Assembly (NCBI GenBank): GCA_963514005.1
Contig: OY740794.1
Coordinates: 53,444,001-53,508,000 of the forward strand
Length of the DNA: 64,000 nucleotides
DNA from: Raja brachyura
Taxonomy: Eukaryota
Direction: 5' to 3'
Below are positions 1 through 64,000 of this stretch, in pieces. Each line of letters starts with the position of its first letter. The stretch's first letter is position 1. The notes beneath the pieces were generated by a model. The model was not told where the DNA came from. It did not search any database and worked only from the letters and a program-made list of their open reading frames with translations. A program made the translations under genes and the position numbers.

Positions 1-598
1 TTTATTTCTCGTGTACAACAAAACAGGGATGTAATGTTGAGGCGCTATAAGGCGCTGGTAAGGCCACATTTGGAATATTGTGAGCAATTTTGGGCATCAT
101 ATCTGAGTAATGATGTGCTGGCTCTGGAGAGGGTCCAGAGGAGGTTTACAAGAATGGTCCCAGGAATGAGTAGCTTAACCTATGATGAGCGTTTGTCGAC
201 AGAGGTCCTGTACTATGAAACATACAGAATAGTGAAAGGCTTGGATAGAGTGGATGTGAAGAGGATGTTTCCACGAGTGGGAGAGTCTAGGACTGGAGGT
301 CATAGCCTTAGAATTAAAGGACGTTCTTTTAGGAAGGAGATGAGGAACATTTTATTTAGTCAGAGGGTGGTGAATCTGTGGAATTCTTTGCCACAGAAGG
401 CTGTGGAGCCCAAGTCAATGGATATTTTTAAGGCAGAGATAAATAGATTATTGATTAGTATGGGTGTCAGAGGTTATGGGGAGAAGGCAGGAGAATGGGA
501 TCAGGAGGGAGAGATAGATTAGCCATGATTGAATGGCGGTGTAGACTTGATGTGCCGAATGGTCTAATTCTACTCCTATTCTTTATGACCTTATGACC
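1..598 (+). mobile_element. CR1-type LINE 3' fragment
   Basis: LVRPHLEYC.QFW, RTGGHSL, RVVNLWNSLP; 3' UTR and (TTATGACC)n tail. Confidence 0.92.
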
Positions 599-864
599 TC
601 AATATTAATATTTCCTTTTTTATGGTTAGCATTCCTCATGGGGAGAGCCTTATTTTGCTTGTCCAACTCTATTTTCCTGATGGATTAAAACCAATTACTC
701 AAACAGAAGGAACAATGCTTAGAGCCCAACCGAGAATAACTATGAATAAGAATACTGAAAAGACATTGAAATCAAAAATAGAAAATATGAAAATCTATTA
801 TACCCATTATATTTAAGTAGGAAAGAGGGAGAATGGGGAGAAAGACTGAAATGGCATCAACTAG

Positions 865-1905
865 ATGGCGGCGCTGGGTTAACAGCTGCGGCCCACCTGC
901 AGTCTGTCTGTTATTTTATTTTTATGTCCTGTTTTTGGTTGGGTTCGTTCGTTTTGTTGGGTTGTGTGTGTATGTGGGTGGGGGGGGGAGTAACATGTCC
1001 GGGTCTCTTCCTTCTGAGGGGGGGGGGTGCGACTTTCTGTCGTATTCCCCGTCTCTGTCTGCGCCGAGGCCTAATGGCGGAGCTGGCGGCCTCGGGCCCG
1101 GAGCGGTTCCAGCAGCGGCGGTGGCAGCAGCGGCGGCGGCCCGACTCCCGGAGCGGTTCTGGCGGTGGCGGCGGCCCGACTCCCGGAGCGGTTCCGGCGG
1201 CGGCGGCGGCGGCCCGACTCCCGGAGCGGTTCCAGCAGCTGCGGCGGCGGCAGCAGCGGCCCAACTCCCGGAGCGGTTCCAGTGACTACCGGAGCGGTTC
1301 CAGCAGCGGTGGCGGTGGCAGCAGCGGCCCGACTCCCGGAGCGGTTCCAGTGACTACCGGAGCGGTTCCAGCAGCGGCGGCGGCGGCAGCAGCGGCCCGA
1401 CTACCGGAGCGGTTCCAGCAGCGGCGGCGGCGGCAGCAGCGGCCCGACTACCGGAGCGGTCCCAGCAGCGGCGGCGGCGACAGCGGCGGCGGAAACCCGA
1501 CTCGGTCCCGGGGCGGCGACCCGACTTGGTCCCGGAGCGGTTGCAGCGGCCCGACCACGGGCCCGGTGGACCCCCCAGGCCGCGGAGTTGAACCGGCCCA
1601 TTCAGGGAGATTGGTTGAACCGCGGGACTGACTTACCATCGCCCAGTCGGTCGCGGCATCTGAGGCCTGGATCACCTCGGCGCAGAGGGAAACAAAGAGG
1701 GAAGAGACACAGACTTTAAGACTTTGCCTTCCACCACAGTGAGGAGGTGTTTGGTGAACTCACTGTGGTGGATGTTAAATTTGTGTTATTGTGTGTTCTG
1801 TCATTTTTTATTTATTTATTTTTAATTATATGTATGACTGCAGGGAAACAGAGTTTCGTTCGGACCGAAAGGTCTGAATGACAAATAAAGAATCTAATCT
1901 AATTT
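865..1905 (+). mobile_element. Composite GC-rich non-autonomous retroposon (head + VNTR + LINE-type 3' tail), copy 1
   Basis: Head GGCGGCGCT..CTGCAGTCTGTC, T-rich tract and G-run, GC core, hairpin 1731-1771, AATAAAG, (AATCT)n tail; shared with 29421 and 42875 copies. Confidence 0.75.
1095..1560 (+). repeat. GC-rich VNTR, units CCCGACTCCCGGAGCGGTTCCAGCAGC(GGC)n
   Basis: About a dozen visible variable-length units. Confidence 0.95.
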
Positions 1906-3751
1906 AAATCTATTTCCATGAATAGTGAGATAATCTCATACATTGACAGACACAAAGTGCTGAAATGACTCAGTGGGTCAGGCAGCATCTCTGGAGAAAA
2001 AGCACAGGTGGGAATTCTGAAGCAGGGTCCCAACCTGAACTTAGGCACGTCCTGAAAAGTCACCTATCTATGTTGCCAGAAATGCTGTCTGACCAGCGGA
2101 GTTACACCAGCACTTTGTGTCTATCCTTGGAATAAACCAGCATCTACAGTTTCTTCATCGAATTCAATCACAGGTTCAGTGAATGGTGCTTCATAATGTG
2201 GTGGTTGGGTTATGTGAGAGATTGTGTGCTCCGTTGAGCACAATTGTTGGGTGGACATCTTGGTTAGGATGGATGAGTCGGGCCAAAGGGCTATATGAGC
2301 TATATGAATCTGTCTCTATCTGTCTCGGTCTTCATTGATTATCATAGCCCTGTATTTACTCAAAGTAAGTGTAAACTGTTTATGGGGTGGGGTTGGGGGG
2401 GGGGGGGGGGGGGGGGGGAGATGGACAATTGACTGCCAGTCCAGATGAGTCCTAAAATATTGACCATCTATATCTCTCCACGGATGCTGCCTGACCCACT
2501 GAGTTCTTCCAGCAGATTGTTTGGTGCGCCATATTCCAGCATCCATGGCCCTTTGTGTCCCCAGCCTAACTTGTGGCATGTACTGAATAGGCAGCTGCCA
2601 GTGTCCTGGAAGCATTTATATGATGAATTGCTTTGGTGTTTATTGTGACATTAAAGAGTACTGATGGCATAATATTTATTTACTTCCATGTGTACAATTT
2701 ATTTTCCTGCGATTGAACAAAGTGATGAATATCAGCAACATATTTGACTGGACTTAAAACCTTGGCTCTCTCTTGCAGTCTAAAAGTACTGCAGGCTATG
2801 TTGCATGATTGTTTCAGAATTTACTGTAAGTCTATGATTTATCTTTTACAATTGCAAAGATATACTGGCTATAAGCCTTACTTAAGAGATTAATGATGAA
2901 CCAGGATAAAGTATAAACCGAGGCTACAATATTTTTGTAGAAACAAAGATCCGCAGATGCTGGCTAATACACAAAATGATATTGCTCCTTCAGATTCTTC
3001 AGTGCAGTGTTGGAGGTCGTGATCCACACAGGCCATGTATCTAAGGCAGCGATACTTCAGCTAGAAAAGATACGCATCCCACACCTGTTCCAATATTGGG
3101 GATCCTAGCAGAAGCCATCAGGTTTTAGTTTTAGTTTTGGAGATACAGTGCATAAACAGTCCCACTGATTGCCACACACTAACACTAACACACGAGAGAC
3201 AATTTACAATTTTACTGAAGCCAGTTAACCTGCACGTCTTTGGGGTGTGGGAGGAAACTGGAGCACCCAGCAAAAACCCATTCAGGTCACGGGGAGAACG
3301 TACAAACTCCACCCAGACAGCACCCATAGTCAGGATCAAACCTGGGTCTCTGGCACTGTAAGGTAGCAACTCTACCACTGCACCACCTGGTCGCCCACCG
3401 TTCTAAATACATTCTATGGACACCAAAGTCTCATGCCCTTTCACTCATTGTAATTGTGGACCTGCCTCAACACACCAGCATAGTCAAATGCCCAAACGTT
3501 ATCAAGGTTTACACAGAAGCGGGTACATTCCAAGAAGTCTGATATTAGGAATAACAAACAAGAAAGGTTGATAGTTCCCTTCCATTAAATCAAACCACCA
3601 ACCATCATTGAAAGAGTCTTTGCACTGACCGGATAGCACGCAACAAAAAAGCTTTTTACTCTGCCTCGGTGAACGTGACAATAAATTAAACTAAATCAAA
3701 AAACGTCCGATTCCAATTGAAATCTAGACGGAGATATAACATTGCAGTTAA

Positions 3752-4690
3752 TCTATCTCTACTATTACTAAAACTCTCACCTTGTCCTCTTCCGGTTTGC
3801 GTTGTTTTTAAATTTGCGCAAAAATGGAACCCTATATCGCTAGGATTTTTTCGCCACCTTGCTCACCGTTCTCCTCTGCTCCAAGCGCACCGAGTTTTGT
3901 TCCAATCAATGAAATATTCGAAAAGTTATTGGTCAGTTATTCGCCATGATTACGACGCCCATTCCGGCACCCACTGTCAATCACCGGGGCGAGGAGAATA
4001 AAGCCCTGGAGGCTGGGCTGAGTCTGTGAACCCGTCCAGAAGCTGCCCATCCACCGGCGCCGAGAATAAATCTGAAGGAGTGAAGTGTGGACTGTGTTCC
4101 GCGGGCGGGGACTAGGTGTGTTCGCGGGGGCTGGGGCGGGCTGTGTTCGCGGGCGGGGGCTGTGAGCGTGACAGGTGCTGGTGACGGGAGCCGTGAGTGA
4201 GTCCGGAGCCAGGTCCTGGAGCCGGTGAGTGCGGTCAGAGCCAGGGCCGGGAATTGGTGAGCCCATACCCCCCCCCCCCACACCCCCCTCCCCCACACCA
4301 CCTTCCCCTACACCCCCTCCCCTACACCCCCTCCCCTACACCCCCTCCCCTACACCCCCCATACCCCCACAACCCCCCACACACCCCTCCCCCACGCACA
4401 CACCCTCCCCCACACACACCACACCCCCTCCACCACACCCCCCCTCCCCACACAGTCCCCCCCTCCCCCACACACACCCTCCCCCATCCCCCTCCCCCAT
4501 GCCCCACCTCCCCCACACACACCCCCTCCCCCACACCCCCTCCTCCACACCCTCCCCCCCACACACACACCCTCCCCCACACCCCGCTCCCTCCCCCACA
4601 CCCCCCTCCCCCATACCCTACCCGCCCTCCCCCACACCCACCCTCCCCCCAACACCCCTCCCCACCCCCCCTCCCCCACACACCCCCTCA
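3752..4690 (+). mobile_element. Probable non-autonomous Helitron-like element (5' part) with GC-rich body and C-rich tract
   Basis: Starts A|TCTATCTCTACTATTACTAAAACTCTC, resembling Helitron-N 5' ends; CpG-rich body; no 3' hairpin/CTAG end found. Confidence 0.45.
4262..4690. repeat. C-rich degenerate minisatellite (CCCCTCCCCCACA-like units)
   Basis: Directly visible; explains the spurious Pro/Gly-rich ORFs. Confidence 0.95.
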
Positions 4691-5206
4691 CAAATGTAAG
4701 GGCACTTATGAAGGATGCTAAAGATTAGTTTCAATCTTTCTCCAGGGTTTCAGCAGCTTAGCACTTCAGGGAAATACTGATTTGTCATCCCGTTGATGAG
4801 ATGCTCACAAGAGCTCGTCGCCTGCGAGGATAGAAAGGATTAAATGTCACCTCCTGTAATAAAGCAGAAGATTTTTCTAATTCCCAACAATGATTTGTCC
4901 TTTGCTCAAGTCTACTGAAACTAGATTAACTGGTCATTCGCCAGGTTCACAGTTAGTAGGAATCAGATATGCGCAGCTTTGACTACTAACAGTAAGTAGG
5001 TTCGTTTAGTTTAGTTTTAAAGATAGAGCATGGAAACTGGCCCTTCAGCCCTCCGAGTCCATGCTGACCAGTGATCAATCATATGCTAATTCTGTCCTAT
5101 GCACTGGGGACAATATACCGAAGCCAATTAATCGACAAACCTGCACGTCTTCAGAATGTGTGAGGAAATCGGAATACCCGGAGAAAACCCATGCGGTCAC
5201 AGGGAG

Positions 5207-5858
5207 AACATAGCGAAAGGATTTGATTCATAGCGAAAGGATTTGAGTATAGGAGCAGGGAGGTTCTACTGCAGTTGTACAGGGTTTTGGTGAGGCCACA
5301 CCTGGAGTACTGCGTACAGTTTTGGTCTCCAAATCTGAGGAAAGACATCCTTGCCATAGAGGGGGTACAGAGAAGATTCACCAGACTGATTCCTGGGATG
5401 TCAGGACTTTCATATGAGGAAAGATTGGATAGACTCGGTTTGTACTCGATGGAATTTAGAAGATTGAGGGGGGATCTTATAGAAACCTACAAAATTCTTA
5501 AGGGGTTGGACAAGCTAGATGCTGGAAGATTGTTCCCGATGTTGGGGGAGTCCAGAACAAGGGGTCACAGTCTAAGGATAAGGGGGAATTCCTTTAGGAC
5601 CGAAATGAGGAAAACATTCTTTACACAGAGAGTGGTGAGTCTCTGGAATTCTCTGCCACAGAAGGTAGTTGAGGCCAGTTCATTGGCTATATTTAAGAGG
5701 GCGTTAGATGTGGCACTTGTGGCTAAAGGGATCAGGGGGTATGGAGAGAAGGCAGGTACGGGATACTGAGTTGGATGATCAGCCATGATCACATTGAATG
5801 GCGGTGCAGGCTCGAAGGGCCGAATGGCCTACTCCTGCACCTATTTTCTATGTTTCTA
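5207..5858 (+). mobile_element. CR1-type LINE 3' fragment inserted in a SINE
   Basis: Open 164-aa ORF2 end, (TTTCTATG)n tail; SINE halves at ~5003-5208 and ~5857-5955; short duplication at the 5' junction. Confidence 0.93.
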
Positions 5859-7334
5859 TACAAACTCAGAACAGACAGCACCCAAAGCCAGGATCGAACC
5901 GGGTCTCTGGCACTGTAAAGCAGGAACTCTACCGCTGCGCTACTGTGCTGCCCCATTCTGCTAATGAAGTAATTCATTTAGATTTATCTAGAGTTGAAAT
6001 AAACTGGTTGAAAAAAAACTGTTTCAGGACGAGACTGCAACATTTATCACAAACATAATGTTTCAACAGTATAAATTTAACGAGATCACAGACAAAGTAG
6101 CTTTTGCCAGTGCCAACCTGATTGGTGGTCCCCCCCTGCTGTTATCTCCATACAAGAGCAGAGTGGATTGTAACATACACGCAGGAAAATGTGGGTCAGT
6201 GTATCTGCTGCCCGACTATGATCTCCAGCAAGCCTTGCTGATCTCTACTGAGCTGATTCTTTGAAATGAAATTGGATGCAGTGCGCACATTCCAAGAGTG
6301 ATGACACTTCAAAAATAATTGCTTGGCTGCGATCCACTCTCAGACATCACGAGGATGTGAAAAGTGCAATGAAATAAAAGTTTTTTTATTCTTAAATCCT
6401 ACACTCTCGTGAAGGATTAACATATTTCAATATTTTGCTTTGTTCCCTATTAAAAGCCTCTTTTGGCAGGAAACATGTCCTGCCTTTGATGTCTCTCGCA
6501 CAAGTCCGCTACACGCAGTATAGATGCCTTCTTTATTAAATATGGTGAATTGTTCAAATACCGAATGTACTTCACCACCAAGTTCGGTTCCATGGAGTAC
6601 TTGTTCTTTTCAAATAAATAAACCGGCAATCATAATTCCTTTACTTTATTAGTTCGGAGGTAGGATTTAGAATGTGCTCATCTTCCAAGGTAAATAAGAT
6701 CCACAACTTTGTAAAATCATTCAAAGTGCAAAAATTAGCTCTGAGAATCTAACAATAAAGTTTGGATTAAAATGAATCCCAGAATTGTTGTTTCTCGCCA
6801 GAATCACAAACACCAAAAACATGCAGTACGTACATCTGGCTTTTGACGGACTTTTCCCAGACCCAATTACCAGTATTAGACGAATGAATTAAAAACACAG
6901 TGAAAAGTCTACGTCCTGAAATGTTAACACTTTCTTTATCCACCGATGTTGCCTGCCCTGTTGACTACTTCCTGCATTTCGTGTTGATATTTTAGATTTC
7001 GGAACCTGCGCTTTTAAAAAAAAAATCAAATCAATTATTGTGACATTTATCCACTAAGTCGAAAATCTGCCAGATGGTTTGGGTTTATAAGATTAAAAAA
7101 ATGTTGGGCAAAATACCTCGCCAATATCAGAAGGTAACAGGAAAACAAAAGAAAATGATACAATATTTGATGTCTCCACTTCCGACTAACTTTCCAATGT
7201 TATATAAATTTACCATTGTATTTCCCTGGCCGATTGAGATGCTGCATCAGGTTTTATCCATTAATCCTTGATTTGAGTTTGCATGATATATGTAAGGTAT
7301 GGAAATGAAGAATTAAGGAGAGAGCCACTGGCAA

Positions 7335-7655
7335 CTGTTGATGCAAGGAGTGCACTGGTTGGAGTGGACCAGGGTATTGCCTCCAGCGCCTTCAAGGTCG
7401 GCTGCAGGAAGTGTCCCCGGGCCACAGAGGCAGTCGGGCAAAGAGATGGACGTCGGGTCACGGGCTTGCAGCAGCCTGGGGCTTACCTGTGCTTACCTGG
7501 ATCGGGGGTGCTACAGTACTTTGGCATGTATACCGGACTTTGGACTTTTTCTTTGTAAACATTGCCAAAATATGGCGACTGTGTATTTGTGGGCTGTGCA
7601 AAAGAATTACACTGTGCTCTGCATACGTGACAATAAACAACCATCGAACCATTGA
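7335..7655 (+). mobile_element. Short non-autonomous element with L2/Rex-type 3' tail (family shared with 34710-35050)
   Basis: Shared ACCAGGGTATTGCCTC..AAGGTCGGCTGCAG and CACTGT..GTGACAATAAA end. Confidence 0.7.
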
Positions 7656-8026
7656 GAACTACTTAACCATTCAAGCTTGCATCTTCTATAGACTATATGC
7701 AATCCATTCTATTGAAAACTCTGCCCAAACCAGTCAAGTGCCAGATACACTGCTATTTTATCATGCAAAGGACTTCACAGTTATAGGAAATCAACATCAG
7801 AGTCAGACCATGGTGTAATTACAGTGCATATAAAGCCAAGTGTCATGGCTCTCTCTCGAGAGGCAAAAGAGTTTACAAGGCACACACACTGGATGTAAAA
7901 CGGCTTTTATCGATTGCACACTGGACTTTACATTGACCCTTCTCTGCTGGTAGAATAGTAAAATAGCAGCCTCATCTCGCCTCAAAAGATGTCTACTACA
8001 GAATAGCTATCTGGCACAGCTTTCTT

Positions 8027-8929
8027 CATTTATAAAGTTCCTCAATGAAATTACTTCTCTCCACAATTATTTCTGATAAATTGTGCCGCAAGTTAGGTGT
8101 GCACTATTTAACATGCTCTTTTTAAACAAATAGTATTTAACTCAAAACCAAGCATATATGTCAATTATGTAACATCCATCCAATATCAAGTTTTTTTCTA
8201 AGGTGTTGTCACTCAGCCAAATTTCCTAACCTGCCTCATTCACAAAATTGGAAACTGGGGTAAATATTTGACTTGTGGCAGAGCAAAACTACTGGAATAT
8301 CTATCTGGACCTTGAGGCCAATCTAAATCCTAAAGACTGGGTTCTGTCCGTACTGGGAGGAGGCGTCCACATCTAGAGAGGAAACACAGAGGTATTAAAG
8401 AACACAGAGGCATCCTGTTGCTCCAAGAAGGAAAGTAAGAGGTAGAGTTAGGTTGAGGACGCAATGAGCAGATTCTTATCTTCTCATGGAAATTATATGT
8501 GGCACAAAATACCATACATAACCGCGCACAACAAATCTAGGATCCACTCGATCCAAGTGTTGAAAATCCCAGGATCGACAGCAATTGTTCCCAGAAACAA
8601 TTGCAAATCATTGTGGCGAGGCATGGGTCACGTGTGAAAAAAACCAACCCAACTTGGGCAGCACGGTGGCAGCGCACCAGAGACCCAGGTTTGATCCTGA
8701 CTACAGGTGCTGCCTGCCTGTATGAAGTTTATATGTTCTCCCCTTGACCACGTGGGTTTTCTCCGGGTGCTATGGTTTCCTCCCAGATTCCAAAGATGTA
8801 CACGTTTGTAGATTAATTGGCCTCTATGTTGGCTAAGGAGCATGTTATATAGTGCACACCTAACTTGCTGCAAAATTTACCAAATATAATTGTGGAGAGA
8901 AGTAATTACATTGAGGAACTTTATAAATG
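8027..8929. repeat. 92-bp inverted repeat (8027-8118 / 8838-8929), ~720-bp spacer
   Basis: Ungapped reverse-complement match with few mismatches, in sequence not seen elsewhere in the window. Confidence 0.92.
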
Positions 8930-9049
8930 CCAGAACATAGACACACAATGCAAGTGTGTTTAGAAAGGTGATGATGAGGAATTTCATCAAAGTGGCCAGC
9001 ATCGTGATACAGAAGGAGCTACCTTGGGTTGAATCAAGCACATACAGTC

Positions 9050-9450
9050 AAACATAGCAGGTGGTGGTGAAGAGTCAGCGTACAGGAGAGAGATGGAATA
9101 CCTGGTTGGGTGGTGTCATAACACCAATGTCTCACTCAACATCTACAAAGCCAAGGAACTAATCGTTGTCTTCAGAAAGAGAAAGGCAGAAGAGCACGTG
9201 TTTGTGTTCATTGGTAGGTCAATGGTGGAGAGAGTTAGCAGCTTCAAATGCCAGGAGGGAAATCGATCTCCTGTCCTGTCCCCAGAGCATAGATATAAGC
9301 ATTAAGAAGGTGTGCTATTAACTCTATTGTCTTAGATATTAAAAGAGATCTGACGTGTCACCGAATATTCCAACTTCGCAGAGGTATTGTAGAAAATTCT
9401 GGACTCATTGCGCCATGGTCCAATATGGCAATTCCAACACACATATATGG
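9050..9450 (+). mobile_element. Old Rex-Babar/L2-type RT fragment
   Basis: EESAYRREMEYLVGWCHNTNVSLNIYKAKELIVVFRK. Confidence 0.75.
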
Positions 9451-9461
9451 ATGGGAGTTAT

Positions 9462-9715
9462 AAGGTTATAAAGTCACAAGTTATTGCAGCAGAGTTAGGT
9501 CATTCAGCCCAATCATGGCTGATCTATCGTTCCCTCTCAACCCCGTTCTCCTGCCCTCCCCATAACACTTGACAGCCGTTCTATTCATGAATCTATCCAC
9601 ATTAAAAATATCCATTGACATGACCTCCACAGCCTTCAGTGGCAATGAATTCAACAAAATCACCTCCATCTGACAAAATAAATTCCTCATCATCTCCTTT
9701 CCAAACATACGTTGC
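9462..9715 (-). mobile_element. CR1-type LINE 3' fragment
   Basis: LNSLP.KAVEV..MDIF and shared 3' UTR. Confidence 0.8.
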
Positions 9716-12199
9716 ATGGCTGTGTAAAATAACTAGGTAAACAACAATCACAACATTATGCTACTGTTTGCTCCCTTCTTGTGCTTTTCTCAGTACATTC
9801 TGTGACTGACAATTTTGAAATGAGCTATTGATATTTTCTATCTGGCCACTATCACAAAACCAAAGACTGTGGGAGTCACATCAAAGTATTAAAAGATAGC
9901 TTGCTGCCACATTCAGTGACAATTGTACTGCCTTAACTAAAAGGATTGATAAACATGTTATGCAATTGCATTGCAGAAAAGTGAAATCTTTAGCAGTGGC
10001 CCATCATTATTGAAAATCCAATAATCTTTGAAAATTTGACTGTTTTGTTAACATGTTCTAAAACATATAAACTGGCATAAATAAAGAGCAGCAACCTTAA
10101 CACAACCCACATTAAAAATGAATTAGTTTTACTATAACGTTCCATGGCTTACACAGCTTGCTAGATTTTAGAATTTAAACCTACAACCATATTAAAGTTT
10201 AAAAGGAATCATCTGAGTAACAGTACAGTGATATTCTGTTTGCTGGAAAAACAACAAGTGACTTAACCTTTCTATTTGCCTCGTGTCGACTAATGTAATT
10301 TGCATTGGAACCCGACTGATCTGCTGCCCTTAATAAAACAATCCCTCCACCAACATGTTTTATAAAGGTCGGGATGTATTTTACCACGATTATGAAAGTC
10401 AAAGTGTCAACTCAACTTTAAAAGAATCGGAGAAACAAGGAATTTACAAATACAGATCTGTAAATTATTAACACAGAAAAATTACTATACCATTATTAGG
10501 AGAGGTCTGGGTCTGCTCATTTCATCAGATTCATCCAGTGGCAAAAATTCAAGTGACAACTGTTTCTGGTGCCGAGTGCAGATATGTGCACAGTTCCTCT
10601 GAACCATGGAATGAATGGCTTCAAGCAGAACAATGCTGGCAGAGCAACCCATATCTGCATCCTGAAGCCTACAGAATAACTCCTTCTGTGCTTATGCTAT
10701 ATTGGAGAGACAGTGGAACCTTGTCCCTGAAATCAGCCTACATTGCAGCTGCAGGCACAGAGCTTTCCAATCCGAATCTGCGTTCAGGTCAGCTGATGAC
10801 AAATAATTGTGCTGCTCTGATGCAGGAGAAAGTATTGCCAATCCACAGCTGGAATAAGCGCTGGAATTGAAATGTATTCCAATCCCGGAACTGCCAGCAA
10901 TTCTCTCAAAAGAAAGTTGTGAACAGCACCTTGGTTTGGGGAATTATTCACAAAGTGACAAACAGCAAGTGAAATTGAAATAATGACAACTGATGTGTAA
11001 TTATATCTGTTGCAAGACCATAAACATAAATCACACATTTTTATTTTTCTCCTTGTCGAGAAATCAAGCGCTTTGCTCACGTTACAGATTGGATGTGCTT
11101 CAAGCACTGAGTGCAGTGTTTTTCTCATTTTACATTTCTTATACCATGCCAGAAAACTATGTTCCTTAAACAAACAGCTCTGGTGTTGCTTGTGCAGATC
11201 TCCTTTCAATGCCTTAGTTGTTTTGGGCCCACACATGCAGATGCTTTGCAGACTACTCAATTTAAAATAAACGCAGGAGGCTTTCTGCGATGAAGCACGG
11301 GTCAATTAAATTTCACAGCAAACCGCCACTGTGCTCTCTCTTTCACGAACAGGCAGGAGCGGAATACTTTGATAACTGATGTCAAGAGCTGCATGATAAT
11401 GGGAAGATGCTGCTGCCACTTAACAGTTTAAGACTGTGAAGAAGTTAAGAACCAAAGTCATAAATTAGATGCAAGTAGATATAACGGGGAGGTCACCAGA
11501 TTAATGAGCCTTTGTCTCAGGCACATTATTACATGTGCAATAACACATTTTTTAATTGAATCATGCACGGGACACAGACATCACTGGCGCCAGCATTTAT
11601 TGTCTACCCTGAGTTGCCCGAATTAAGAAGGCCTATAAGCTTCAACCAAATTGATGAGTCTGGAGTCACATGTGGACCAGACTGATTAAGGATAGCAGAT
11701 ATCCTTCCTGTGGACATAAGTAAACTCAGTGAACCAAGAGTTGCTGTTTCCACGGCATTGTGATTCTAAGAAAAAAACAGATAAGCAATTTTATGAGAAT
11801 CTGGTTATGTAATGGATACAATAACTAGGACTAACTTTTAAACCTCGGTCTTGATGGTAATGATGATGATGATACTTTATTGCCACAAAAATTCACTAGG
11901 TACAATGAAATTATTTGCTTTGCATACAACTCGGTAAAATCACACAGCAGACTTCACCTAGGCAGTACACGAAGGATCGCCATGTATCTGGCACCGACAA
12001 AGTTACAAAAAGTTAATTGAACACTCTTATCACCGTTATTGACTGCTCTTTACTATTATCACCATTATTACAGACGTTATTTAACCACTTGAATTTAACG
12101 TTCTCAGTTGTCTCGGTGGGATTCAAGCTCACATCTCTGTATCTAATGTTCAAAACTCTGTCTGAAGCTATTCTAGTGCCCTTAGCCCTTTTACCATTC

Positions 12200-12892
12200 G
12201 AGGAGGGGGATGAGGAGGAATTTCATTAGAGGGTGGTGATTCTGTGGAACTATTTGCCACGGACGGCTGTGGAGGCCAAGTCAATGGATAGTTTTAAAGC
12301 AGATAGATTCTTGATTAGCACGGGTGTCAGGGGTTATGGGGAGAAGGCAGGAGAACGGGGTTAGGTTGAAAAGATAGATAAGCCATGATTGAAAGGCGGA
12401 GTAGACTTGATGGGCCGAATTGCCAAATTCTTCTCCTATTACTTATGGCCTTATGGGAAAGATCTATGCTAAAATTGGCTTGTACTCGCTAGAATTTAGA
12501 AGACTGAGGGGGTTCTGATAGAAACTTACAAAATTCTTAAGGGGTTGGATAGGCTAGATGCAGGAAGATTGTTCCCGATGTTGGGGAGGTCCAGAACAAG
12601 GGGTCACAGTCTAAGGATAAGGGGGAATTCTTTTAGGACCGAGATGAGAAAAACATTTTTCACACAGAGAGTGGTGAGTCTCTGGAATTATCTGCCACAG
12701 AAGGTAGTTGAGGCCAGTTCATTGGCTATATTTAAGAGTGAGTGACATGTGGCCCTTGTGGCTAAAGGGATCAGGTGGTATGGAGAGAAGGCAGGTACAC
12801 GATACTGAGTTGGATGATATTGAATGGCAGTGCAGGCTCGAAGGGCCAAGTGGCCTACTCCTGCACCTATTTTCTATGTTTCTGTTTCTATA
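12200..12892 (+). mobile_element. Two adjacent CR1 3' fragments (~12200-12455, ~12476-12892)
   Basis: Two subfamily-specific 3' UTR/tails; RTRGHSL, WNYLP. Confidence 0.88.
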
Positions 12893-13427
12893 AGATATGT
12901 TATGTGACGTGTTATGGTATACAACATCTTTAATCTAATACTTCTCAAATCCACAAAACCGTAAACATACCAAAGCAAAGGATATATTCAGGAATGATCA
13001 TGTTTGGACAGGGGAAAGTTTTAAGCACGTTCTTATTGATGCTTCTATGAAGACATCGAGTTATACATTGCCAGCTCTTGGGTTGGAAGCAAGGCAGAAC
13101 TGACTAACACAGAACGTACTAACTTACTCATTGCAGCATATTTTTACAGCAAAAAGAACACCCCAAACCATTCGAATAACACATTGGAGCCATCAGCATC
13201 TATTTGTAAGATATGAATTAGTTATGATCAACGTTACAACCATTTTGTGAAATAAGGCAGTGGATTTTCCACCAAAATGTGGTGAATCGAGGATGGTTAG
13301 ATGCAAAGTATCTTTGTAAAATTAATCCTCGTCTCTCTCAACGTGCAATCTCCAAGTATCATTGATGACAAAATCATCCAATCAATTCCATTTTGCTCAG
13401 GAATATTGGAATCGCTAGATGTGATTT

Positions 13428-13808
13428 TGAAACATAGAAGATTGTTAAGGGTTTGGACACGCTAGAGGCAGGAAACATGTTCCCAATGTTGGGGGAGTCC
13501 AGAACCAGGGGCCACAGTTTAAGAATAAGGTGTAAGCCATTTAGAACGGAGACGAGGAAACACTTTTTCTTACAGAGAGTGGCGAGTCTGTGTAATTCTC
13601 TGCCTCACAGGGCGGTGGAGTCAGGTTCTCTGGATGCTTTCAAGAGAGAGCTAGATGGGGCTCTTAAAAATAGCAGAGTCAGGGGATATGGGGAGAAGGC
13701 AGGAACGGGGTACTGATTGTGGATGATCAGCCATGATCACATTGAATGGCGGTGCTGGCTTGAAGGGCCGAATGGCCTACTCCTACACCTATTGTCTATT
13801 GTCTATTG
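13428..13808 (+). mobile_element. CR1 3' fragment, (CTATTGT)n tail
   Basis: ESRTRGHSLRI..GYGEKAGTGY and 3' UTR. Confidence 0.9.
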
Positions 13809-14999
13809 ATCCAGAATGGAAACTCTTTATTGGACCAGCATTTAACACCCACCCCTAGCTTCAGTGCGAAGATAAAAGTGAACTATCGTTTTGAAATGCT
13901 GTTGTCCATAGTATTCTTGTAGCTACAGTGGTAGAGTTGCTGCCTGACAGCGCCAGGGCCCTGGTTTCCGTGCTGTATCTCTAAACTAAACTAAATTAAT
14001 TATTCCCAGAGTGTCATCCAGATCCAAGTTCTGTGCCTGGGTCGATAGCAGATGGTTGTTCAGATGGGATAGAGACTTCACTGCATAAGTGGTTTTAGAC
14101 ACTGCATAATATAATTATATCAGACATTTAATCTTTTTGTTCCATAACACAGTTCTGTAAATTCTTACTCAGATCTTCATGCATAATATGTGCATGTGTA
14201 TGGAGGCTGTTGTGGATTAGTGGTGAAGTCGAGCACCATTCAGTGCATCAGATATTTTTACATTTACAACCTACAAACCTGCACGTCTTTGGAATGTGGG
14301 AGGAAACCGGAGCACCCGGAGAAAGCCCACGTGGTCACAGGGAGAATGTACAAACTCCATGCAGACAGCACACACAGGCACGATTGAACCCAGGTCACTG
14401 GCGCTGTAAGGCAGCAACTCTACCATTGTACCAGTTCTATATTGTATTTACATTTTTGAGAGGCCAATGAATTTTTAAATATAGGGATCAACGTTGGAGC
14501 AACTGTAGATGGTCTCATTTGTACTCGCTTGCCTCCTATATGTATAAGGAAAGGAAAAACGGATGAATTTCTGATTGTCTGCCACTTTCATTAAAATTAC
14601 AGGATTGCAGGATTTGGATTCATGCTGGTTTAGAAGGATTAATATTTTGACCTAAAAGATGGAGGTTTAGTTTAGAAATACAGCGTGGGAACAGGCCCGT
14701 CGGCCCACCGGGTCCGCACTGACCAGCGATCACTCTGTACACTAGCACTATCCTACACACAAGGGACAGGTTGCAATTTTACCAAAGCCAATTAACTTAC
14801 AAACCTGTATGTCCTTGGAATGTGGGAGGAAACCGGAGCAACTGGAGAAAACCCACACAGTCACATGGAGAACATTCAAACTCCGTACAGCAGAACCCAT
14901 AGTCAGGATTGAACCGGGGTCTCTGGTGCTGTAAGGTAGCTACTCTACCACTGTACTCTACCGCAATGTGTTCATTCAACTTAAGGTACTCATGAACTG

Positions 15000-15168
15000 T
15001 TAAAGAAGGAACTGCAGATGCTGGAAAATCGAGGGTACACAAAATGCTGGAGAAACTCAGCGGGTGCAGCAGCATCTATGGAGTGAGGGAGATAGGCAAC
15101 GCTTTGGGCCGAAACCCTTCTTCAGACTTTCTTCTTTGCACCCACTGAGTTTCTCCAGCATTTTGTGC
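15000..15168. mobile_element. Fold-back Penelope-derived mini-element with 12-bp TSD
   Basis: TSD ACTCATGAACTG 14988-14999 and 15169-15180; internal inverted CACAAAATGCTGGAGAAACTCAG. Confidence 0.85.
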
Positions 15169-17611
15169 ACTCATGAACTGCATGGTTTCAGCTGTCAAAA
15201 CTGGCTTTATTTGGTGTGTTCAAGCCTGCATTTTGGGAGCAACACAATGACACGTTTGGTGGAGCTGCTGCTCACAGCGCTAGCGTTCGCCCGGGTTCAA
15301 TCGGGTGCTGTCTATATGGAGTTTGCTGCATAACCAACTTTGTCATTGTGCCACCCCTTAAAATAAGTTACATGCATCTTGATTAGTCCGGGTGTCTGGG
15401 GTTATAGGGAAATGGCAGGAGAATGGGTTTAGAGGGAAAGATAGATCAGCCATGATTGAATGGCGGAGTAGACTTGATGGGCCGAATGGCCTACATTTGC
15501 TCATATATAACTTATAGCGATGTTCTCACCCCGTGCTCCCTGCTGATGTCCTACCTGGTCAATCAGAACTCAGTCTGCATCATCCCACCCCCTCTTTGGT
15601 CTTTTCCCAGATACCCTAGTTCCCTGATCTCCTTTACTAAACTTGTCTTTGGCCCTGTGACAATCTCATTGCCACATCCCAATCTCCTCCACCAGCTCCA
15701 CGGCACAGTGGTGCAGTGGTAGAGTTACTGCCTTACAGTGCTTACAGCGCCAGAGACCTGTGTTCAATCCTGGCTATGGGTGCTTGTCTGTACAGAGGTT
15801 GTATGTTCTCCCCGTGACCTGCGCGTGTTTTCTCCGAGAACTTTGGTTTCCCTCACACACTCCAAGGACGTACTGGTTTGTAAGTTTATTGGCTTGGTAT
15901 AAATGTAAAAATTGGCCCTACTGTAGTATAGTGTTAATGTATAGGGAGAATTTGCCAAGTTCAACCGGTTTCCTGCAAGACTGAACTCAGGGTCTTAAAC
16001 TGAAATGTCAGCAAATATATTTTGCCTCCACAGATGCTGCTTGACCCATTGAGTATTCAGCATTTTTATTTGTAAATATAACCCAGTCCTTTATCCGTAC
16101 TAAATCTAGATTCTGGAGTGCCTTATCCAATGGCGCTGTGGAAGTACCCTCATCAGAAACTATTACAGTTGAAGGTAGTGGATCATTGCATCGTTCTCAA
16201 GCACACACAGAGATGGACAATAGACACTGGCCTTCCCAGCAACATCCAGAAGCATAAACTTCAATTAAAAACAAAATCAACCACTAAATTGCCTGTGTGA
16301 ACTGAGGTAAAACTGACTAAATTTAATCTCAAGCTCTATCGCATTAATTGTGTTTACGAAGCTTAACAGGAAATTAGAAAAGCTTTTTGAAGTTTGGAAC
16401 ACGTTGTGAAACCTTACTCTAGTTACAATAACAATTCTACCACCTTTGAAGCTATCTAACTTCCTGTCCCAATGTACTGAGGGATATATTTTGAGGTACA
16501 ACAAGGTTTACGGATTTCTCAGTAGGTGGCATAAGAATGAGACTTCAAAATTATGAAGAACCAGACTAATACAATAAGCTCCTCAACTCAAAGCATCTGA
16601 TAGAAAGGGGTAATGAGGAACACAGGAAGAACATGCAAACTTCATACAGACAGCACCCGTGGTCAGGATTGAACCCTGGTCTCTGGCGTTGGAAGGCAGC
16701 AACTCTACCGCTGCGCCAATGTGTTCTTGTGGAGTGGAGCAGGTTAAAGTGATGTACAGGGTTAAAGTGCCATTCCGTTTGGCCAATACATATATATATA
16801 AAGACTACTAAACTTTTTTAATGATTTTGGCTGCGTGCCAATTGACACTGGCCAAAGTGTGCAGGACATAAGCTGCATCAGGTTCAGTCTTAAAATGGCA
16901 AACGTTTTTCCTGAGCATGACACAGAAGCCAGTTTCCATTTAAAATAAGCCTAGACCCCATTGTCCAAATATCTCCAAAGTTCAGGGGCTAAATACTGAT
17001 AAATGATTATAATTCAGCGAAAAAAAACTATGAGCCACAGTGCCCGATGACACAATGCGTTTATAGAAAGCTTCTGTTTGCATATTTCAAGTTCCAAACT
17101 CCCTTGTAGCCTGGAATGTGAAAGTAGTTTCATGAAAGAAAACCAATTGAACACAAGAATGAAATCAGAGCTTTTTTCTGGAACTGTAACAATGAAAACA
17201 TCATGGTTAGTAATGCACCACACATCAATTAATGGGCATCTGGTCAATAGGAACATTCATTTCAAAAGAACACTCCACAAGCGCCAATTAACTCCCTTTA
17301 GAACCATATGCCTGATTAGCCAAAATAACTGTATAAATGTTTTGCTCTTTTTGCTTCTTCAGCACAACTATCATATAGCATTTCACTTATTTATTTGTCT
17401 TTCAGAACATCAAAAACTAATGACACTTTGATCCAATGATTTGGTATGGAAATACTCGTTAGTCTTGTAGATGGACACAAAATACTGGGGTAACTCAGCG
17501 GGATAGGCAGCATCTCTGGATGGAAGGGAATGGGTGACGTTTCAGGTAGAGAGACAGAGACAGTAAGACTGGTAGGAGAACTGGGAATGGGTAGGGGATG
17601 GAAAGAGAGGA

Positions 17612-17928
17612 AAACATAGAAACATAGAAATTAGGTGCAGGAGTAGGCCATTCGGCCCTTCGAGCCTGCACCGCCATTCAATATGATTATGGCTGATCAT
17701 CCAACTCAGTATCCCGTACCTGCCTTCTCTCCATACCCTCTGATCCCCTTAGCCACAAGGGCCACATCTAACACCCTCTTAAATATAGCCAATGAACTGG
17801 CCTCAACTACCCTCTGTGGCAGAGAGTTCCAGAGACCCACCACTCTCTGTGTGAAAAAAGTCCTTCTCATCTCGGTCCTAAAGGATTTCCTCCTTATCCT
17901 TAAGCTGTGACCCTTTGTCCTGGACCTC
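17612..17928 (-). mobile_element. CR1 3' fragment nested in a Penelope-derived unit
   Basis: Reverse complement of the 5570-5858 family; flanks 17470-17612 and 17930-18040 are Penelope-derived. Confidence 0.88.
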
Positions 17929-19081
17929 TCAGGAAAAGCAAGGGCTACGAAGTTAGAGAAGTCAATGGGTGTAAGCTACCCAAGTGAATTATGATGTGCT
18001 ATTCCCCCAATTTGTGCTGGGCCTTACTCTGGCAATGGAGGATATTCAGTGTTCAGGATGTTGCAGCAATTCAATTTGTTCCTCGATGGGGTTTAATTTG
18101 TCTGCATATTTATCATGTCCACGTGGTTTGAGAAAAATATTCGTGCTGCATAACTGGAATCACCTGAATAATTTAGACACATCGTTTTAAGATAAAAGCC
18201 CAAATGTCAAGATGTTTATTCTCAAAGTTACATCCAAGGGGACAAATGGGAAAATACAGAAGGTTTTGCACGCACACTGTGAAAACACATTATTTATTTT
18301 TACCATCCAGATGCAACTAGGAAAATTGGATACAGTTATTATTCATGGCAATTAAAACATATACCCCATGAACAAGAAAGGGCAGCATAGTGGCGCTGAG
18401 GTAGAGTTGCTGCCTTGCAGTGCCAGAGACTCGGGTTTGATCCTGACTACGGGTGCTGTCTGTACAGAGTTTGTACATTCTCCCCGTGACCGCGCAGGTT
18501 TGCTCTGGGTACTCCGGTTTCCTACCACACTCTAAAGACGAACAGGTTTGTGGGTGTTTGGAGACGGCAGCGGTTTTTCCTGATGATGTGTGTTCAGCTA
18601 TCGTTACTTCCGGATACAAGGAAAAGGTGGCTGACCTGGCACTGTCCAATATCACAACAATTGATGCAGCTGCTGCTTACATTGTGAAGACCCCACCAGC
18701 ACGCATGCGCGACATTTTTCAAAGCAGCGGTGTGAAATCACAGATAGCAGCACTGACTGGAGATAGTAAGATTAAGAGACACTAATATACCAGTTGACCT
18801 TATTATAGAGGGTTGGGAGCAGAGAGCACGAAATCCCTCATCATAACTCATTAACTAGGATCAAACTTCAAACTGGAAGTTCTTGTTTAATCTTACTATT
18901 TTACTTCAGTCACATGAGTGACTTTGTGAAGATTTCAAAGCTCTGTGATTTCATGCCCTGAACCATGTCCATGCTCACACACTGCCATATTCACTGTTAA
19001 CGTATTTCAGATTTGAACAAAGCTGAAAAATAATAAGGTATTTATTAATACAAACAAAAACCCCTGAATTCGGGGAAACGT

Positions 19082-20084
19082 TTAGGGAACAGCACTTAAA
19101 ACTGAATCCGCAAACGTTGCGGGAGCGGCCACAGGTTTGTTATAGGAACGTTGGAATGTTCCTTCACTGTGCCAGCCCGTTGTTGCGAGGACATGATCCA
19201 TGGGTACCTCCATGGTCCTCGCCGTTGATGTGGATGCAGCCCTAGTAGAATGAGATTTTAAAATGTCAGTGTCTACACCTGCTGCACCCAATACCACCCT
19301 GAGCCACCTGGAAATAGTCTACACCGTCACCCTGTGATGTGGGTTTTTGAAACTGATGAACAGACCTGTTTCCATTCTCCTGATGTTTTGGGTGACATTA
19401 ATGTAATGTCGGAGATAGATGGTTATGCAGAGTCTTACATCAACGGGGTATGCTCGGAATTCCAATTTCAGACCTGTTGTCCCAGGTCTGTGATGTTTGA
19501 GTAACTCATCTATAAAGAAGGTTACTTTGGTGGGGGTTGAGACCATCCTGTCCAGTTTTAGTTGTGGAGGGTCTGGACCCGTTGAGCTGTGATCCAGTGG
19601 TAGATCTGAAACTGGTGACCACCTCCTGAGTAGGGACAACACAACCACAATGTCCCAGGAAATATTATAGCGTGGGTCGGGGAGGGTTAGAATTAAAAAT
19701 ACCCCTCATAAGTTTCGATACCAGCTGGTGGGATCCTACTCCGGTATTGAGGTAGGATGAAAATGCGCTTCTGGCACTGTTGATGGCACTGTAGCTAAGG
19801 CCCTCATCAAAGTGAAGGCCCGTGTGGAATTCCAGCACATCAGTGATCGTGGCAGAGTTGTAGGTGGTATTGGTCCGGGAACAGAAAGCCTCCCATTTCC
19901 TTATGTGGGTGAGGTACTGCTTCATCATGGACTCTCTGCACGATGCCATGATGATATCCATGGTCCTTGTTGACAGCCCGAATTCCAGTAATGGCCTCTT
20001 CAGAACCTGCAAGCCAACAGGTTCAGATGACCACGGCACGGATGACTTTCCCCTGTTATGGGATGGGTCACTAGATTCTGGCAT
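19082..20084 (-). pseudogene. DIRS tyrosine recombinase (disrupted)
   Basis: GLSYSAINSARSA, HSTRAAS, GW.SE.TFQRSYNKP catalytic-region motifs. Confidence 0.92.
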
Positions 20085-20094
20085 TTAGGAACCT

Positions 20095-20400
20095 GCACCC
20101 ATGGTTCCTTCACCATATCGAGGGCCACCGGGTACCATGGTTAAGTGGGCCAGTCGGGCATTATCAGAATACCAGATGCAGAGTCTAGCTGGATTTTCTG
20201 TAATACCCAACTGATGAGGCAGAAAGGGGGAAATGCATAGAAGGACAATTTCCCCCAATGTAGCGAGAAATCGCTACTGCCCCAGGATCTGGTTCCCAAG
20301 AGACATATGTTGGTATCTGATGGTTGAACCTGGACGCAAAGAGGTTGATATCTGGTGTTCCATATTTGGCTATAATATCAGCAAATATTTTAGGGTTCAA
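20095..20400 (-). pseudogene. DIRS methyltransferase-like (MT) domain
   Basis: PDINLFASRFNHQ..YVSW followed after a frameshift by YAFPPFCLISWVLQKI..ILIMPDWPT*PWY. Confidence 0.8.
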
Positions 20401-20439
20401 CATCCACTCGGTGTTGTCATTGAATACTCGTGACCTGGT

Positions 20440-21830
20440 GTCCGCCACTGTATTGAGCTTATCCGGAAGGTGTGTAGCTGATATCCAAATATTTCTTTCA
20501 ATACACCAGTGCCAAATTATGTTTGCCAATTCATCGCAAGATATCGACTTGATACCACCCATATGGTATAAATATGCCACCACTGTGGTATTATCTATTT
20601 GTAGATGGACATCTGTATGATGCATGTTCGTGCAGTAAGCCCGCAGTCCGTGAAATGCTCCTAGCATTTCCAAATAGTTTATACCTTGTGATTGGAGTAT
20701 AGTAGATTGGTGCAAATCCCATCTGCCGCCACAACGGGAAGTGGTGTCGGTAGCTCCCCAGCCCTGGGCGCTTGCGTCGGCTTATAACAAGAGTGACGGG
20801 TTTGACACTATGATGGGATTGAAACAATCACGAATGTTGTTAATCCACCATCATTGCTCATCATTTTGCTTTATTTGGTAGCTGCATTGGTCTGTCAAAA
20901 TGTCCAGCATTTGTTTTTAATGCTGAGATCTTTGCTCTTTGCAAATTTTGGTAATGTAATGGTGCAAATTGTGCAGCTGAAAATGTAGCTACCAGTTTTC
21001 CAATCACCTTGGCAGCATGTCTAATAGTCGGTTTCCCTGCTATTACATGCCTCTATAATGTCTGTTACTTTGTTCTCTGGGAAAGTGATAATCATATGAT
21101 TGGTGTTAACCGTGAATCCTAGATAGTCCATAATCACAGAAGGGTTAAACTTTGATTTGTCTGGATGGATGACGAACCCCAGTTTTTCGAACAGTGACTT
21201 GGTAGCTGTCACAGCTGATTTAGCTAATTCCATAGTTTTTCCCACAATCAGAATGTCATCCAGATATGTCATGACTATGTGGTTTTGTCTTCATAGAGAC
21301 GCCAATACTGGTTTTAGTATTTTGGTAAATAACCAGGGGGCTGTTGTAAGTCCATTAGGTAATGCTTTATACTGCCATAGCTGCCCCATCCAGACAAAGT
21401 TTAAGTATTTACGGTGATGTTTACGTGTATGTACTGAATAGTATGCATCTTTTAGATCAATGCAGGCCATGAAGTACCATCTGGAAAACAGTTGTTTAGC
21501 CGTTTCAAATGTTTCCATCTTGAAATGGGTATATTGTACAAAAGTATTCAATTAGGTTAAATCAATTATGATACTGCACCCACCATCTTTTTTCATTTTA
21601 GTAAAGATGTTGGATACAAACTCAAGAGGTTCATGCACCATTTTTTCTATAACCTCCTTGGTGTATAATCTTAATAGCTCTGCATGTCCTTCCGGCTAGG
21701 TACCTGCTGAGCTGGGAGAAGTTGTCCGTTTATGAATTCAATTTTGTAACCTTGAATACTTTGTAATATGAAAGTGTCAGAAATTATAGAACTCCATGCA
21801 TCCCCAAACAGATGCAATCTCCCTCCTACT
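20440..21830 (-). pseudogene. DIRS reverse transcriptase + RNase H (disrupted)
   Basis: IDLKDAY, LPNGL..AP..FTK, YLDD, LGF; RNase H motifs DAS..GWG, INYLEM, DNTT, NTVADTRSR. Confidence 0.92.
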
Positions 21831-21885
21831 TGTGAGGGTTTGCATGCAGCACTCCCAAGGGAACCAGACCCCCTTACCTCCATTG

Positions 21886-23166
21886 TTACCGGTGGGGCTT
21901 GTTCTTCTGGCCTTTCTTGGGTTGCTGTGTTGCTGGGATGTGGGGTTGGCGCATCTTCCAGGCTGGTCGCTGTGAACCTTGGCCTAAAAAAGACCTCTGT
22001 TGATAAGGCGCAACCTTAGGGTTAGTTCCTGTCCTTCTGTCGGGTTGAACCCGAGGCCTGTTCGCTGTTGCATATGGATGCTGCCTTTGGTACGCTGGTG
22101 GTTTGCTGGAGGAAGGCGGTTTTATCAACCCAACCGCTTTAGCTTCCTCGTCCAGATCTTTTACCTGTTTAGGCAGGTCATCACCAAACAATTGTCTTGG
22201 TGGCGGCGTAACGTTGGCCTTACACAAACCCGCAAACTTGGGGTTTAATGTAGTACGGATAGAGCTTTTCCGAAAACAGTTAATTTCGTACTGAGTATTG
22301 CATAGCAGAGCTAATGCGTCCTGCTGCTCTTCTGTCTATTGACCTGGCAAATGCCGTGATGCCTGAGGTCAGTAATTTCGGGACCCTTTAGATTTTTAAT
22401 TCCTGAGCTCTAATTCCAGGGCTGATGTTAACCCATATTTACGGTAGGGACATTCAGCGACACGCAATTTTCTGGAGCCATGTATTTATTAGTTGTCTCC
22501 GAAATTACCTGTTCTTGTAGCTGGTGAGTCGTCAGGTAATTTATGCTAGCCGCTAGCCTCGGCTGAAGAGGTTGCCCTTTCTGGGATGGTTGGGCGAGCT
22601 TCGATACCATCTCCAGAAGTTCCTCTTCTGGCATCTCTTGCAACAGTGGATCTTCCACTAACCCCTCTTCGAAGTCAGCTAGTCCCTGGCTTCTTGCACT
22701 CCCTATTGAGGAGGGAGAGATGTTGGGCAGCTTTATCAAGGGGTCTGCCATGGATTTCCGTAATCCTAGGGACGCACGCTCCTGTTGGAGGAGGTCCCTT
22801 TCGAGCAGCTGCTCGACCATGCGCTCCATTCGAGCTATGCGACCGCCATCGCTGTCTGCGAATGGCAAGTCGTCTTCCCCAGATTCTGATGAACCTAGGG
22901 GCCCTTTAGCGACAGTCCGCACCTCGTCGAGGTGATGTCTATGGGACTGAGGTAGGTAGTCCCTGCGGGGCTACACGACTCCCGCGCGGATTTGCCGCTT
23001 GTCCGCGGTCTTCTGGACTGAAGCGGTGGAGAGTTGGTGCCAGCTACACAACTTCTTAGTGGATCTTCCGCCTGTCTGTTGCAACTGCGGCGGTGAGGAG
23101 TCTTCGCTCCCGCGGTCCCGAGAGGCATGCATCAACGCAGCCTTCTTTTTCGTCCTCCTATCCATC
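21886..23166 (-). pseudogene. DIRS gag-like ORF1 (frameshifted)
   Basis: MDRRTKK start; fragments PENCVSLNVPTVN and LFGDDL typical of DIRS ORF1. Confidence 0.75.
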
Positions 23167-24467
23167 GTTTTCCTGTAGGTGTAAACAAGTACAGAAAAAC
23201 TAACCAGCTCAACGTTAGTGAAAAACTTACCTGAGGGCCTTTTTGAAGCTGCCGGCAGAGGAACGCACTCCCCCCCAGCTGTTGGCTGCAAATGCGAGCG
23301 ACAAAATGGCGCGCATGCGTGCTGACGGGGTCTTCACGAAGTCACTCACGTGACTCCGAAGTAAAATCTTTTTTCTTTTATGGCATAGCATTGTTTTTGA
23401 GTCAAAGGGGCCAGGAAAGAAATGTGTTGAAATGAACACACTTCACAGAGTACTACTTGTGCTAATTTATTTAATTAGAACCTTCTGTTGTACTTCTGCC
23501 AATGCCACATGATTTGGCTGCAACACACAACACTGTTTCTAGTGAGATTTTTTATTAGCCATGATATTATTAGCTAAACAGATGAAGTAAAGATATAGAA
23601 ACGTGAAAGATATACAACAGATGCACAGATACAGAGAACATGTCTGCTACTGTTCCAGGGATGGGATCAAAACATAACATTTGCTATATATTCTCAAACT
23701 CTTTCTGAATCCAATAATCACTCCATTTTGCACTTAATTTTGGAGATTTTTCACCATTTAGAGTTGACTTAAGTTTTTCCAATGATAATATATGCATACC
23801 ATCACAAGTGGTGAGATCAGACACTACACTTGGCATACAGATTGTGGCTTCCTCTCCTGAGAAAGGAAAGACTTGTTACAGACGGGAACACAACAAAATG
23901 CACAGACTGCCTCCCAGGATGGCTGGCGTGCCATAGAGGAAACAATGCTGAGGTTCATCAAATATTCATCATGTTTGGAAGAATGTGAAGCCATCAAATA
24001 GGCCAAAAGGAATTTTTGCTCTAAACTGGCGAACGAGATGATCTTACAATCTCAGACATGCAATGGTATCACAATCTCAGTCATACAGTAGATACAGGAA
24101 AACACTCTTACACAGCAGTGAATGCCTGGATCGCGCTGGCTGGGGTGGTGATGGAGGCAGATACAATTGGGGCTTTTAGATAGGCACATGGAGGGATAAA
24201 GGGTCATGTGCAGGCAGAGGAGATTAGTTTAACGGTGTCATATTTAGCATGGACATTATGGGCCTGTTCCTGTGCTGTACTATTCTATGTTTTATACAAA
24301 GCTGGTGCATAGCGCATTATTCCCATTAAATGCAAAATGAAATCTCACCATTCACTACAATAGCAAAACAATACACCAGCATGCAGATAATTGCCATTAA
24401 GTTGATGCGTTTATTTTATAATCACCCTTGTTACTCTTTAAACAATTTAAGATTCATTTACAACCAA

Positions 24468-24778
24468 TTAGTTTAGTTTAGAGATACAGCACAGAAACAG
24501 GCACTTTGGCCCAACAAGCCCACACTGACCAGAAATCCCCTCACACTGACACTACCCCATACACACTAGGGACACTTTTACATTTACACCAAGCCATTTA
24601 ACCTATAAACCTGTACACCTTTGGAGTGTGGGAGGAAACCGAAGATCTCGGAGAAAAGCCATGCAGGTCAGAGGGAGCACGTACAAACTCCGCACGACAA
24701 GCACCCGTAGTCAGGATCAAACCTGGGTCTCCGGTGCTGTAAGACAGTACCTCTACTGCTACGTCACCGTGCCGCCCT
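24468..24778 (-). mobile_element. V-SINE (HE1-like); further copies near 3120, 8656, 13925, 14260, 14665, 15236, 15699, 16625, 18380, 28793+30684, 31314, 36890, 48412, 56427, 59590, 61234
   Basis: Same head/core/(AAACT)n tail in each. Confidence 0.88.
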
Positions 24779-27700
24779 TAAAGTTAATATCTAACTAGAT
24801 ATCAACCAGACAAGTAACAGCGCCACATAACCAGACAACTAACAGCACCACAGACTTGCAAGACATTTAGGAGGGAAACCCAAACCTTATTCCACAAATA
24901 ATTGAGACCTCACTGGAACTTTAATCTACACAAAAAGGCAACAAAAACAAATGAGCAATTATATTTGTAAAACTGGCCATGAAAGTGCCCGGAATATATT
25001 CCCTACATAATGCAAGCAAAATAGATTCAGTGAACATGATGCTCAATAGAATGGAAGAGTGCATGAATTGCTGACCAAGCTCCTGAGATGAAATGCCTTT
25101 ACTTGAATTGTCACTCACATGGCAGTGCATTTTATAATTATCATCTGAAAAAAAACTATTGCAAAATCATCACAAAGATTTCAATTCTTGTTTTCCAACA
25201 AACCAAATATACATCTAAAGTACATAATGTTCAAATACATTTCTGGCACATTATTTTGGACTTGGTGAAAAGAGTACTCAAGCATGACAAGAACATGCAT
25301 TCCTACAGTGGCTTCCACTGTGATGGGACAATTGAACATCAGCCAGCCTCTTTGAGCCACAGGGGAACAGTGAGCATGTTTTATGTCACATTAGGATTTT
25401 TCTAGTTAAATGAAGCACCGAGTGAGACTCTTGAATAGCAAATCATAATATTTTAGCCAGCAGTCGAAACCAAAATATTTATTGTGCCTTCCAAAGTAAT
25501 GGAGGATGAAGGAGGGTTTAATATTTTAGAGGGTTATATTTTAATGCATGTCATATTTTAAAAATTCAAATGTTCCACTATAACCGGCACTGAATATTGA
25601 AGAAAGCATGTGTTCCGAGACTACTCTCCTTCCGAATATAGATCTTTTAAACAGAAGACCATTTGGCCTTCCGTGTCCCTGCTAGTCAAAAGGTAAGAAG
25701 TAAGTTTAAGAGGCTTTTAGACAGACACATGGATATGCTTGGAACAGAGGGATATGGATTGTGTGCAGGCATATGGGATTAGTTTATCTTGGCATCATGT
25801 TCAGCGCAGACATTGTGGGCCGAAGGGTCTGTTCCTATGCTGTACTTCTTTCTATGTTCTATATTCTAAGTCGGAACCTCCAAAGCACTGCAGATCATTA
25901 TTTTTATGCACATATTCATGTACTGTTTATATGTGGTGAGGTTTTCTGTCTCTTCCTTTCCTTCGATCAGGGAGTTTCTGAATTCACTCTACCTGGTGGA
26001 AGGGTTTAACCATCTCCCATAATCCTGCCACTTCAATCAGGTCCAAAACCTATCAGCATTGAGAACTATGTACTTCCTATTTATTTCACTTGTGCTATCT
26101 TTTGTCCCTGAACATTACTACGACCTCAATGCTTGGAATGATAGCCTGGGAGAGAAGAAAATGTTGATTTGCCTATTAAATTAAGTCTGCCTCACTGGGC
26201 AGGCCATTGCAACAGATTTGGAAACACAATATATAAATACGGCTGTGTTACTTGAACTTAATTGAAACCGCCAGGATAGATTCCAGCCAGGCCATTTAAC
26301 CACTTAATACATGATCATGTTCATATTCGTCAATCAATACTTGCAGTGTTTGTTTTACTGTAAATGCATTTACACTGCAAATGTATTGGTTGTGATTATG
26401 TATTGTCTTTCTGCTGATTGGTTAGCAAGCTTTTCACTGTACCTCGGTACACGTGACAATAATCTAAGCTGAAACTGAAAAGAACTGAACTGTGTATCCT
26501 GGGAGCCACCCTTCACAATGTTGTGGTGAAAGAAGGATATTTGGGTGTCTGAGGTTTAATTTTATTCAGAGGTTTTTAGATTATCAATATGAACTACTTT
26601 GTTCCAATGAAGGTGTTTGGATATTCTTGTGGGTTAAGGTATGCTCCCATTGTCAATATAGAATTCTATGGAGTTATTTGTCTGCACCAAAATTGGTGAA
26701 GTAGACTAAACAACGGTAACCATTCAAATTAGAGTTAATCTCCTGATATTATCACTACGCTTAAACAGTATAAAAAACTTTGAGTTCATAAAGATTCTTC
26801 CACCAAATTTCCTTTGTACTGAGTGAAAACTGTTACATCAACAGCTCTGATTTACATTGGCTCATTCAAAGTCACAATTCTACAATAGCGTAAAGAAACA
26901 GGCTCTTCGGCCCAACTCATCCATGCCGACCAAGATGCCCTATCTAAGCTAGTTCCATTTGTCCTCTTTTGGCCCATATCCCTCCAAACATATCCTATCC
27001 ATGTACCTGCCCATATGACTTTTAAATGCTATTATAGTATCTGCCTTAGCTACCTCCTCTGCAGCTTGTTCCTTGTACTTACCATCCTCCGAGGTGAAAA
27101 AATTTGTAATGTGGTGACACAAACTGTATACAATCTTCAAGATGTGCCTGATAAATATTGTAAACAATTTAAGCATAATCCATATATTGTATAGAGTTCT
27201 AGAGTGTGGAAACAGGCCCTGCGGCCCAACCTGCCCACACCAACCAATATGTCCCATCTACACTAGTGCAACCTGCCTGCATTTGGCCCATATCCCCCTA
27301 AACCTGTCCTATACACCTCATACCTCATTTCATCAGAGAAAGCATCCCTATGTCTTTTTAACCAATTTATCTACCTTTCCTGCAAGGTAGATCAATGAAG
27401 ATATATTCTGTTCCCTCTGACGCTCCACATCTGAATATCTTTCTGCATATAGTATATTCCTTTATTATGTTGCAGATGCCCAAATGTATCACCTCACCAT
27501 TCTCTCACCTGAATTCCATGTGCCATTCATCTGCTCAACTGATCAATCCATGCACATACTCCTCAAACTGAATTATTTCCTCGACTGTGAACCAAGTTTT
27601 GGCATCTACAAACTCTCATTTTGCGTTCCCTTATTTAAGTGCAAATCATTAAATATTCCAGAGATAAATTTAGACATACATACCCCAATTATAAATAAGC

Positions 27701-28968
27701 TGAACTAAACACGAGCCACTGCATCTTCAAAAATACTTCCATTTTCGGAAACATGAAATACTAATGCAATTTTATGAAGAGAGGCAGCAGAAACTAAAGC
27801 TACCAAATAGGAAATTACATGGAAACTGGATCTAAAGTGCGTTCAGTTCTTTGCAGGAAACAAAAATGAGGAGAATATTGATGGGCCATTTGTCATTCAT
27901 GATTCTTGCAAATTCTTGACAATGCCAGATTGCAAGATGCCAAAAAGCTCAATTTGTAAATATTTTCTATTAACAAAGTTATTCAGTAGTATTACTTTTT
28001 ATAGTAAGATTTACGAGTCATATTACTAAAATGTAACAAAAATCAAAAAACATAATTTGGGTTACACAATTCAAAACAAAAATAAACATCAACCAGATCC
28101 ACTAAATTTGTGTGCATTGTGCCACCTAGTGCTCAAGATGAGTTTAAACATTTGACATGTAATCTAATCAGATACACAAATCATGAAGACATTTTGAATC
28201 TTTTGTTTATATATAATATCAGTGCCCAAATAGCTCTCAGCATCAATAACCAAATTGTAAATCTCCTCTCATTTGGCATTGTGCGGACTTATGCGTATAT
28301 ATGATAACAGGATAGAAAATGCATTTTTGGATTAAGAGCTTCATACCTCTCAATGACAATTAGAGAGGAGGGGGCATATACCGGGACCAAACCTGTGCGA
28401 GATTTATTCATTGATTGAAGTTAATCCACAAGCGCAGTTCCATTGACTCCTTTTCACCTTTAGCTTTAGTCACCTGTATCCACCTATCACTTGCCAGACA
28501 TTGTCATAATCCCACCTCTCTTATATAGTATTCAGCCCCCTACTCCAAAGAAGGGTCCTGATCCATCCCTCAAATGTTGCTTAACCCACTTAATTCCCCA
28601 TGCTTTATGTTTTTCTCCTTCCTATAGCGTGTTTGCAGTTGGACCAGAAATATTGAAAAATTTGCTTTGGTATTCCACTGTGTAAAATTTAAATATTAAG
28701 TGTGGAATAAGTTATATTTACCATCTCTGATTCCATTCCTTCCTGACAGTCTAAGCTGCATTTGCATGTTCAGTCCAAGTTCAGTCCAAGAGGGGTGGCA
28801 CAGTGGCGCAGCAGTAGGCCTTACAAAGCCATGACCCGGGTTCTATCCTTACCACGGGTGCTGTCTGTACGGAGTTTGGACATTCTCCTCATGACTGCAT
28901 GGCCTTTCACCGAGATCTTTGCTGTCCTCCCACATCCCAAAGATGTTCAGGTTTGTAGGTTATAAAGA

Positions 28969-29417
28969 CAGGGCTACCAACTCTCACACATTGAGTGTGA
29001 GACTCACGCATTTCACAAAATTCTCACGCTCTCACGCCGATCACAACATTTCTCACTCCCCAATATCTGCAGGTGCTGGAAGTTCAAAATAAAGCAAAAA
29101 TCGTTTTAGAGGTGAGTAAAAACCATGAGGGGAATATAAGGTGAATGCATAGTCTTTTTCCCAGGATATGTGTTTTAAGCACTAGAGAGAATTGGTTTAA
29201 AGCAGGGCTGTCAAACTACCGGCACGCCGGATGATTTTGGGGGGAAAAAAAGTAGCTTAGTTTCTCCCATGCAGATGGTGTGATAGGTGAGACACGACGG
29301 TGGTCCCAGCACCAACCCCCCTCCCTCTTCCCCCCTGAGGCACGGCACACACCTCCCACCTCCCACCCTCACCCGCAATTTCTCACTCTCAACTCTCACC
29401 CAATGTTGGCAGCCCTG
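28969..29417. mobile_element. MITE-like element with 13-bp TIR CAGGGCT(A/G)CCAAC
   Basis: TIR pair with one mismatch, CTCAC-rich subterminal repeats; no TSD recognised. Confidence 0.55.
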
Positions 29418-29420
29418 CCG

Positions 29421-30147
29421 GCAGTCTGTTCGTCTTTTCACTCTTTTTGTTATTTTTTAGTTTGTTAAAAGGTTTTGTTTTAATGTTTTTCAGTTTGTTT
29501 TATGTGGGGGGAGGGGGTAGGGTATCGGGGGAAACTTTTTTTCAGGTTCTTACCTTCCCGGAGATGAAATCAATTTTCAGATCACACTCTCCGGGCTCTG
29601 CAGCCTACCATCGATGGAGCTGGAAGCCTCCTCGGACTGTAGTGAGCCCCACCGTGGGGCGTGGACTTAACATTGGAGCTGATCCCTTGCCTGGGATCGC
29701 TCCCACCGCGACCACTGCAGAATCAACGTCAAGGGCTCACAGTCTCAGGTGAGGCCGAGTCGGGAGCTCCAACGTCACGGAAGTTTCACCAGCCCTAACG
29801 CGAGGTTCGATCGTCCAGCGCGGCGGAGCTGGCATCCCCCGATTCAGGAGCAGATCGCCACGACGCGGGGGGGCCAGAACGCCGCTGGCTACGGGAGTTA
29901 AGATCATCCCGTCAACGGGGGCTTGAGGCCCATGACCGAGGAAGAACTAAAGGAAGGACTTGGACTTTATTTCGCCTTCCATCACAGTGAGGAATGTGTA
30001 GGAGTCACTGTGGTGGATGTTCATGTTAAAATGTGTTTTTGAAATGATCTGTTACTTTTAATTGTATGACTGACCTGGCCAATGAAATTCCTCATATGTT
30101 GCAAAACATACTTGGCGAATAAAGTGTGATTCTGATTCTGATTCTGA
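29421..30147 (+). mobile_element. Composite GC-rich retroposon, copy 2, (TTCTGA)n tail
   Basis: GCAGTCTGTTCGTC head remnant, T-tract/G-run, CCATCACAGTGA..TCACTGTGGTGG hairpin, AATAAAG. Confidence 0.7.
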
Positions 30148-30680
30148 TAAGGTCATATGTGATAGGAGCAGAATTAGGCCATTCAGCCCATCAATTTTAC
30201 TCCGCCATTCAATCATGGTTCATTTGTTCCTAATCCCATTCTCCTGCCTTCTCCCCATAAACTCTGACACCTGTACTAATCAAGAATCTATATCTCTGCC
30301 TTAAAAATATCCATTGACTTGGCCTCCGACTTGGCCTCCACAGCATTCTGTGGCAAAGAATTCCACATATTCGCCACCTCTGACTAAAGAAATTCCACCT
30401 CATCCTAATGGAACCTTCTTTAATTCTGAGGCTATGACCACTAGTCCTGGACTCTCCCACTAGTGGAAACATCCTCTCCACGTCCACTCTATCCAAGTCT
30501 TTCATTATTCTGTATGTTCCAATGAGGCCCCCCCTCATGAATCTAAACTCCAGCAAGTGCAGGCCCAGTGGCTTCAAACATTCATCATACTGTATGTTAA
30601 CCCACTCAATCCTGGGATCATTCATGTAAACCTCCTCTGGACCCTCTTCAGAACCAGCACATCCTTCGTCAGATATGGTG
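30148..30680 (-). mobile_element. CR1 3' fragment
   Basis: ERMFPLVGESRTSGHSLRIK; shared 3' UTR. Confidence 0.88.
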
Positions 30681-32327
30681 CACAGGTTAGTTGGCTTGGT
30701 ATAAATGTAAATTGTCCTCTGTGCGTGCAGGATAGTGTTAATATGTGGGGATCGCTAGTCAGCGCATACCCGGTGGGCCGAAGGGGCTGTTTTCCAGCTG
30801 TATCTCTAAACTAAACTAAACTAAATCCAACTCACTACTAATTTCATTTCCAGTCTTATGTTCACATCCAAAGAATTTCTCCAGCCACCTCACTGATATC
30901 AGTTCCTCAAAGACATTTATTTCAAAGTTCCCCAGCTCAGTCTCTCACACTTTATATGCATTTCACCTATGTATATTCAAATTCTCAGGAAGGGAATTTA
31001 TCCTTTGCCCTAAAGATATTTAAATTCAGAGGGGCAGATATGCACTAACATACTTAATTAGGAATGATCTTCAAGATAAGCGGATGTAATTCTGATTCCA
31101 TTTTGCATTGTTAGAGAGCTCAAAAGACATGCGGGAGTTATTGTCACTTACTAAACTTCTTCAGGGTAGAGGTGAATTCCGAATTCTGGCCATCCTGTCC
31201 AGTCTGACGAGTGACGTTTTTGTCTCGACCCAAAACGTCACTCGTCCCTTCTCTCCAGAGATGCTGCGTGACCCGTTGAGTTACTCCAGCTTTTTGTGTC
31301 CATCTTCTGCCTAATTTAGTTTAGTTTAGTGATACAGTGTGGAAACAGGCTGCATTGCCCACCGAGCCCACACTGACCAGCGATCCGTGCACATTAACAC
31401 TACCCTACACACACTCGGGACAATTTTACATTTATACCAAGCCAACTAACCTACAAACATGTATGTCTTTGGAGTGTGGGAGGAAATCAAAGATCTCGGA
31501 GAAAACCCACAGGGGGTATGTACAAGCTTGGTATAGCCAAGCACCCGTAATCAGGATCGAACCTGGGTCTCTGGCGTTGTCAGGCAGTAGCTCCACCACT
31601 GCCCCACCATGAAGCCCCACTCGCACCCTTTCAGACTCACCTACGCAGAACTGTCAGTTTTGCAGACCTCCCATATGGCAAGTCCATTAAAGCAATTGGA
31701 TTTCTACATTATTAAATGGAGTTTGGCAGCACAGTGGAATTTGGCATCCAATTAAATGTGTGAAGGGTGAATATAATATGGAGATCACATTCCAAAGGCT
31801 GAGGTCATTGTGTCGTATATAGTAGTTCTATTATCTTCTGGATTGACTTCCTTGGGATCCAGGTGAGTATCCTCACATAAATTGCATTCCATAGTTTGAA
31901 CACTTCCAACCTTTATATTTATATTATATAACCCGGTTATATTTTGGTCTACAAAATGTGTCTCTATACGTGCCAAATTAAAAGGATTCTGTTTCAGTCA
32001 ACTAAACCTGGTGACTCAGCTGACTGAATCATTACCAGTTAAGCAGTAGCCTGATTTAAAAAATCAAATGGGTTATAAAGGTGGGGGTGATTTGCAGTAG
32101 GCTGTGAGAACAAAGCTCAGAGCTTGCTCTCTCCAGATAGTAGATAACAAATGAGCAATATACAAGTGCGCTCAAGATCATTTGTTACATTCATCCAGAA
32201 GGGAAAACTAAATCAGGAAACACTTGAGGATAGCCATCAGATGTTAGCATCCACAGCCTTGGAATCTGCCAACAAGTCTGAAGTAATGAAAGGTCAACTT
32301 AAAGTCATCTATACTCGGAAGGAGAAA

Positions 32328-32381
32328 GGGGTGGGAGATTGCAACCTTCACGTGGTCCACCCTGTTTCAACGAATGCAATC
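32328..32381 (+). ncRNA. Minimal HDV/CPEB3-like self-cleaving ribozyme fold
   Basis: P1 GGGGUGG/CCACCCU (G1.U), P2 GAUUGCA/UGCAAUC, P3 ACC/GGU, L3 UUCACGU, GU then vestigial P4, J4/2 CGAA, in nested double-pseudoknot order. Confidence 0.85.
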
Positions 32382-32465
32382 AACCTGGCGTGCACAAACA
32401 GAAGATCAAACAGAATAAGTTGTCTCACAACTTTAGACTACGCATGCCATACGCAAGAAGAAGAA
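32328..32465 (+). mobile_element. ~140-bp non-autonomous retroposon with HDV-like ribozyme head and (GAA)n tail, copy 1
   Basis: TSD GGAAGGAGAAA(G) at 32317-32328 and 32466-32477; homologous along its length to 55815-55953. Confidence 0.88.
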
Positions 32466-34709
32466 GGAAGGAGAAAGAATACTTATGATAGTCGTACTGA
32501 GGAAAGCATCAGCAGAGACAAGGAAGAAAACAAAACTGAAATTCAAGCAGTATCCACAAGCAACATACCGAATATTCACGAAGGTAAATTTTGAAAGTAT
32601 AAATCTTGATTTGTGATGAATTTACTGAGTAATTTTCCAAGCTACACCCAATATAAATGCTAATAACTCTCAAAATCCAATTTCAAAGACTGATCTAATT
32701 TGCACCCTGCAGACATCCGTTTCAAGAAAACAAGGATAGCTGGTTCAGAGCAAGATATCAGATCTCAAGCGCCACTAAATAAGATTGCTCCAAGAATATA
32801 TTGACCTGTTTTTTTATTGAAGTCATCCAGTTCATGGAATCATTGCTCTGGAGAAAAGTAAAAAATATATATTAGAAAGGATCTCCAAAATAAACTTTCA
32901 TATGATAGAACTCAATATATTCTGAGACTATTTATCCCTAGAAAAATAAGTAGTGTTTGCAAAGTCTCGCCAGGTAATGAACAGTGAAAATGTGAGTACT
33001 GAACCACACAGATGGACCCAGGTTACATTTCTGTTAGCCATTGTTTGCCAGAAAAGTTACTGGGGGGTATAATTAGGCATCCACTGGTTGAATACTAAGC
33101 AAAATGAAAAAGTATTCAGAGTGCTCTCTGATTCCCATCTTGTTAATGTTACTTAATTTTTTTAACACTTTATAGAGTGCCCAATAAATATCATGTCAAG
33201 CCTATGGGATTAAAGTAGAAACTGGAGTATTAAACTTCAAGAAATTGTTCAAAAGGTATTGAATTTAAATAGACTACCCTGAGGAAATGCTGATTAATGC
33301 AAATACAATTATTTTACTGAGCAAGAGAAGTGTTCAGTGGTAATTTTGTTTTTAATGTGCCACGAAAAACTCAAATTGCTCCTCATTCACAAGGCCTAAA
33401 ATTTCCAGTGGATTTCTCCTTTTTAGTCACAAAAGTTGTAACAAAGGTAATCACTGTAGGATCACTGGATTCTCAATGATTTTCCGCGTCCAATAATAGC
33501 ACAACGGTTAAATGGCATCTGAGCAAAGCGTTAAAATGTCTGCAGATCTTAACTAAAAACAGGACATGTCATAACTAACAAAACAAAAAACTATGGAATT
33601 ACAACCATAAGACTAAAGACTGAACATAACTAACAGACAAAACACACTGGACATTCAACTAACAACTCTCACACGCAACACATTGCTGAGAAACAGGTTT
33701 CCTTATCTACATAGGGTGATTAGGATGTATCGAGCAATCTCGCACCAGTGGGAATCAGGGCTATCAATTGGAACCTTGAGCTCACAAGTTGCAGTTTGTC
33801 TCTGTGTCCAAAAATTAATGTTTTACTTTAAAATACACTAATCCCATCAATTCTAAAGTAGCCCCGACAATCACATCGAAATGCTGATTCTCGCAATTGA
33901 TCAAATGCAGCTGCGCTTCATCTAACGGAATCAAGGAATATGGGGAGAAAGCAGAAACGGGGTACTGATTTTGGATGATCAGCCATGATCACAGTGAATG
34001 GCGGTGCTGGCTTGATGGGCTGAATGGCCTACTCCTGCACCTGTTTTCTATGTTTCTATGTTTCTATGCATGGTAGGGAATCAATTTCTGTAACGTCAGG
34101 ACAGCCTTGCTGTTAAAAAACACATGTAGGTATCGAGGCTAGCTTCCAATCTTAGAGCAATGAATATAAGAAAAAAAATGACTACTTTCCGGCATTCTCC
34201 GCAGATCCCTTGGTTGCTCTAATATACAAATCTATTAACCTCTGTCCTAAGGTCCTAAGGTCATATGGAGTAGGAGTAGGAGTGGAATTAGACCATTCGG
34301 CCCATCAACTCTACTCCGCCATTCAATCATGGCTGATCTATCTTTCCCTCTAAACCCATTCTCCTGCCATTTCCCTATCACCTTTATTAATCAAGATGCA
34401 TGTAACTTATTTTAAGGGGAGGCACAGTGCAAAGTTAGTAAAGCCACTACAATGGACATACATGGCTGAAATCTTTCTTCCTCCGAACCCCTTTCTCCTG
34501 CCTTCTCCCCATAACTTCTGACACCCATGCTAATCAAGAATTAATCTATCTCTGCCGTAAAAATATCCACTGACTTGGCCTCCACAGCCTTCTGTGGCAA
34601 AGAATTCCACAGATTCACCACCCTCTGAATAAAGACACCATCTATCTTGAATAAACATAGAACAGTGCAGCATAGCAACAGGCCATTTGGCCCACACTGT
34701 CCGTGTCAA

Positions 34710-35050
34710 ACACTGGTGCCGATGGCCATGGGGAGTGGGCCGGTCGGAGAAGTACCAGGGTATTGCCTCAAGGTCGGCTGCAGAGGTGCCCCCCGATACA
34801 CAAAGGTGGTCAGGGGAGGAGAGGGACATCGGTTTGCGGGCCAAGCCGGTCATGGGCGACGGAGAAGGCCCTGCAGTGGCCTGGGGCCTACCTGGATTTG
34901 GAGCCACTCCAGTACATCGAGCGCGTCGACTAGACGTTGAGCTTTTTTGTAAATGCTGCCAAATTATGGTGACTCGTGCAAATGTGATCTATGCCAAATG
35001 AATTCCACTGTACAGTGCACATGTGACAATAAAGCGTCATTGAAACATTA
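34710..35050 (+). mobile_element. Second copy of the 7335-7655 family
   Basis: Collinear similarity to 7335-7655 including GTGACAATAAA end. Confidence 0.7.
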
Positions 35051-35659
35051 AAGTCAGCTGATAATCAAAGCAGTGGCTGTTCTACCAGGACAGCATCATC
35101 CAATTTTCACTTTTTTCGCTTCCAGTTCTCAGGCTGTGTTCCCAGCACAAACACAGCTGGTAGGATAAAAGTAAGTGGAGATATTCATTTTATCTTCGAT
35201 GCTTTTAATAGGCATTTAAGTGTGCTTTCAGTATGTTCTATGTAAAAAAATAATGTTTCTTGAATGTTATGAGTAAAAGCTTTAACAGATGGTGAGTCTG
35301 GAGTGTGGCTCTCACTGGCTGTCAAATCCATTCTGCGTACAGTGTGTTGAGAGAGCCCTTGCACAGTACCTCTTGTGGAAGCCTGCACCCGGGGCCATGC
35401 TGGAATGAACAACATTGACTAGGACCAGGCTGCCAGTAATTTGAGATCAATGAGAGATATACACCATCGTTCTGCTGGAGCTTCCAGCACTGGGGCTCAG
35501 CAGTTAGTGCAGTTATTACAAAGCTCTGTTGGCCTGGGTTTGATTCTGACCTTGAGTACTGTCTGGCAGCAAACACTGCCTGTGACTGTGTGGGTTTCCC
35601 CCAGCTGCTTTGATTTCCTCTCGCATCCCAAACACAGGCTGGTTTGGAGGTTGTGCAGG

Positions 35660-36655
35660 GAGGAACTGCAGATCCTGCTTTAAACCGAAGGCATCGAAGT
35701 AACAAAAAGCTGACGTAACTCAGTGGGTCAGGCATCATCACTGCAGAAATGGAATAGGTGACGTTTTGGGTCGAGACCCTTCTTCAGGCTGAGGGTCAGG
35801 GAAAAAGGGAACGAGATATCGAACTGTTACTCAGGCAAAAATAATGCACAAAGCACCGATAATCAAGGAAAGGTGGAACACACAATGGTTCATTGTTGGC
35901 TGTGGAATAGGTGGTAACGAGTTACACTGTTGAACTCAACAGGATGACAGAGAAACTAGTATGACAACTAGGGCGGGGGAGAGACGGAGAGAGAATTGGG
36001 GATGGAAGAGCTACTTGAAATGTGAGAAAACAATATTCATACCGAAGATAAACACAAAATGCTGGAGTAACTCAGCGGGAAATGCAGCATCTCTGGAGAG
36101 AAGGAATGGGTGACGTTTCGGGTCGAGACCCTCCTGAAAGTCATGAGAAAGGGAAACGAGAGATATTGATGATGACGTAGAGAAATAGAGAAGAAATGAA
36201 TGAAAGATATGCAAAAAGGTAACAATGATAAAGGAAACAGGTCATTTTTAACTGTAGCTAGATGAGAACGAAAAGCTGGTGTAATTTGGGTGGGGGAGGG
36301 ATGGAGAGAGAAGGAATGCATGGGGTTACTTGCATTAGATAAATCAATGTTGTACTCCTGGGTTGTAAGCTGCCCAAGCTAAATATGAGATGCTGTTCCT
36401 GACAATGGAGGAGGCCCTGTGGGAATGTGAACGGGAATTAAAATGTTTAGCAACCGGGTGATCAGGTAGGTTCTGGCGGACTGAACGAAGGTGTTCAGCG
36501 AAACGATCTCCCAGTCTAAGTTTGGTCTCGCCGATGTATAAGACTCTACATCTTGAACAAAGGATACAGTAGATGAGGTTGGAGGAGGTACGTGTACCAC
36601 TATTCATACCAATATTCATACCGCTGGGTTGTAAGCTGCCCAGTGAAATATGAAT
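35660..36655 (-). mobile_element. Penelope-like element fragments: GIY-YIG endonuclease C-terminus plus tandem terminal-repeat units
   Basis: SSNLIYCILCSRCRVLYIGETKLRLGDRFAEHLRSV..PVAKHFN (36344-36619) followed by two terminal units with hammerhead-like cores. Confidence 0.88.
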
Positions 36656-38014
36656 GAATCGGCTGCTGTAAATTACAGCTTTTGTTAGTGGGTGGCAGAG
36701 GAATCAGAGAGTGAGTTGATGGGCAAACTGAGAATGGATCACATGGAAAACAAGTGGGGGAAATGGGATTGGTGAGAATGCTCCAGGGGCATTCTTGCAG
36801 AGACTAGATGGGTCCGAATGCTTACCTTCGCTGCTGTAAGAAAATTATGAAAATAGGAGAAATATAAAAATAGCTGATGTGTAATTTGACGAAAACAGGC
36901 CTTACGGCCCGACGAGTCCGCACTGACTATATACTTGCACTACCCTACACACCAGGGACAATTTACAATTTTTACCGAAGCCCAATAACCTACAAACCTG
37001 TATGTCTTTGAAGTGTGGGAGGAAACCGGAGCACCGGGTGAAAATCCATGGAGGTCACGGGGAGAACGTCCAAACTCCGTACAGACAGCGCTCGTAGTCA
37101 GGATCGAACCCGGGTCTCTGGCGCTGTTAGGCAGCAACTCTACCACTTGGTAGATGAAACGCTATAACGTTGTTCAATTGGGTTACATTTACCGAGTGTT
37201 TTAAAGCTAAAACATCCAGACGATGCTTGATTATTTTTTCTGCACACACACTTGTGCTCTGTGAATAAGCTGATTTAGAGAAATGAAGGAGGGGAACTCA
37301 ATCAGAATGGTAGCAGTCTTGCGTTCGGATGCCTGTTTGATATGAAAGGCAAACCTTCCTTTCGTAAAGTGGTGCCTTGCCAGTTTCAATGCCGGCAAAT
37401 CATCTGTTGAATGGGACATTCTCAGCCTGTAAAGTGGAAGTTTTCAAAGCCAAGTAGTACCCGAGACCTGAAGAGATTTCCACTCTGTTCAAAACTGTCA
37501 CAGTATAAAATATGCTTCTATGTCCTGGCTTCTCGGGCACACAATGCAAACAGTTAAGTAAAGCACATCCCATTGGCGTGGACTATAATGTCCTTGCCTT
37601 CCAAACACTCACAGCCAATACATCATCTACTGAGAATTCATTCGGACACAACAACCTACCACACCTACAGCAAATCCTTAACTCTGTACCAATACCATCT
37701 GAAAAATCTGAGAAATTACCAATGTGGATTTGTGGTAATTATTCTTAGCGTTTTGAAATTAAATCACAGGTTTTTATTTCAACAGTAATTTCAGCAAAGC
37801 TGTACAATTTAAGATGACATCTGATGGTCACATTTCACAACAAAATACATTAACTGCAAATTTCAGCTGCTTTGGCACTGTTGTTTCAACATTATACTCA
37901 CTTATTTGCTTCAAACTGTCTGTGCAATATATGCACACACTTTCATAGTGCATCCAATGTAGTCTGGTATATTGGTAGGGGCTACAGAATGCTCAATGTG
38001 CATTCATACCAGAA

Positions 38015-40820
38015 GTAGACACAAAAAGCTGGAGTAACTCAGCGGAACAGGTAACATCTCTGGATAGAAGGAATGGGTGATGTTTCGGATCGAGAGCCTT
38101 CTTCAGACTGGGAGTCAGGAGAGAGGGAAACGAGAGGTATGGAAGGGTAAGGTGTGAAAATAGTAAGATTAAATGATAACTTACCAGTATGAAGTTTGAT
38201 CTTTATTTTATGAGGAGTTGCGATGAGGGATTTCGTGAAGACCCCGCCAGCACGCATGCGCGACATTCTTCAAAGCAGCGGTGTGGAATCACAGAACTAT
38301 CCAGAAATGACTAGTATAGTAAGATTGAAGAGACTCTATATACCAGTTGACCTTATAGTAGAAGGTTGGGAGCGGAGGGCACAAAATCCCTCATTTCCCT
38401 CATCCCTTTGGAGACGGACATGCGTATCATAGAGGCTTGTACAATAAGCTCGTAGTCCGTGAAATGCTCCTAGCATCTCCAAATAATTTATACCTTGTGA
38501 TAATAGAAGGTTAGATTCATGTGAGTCCCATCTGCCGCCACAACTGGAAGTAGTGTCGGTAGCTCCCCAACCCTGGGCGCTTGCATCAGTTTGTAAAACC
38601 ACTGACGGGTAAGGCACAATGATGGGCTTGAATGAGTTACGAATATTATCAATCCACCATTGTAACTCAAATTTTGCCTTGATTGACAGCTGCATAGGTT
38701 TGTCAAAATGTCCAACATTCATTTTTAATGCTGAAATCTTTGTTCTTTGTAAATTTTGATAATGTAAAGGTCCAAATTGGGCAGCTGGAAATGTAGCTAC
38801 CAATTTCCCAATTACCTTAGCAGCATGTCTGATTGTCGGTGCACTGGCGCAAACAAGTTCATTACATGCTCCAATGATATCCATAGGTTTGTTTGCTGGG
38901 ATTGAAGCAATCATTTTATTGGTGTCAATCGTGAATCCCAGATAGTCCATAACCTGTGATGGGTAGAACTTAGATTTGGCTGGATGGATTACAAACCCCA
39001 TTTTTTTAAAACAATGATGTAGTAGCTGTTACTGCTAAATTTGTTGATTCCATGGTATCTCCTACTATTAGGATGTCATCCAAATAGGCCATAACTATAT
39101 GGTTCTGTCTCCTCAGTGTTGCCAATACTGGTTTCAATAATTTGGTAAATAATCTAGAGGCTGTAGTAAGACCATTATGCAGGGCTCTATATTGCCACAG
39201 CTGATCCATCCATACAAATTTGAAGAACTTCCGGTGATGTTTCCGTATGGATACAGAATAGTATGCATCTTTTAAATCGATGCATACCATGGGTATATGC
39301 TGGGGGGCCCAGCCACATATCTCCTTGAACTAGAGGACATAGGGTCCAGCTGCTGGAGATTGTGTTCCAGGAGACGCTCCATCATGCGCTCCATGCGTTC
39401 AATGCAACCGCCACCGACATCTGCGGACGACAAGTCGGCTTCCTCAGGTTCTGGGGAATCCCTGAGGCTTCTGTCATCAGCCCGCACCTCGTCGAGGTGA
39501 TAACACGGGTGCCGTGACCAGATGTCGCTGCCTGCCGCTGCTGCGGGGCTAGGATACCCCCGCGCGAACCTGCCACTGGTCCGCCGTCTTCCGGACGGAG
39601 GCGGCCCACTGGTCTGAAAGGACGTAAGCGGTGATAGGTCGGTCCCGGCCGCCGAAGCGTGGTGCCCCGACGTCCGCGCGGGGTTGCCGCCTGTCCTCCT
39701 TAGGGACGAAGGCGACATTCGGTCACGTCCTGCCGCTAAAGGGGGGTGCGGTGACCGAGATGAGACCTCACCGGCCCGTGATCTGGTGGGGTCCCCGGTG
39801 GTGAGTCTACGCCGGCCGCACCTGCGGGGCTAGTAGACCCCGGTCTCGATCCCTCACCGGTCCGCAGTCTGGCGGCCTGCTCTGGTGGAAAGTCGACCCC
39901 GGCTCCTTCAGCGGGGCTCACCGACTGGTGTGTGGCTCTTCCCCTGGTTCGCCCTCTGGTGACCTGAATGGCTGGGGAGAGAGAATGTGCTGTCGAGCGG
40001 GTAACACGCCTACGCATTTTAGCCATGCTGCCCCTATGTGTAGGGGACAGTGGCAAGGAGTCAGGGTCTTGCCTACCCTGGTCCTGCGCGGTGCTCCTTC
40101 TACTCTGCTGCTCTAAAGACAGCTGTGGTGGAGAGTCGGGTCCCGTTGGTGTAGGGCTTCCCAACTTCCGCGCCCTTTTCCCGGCCCGACAAGCGGGTGC
40201 TGCCGTTGTAGCGGGCAGCTCCGGGGTATGCAGCCGCTGACTTCTATCGGAAGTCCTGCGGCTAGAAATGCTCTTACTCCTGTCCATCGTTCCTGTGAAA
40301 CAAAACATGTTTTCCCCACAGGAACTAACCAACTCAAGGTTAGTTCCCCTTACCTGAGCGGTCCTTATGAAGGTCTGGTGGTGGAGTGCACTCCTCCTCC
40401 AGCCGTCGACAGCAACTGCGAGCGACGATATGTCGCGCATGCGTGCTGGCGGGGTCTTCACGAAGTCACTCACGTGACTCCGAAATGAAATGAGAGATCA
40501 AAGGGGACGAAGCTCAAGGAAAATATAAAATAGATCATTGTTAGCTAGGTGAAGGTGACAACGAGGCATACAATGTAAAATTTAATCAGGTAGACAGTCA
40601 GACGGGTCAGAGAACTAGGATGGGGAGGGATGGAGAGAGAGGGAAAGCAAGGGTTACTTGAAGTTAGATAAATCAATATTCATACCCCTGGGTTGCTAGC
40701 TGTCCAAGCAAAATATGAGGTGCTGCTCTTCCAATTGCATTGGGCCTTACTCTGACAGTGGAGGAGGCCCAGGACAGAAAGGCCAGTATGAGAATGGGAA
40801 ATGGTGTTAAAGCGTTTAGC
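38015..40820 (-). mobile_element. Penelope-derived element split by the DIRS insertion (38015-38160 and 40491-40820)
   Basis: Rejoined halves match the uninterrupted copy at 62235-62580; HSHTGLSVLGLLHC GIY-YIG tail at ~40700-40815. Confidence 0.85.
38157..40491 (-). mobile_element. Internally deleted DIRS element (related subfamily) with both termini, nested in a Penelope-derived repeat
   Basis: Same inverted termini; RT/RNase H fragment 38400-39290 (YLDD, TDASAQGWG); deletions remove YR/MT/most of the ICR (~38400) and gag C-terminus/RT N-terminus (~39290). Confidence 0.93.
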
Positions 40821-42874
40821 AAATGGATGTATGCAAGGCAGGCAAACTGTACATTGATGCTTGCTTGACAAACTTGAGGATTTCCAGTGAGAGAAACACT
40901 GCTTTTTTTTTGTGAACGTTGACGCTGCTACAGGCTGTCCAGTTGTCCGAGCCTTGACAACTGAAACAATTGTTTCTCGTAAAAATGGCTGGGAACCTTG
41001 TCACTTCTCCCTTGCCTCCCCTGGGACACAGATTGCATCGTCGTGATGGAGAGGCGTTGAGAATGCAGCCAGACAGTCCAAAGGAAGATGCCCTCTTTAC
41101 ACTGCATCTAACGAGAGATGGTGGCAGTGGAATCATAACAAAGTTGTGCTCAGTCATCGTACAGGTGGCAACATGTCTGTTCGACAAGAATCTTCTGCTT
41201 CTGTGTGGATCTCTGACAGATGCTGGGCGCCAGGTGTATAGGCCACAAGCCTGGATACACAGTTCATAGCTGTCTCTCACCAGGGTGACTGTAGTATTTA
41301 AGACCAGCATAAGGGTCTACTGGCTGCAACAATACATATTTTGTACACTTAGTGACTGACATTCCTTCCGATTCTGATACAACAACACTACGTTCTGCTA
41401 TGGAGCTCATAAGGTGATGTTAGTGAAATCATTCAACCCTTGCAAGAACGGGCAGATTGGTATCACTGCAAAAAATGACTGCGAATTAAGTACCACAGAC
41501 CAGCGAACTGTGGACGATTGCATGAAGAGGCATAGCTCCGACTCATTGTGGGGGGCAAGGATGATAGGGGTACTCTTCCTGCAGCGAGCATTCATTATGA
41601 ATGCACGATATTATGTATCACAGCAGACTAATGTGGCAAAGATAAGCACAAAGTGCTGGAGTAACTCAGCGGGTCAGGCAGCATCACTGGAGAAAATGGA
41701 TGGGTTACATTTCCTGTTGGGACGCTTCTGGTATAGAAAGAAGGGGGGGGGGGGGGTGGGGGCTGGAGTGCTGTGGACAAGAAAAGTTTAGGTCCCATCA
41801 GGGCAGCCACAAATGATCTCAGGTTGGGGAGTGCCTGGTAAGCCCATAAATAGGTTACTTAAACTTTGAGAGTATTTGTAAGTTGTAAGCTGATTTGGGA
41901 ACTGGGCATCGAATGAGCATTGCAAACAGAAACATCACCAATTAAGTAACTCTATACTTTAATATATAAATGCCCTTCAACATAAATTATCAATCTATTT
42001 ACATTATCCAGGAATGCAAGACGGGCTGAAAATGTGTGGTCCTGATTTGAATGCTCAATTGGAAATAAATTGGCAGCAGTGTTATTGGAGAACAAAAAGA
42101 CTCCAGTGCGACCCAATTTCATGGCCACAAAATATCACAGCACAGAATCATACTATATTATAACAAAAAAACTAAATTTCATAATATCTCCTTTGATAGA
42201 AATGATACCTCAGTTCAAAATCGTTGCGTTGACCTTGCGGCTTGCAAAATTTAAATCCCTCACACCTCCCGCCATGGTATTCATGGGAATTGTTTATACT
42301 TTAAAAATAAACAAAAATCAACGACTCCTTATGAAAACTATCAGCAGATCCTTCCGTTTCTTTCTCTCGAATGTACATACCTAATGTCCCCTTCAGTGTA
42401 ACAAGCAAGCTGGCTGCTGCATGTTTAACAGGGCAGGCAAATTCAGTTATCCCATGTGAACAGGACTTAATAAATGGGCTGAATACTCAGACATTAGACA
42501 AACAGAAGGCAGCCACTTGTGTTTGTAAGAGTTTCAACTATCACACACCAAAGGAAAAAAGACATAGCACTACCATGCACATGACAATTATCACATCCTA
42601 TGTTGAAGTTCAACCCAGTGGGATTAGTTGTCGAGCATAAATGCTCTGTAATTGCTAGTCCTTATCTGGTTCACAGATTCTAATACCTGAAGCTTATTTC
42701 GGGTTATGAAGCGTGTCTCGTCAAAAAAGTGGAGGGGCGGCAGCCCTCCCAGCCCCCCCGGTTCCGCGGTCCATGACTACAACTTTTTGTATCTTCTTCG
42801 TTTTAAACCAGCATCTGAAACTCCGTCTGACCAATCTGATATTGTCTGGTTTACGCCATTGACAAGAGTTATCC

Positions 42875-43672
42875 CTATAAAGTATAAAGTATAAAGTATC
42901 CTTTATTGTCATTCAAACTTTTAGTTTGAACTAAATTATGTGCCTTGCAGTCATGACAGAGAATAAAATAACAGAACACACAATAAACACAGTTTAACAT
43001 CCACCACAGTGAGTCTACCAGGCACCTCCTCACTGTGATGGAAGGCAAAAGTCTTAAAGTCCTTGTCTCTTCCTTCCTTGTTCCCCCTCTGCTTTGAGGC
43101 GATCCATGCGTTCAATGTTGGGCCCCCTGCCAGGTGATGGTAAGTCCCGCGGCCGATTCTGAGCTCCGCGAACGGGCCGGTTCAAACTCCGCGGCCCGGG
43201 GCGGACGAAGCGGCCACCCTCCAGTCCAGCGGACGAAGCTGTTGTTGCGGGAGCTCCGGAGAATCGGTCACCAACCTGGGACCTGCGAGCTTCCGAAGTT
43301 GTCGTCCACTGGGCCCGCGGCCGAAGCCTCCGAGGCTCCAAAGTCGGGCCGCCGCCGCAGCACCACCACAGCCCCGAAGTCGGCCAGCTTTGCGATGGAG
43401 AGTCCTGGCTCTGCCGCAGGAGCCTCGAGGTCGGTTCCAGTTGGAGGCCGCCAGCTCCACGATTAGGCCTCAGGGCAGACGGAGACGGAGATACGACAAA
43501 GAAAAGGTCGCATCCCCCCGAAGGAAGAGACTAAAACAGGTTTCCCCCGCCCCCCACACATACACAACTAAAAATAAACTAAAACATACGTCCAACAAGA
43601 CAAAAGAAACAAAAAAAAGAAAAAGACAGACGGACTGCAGGCGAGCCGTAGCTGCTTGGGCAGCGCCGCCAC
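42875..43672 (-). mobile_element. Composite GC-rich retroposon, copy 3, (ATACTTT)n tail
   Basis: Reverse complement has GGCGGCGCT..CCTGCAGTCCGTC head, same hairpin, GAATGACAATAAAG. Confidence 0.75.
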
Positions 43673-43814
43673 TTTAAGACCAAACTAAGGTTGCATCGTA
43701 ACGAAGAAATTAAATTTCATAATTTCACCTTTGATCTGAATGGAACCTCAGGTTAATATCATTTTATGTTGATATTGCAGCTTTCAACATTTAAATCCCT
43801 CACTATTCCAGCTA

Positions 43815-44420
43815 TTACAACATAGACCAGTACAGCACAGGAACAGGCCCTTCGACCCACAATGTCCGTGCCAAACATGATGCCAAGTTAAATAATCTCC
43901 TATGCCTGCACATGATCCATACCCCTCCATTCATATGCATATTCATGTGCCTATCTAAAAACCTCTTAAATGCTACTCTTGTGTCTGCCTCCACCAAAAC
44001 TCTTGTCAGCGTGTTCCAGATACCCACGACTCACTGTGTAAGAAGCTTGTGTAAAAAGATCTCCTTTAAACTTTGCTCATTTTACCTCAAAGCCATGCTC
44101 TTGAGTATTTGACCTTTCTGACGATCTGCCTTATCTATGCCTCTCATAATTTTATCTTCCTCCATCAGGTGTCCCTCAACCTCCAGCATTCCAGAGAAAA
44201 TAATGCAAGTTTGTCCAACCTCTTCTTATCGCTAATACCCTCTAATCCAGGCAGCATTCTGGTAAACTCTTCCATGCCCTCTTCATAACTCCAAATACAG
44301 CTTAACCAAAATCCTATTAAGCTGCAACATGACTTCTTCACTCTTGTACTCAATGTCCCGATCTATGAAGACAAGTATACCGTGCCACTTCTTTACCACT
44401 TTACCACCATGTGTTGCCTA
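43815..44420 (-). mobile_element. Older CR1 3' fragment
   Basis: FTRMLPGLEG..RLDKL.LFSLE; WNTL..VEADT..AFKRFLD. Confidence 0.8.
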
Positions 44421-46789
44421 GAACAATAACAACAACAGAATAAGTAATTAAACAGTCATTTACTAATTAAAGGCCAATATGGTGCAATATCCTAACTCTG
44501 AAGTACATGGATAGCGATGCTTCAGATCAGAAATGAGCAACACACCAAATTGACAATGAGGGAGAAATGAAAATTTTCATAATGAATTACATTATCAAAG
44601 TAGTGCAGCCTTGCTTCCAACGGATAGGAAACCCTGATATATTTTCTCATTGCTTCACGAACTATGATGTTAACTACAGACAAAGCCAAATTCATTTTCT
44701 GTATCAACAAGTCAAAATATCACAATGCTCCAAAATCTCCCTGCATTCTGCTGATTAAATATCAGGATGATGATGTTAGGATTTTGCTCTGCTATCTTTT
44801 ACAAATGGCACTAGAGGAAATGACACAGCATTGAGGATGTAAAGCATTTCACATGTGTTGAATAAGAGAAGCCAGTATGAAATTGGTTGCGGCTGCAAAC
44901 ATTGCTCAAATATTTGCTTATAGTTTCCTGAACTGTATCAACTTAACCAACAGGAACAATGCAGGAAAGATCGTTCTATTTGATTCAGACAAATAATACC
45001 CACATGTTAATGGAACAATCAATAACTACAGAAATTAATTATTAGTTTATACACAGCAAAATAGTAGCAACAGCAAAATCTGATATATTGGATGAATTAA
45101 ACCGTTGCAGGGTCATTTTTATTCAGCTACTCGCCCACGTCTTAGCTTTGAGCCGTTCATCTAAGCATTTAACTCACGTAACACTAACCACGGGAAACTA
45201 GAAGAGCCTTCAGTATATTTATTATAATCAATTGCTGGATGCCCCTTCTAGTTCAGTGAGTGAATGCACATGCTGCCTCATGCTCTCACCCATATGAATG
45301 GAAGAAATGAAGCTGCTGCAGGAATCTAGAGCTGATGCCAAGTGGTCCACATTCAGGCAGTTTTCAATTTCATTCAATCTAAAAGCCGACACCACCAATG
45401 CAAAAACGGGACAGGAGAATTGCAGGTTAAAAGTGTACAATTATATCATACATTGCATCGTACACTATAACCACAAGCCATTCACTGTTAAATATTTGTG
45501 TTCAACAAGTAGCAAATCCTATTTGAAATAAAAAGTTTTGTTTTCCATCTGTAGGCACAGCCTTTGAGCAGAGCTTTTACTATATTACAAAAAAAAAGTG
45601 CCGGAGTAATTCAGCGAGTCAAGCAGCTCCTCTGGAGAACATGAATGGGTGGATATTCAGCGGAAAGCCAAGAGATGTACATTGAAAGGATAGAGGTAAA
45701 ACTGCAAAGGAAACTGAGGAAATGAAGAGTGTATGAAAAATATATTGTCAAATACTGGGTAAATCAATTGAAATATGTTTCATAACCTCATAAAGAACAA
45801 GTGGATATGCATGGAAATAGTCAAGTCAATTAGAAACCAAAAAATATATACGCTGTGTGGAGGTGGATGTTGGTACGGTTTGGCTGCTGAAGTTATGGGT
45901 TAGAAGTGTGAAATATTAGATATGATAAGCCTAGTAAAAGAAGAGAAATCACTAGACCTGAACAAGAAGTATCTCGAGGTGATAAAAGATGCACTAAAAA
46001 TAAATTTTCAATCCTTCCAGACTGCAGGGGTGATACCAGAGTATTGTGGAACTGTTAATTTAGCACCTATGTTAAATTGTCAGTTAATTTAACTTTGGTG
46101 AATGCAATGGCAAAGGTCAATATAAACATTTACTGAGAACAGCACAGATTAATCAGACAGTCACCGTGGATTTGTAAAGGGAAGATCGTGTCTGAAGCAA
46201 TGATTCATTTGAATTGAATAAGATAGCAAGGATTGCAATGAGAATATTATGCAAACATTGATTTTAGTAAGGATTGTAGAGGGTACAGGGGTGATTTGGA
46301 AGGATCTAGCTGAAAACACCCATGCCGAAAAATGGGGTCAACTACGCAGACGCAAAAGATTGCAGTTACAAAAAACAGACTGCTGGAGGAACTCAGCATA
46401 GCAGGTCGCTGTGTGACATATCCTACCACAGATGCAGCCTGTTCCGCTGAGTTCCTCCGACAATTTGTTGGCTTTGAAACAGAAGATGCTGAGGGGAGAC
46501 TTTAATCACAGTGTTCAAACTTATGAAGGCCCAAGAGTAAGTGGGAAAGGACTTTATATTGAAAAGTTCTTTATCAGTGGAAAAGATGCAAAAGACCAAA
46601 TGGTCTCCTTTTGTGGTGTAGCTTTTCTGTGATTACGCGGACCACAAGTCTGCCACCTCAGTTAATCATTTGGAGTATCAGTGAGCATTCCATTTAACAT
46701 ACAACAAATTTACTGGACATGGACACAATATGCTGGAGTAACTTAGCGGGTCAGGCAGCATCTCTGGGGAAGAATCGGCAAGAAGTAAT

Positions 46790-47050
46790 GGGCCTGTCCC
46801 ACTTAGGAGATTTTTCAGTCGCCTGAAAAGTTGGGAACTGGAACGGCGACTGTCAGAGTGGAACACACAGACAAACACAACGCTTCCTTCACCAGCCCGT
46901 GTGAATTTTTTATACAGCGCTCCCCCCGCTTGCCTTGCCTAAACAATTCACACGGTGCAAAGCCAAGGTGATACAGACACACACAGCGATGAACAGGAAT
47001 GTTGGCGCTGTAAAAAGACGGCTAAAGTGTACGGTAAGTCCCTTGAAAGG
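46790..47050. mobile_element. Possible truncated MITE inserted in a Penelope-derived unit
   Basis: Begins GGGCCTGTCCCACTTA (TIR-like); the host unit resumes at ~47075; second TIR not found. Confidence 0.4.
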
Positions 47051-49689
47051 TGGGGGGGGGGGGGGAAATAAACTAAACGGAATAGGTGATGTTTCGAGTC
47101 GAGACCCTTCTTCAGATTGAGAGAGATAGATTCTAGAAATGGATGGCTTGGTTTTTATGTCTTTACATTTTTAATTGTTGTATTTTACATTGTTGTTTTT
47201 AAAATCACCACATACCTCCAAACATACAACTCCATAACCCTCGGAGATATCTACGTCTACGCAATATTGGACTCTAGACCATTCTTAAACTCTCCACCTT
47301 TAATAACTGCCCCATTAGATTCCTTAGATGGCACACCAACAATTTTTGGTTCACTTGATAATGCTCCTGTGATAGGCCATAAAATATTTTTGCAATGTTA
47401 AAGATGCTATTTAAATTTTAAAAATAGCTTAATTTAACCTGCATATGAGGCCATGTTAATCTTTAAAAAGATTTAACAAGAATCTGAGTGGCAATATTCT
47501 CAAATGTTTCCATGGTGGGTAAATGTAGCGAGCTGCCAGAGGAGATAGTTGAGGCAGGTAGAATAATAACATTTAAAGGACATTTGGACAGGGAAGGTTT
47601 CGAGGTATATAGGATTTGTGGTAACTCTTCAAAATAATCTTAACCTTCAATTCTATCAGATCAGATCCAGAATTGGGAACAGATTTGATACATAATTATA
47701 CACTACATCCCTCACTCACACAATTCTTAGATGTAAAGAGTTATATATTGCCTTTAGCAAGACTCTTAAAAAGCCATGTTTTGTTTTCCTTTACTTTGCT
47801 CATTAACCCAGGGCCATTGTTGAGTAGGAACAATTCTCCAAACAGCATAAATCACAGCTGAACACTCCATGAACACTCTCTAATAAAACTTCACTCTGTT
47901 CATTCGCCTTGTATTTCACATAACCCATCAGAGAAAATAGAGACCTTCAAGTTTGTTTCTTAAGATGTCTGCATTCTTACCCCAAGCTAAAATACTTGGC
48001 CTCGGTAAAAGGCCGTATGAAATAGCTCTGCAGAGAGATGAGGAAACATGGATTACATGCAGGCTAACAAAACCAACTGACCAGCAATCCTCAAGTGTGT
48101 GAAATGCTTGGCAATTTTAATTCAACATTCTGAACTGTTGCACAGTCAAAATTTAAATTTTAATGTATTATTGATTTGTGACCAAAGGAATTCAGCAATA
48201 GTATTGTACAGAATTTCTGTTATTCCAAGTGCACATGATTTTTTTGATCCCGTAACTATCCATATCATAATATTTTATGAACAGTAGAACTTTAATTATT
48301 GAAAGTGTTCTTTTTTTATTTTGCATTCAAGCATAATTGCAATAATTATCTACAATAAACTGATAATCAACCCAGCATAGATTGCCATTTTAAATTAGAT
48401 CCTTAGCACCATTAGTTTAGTTTAGTACAGCGTGGAAACAGGCCCTTCGGCCCATCGAGTTCGCAAAGACCAGCAATCACCAATACACCCAGCTCTATCC
48501 GACACACTAGCCAATTACAGAAGCCAATTAACTTACAAGCTTGCACGTTTGGTCACATGGATAACGTACAAACTCCACACAGACAACACCCATAGTCAGG
48601 CTCGAATGTGGGTCTCTGGCACAGTACCACTGCGCCACTGTGCCGCGCACAGGAACCCTAGGGATAATCTACTGAATTTGGACAATAGACAACATATTTT
48701 CAGTATGCATTCTGAATGGTCAGGAAAAAAGGGAATATTTACAATTGATGAGGTTTTTTTCGTCCATCCGATCCACAAAGGGAAACTTAAAATGTATTCA
48801 CTGTGTTTCTGCAAGAGACCAGCTACAGTTTAATCCAGTGAGACTAATGGATCTGAGAGAAAAAAAAAGTTTTTGTGACAAACCAAAGATATGCATGAGA
48901 TACTAATACAAAGCTATTTATCATGACCAATGAATCTTTATTTTGGATGCCTCCAGTAGAATAGGAAAGATTTTCTTTATTAATCTACTTCTGGTTAAAA
49001 TTCAAAGACCAAATTTAATTTGATGGAAACATTGATATGATGGGGGGGGGGGGGGGGGGGGGGGGGTGGGGGAGGGGGGAGGTGCTGTACTTTTGCCCTT
49101 TAAATTTAACAAATGCGGAGATTCAACATGTAACATTGGTCAGGGTTCAGCAAATGAAATATAATTGTAAAAGATTGTAAACTTACAGGCCTGGATAGAT
49201 GTACGATGGCTCACAGAGCAACTAATAAAGTATGAGATGAAGTGTTGCAAGATCTTAGATGCAATCATAAAGTAATGGGAGGTTTACTTTAATGCTGGTT
49301 GGAGATTTTTGTCAATGGCTATCAGTAATTTCATCAAGCTCTGAAGCAGACAGGTTAAAGGGTTGTATTTATATCTGGGAAATTGTTAAATGTTTACTCT
49401 AGAAAATCAATCTATGATGTATTTGACAGGCGATCCGTCCATAAGAGAGTTTGTTCTGAATTTTTGATAACAAGGAACTGCAGATGCTGGTTTATAAGAA
49501 AGAAAGATACAACATGCTGGAGTAACTTAGAGGGTCAGGCAGCATCTTTGGAGAACAGTGAGGAGTGATGTTTCGTGTTGGAATCCTTCTTCAGACCTTC
49601 AGAATGTACTCAGACTAGGAAACGGGAACAAAAACACAGAGACTCAGCTGGAATGATTTCAAAGGCTCGGGTGAGTTGATATATCTCTT

Positions 49690-50320
49690 CATGATCTGTG
49701 GTCCAGTGTCGCTCAACGCTATTTGAATTACTAATGGTTGTGTGATAGAGTGATTTTCACACAAAAATACTGACATAGTGCAGGGCATGAATAAAGACCT
49801 TCCTTCCAAAACTTCTCAGGCAACCGGTGTAATATAAATATTTTGATGGTGTGACAAATGCTGATAAGGCGGTGCATTTCGCTGTCAAATTTTTAAACTC
49901 TCTGTCATCACCTGGTATGAGGTTACATAATCTTGAACTAAAAGTAGCTATAATTGTGCTGCTCGGGAATTTGTACCCACCGATACTACACGGCAGCACA
50001 GAGTAATCAGTTCAGAAATTACTGTGACATGTAATAATGACTGGAAATGCTGTTGGGGAAATGTCCTCATCCCTCAGATACCAATTATCCCATCTGATCT
50101 ACCTTTCCAATTCAAATGACTTCAGTTCCCTGTTCAACTTAATGCTATGAGCATTAACAAGGTGCAAGGCCAATCACTAAAAGATGATGGTCTTAATTTC
50201 AAAATTCAATGCTTTGACCATGGTCAGCCTAATGGCGATTGCTCCAGAGTTGAAGATGAAATAATCCATACATTTTTACACCAGATGCAAAAGGAAGAAT
50301 TGTGGTACATTCTGAAAAAT
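49690..50320 (+). pseudogene. Degenerate Helitron PIF1-like helicase C-terminal fragment
   Basis: WLCDRVIF; FLNSLSSPGMRLHNLELKV..LLGNL.PP; VLIPQIPIIPSDLPFQFK*LQFPV; AMSINKVQGQSL..CFDHGQ...CSRV, collinear with Helitron RepHel motifs. Confidence 0.88.
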
Positions 50321-53300
50321 GTCTGTCTTGAATCAAGTACATTTACACATTGCCCTCGCCTAAAGAGAATTATATTAAATGTAATTTTAGTACATAAACA
50401 CTGCCCAACTTATGCAATAGGCGACTTACAATAACTAACACTTATGTAAACAAATCTATACTCAGTCCCTGGTGCACTCAAGGCAGTTTGTAATTTCCAC
50501 AACACTGTACGATCGTTCAAGTTTACATCGGAAAGAAGCCAGCAATGGTGGCAGTGCACACCCAGAAAACCTTTAAGGTGAGAGGGACAAAGTTTAAACG
50601 AGATGTTAATGGCACTTTTTTATTTACTTTATATTTTATTTAGAAAAGAAGGTGATAAGTACCTGTAAAATGCTGCTGGGGATGATGGTGGAGGCAGATA
50701 CGACAGTGGCATTTGAGAGACTTATGTATGGGCAAATGGCTAATCAGAGAATGGAGGGATATGGGTCAGGTGCAAGAGATAAGAGTTGGTCTTGGCATCA
50801 TCTGTAGCACAGATATTGTGGGCCAAATGGCCTGTTCCTGTGCTGTTTTGTTCTATGCTCTATGCTCAATTAATCTACATAATCACCACTAATATTATTA
50901 TTCACTGAATAATTATAGATTTAAATTAGATCTTATTTCAATTACATGGAGTGTCATAAAGCACGATTGCATGGGAATAGATGCAAGCATCGTGACTGCC
51001 AGCATAATAACCCATGTAACGTGGGATGCAGCAACTTGTTTTCAATAAGATTCCATGTAAGAAAGTGTTGGCTAAAATTAAAATTCATGGCATTGGGTCA
51101 GACTGGGGACCAGGTTGGAAGATTGCCAAAGTGGTCAGAGAGATAGAACTGATGGGTACCTATTTGAATTGGAAGGAAGTCATTTGTGGTGTCCCAAATG
51201 CAACAGTGCTTAGGGCTCAATGACCTTTATTAATGACTGAAATAAACCAATAGAGAACCACGCAGCCATGTTTGCTGATGACACAGATGGCTGGGATGCT
51301 AAGTAGTGAAGATGCAAGATAGCATAACGAAGAATTATGTGAGTTGGAAAATATTGTGCAGATGGATTTCAATTTATTAATTATCAGGTTAGTCCCCCAG
51401 AATTTAGATTGCTAGGTTTTGGTTTGGCATGAATATTAAAGGCTAGAGGAAATAAAGTGAGGAAGCAGGGCTATGATTCTGTTCAGCCATAAAACAAAGT
51501 GAAAAGTAAAATCGACTTGAGGGTTTCAAACGCCTTTTCACATTATCTACATTCCTTTCAGAATTATTAAAACAATTTAATTATGCTGAGGACATGGAAT
51601 TGACACTTCACACTTACATTTAGCAACATTTTTTTAACATAAAGTGAGCTGCCGGAGGATGTAGTTGAGGCAGGTACTATCTTAACGTTTAAGAAACATT
51701 TAGACTGGTAGATAGACCTAGAATTCTGGTCGCAGTGGGATAAGCAGCATCTCTGGAGAGAAGGAATGAGTGATATTTCAGGTCGAGACCTTCTTCAGAC
51801 CCTGCTTGACCCGCAACATCACCAATTCCTTCCCTCCAGAGATGCTGCCTGTCCCGCTGAGTTACTCCAGCATTTTGTGTCTATCTTCGGTTTAAACCAG
51901 CATCTGCAGTTCCTTCCTACGCATTTAGACAGGTACTTGGATAGGACAAGTATAGAGGGATTTGGGACAAAAACAGGCAGGTGGGACTAGTGTAGATGGC
52001 ACATGTTGGTCGGTGTGGGCCAGTTGAGTTGAATGGCCTGTTTCCAGGCTGTATGAATCTATGTGAATTAGAATAAATATTTTGAAAATAGTACAACTTA
52101 ATACCAGCTTCACTCAGCGAAGATGGAATTGTTGCATTTTAACATACAGTGATGTGAAAGAATTAAAAAATATATATATTGGATCTGTGCCTCTGCCCAA
52201 GAGATTAACCCCAGAAACAAATGGTAATTTCAATTATTTTTCACAAGTAACCAGCTGACCTATTGGTTTGGCTGGAATTGGTGCTCTAGCTCTTTGGAAG
52301 TGTAATGCTGTCAGACAAGTGGAATTATTCCTGGAACTGCTCACAAATTGGACCAGTTTCGGGCATCAGGGACATAAGATCAAACTCTTGGAATATTGAT
52401 TCAAACAAGAAAATCACCGGGAGCTTAAAAAATAAATGGTAAACAAACTTAAGAATTTAAAAGGGCTGGAAATCAGTTATGGAAAATAAATCCCAACAAA
52501 ACTGTTTGCAATTAATTTGCCAAGAATGTATTTATTTACCCTAAAATAAAATTTCTTATCGTAGAATTGTTTCATGCAATTTCACACAGGCCAGTAGTAT
52601 GTCTCTATCAAAGGCCATGATTGTACCAATGACTGCTCAGTTACTGTGTGTTAAACAAAAGACATAAGCAATTTATACTTATCAGGCACATTTGAAAAGG
52701 AATATATGATTGGTTAAGAAGAAATGTGATACGGGTCCAACATTTAATTGGTGGCACCCTTAGTTCCAGAGCCTTGCCCTATGATCCGTTTTGCCTGACC
52801 AACAGAGGTCATGGCCTCGGGGAGGGGGCCAGATTTCGGCCGTAAAGTCGGCCATGGAAGCTATGAGAATGGATCTTCCAGCTCCAACTGCAGGCTGTAA
52901 ATGCGACCCGCCGATCGGCCGTGGAAGCTCCGATGAGGTTGAGATCAGCCACCTCACCCATCCTCAGTGCCACATCTTCAGGGAGGGGTGGGGGGACTTC
53001 CAGGGGGAGGGGGATTTCAAGTGCACTCTCATAATTTTTCGTAACAGATTAAAGGAGGTGCCGAACCACCAGCTGCTGCAAAATCAGTGCTGGGGCTGTA
53101 CTTGACTTAAAAGTTAACATTAGACTCCAAGTATATTCCATCGTAGCAATCCTTGTCACTAAATGGTGCGAGTCTATATTTATTATAGTTAGACATTTAG
53201 GGAGTTAAATACATGCAACTTGCTACTTTACTGCTTTTACAACACTCTAAAAATATTTTTTATCCAATAAAATAATTTTATGCAGTCGCGTGTATAAATA

Positions 53301-54498
53301 ATCAGATATGTTACTGTTATCTCGTGTTCCTAATCTTGCTTTCAGCCACTATATTTGTGCAAGTGTGCATTGTATTTAACAGAGGTTAACATATTGAACG
53401 TGTGATTGAGACTCTCCACTTCCTGCCAGAACAGGCATGCAATACTGCGGCATTAAGCATAACGTATCATAGGTAAGCTAATTTTTAGTCAACATGAATA
53501 TGGTTTGGAGATTTTCCATTCCAGTTTCATTCTCCTCTCAACATGATCTAGAATGTCATATTTTTTCCCCACCAAAAAATTTCTAACCCTCTCCTTATCC
53601 CCTCAGTAGAATTTGACCTAATTGCCTCTTGAATTGTCACAATTTGTAATATGGAAGAGCAGGATTTTAATCACAGGATGCATCAGAGCCTCACCAGGGG
53701 CCCACAGTTAGCAATAGCAGTCTGCACCAGGAACCTCGTATATTTTGGAAACAGATGTACAAGATTGATACAAAGTGCTGAAGTAACACGGCGGATCAGG
53801 CAGCATCCCTGGAGGAAAAAGAATGGGGTGACATTAGGGGTCGGGACCCTTCTTTGGACAAGGCTGAAGTGAACTGCTAAAGTAAGCTGCCCAACAATTC
53901 TTTATTCCAAATACCCAGGGCAGAAGGTGTGTTCATTCAAAGCGAAGTGTACATGGAGCATTCTCATAATGGTTACGCTATGAGGCTGGTAACCCACAGA
54001 GCCAGAAAAATCCCATTTAAATTCCACCAGAGTACCTTAAGAATTGGCAAACAAATCGCTGGAGTAACTCACTGCCAGCATCTGTGGAGGATAAAGGATG
54101 GGTGACCTTTTGGGTCGAGACCTGACAGGGTCATCGGGGCAGACAGTTCGGAGGAGAGACAGCCTGCAGGTAGAGGTAAGGAGATGGGGTGCGACAGGGG
54201 CTGGCAGGTGACAGGTGGAACCAGGTGGGGAGAGGGCTGCCGGGCAGGTGGAACCTGTTAGGGAAGGGAATGGGCAAGTGGTGGAGTAGACAGAGAACAG
54301 CCAGTGGAAGGTAAGATTGGATAAGGAAAGAGTAAACATTCTTCCCCTTTTCTTTCCTCTCTTCTTAGTTTCATCCTTCGCTTTTTGTTATTAAACACAA
54401 AAGTACAAAACAAGATGGTGTATATTCATACTATAACCTAGAACTACAAATCTTATCGCGTTAGTATCATAAAAAAGATTGCTTTTTATTTTCACATA

Positions 54499-55720
54499 CA
54501 GTGGCTTGCAAAAGTTTTCATATCCCTTGAACTTTTCCACATTTTGTCACGTTACAACCACAAACGTAAATGTATTTTATTGGGATTTTATGTGATAGAC
54601 CAACACAAAGTGGCGCATAATTGTGAAGTGGAAGGAAAATGATACATGGTTTTCAAATTTTTTTACAAATAAAAAACTGAAAAGTGTGGCGTGCTAAAGT
54701 ATTCAGCCCCCGAGTCAATACTTTGTAGAACCACCTTTCATTGCAAGACTTTTGGGGTATGTCTCTACTAGCTTTGCACATCTAGAGACTGAAATTTTTG
54801 CCCATTCGTCTTTGCAAAATAGCTCAAGCTCAGTCAGATTGGATGGAGAGCATCTGTGAACAGCAATTTTCAAGTCTTGCCAGAGATTCTCAATTGGATT
54901 TAGGTCTGGACTTTGACTGGGCTATTCTAACACATGAATATGCTTTGATATAAACCATTCCACTGTAGCTCTGGCTGTATGTTTAGGGTCATTGTCCTGC
55001 TGGAAGGTGAACCTCCGCCCCAGTCTCAAGTCTTTTGCAGACTCTAACAGGTTTTCTTCCAAGATTGCCCTGTATTTGGCTCCATCCATCTTCCCATCAA
55101 CTCTGACCAGCTTCCCTGTCCCTGCTGAAGAAAAGCATCCCCACAGCATGATGCTGCCACCACCACGTTTCACAGTGGGGATGGTGTGTTCAGGGTGATG
55201 TGCAGTGTTAGTTTTCCGCCACACATAGCATCTTGCATTTAGGCCAAAAACTTCAATTTTGGTCTCATCAGACCAGAGCACCTTCCTCCACATGTTTGCT
55301 GTGTCCCCCACATGGCTTGTGGCAAACTGCAAACGGGACTTCTTATGGCTTTGTTTCAACAATGGCTTTCTTCTTGCCACTCTTCCATAAAGGCCCGATT
55401 TGTGGAGTGCATGACTAGATTACACACAAGTGGACTCTATTTACTAATTAGGTGACTTCTGAAGGCAATTGGTTGCACTGGATTTTATTTTGGGGTACCA
55501 GAGTAAAGGGGGCTGAATACTTTTGCACGCCACACTTTTCATTTTTTTATTTGTAAAAAAATTTGAAAACCATGTATCATTTTCCTTCCACTTCACAATT
55601 ATGCGCCACTTTGTTTCCGTCTAACATATAAAATCCCAATAAAATACATTTACGTTTGTGGTTCTAAGGTGACAAAATGTGGAAAAGTTCAAGGGGTATG
55701 AAAACTTTTGCAAGCTACTG
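54499..55720 (-). mobile_element. Tc1/mariner DNA transposon with ~210-bp IR/DR termini, internally deleted
   Basis: TA|CAGTGGCTTGCAAAAG ... CTTTTGCAAGCTACTG|TC; inner direct repeat AAAGTATTCAGCCCC. Confidence 0.95.
54760..55415 (-). pseudogene. Tc1 transposase DDE-domain fragment
   Basis: [28 protein letters not shown], then stop and PSQSPDLNPIENLW; N-terminal HTH deleted. Confidence 0.93.
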
Positions 55721-55814
55721 TCTCCATGTGAAGGTGTTCCACCACCGATCTCTGTGGCATGGTAGACAGCAGCAGTTCACAAAATCCTACGCTAGTACAT
55801 CACTAGATGTAAGA

Positions 55815-55868
55815 GGGGTGGAAGATTGCAACCTTCACGTGGTCCGCCGTGTTTCAACTAATGCAATC
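55815..55868 (+). ncRNA. Minimal HDV-like ribozyme fold (one P1 mismatch, J4/2 CUAA)
   Basis: P1 GGGGUGG/CCGCCGU, P2 GAUUGCA/UGCAAUC, P3 ACC/GGU, L3 UUCACGU, J4/2 CUAA. Confidence 0.75.
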
Positions 55869-55953
55869 AACTCGACGTGCACAAACGGAAGATCAAATAG
55901 AACAAGTTGTCCAACAACTTTAGGCTGTGCACGCCACATGAAAGAAGAAGAAG
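55815..55953 (+). mobile_element. ~140-bp HDV-ribozyme-headed retroposon, copy 2
   Basis: TSD ACTAGATGTAAG at 55802-55813 and 55954-55965; same 5' start and (GAA)n tail as copy 1. Confidence 0.88.
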
Positions 55954-56988
55954 ACTAGATGTAAGTGACATCTTAGCTACATCTGAAGACAGACATAAAA
56001 TGCTGGAATAACTCAGTGGGACAGGCAGCATCTCCGGAGAAAAGGAATAAGTGACGTTTTGGGTCAAGACCCTTCTTCAGACTGAGTGTCAGGGGAGAGG
56101 GAAACTGAGAGGGAACCAGTCTGTGGCGCCCCCTCCTTGAACAGCTGATCCCATTTCTTCCTGTAATGCAGATGTTTCTGCAAAGATGTGCTCTGATTCA
56201 CTGTCTATATCCTGATCTGGTTCTCATTATCGCAGTAATATTTCCACATCCAAAAACAACTGATAAATCATCTTGAATTTCAAACTGAAGCAGCAGGCAA
56301 AGATGTTCGTGGAAATTGACGCAAAATGCTGGAGTAACTCGTCAGGTCAGGCAGCATCACTGGTGAAGAGGAGGAGGTGATGTTTCGGGTTGGAACCCTT
56401 CTTCAGACTGAAGGCCAAAGATGTTCAGTTTAGTTTAGTTTAGTTTAGTTTAGAGATACAGCATGGAAACAGGCTGTTCGGCCCACCGAGAAAAGACACA
56501 AAAAGCTGGAGTAACTCAGCGGATCAGACAGCATCTCTGGAGAAAAGGAATAGGTGACATTTTGGGTCACGATCCTTCTTCAGATGGCATCTGCATCTGC
56601 AGTTCCTTCCTACACCTTTGGCCCACAGAATCCATGCTGACCATAGATCACCCATTCTCACTAGCTCAATCTTATCCTGCTTCCTCATCCATTCAATACA
56701 TACTAGGGAGTAATTTACAGAGGCTGATTAACGTACAAACCTTCATGTCTTTGGGAAGTGGGAGGAAACCGGAGCACCAGGCGGAAACCCATACGGTCAC
56801 AGGAAGAACATGCAAACTCCACACAGACAGTACCTGAGGACAGGATCAAACCTGAGTCTCTGGCGTTGTGAGTAGCAGCTCTGCCAGCTGTGACACAATG
56901 CCATCAATTTTTAAATGTCAAGAATATTTTCAATGAAGACTCAGCTAAATGGGGTGGCTTGTGCTTTTAATTACATACAACTATAGAT

Positions 56989-57280
56989 GGCCGCACAGTA
57001 GCGCAGTGGTAGAGTTGCTGCCTTACAGCGCCAGAGACCCGGGTTCCATGCGGGCTGTCTGTACGGAGTTTGTACATTCTGCCTGTGACTGCGTGGCTTT
57101 TCTCCGGGTGCTCTGATTTCCTCCCACACTCCAAATATGTACAGGTTTGTAGGTTAATTGGCTTCAGAATAATTGTAAATTGTCCCAGGCATGTAGAATA
57201 GTGTTAGTGTACGGGGTGATTGCTGGTCAGCGCGGGCTCGGTGGGCCGAAGGGCCTGTTTCTACTCTGTATCTCTAAATA
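56989..57280 (+). mobile_element. Full-length tRNA-derived V-SINE (HE1-like)
   Basis: tRNA-like head, central TTTCCTCCCACACTCCAAA core, CR1-like tail GGGCCGAAGGGCCTGTTTC..TGTATCTCTAAA. Confidence 0.88.
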
Positions 57281-58331
57281 ATGGCTGTCTCAACACTGGC
57301 AGCAACATGGCTTTAGCCAGCAGGGAAGAGACAATTCTGACTCTGAGAATCATTCTAGCATTTTCAAAGGATATCTTCATGCAGAAACTTTAAAAGACAA
57401 GAATGTTATTCCCATTTGGGAAGGGATATTTTCTAACACCATACTGACAGCGTTATAAAACTGACAATCTATTCGGTAATACTCATGAGATTTGTTTTCA
57501 AAGCCCATTTCTCGCAAAGGAATGACAAAAAGTAAAGTACAAATTGCAGACAATAAATCCTCTGGTCTTTCACGCTGGAGTTAATTAGGTGTCTCAGTTC
57601 TGTAAGGGAACAACATAAATCTCACGTTGCCCCATTTGAATGCTTAATAAAGTTTTTGCATTCCTGTTTTGGAGCGAGCAGGCCAGAAGACATCTCTGTA
57701 AAATGGAACAGGAGTCAGTGAGTTATTTAAGTATTTGTCTCTGGCACTAAAGTATGGAACTCTTCAACTTTCCATTTTTCATTCCTTGCTCTAATATCCA
57801 GGTAATGCATTTTTCATTTTATTCCAATCCTTGCTTTGCAAGGCAGACTCTTGCAAAGCATCATCCATTTAATATTTCCCCCTCCTATCGTCTTTGAAAA
57901 CTTTCAAAAGTTCTCTTGTACTACGTCAAATATAGAGCGGACCTCCTATCAGTCTTCTCGTGCAAGTGTTCCTTCACTTACATTTTGCATTCATTCAAGT
58001 CAAATAAATCATTCTACCTAATCTATCTTCATAATGTAAAAGCACATTATGGTACCCAAAGGACTGGATGCTGACCCCTGGATGGGTTAATTTAATTGCA
58101 ATCACACACACTTAAACTTGCAGAGGAAGAATCCATACAGAAATGCATGCAATGGATTTTTTTTATGCACAAAGTTCTGTGAATTGTGTGACATCTTTAA
58201 AAAGGAGTGTTAGCACCCATTACTCCAATGATTTTACTGTTCTAAACTTGTATTAATTTATTGCAACAAACTTTAATTACACTGCCCGTTGTTTTTTACT
58301 CTTGAGCATGTCCTAATCCAAATCCCATATT

Positions 58332-58501
58332 CGTTAAGAAGGAACTGCAGGTGCTGGAGTAACTCAGTGGGACAGGCCGCATCTCTGGAGAAAAAGGATG
58401 GGTGTCGAGAAGGATACCCGACCCAAAACGTCACCCATCATTTTTCCCCAGAGATGCTGTCTGAGTAACCCACTGAGTTACTCTGGCACTTTGTGTCTAT
58501 C
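58332..58501. mobile_element. Fold-back Penelope-derived mini-element
   Basis: Inverted halves; TSD TCCCATATT 58323-58331 and 58502-58510. Similar fold-backs at ~1945-2150 and ~51745-51920. Confidence 0.8.
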
Positions 58502-58708
58502 TCCCATATTTGATAACCTGGCAGTTGGGGTGTTTTCTCCTTGCCTCACTCAGGTGCCTAGATCTTGCTAGCAAATGCCAAAAATCTTGAGCAGAATCAC
58601 CACCATTTAACAGTTAAAATGGAAGCAAGTCTGGAAATGCCATGCACGCATCATTAAATGCACTAGCTCCAAACTTACTGACTGATTCAAAACATCATTT
58701 CACCTCAT

Positions 58709-59178
58709 TTAAAACAAAAATTTGTATTCAAAAAATGTATTCAATTATTTAAAAAAATAATATTTACACTGCAATATAACAAACCAGAACCCACCGTCAT
58801 AATACAATACAAACAAATATCCTTAATAAACAACTGTACAATTATCTTACACTCCTTATCAAGGATGCATTCAACACCCTGCGGAGCCCAGCGGTCCCGG
58901 AACTCCCCCAGGGAGCCCGTGGACAGGGCGTATTCCCTTTCCAACCCCACCCTGACGTAACCCCGGAAAAGGGGCAGGCAGTTGGCTCGGGTAAAGCCCT
59001 CCACCGCCTGCCGTCATGACTCACGGATGGCTAGCCTGGCCAGGCCCAAGATCAACCCAACCAGGACATCTTCGGCCCTACCCTCTCCCCTATGCACAGG
59101 GTGTCCAAAGATGAGGATGGTGGGTGAAAAATGCAGCCAGAAGGCAAGGAGCAGCCCCTTTAGGTATTCAAACAGTGG
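58709..59178 (-). mobile_element. Tx1-type non-LTR retrotransposon 3' fragment
   Basis: PLFEYLKGLLLAFWLHFSPTILIFG..LGLARLAI..FRDRWAPQGVEC; TSD CATCATTTCA(C/T)CTCAT 58693-58708 and 59179-59194. Confidence 0.85.
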
Positions 59179-60712
59179 CATCATTTCATCTCATGGGTGG
59201 ATCCAGATGAGGTCCAGCAACAGAATGACATCTTCTTGATAAGCCCTAAATATGCACTGTTGGAAATAGGGTCCTGCACCAGATTAAATCCTGGTTCAGA
59301 ATCTTGAAATATGTTGATTTCAAAGGCGATAATTGGGTTGCGAAGAAGAAAGCACCATAGAGAAATTATTTGTGCTCTTCACATCCATACCAGGTAACTA
59401 TAGGCAAAGGGTGACTGCAGATATCCTGTGAAGTTGTGGATGCATGCAAGCAAGATCTATTAGGAACATTCTTCCTAGTGGATCACAGCAAAGATGTACA
59501 TCATTTATTTGAAGTATTTAAACATCTGATGGAAGACATTATCTAGTGGTTGCAAATATATTTGAATTAAATTAAAAGAGCTGAAGGATACAGGCCCTTC
59601 AGCCTACTAAGTTCATGCCGGCCATCGGTCATCATTCACACAAGTTGTGCGTTATTCCACTTTCATATCCCCCCCCCCCCACACACTTGGATAATTTACA
59701 GAGGTCAATTAACCGACATATCCACAAATCTTTGGGATGTGGGAGGAAACCGGAGACCCTGGAGGAAATCCATGGGAGAACGGGAAAACACCACACAGAC
59801 AGCACCCGAGTTCAGAATTGAACCTGTGAGGCAGCATCTCTTTCAGCTGCGCCAATGTGCTGTCCATTTTCTGAATGACAATTCAAGGCCAATACTTCCT
59901 TATTCATCATTTCCTAGCAGAGACAGAGATCTATTGTCCACTGATAAAACATAAAACAGTACAGCACTGGAACAGGCCCTTCGGCCCACAGTGTCTGATG
60001 CAAGACCAACTCATATCTGCCTGCATGCGATCCATAGCCCTCCATGTCCACATGACTATCCAAAAGTCTCATAAATGCCAATATTGTATCTGTCTCAGTC
60101 ACTACTCTCGGCAACATGTTTCAGGCACTCAGGACACACTGTGTAAAATCTTTGCCCTGCACATTTCCTTTAAACTTTGCACCTCTCACCTTAAAACACC
60201 TTAAAAAATGTATTTGATGTTTCCATCCTGGGAAAAATGGTTCTGACTGCACATGTTCATCTGTATATGCTTACTCCACTGTTACTAAGCTTCAAGAGTG
60301 CTTATTCATCATATGCACTGATTGTGAACTGGAACAATTAAATGCTTACTTCAACAGCTTAATTGGCACATTACACACAACAACATATGCAATAAATTAT
60401 CAGTTGTTCGAAGCAAGGTAGACCAAGATCGTAGTAGGACAAGTCCACAGTGGTTCAGTGCTGAGTTAGGGTTAAGGTTGTGCAGGGTGGTTCAAGAACC
60501 TGATGGAGGATGTAAGGAAGCTGTTCTTGAACCTGGAGGTACCTGGAGGAACAGCACTTAGGCTCCTGTATCTTATTCCTGATGATAACAACGAGAAGAG
60601 AACATCACCACGGTGGTCTCTTTGCCAGTGGCAGGTACCATATTCCAAAATGTTTTACCATGTCACTCCCTTTTCTGCTGGTTCAAGATCTGCTTAAAAG
60701 GAAATTATGACA

Positions 60713-61130
60713 CCTCTAAGATATAAGATTCCTCCTAGCAGGCAAATCAGACCATTTCCAAAAGATTTGGTCTCCATTTATCGACTTATCACAAGCATAG
60801 GGTGCAACCTGGTGAGGGGTGTGTAAAGATACGAAGTAGGTACATCCCTTTTATCTTATCTTATTTTACTTTCTTATATTATCTGTCTTCTATTTTTCTC
60901 GTTCTTTTTCTTTGATTTTCTTTTTTATTCTTTCTTGTGTTTTACGTTTCTACGGGTTCTTCCTGATCACTCTCTCACGCACTTATCTACCTTATCTAAC
61001 TCTCTCTATTCTTCTTCTTCTTAAAGTTTAAAATAAGAAGTGGTACAGGGAATGTATTATGTTATTTTTGGCTTATATCATTGTAATGAACATTACTTCT
61101 AATAAATAAAATTTAAAAAATAAAATAAAA
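60713..61130 (+). mobile_element. 5'-truncated L1-type insertion
   Basis: 17-bp TSD AAAAGGAAATTATGACA (60696-60712, 61131-61147) at a TT/AAAA site; ORF2 end IRFLLAGKSDHFQKIWSPFID; AATAAA and A-rich tail. Confidence 0.88.
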
Positions 61131-62234
61131 AAAAGGAAATTATGACATTTCACCCCAAGCGAGCTAACGGAAGTAGATCAGGCCGCAGTGACAGCAGGGC
61201 TGCTGGTATTTTGCAACAAGTTGACCACAATTAGGGCAGCACGGTGGCGCAGCTTGGAGAGCTGCTGCCTCACAGCACCAGAGACCCGGGTTTGATCCCG
61301 ACCTCAGGTGCCGTCTGTGTGGAGTTTGCACGTTCTCCCTGTGACCGAATGGGTTTCCTCTGGGTACTTTGGTTTCCTTCCACATCTCACAGATGTGTGG
61401 CGTTGTGGGGAGTGCACCGGAAAGTGGGATAACATTCCAAGCAGCAATCAAACTATTTATCTCCTACTATTCACAGATCAAAACATTTTTTAAAACTCTC
61501 CGAAACAACACGCAACAAAAATCCAAGTCCCCAAATTGTACAAATGGTTCATTATTGCTCATGAATTCATCTGAAGCTTGTCTTGTTAAAAAGTAAATTT
61601 AGTTAAATTAAAAACCTTTTAATGGAAGCCATTGAAAATACTGTGTTTTTTTTAAGTGGAAACATTTGCTGTTCTCTCACCAAGGAAGCATATTTGTATT
61701 TTTTCTTCAAAATAATGTATTTTGTAAATTACTGTAAATATACCAAAGATACGTAAATGTCATGGGGGAAACACCTCGGTTGGGATTGTATTTCAACGTG
61801 AGTTACCACAATGGTCTTGACCTTTGATATTAAAGTGCTCTAGGAAGCGACATCAACAACAAAATCTGAGCTACAAACTATTCCGAGAAAACGACAGACT
61901 TAACTAGAAAAATATAAGAGCTGTGCTTTTTCTAACGCGGAACTGGTTGTCTATTCAAAGTTCACTCCTCACGCAGGAGTTTCCCGTGGAATTCACTCGC
62001 TGTAATTTGGAGAGAGCAGTGAGTCGAAGCGAAAAGCCCAACGTCCCCTGGTACCCATGCCTACAGTGGTGTGATGGCACTTTTTTCACAAATTAAGAGC
62101 CTTTAAGCAAAAAACCACAAAAGTCGAGGTTTATGCAGGTCGACCTTTTTCCCTTATTATGCATTTGTTTTGAGAGGCAGTTAATGCATCCACAATGCTG
62201 CGTGATCAAACTTTCCTAACTTTTGTAACTTCTC

Positions 62235-62580
62235 TTGACTTCTACAACTTCAAGTAACCCTTGCTTTCCCTCTCTCTCTCCATCCTCCCCCCTTCCCAAT
62301 TCTCCGACCAGTCTGACCGTCTCCCTGATTACATTTTATCTCTGTTCGCTTTGTTGTCATCTTCTCCCAGCTAACAATGGTCGATTCTACACCTTCCTTG
62401 AACCTCATCTCTTTTGATGTCACGTTTTGACACCTCCTCCTTCCTTATCGCTGTGTCTCCCTCACCCCTGACTCTTAACCTCTGAAGAAGGGTCTCGACC
62501 CGAACCCGAAAGGGTCACCCATTCCTTCTATCCAGAGATCCTTGCTGCCTGTCCCGCTGAGTTACACAAGCATTTTGTGA
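62235..62580 (+). mobile_element. Penelope-derived terminal unit ending ~50 bp from the exon-1 donor
   Basis: Same family as 38015/40491; degenerate CTGAAGAAGGGTCTCGACCCGAA core at ~62482. Confidence 0.8.
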
Positions 62581-62628
62581 CCGTTTCCTTCTCGAAAGAC
62601 ATGTCACCATTCACTAAAGATCACTCAC

Positions 62629-62736
62629 CGTTATCAGCGATGCTCTTTTGAAGGCGACGGGAGCACTCTGTCTCATTTCAGTGGCCGTGCCGGGTTTGAA
62701 TCGACCTCTGGCGAAGCGGCGACTGCTCTCTGCCAT
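62629..62736 (-). CDS. dock10: First coding exon of a DOCK-D (zizimin: DOCK9/10/11) Rho-GEF gene, most like DOCK10 isoform 1
   Basis: Strong Kozak ACAATGG; 36 codons MAESSRRFARGRFKPGTATEMRQSAPVAFKRASLIT; perfect phase-0 donor ACG|GTGAGT. Matches the recalled DOCK9/11 N-terminal motif RKF..KPGTAAELRQS and DOCK10 RRF..RPGQAAELRHSA. Paralogue assignment is less certain than family. Confidence 0.8.
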
Positions 62737-63250
62737 TGTCGTTCCTCTCTCTGGCAGATTAAAACCATGCGAAAGGGGTGTCACACGCAGTCTGGAGCTG
62801 GCAAGTCACTCACTTTGCAGTTCACACCAGCCAGGAAGCGGAAACCCAGCGCAAGTGACAAGGGCATCTGTGCTCTGTTCAATAAACAGCCATCAATCGG
62901 AGATAACATCAACTCCGTGAACACATTGCCCGTCTGCCACCGTGTGATTCCACCAAGACATGACCCCTTGTCATACCTTCACACACTTTTTTTCGGTACA
63001 ACTCTTTTTTTTTAAATCAACAATTGGCTAGAGTAAAGCAAGTTTGCAAGGCATCTCAACTTTGAATTTTGCCTTTCGAAGGTAATTCCCAAATATAGCA
63101 ATGAAATGTGGTTTAAGTCATACTGCATTTATTAGCACTGACACCTAATGTAGCAACACCCATCTAATCTGGGACTGGGACCCACAACTTCATGTCATTC
63201 TTTAAATCCAACTTTTTCAATAGTTTGCGCCACCTAGCGATAGTTCTCTT
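62737..63250 (-). promoter_or_regulatory. Putative promoter/5' UTR of the DOCK-D gene
   Basis: Non-repeat, locally CpG-enriched sequence upstream of the ATG; tandem ETS cores GGAAGCGGAA 62834-62843; RUNX-type TGTGGTT 63107-63113. Confidence 0.5.
63227..63240 (-). promoter_or_regulatory. CTCF-like motif
   Basis: Minus strand TCGCTAGGTGGCGC, close to the CTCF core consensus, ~500 bp upstream of the ATG. Confidence 0.45.
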
Positions 63251-64000
63251 GACACAATTCAAAAAAACACCTGTTAATTTACTGCGAGTGTTATTCATCG
63301 GGACAATGCGCCACAAATTTTACTCTCGTGGGGTCATTTTTAAAGACGCGATCTCTGCTGCTTCTGAAATATAGGGTTAATATGGGCTTCCGAAATATGG
63401 CTTAAAATAGAGTTGTGGACATTCGTGATTCCGCAAAGAATGTAAAATAAATGTAATCAGATTTTAAAAAACCTGTTGTGGTTGGTAAGGGAAACGGTGC
63501 CAATGCTTTGCAAATAGAACATGGGCTGAGCACGTGAACAGCCCTGCCTGAAGAAGGGCCTCACCCGAACATCAGCTATCCATGTTCTTCAGAGATGCTG
63601 CCTGACCTGCTGAGTTGCTCCAGCACTTTGTGTCCCTTTGTGTTTTAACCAGCATCTGCCGTTCTTTATCTCTACATGAACAGGCCCTTCGGCCCACAAT
63701 GTATGTGCCAAGCATGATGTCAAGATAATCTGATCTCCCTTGCCTGCACACAATCCATATCCATCCATTGGCTTCATATCCATTAGATCAGAACTATTAA
63801 GTAATTCGCTCGATTTTTCATTTCCAAGCAAAATAAGCGATAGGGTGGTGGAGAGATCTAGTCAGTGAAGAGTTGGGATTGTTGGTCAATGGGACAGTTT
63901 CTTTTTATCTCCCTTGATTCACGTCCAGCGCTCGCATGGTGCGTGCAAATCCATGGAAACTGGTGCCAAAGTACATCTCAAGGGAATAACCACTCTTCCC

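What the first reader, a model, noticed from the sequence alone, without database searches (positions are those of the whole stretch)
56377..56409. Hammerhead-ribozyme core repeated in 15 or more Penelope-derived mini-units
Seen: consensus of copies near 15095, 35758, 36110, 38077, 47085, 49564, 51770, 56051, 56377, 56553, 62482 and 63548 is AGU CUGAAGA A GGGU-CUCG-ACCC GAAA CG UC AC, i.e. CUGANGA, stem II, GAAA, tiny palindromic stem III, NUH. Stem II co-varies (GGGTC/GACCC vs GGGTT/AACCC). Known: Penelope-like elements carry minimal type I hammerheads thought to work as dimers. Most copies are CpG-decayed, stem I is short and there is an extra A. Most lie in the DOCK sense orientation.
Basis: partly seen in the sequence, partly recalled or inferred. 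Interest (0 to 1): 0.7.

Follow-up and report, generated by a model that had tools for sequence, protein, structure and literature searches.

The report
Decayed hammerhead-headed Penelope retroelement leader copies
These short repeats are decayed end-pieces of a very abundant Penelope-like jumping gene that carry an already described minimal hammerhead ribozyme motif, broken in every copy in this window, and their sharp common start point likely marks the capped, uncut beginning of the element's RNA.

Summary
The repeat is real: 30 copies in the window, roughly 1.2 million genome-wide (450 in 970 kb sampled). It is the 100-135 nt terminal repeat (pLTR plus 'tail') of a Neptune-type Penelope-like retrotransposon. 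It lies just behind the RT/GIY-YIG ORF and, in tandem junctions, 167 nt before the ORF's ATG. The consensus matches the published minimal hammerhead of these elements, including the 'extra A' and the ACGU palindrome. Three first-reader claims fail or are unsupported: the stem II 'covariation' is at chance level (10 vs 8.7 expected); the strand bias is not significant (19:11); 0 of 30 window copies is intact, and the catalytic G12 decays like any CpG. This scan's notes report the same kind of element in other genomes. One addition: 5' ends pile up within a few bases of AGTCTG, just ahead of the core (44 of 100 young copies; 1 at the GUC site), with a single-position excess of G in front. This suggests the mini-units are run-off copies of a capped, uncleaved 5' leader. 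No RNA ends or cleavage were tested.

The parts
56311..56409 (-). The finding's copy: solo pLTR of a Penelope-like element, starting at AGTCTG (A+1 = 56409); hammerhead motif 56409-56377; would-be cleavage site between 56379 and 56378; G16.2 changed to A breaks the stem III palindrome
55975..56083 (-). Neighbouring copy with pyrimidine-rich 3' UTR remnant upstream; G12 changed to A (inactive core)
56484..56584 (-). Neighbouring copy; G12 lost, stem II broken
36344..36703 (-). Decayed GIY-YIG endonuclease fragment of the parent element (open frame of 119 aa; Pfam GIY-YIG E=0.0016, below the curated cut-off)
36036..36340 (-). 3' UTR remnant (about 36340-36140) and hammerhead unit (36135-36036, CUGA lost) directly behind the GIY-YIG fragment: the link to the parent inside the window
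35666..35790 (-). Copy with UTR remnant and tail; G12 changed to A
38002..38109 (-). Copy with UTR remnant; stem II and palindrome broken
15012..15168 (.). Copy of the UUCG-loop variant (15128-15012, minus) with a short inverted arm (15140-15168, plus)
47077..47116 (-). 3'-truncated copy; palindrome broken
49478..49596 (-). Copy starting GG|TCTG; stem II and palindrome broken
51707..51909 (.). Head-to-head inverted pair of units
58350..58509 (.). Head-to-head inverted pair (long hairpin; source of the sub-threshold Rfam AEV_CRE and mir-7578 hits)
62481..62586 (+). Copy on the plus strand with a small insertion in the GAAA region
63546..63659 (+). Copy on the plus strand with tail; stem II and GAAA broken
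1939..54122 (.). Further decayed units: 1939-2019(-)/2016-2149(+), 2449-2543(+), 6905-6994(+), 15989-16066(+), 17450-17552(-), 31201-31318(+), 41637-41729(-), 45585-45660(-), 46370-46469 (pair), 46710-46773(-), 53759-53859(-), 54049-54122(-)

Best explanation
The repeats are decayed solo copies of the 100-135 nt terminal repeat of a Neptune-type Penelope-like retrotransposon, whose minimal hammerhead likely worked only in the RNA of active parent elements and is broken in all 30 copies in this window. Shown: the unit lies behind the RT/GIY-YIG stop codon and, at tandem junctions, forms the first 133 of the 166 nt before the ORF's ATG. Copies end at about +93 to +99 or +130 to +135, start mostly within a few bases of AGTCTG, and show an excess G just before the start. 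Inferred: transcription starts at the initiator-like YCAGTCT. The element's RT starts inside this leader at two sites (as shown in vitro for the lizard element PAc) and runs to the cap, copying it as an extra G, so most insertions are just the leader; priming at the downstream repeat of a read-through RNA gives copies that run on into the 3' UTR and ORF. Templates were mostly uncleaved, because almost no copies start at the GUC site. The ribozyme (2-bp stem I, 4-bp stem II, ACGU stem III possible only between two copies) would need a partner copy or the element's protein. After insertion the copies drift neutrally.
For: Parent link: 18 of 19 loci with a called GIY-YIG ORF have a same-strand unit within about 320 nt of the ORF end; 14 aligned 3' ends run stop, UTR, unit; RT and GIY-YIG Pfam hits; CX4CxxC linker in L023 and in 104 of 120 homologs. 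Leader: the tail continues into one shared sequence in about 11 of the first 100 listed (by eye); its translation matches the first ~70 residues of full-length homologs (best E 3e-11 within the 120 hits), ATG at +167. Ends. 5' pile-up in the young family, anchored downstream of the cleavage site, first 100 of 36,629, by eye: 45 run into the UTR, 44 start at -4 to +5, 11 at +6 to +35, only 1 at +32/33; 1 of 100 breaks between -7 and -25 (by eye). Extra G: G|AGTCTG 3,221 vs W|AGTCTG 3,316 (49% vs 35-37% background); G|GTCTG 5,440 vs Y|GTCTG 4,360 (55.5% vs 32-36%). In 17 unrelated-flank copies G is at -1 in 13, and at -2 to -5 in 3, 2, 1 and 4. Neutral decay: G12 changed in 62 of 192; within the two larger, younger subfamilies core and downstream non-CpG sites differ no more than chance (p=0.23, 0.83). 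All 6 subfamily consensuses keep the core and stem II.
Against: Pooled over subfamilies, four non-CpG core positions are less diverged than 21 downstream A/T positions (4.5% vs 8.9%, p=1.6e-5), and one of three subfamilies shows this alone (3.8% vs 9.7%, p=0.003). I read this as constraint on parent lineages plus unresolved subfamilies, but some constraint on copies is not excluded. The transcription start is inferred only from DNA junctions. The same AG follows a pyrimidine tract and could be a 3' splice site, as in D. virilis Penelope. Two of 42 young copies in the random sample start at +32 and 4 of 450 HMM hits start at +32, so a small cleaved-template fraction is possible. The 100 copies are the first on one contig and include a few duplicated loci.
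Confidence: 0.8

Rival explanations
1. Ordinary 5' truncation with a physical stop: the units are 3' ends of the element, and RT stalls or switches template just ahead of the hammerhead because AG|TCTG is a 3' splice site with splicing factors bound to the pyrimidine tract, or because of RNA structure or a second-strand nick. There is no promoter here.
For: A pyrimidine tract plus CAG precedes the core in the UTR-bearing copies. In D. virilis the intron's 3' end maps to the 5' end of helix I (PMC4209133). Heavy 5' truncation and inverted arms are standard for these elements (PMC8557442).
Against: It does not predict a one-position G excess. No recurring spliced first exon appears upstream of 34 unrelated-flank copies, and no GT..AG joint into the site is among the 15 joints shown of 51 in contigs of four runs (weak). 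None of 7 independent loci that hold the repeat-to-ORF junction extends more than 1 nt upstream of A+1 (small n).
Confidence: 0.25
2. The mini-units are a self-propagating retrozyme-like family: tandem or circular RNAs that cleave as dimers at GUC and are copied by the Penelope RT.
For: Short head-to-tail units with two intact motifs exist: 191 nt in L173, 239 nt in L170, 190 nt in L024, 360 nt in L010. About 9% of sampled copies (41 of 450) are intact. A dimer with 4-bp ACGU stem III is formally possible (-12.7 kcal/mol).
Against: No pile-up of ends at GUC. In 970 kb of random DNA no same-strand pair within 500 nt has both motifs intact, and inverted pairs outnumber direct ones 140 to 50. The tandems each have different junctions. 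The predicted dimer MFE (-21.1) is a different fold, and monomers do not fold as hammerheads. In Xenopus 8 of 9 predicted dimers did not cleave (bioRxiv 10.64898/2026.07.22.740005).
Confidence: 0.07
3. Copies in this region are host-selected, sense-oriented intronic ribozymes that cut or tune a DOCK pre-mRNA.
For: 19 of 30 copies are on the minus strand, the DOCK strand; pooled non-CpG core sites are better kept than downstream sites.
Against: Bias p=0.20; 0 of 30 intact; copy density (30 in 64 kb) equals the genome average (464 per Mb); no DOCK exon found in the window.
Confidence: 0.02

Closest known systems
Minimal hammerheads (min-HHR) in pLTRs of metazoan Penelope-like elements (Cervera and de la Pena 2014, PMC4209133)
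   Same: CUGANGA + one extra base + G-C-closed stem II + GAAA + palindromic 15.2/16.2 + NUH; located in the pLTR; mostly dispersed single motifs from truncated elements; 2-bp helix I also listed for Culex, D. virilis and Oikopleura.
   Different: No cartilaginous fish among the alignment rows I saw; the copy number here (about 1.2 million units, about 9% intact) far exceeds the 4,000-9,000 reported for coelacanth and Xenopus; stem II is 4 bp, at the short end.
PAc (Poseidon of Anolis; Frangieh et al. 2024, PMC11167929)
   Same: Hammerhead at the pLTR-ORF junction; two RT start sites that define the optional 30-40 nt tail; uncleaved RNA is the dominant template; no RNA-seq ends at the cleavage site.
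   Different: This element has the Neptune/Nematis CX2-5CxxC linker; its ATG is 167 nt from the unit's start rather than inside stem II; the sharp 5' boundary with extra G was not described in the parts I read.
Neptune-clade EN+ Penelope-like elements (Craig et al. 2021, PMC8557442)
   Same: Single ORF with RT then C-terminal GIY-YIG, CX2-5CxxC linker, partial tandems, inverted 5' arms, tail.
   Different: No tree was built, so Neptune versus Nematis rests on the motif and host group.
Non-LTR retrozymes (bioRxiv 10.64898/2026.07.22.740005)
   Same: Non-coding, type I hammerhead, derived from pLTRs; rare short tandems exist here.
   Different: Units here are dispersed monomers or inverted pairs, not tandem arrays; no evidence of circles.
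Adineta vaga Penelope pLTRs (Arkhipova et al. 2013, PMC3846280)
   Same: Defined-length pLTRs with tail, solo pLTRs, palindromes at inverted junctions, an initiator-like motif in the pLTR.
   Different: Low copy number there; that paper favours an antisense template and self-priming, whereas the junction G here points to a capped sense template.

Membership tests
EN+ Penelope-like element | Single ORF with RT and C-terminal GIY-YIG endonuclease | tested here: met
   L023 695-aa ORF: RVT_1 E=9e-5, GIY-YIG E=0.0017 (below cut-off; over cut-off in L025); 2,407 homologs at E<=1e-30
EN+ Penelope-like element | pLTR present both behind the ORF and before its start (partial tandem) | tested here: met
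   Unit behind the stop in 18 of 19 loci; unit then ORF N-terminus in junction loci. Not seen together in one intact element.
EN+ Penelope-like element | Optional 30-40 nt tail and inverted 5' arm | tested here: met
   3' ends at +93 to +99 and +130 to +135; 140 inverted neighbour pairs in 970 kb
Neptune (or Nematis) clade | CX2-5CxxC linker ahead of GIY-YIG | tested here: met
   CX4CxxC at residue 562 of L023; 104 of 120 homologs
Neptune (or Nematis) clade | RT phylogeny | not tested
   No reference set of named clade members was on hand
Penelope/Poseidon clade | Absence of the CX2-5CxxC linker | tested here: not met
   Linker present
PLE minimal hammerhead | CUGANGA-H, GAAA, NUH core with G10.1-C11.1 and palindromic 15.2/16.2 | tested here: met
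   All 6 subfamily consensuses against the published consensus; not met by any of the 30 window copies
PLE minimal hammerhead | Compensatory changes in stems | tested here: not met
   No two-sided change above chance; only wobble-keeping changes (U-A to U-G in stem II and stem I)
PLE minimal hammerhead | Self-cleavage as dimer or with protein | not testable with these tools
   Only contigs were available; they cannot show RNA ends
Non-LTR retrozyme | Head-to-tail tandem monomers each with an intact hammerhead | tested here: not met
   0 same-strand intact pairs within 500 nt in 970 kb random DNA and none in the window; 4 independent short tandems in loci picked for young copies
Non-LTR retrozyme | Abundant circular RNA | not testable with these tools
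   No raw reads offered

The most novel reading that the evidence does not exclude
The million mini-units are a fossil 5'-RACE library of the element: complete cDNAs of the capped 5' leader, made when the Penelope RT primes at its internal start sites in the 5' copy and runs to the cap. The hammerhead then sits 31 nt from the cap, so cleavage would decap the mRNA. With protein-assisted cleavage this would be a negative feedback switch (and, with the upstream ATG at +54, a translation brake), not a step that makes the transposition template.
Probability: 0.45. Interest if true: 0.55.

Novelty: new member of a known kind. Interest (0 to 1): 0.3.

Why it matters
The element class and its minimal hammerhead are known, and this scan has noted them in other genomes, so the finding as written is ordinary. 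What the hammerhead does for Penelope-like elements is still called unclear in the papers read (PMC8557442, PMC11167929). This genome's copy number turns insertion junctions into a statistical record: templates were uncut at the ribozyme site, and their 5' ends carry what looks like a cap signature 31 nt upstream of it. If confirmed, this fixes the transcription start, explains why solo pLTRs dominate, and gives a testable role for the ribozyme (decapping, self-limitation) in place of monomer processing.

Tried and rejected
Rfam scan of the window: no hammerhead family; the sub-threshold AEV_CRE and mir-7578 hits are the inverted pair at 58350-58509. Single-strand folding of four units gave no hammerhead fold and z-scores of -0.4 to +1.2. 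Public runs: only assembled contigs were offered. Four laid on the element's 3' end (two flagged as probably DNA) cover it and show loose ends at the AG|TCTG boundary, but cannot show RNA starts, cleavage ends or expression; not used as evidence of transcription. One search placed stem I on the wrong columns; it was repeated correctly. DOCK exons in the window: Pfam on 175 short ORFs, 17 long ORFs, a motif search and inspection found none; ORFs under 34-38 aa and masked DNA were not examined. My first label 'Poseidon' was dropped because of the CX4CxxC linker. Host-exon splicing into the AG as source of the 5' boundary was rejected by eye, since flanks from known repeats do not stop at GT donors. 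Lunse et al. (PMC5785218) is not held; only its title was seen in a reference list. No extended stem I was found with the upstream UTR, as both sides are pyrimidine-rich.

Full report
Observation. The minus strand at 56409-56377 reads AGU CUGAAGA A GGGU UCCA ACCC GAAA CA UC AC. The bare pattern CUGANGA...GAAA is not above chance in the window (10 matches vs 5.5 +/- 2.4) and Rfam finds no hammerhead. A profile search, however, shows 30 copies of a 100-120 nt unit (E<1e-3), including all 12 named. In 97 stretches of 10 kb at round coordinates there are 450 units, about 464 per Mb or 1.25 million genome-wide; a reversed control on 400 kb gave 0. The window's density is therefore average. The closest named protein relatives (63-73% identity) are from sharks and rays, so the host is likely a cartilaginous fish.

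What it is. A GIY-YIG fragment at 36703-36344 lies just upstream of the copy at 36135 on the same strand. Searching the genome with it gave 62,250 candidates, 150 scored, and I fetched 20 with long open frames. Nineteen had a called GIY-YIG ORF, four with RT as well, and 18 of the 19 had a same-strand unit within about 320 nt of the ORF end. An alignment of 14 such ends from 13 of the loci shows stop codon, pyrimidine-rich 3' UTR, CAG, the hammerhead motif, about 65 further bases, then in some copies a 36-nt tail. The 695-aa ORF of L023 has RT and GIY-YIG hits and a CX4CxxC linker, shared by 104 of 120 listed homologs. Passages of PMC8557442 assign this linker to Neptune and Nematis and say Penelope/Poseidon lack it. 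About 11 of the first 100 tail-bearing copies continue into one shared sequence (by eye). Its translation matches the first 70 or so residues of full-length homologs, and its ATG is at +167 from the A of AGTCTG. The unit is thus both the 3' end of one copy and the 5' leader of the next: a pLTR. Young copies end at +93 to +99 or +130 to +135, like the two internal RT start sites shown in vitro for the lizard element PAc (PMC11167929, parts 1-2 of 4 read).

The ribozyme motif. All six subfamily consensuses from 198 near-full copies keep CUGAAGA, the extra A, GGGU/ACCC, GAAA and CGUC; they differ in loop II, position 1.1 and downstream. This is the published min-HHR consensus of PMC4209133 (main text parts 1-2 of 4, supplementary file 2 parts 1-2 of 3 read; file 1 could not be searched). 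That paper lists the extra base, the palindrome and 2-bp helix I examples, reports such motifs in fish Neptune, Poseidon and Xena elements, and found weak cleavage only in dimers or extended constructs. Monomers do not fold as hammerheads here; the forced dimer scores -12.7 against -21.1 kcal/mol for another dimer fold.

Are the copies constrained? Mostly no. 41 of 234 copies covering the core are intact (41 of all 450), and 0 of 30 in the window. G12, the general base (PMC6155905, passages), lies in a CpG and is changed in 62 of 192 copies, more than a downstream CpG G (40 of 193). The claimed covariation occurs in 10 of 295 copies vs 8.7 expected in divergence-stratified permutations; on the window alignment the four real stem II pairs have no two-sided change. 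Against this reading: four non-CpG core positions are less diverged than 21 downstream A/T positions when subfamilies are pooled (35 of 778 vs 358 of 4,008; p=1.6e-5). Within the three largest subfamilies p is 0.23, 0.83 and 0.003 (downstream columns over 25% diverged were dropped). The simplest reading is selection on parent lineages and neutral decay of copies. Neighbours within 500 nt are inverted in 140 cases and direct in 50, with no direct pair both intact. Four short tandems with two intact motifs were seen in loci chosen for young copies. Orientation in the window is 19 minus to 11 plus (p=0.20). A DOCK gene lies on the minus strand 117-160 kb to the left, but I found no exon in the window.

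The 5' boundary. Anchoring the young family downstream of the cleavage site gave 36,629 copies. Of the first 100 listed (one contig, a few duplicates, counted by eye), 45 run into the 3' UTR, 44 start between -4 and +5 around AGTCTG, 11 start between +6 and +35, and 1 at the GUC site. Only 1 of 100 breaks between -7 and -25 (by eye). In the random sample, 57 of 73 copies with an exact core start have unrelated or inverted flanks, with similarity fading by about -5; HMM starts show no peak at +32 (4 of 450), and 2 of 42 young copies start there. The base just outside the boundary is G more often than expected: 3,221 G|AGTCTG vs 3,316 W|AGTCTG, and 5,440 G|GTCTG vs 4,360 Y|GTCTG. That is 49% and 55.5% against tri- and dinucleotide backgrounds of 35-37% and 32-36%. 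In 17 unrelated-flank copies G is at -1 in 13 but at -2 to -5 in only 1-4. An extra G at the 5' end of full-length cDNA has been attributed to copying of the m7G cap (PMC4038843, passages, citing L1 work). YCAGTCT fits the initiator consensus (recalled, no call). I infer that the element's RNA starts here, capped, and that mini-units are run-off copies of the uncleaved leader. This agrees with the PAc result that cleavage is not needed for insertion and that no reads end at the site. The rival is a stop at a 3' splice site or bound protein: in D. virilis the intron ends at helix I and transcription starts further upstream (PMC4209133; PMC2377424, passages). Public runs were contigs only and do not decide this.

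Novelty. The element type, the motif, solo pLTRs and tails are described (also PMC3846280 and PMC6765202, passages; bioRxiv 10.64898/2026.07.22.740005, parts 1-3 of 5, supplements not seen). Seven notes of this scan, six on this kind of animal element, concern other genomes; look-ups by sequence and by place found none. My searches turned up no paper on a chondrichthyan family of this size, or on a cap-like G at Penelope 5' junctions; the library lacks most subscription papers and Repbase reports, and unseen supplements may cover this family. Verdict: a new member of a known kind, interest 0.3; the leader and cap reading has probability about 0.45 and would merit about 0.55.

Noticed in passing
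L173 (G000:C1:10462001-10472000), L170, L024, L010: Short head-to-tail units (191, 239, 190 and 360 nt) with two intact hammerhead motifs on one strand; those in L173 and L170 include the first 55-100 nt beyond the tail. Natural dimer substrates for a cleavage test.
   Followed up: partly
young-family leader, +54 to about +180 (L170, L171): An upstream ATG opens a frame of about 41 codons that overlaps the main ATG (+167) out of frame; the main ATG sits in AAG|GTATGC, which also resembles a splice donor.
   Followed up: no
window 19319-23333 (-) and 38336-40497 (-): Fragments of a DIRS-type (tyrosine recombinase) retroelement: RT, RNase H-like and integrase SAM-like pieces (Pfam Phage_int_SAM_4 E=1e-4; the DIRS label is recalled).
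   Followed up: no
window 54498-55721: Tc1/mariner element with 214-nt inverted ends (95%) and a transposase fragment.
   Followed up: no
window 40680-41000 (-): A second GIY-YIG-like C-terminal fragment of the same element by eye; no Pfam hit.
   Followed up: no
window 204-592, 5227-5859, 12220-13805, 17616-17925: 3' fragments of a CR1/L2-type LINE (label recalled), and many copies of a SINE-like family (families D5, D7, D10).
   Followed up: no
window 1075-1540: GC-rich tandem repeat with 21-, 47- and 68-nt periods.
   Followed up: no
PMC4209133 supplementary figure S3: Several published hammerhead rows (Xenopus, Trimeresurus, Nasonia, Ixodes, Camponotus) have UCAG or UAGU a few bases ahead of the core, so the initiator-like or acceptor-like site may be a general feature.
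   Followed up: no
G000:C14:53284335-53327513 (-): DOCK gene (DHR-2 lobe A and C2 exons; no DOCK_N hit on this contig) 117-160 kb left of the window; whether the window lies in its first introns is open.
   Followed up: partly
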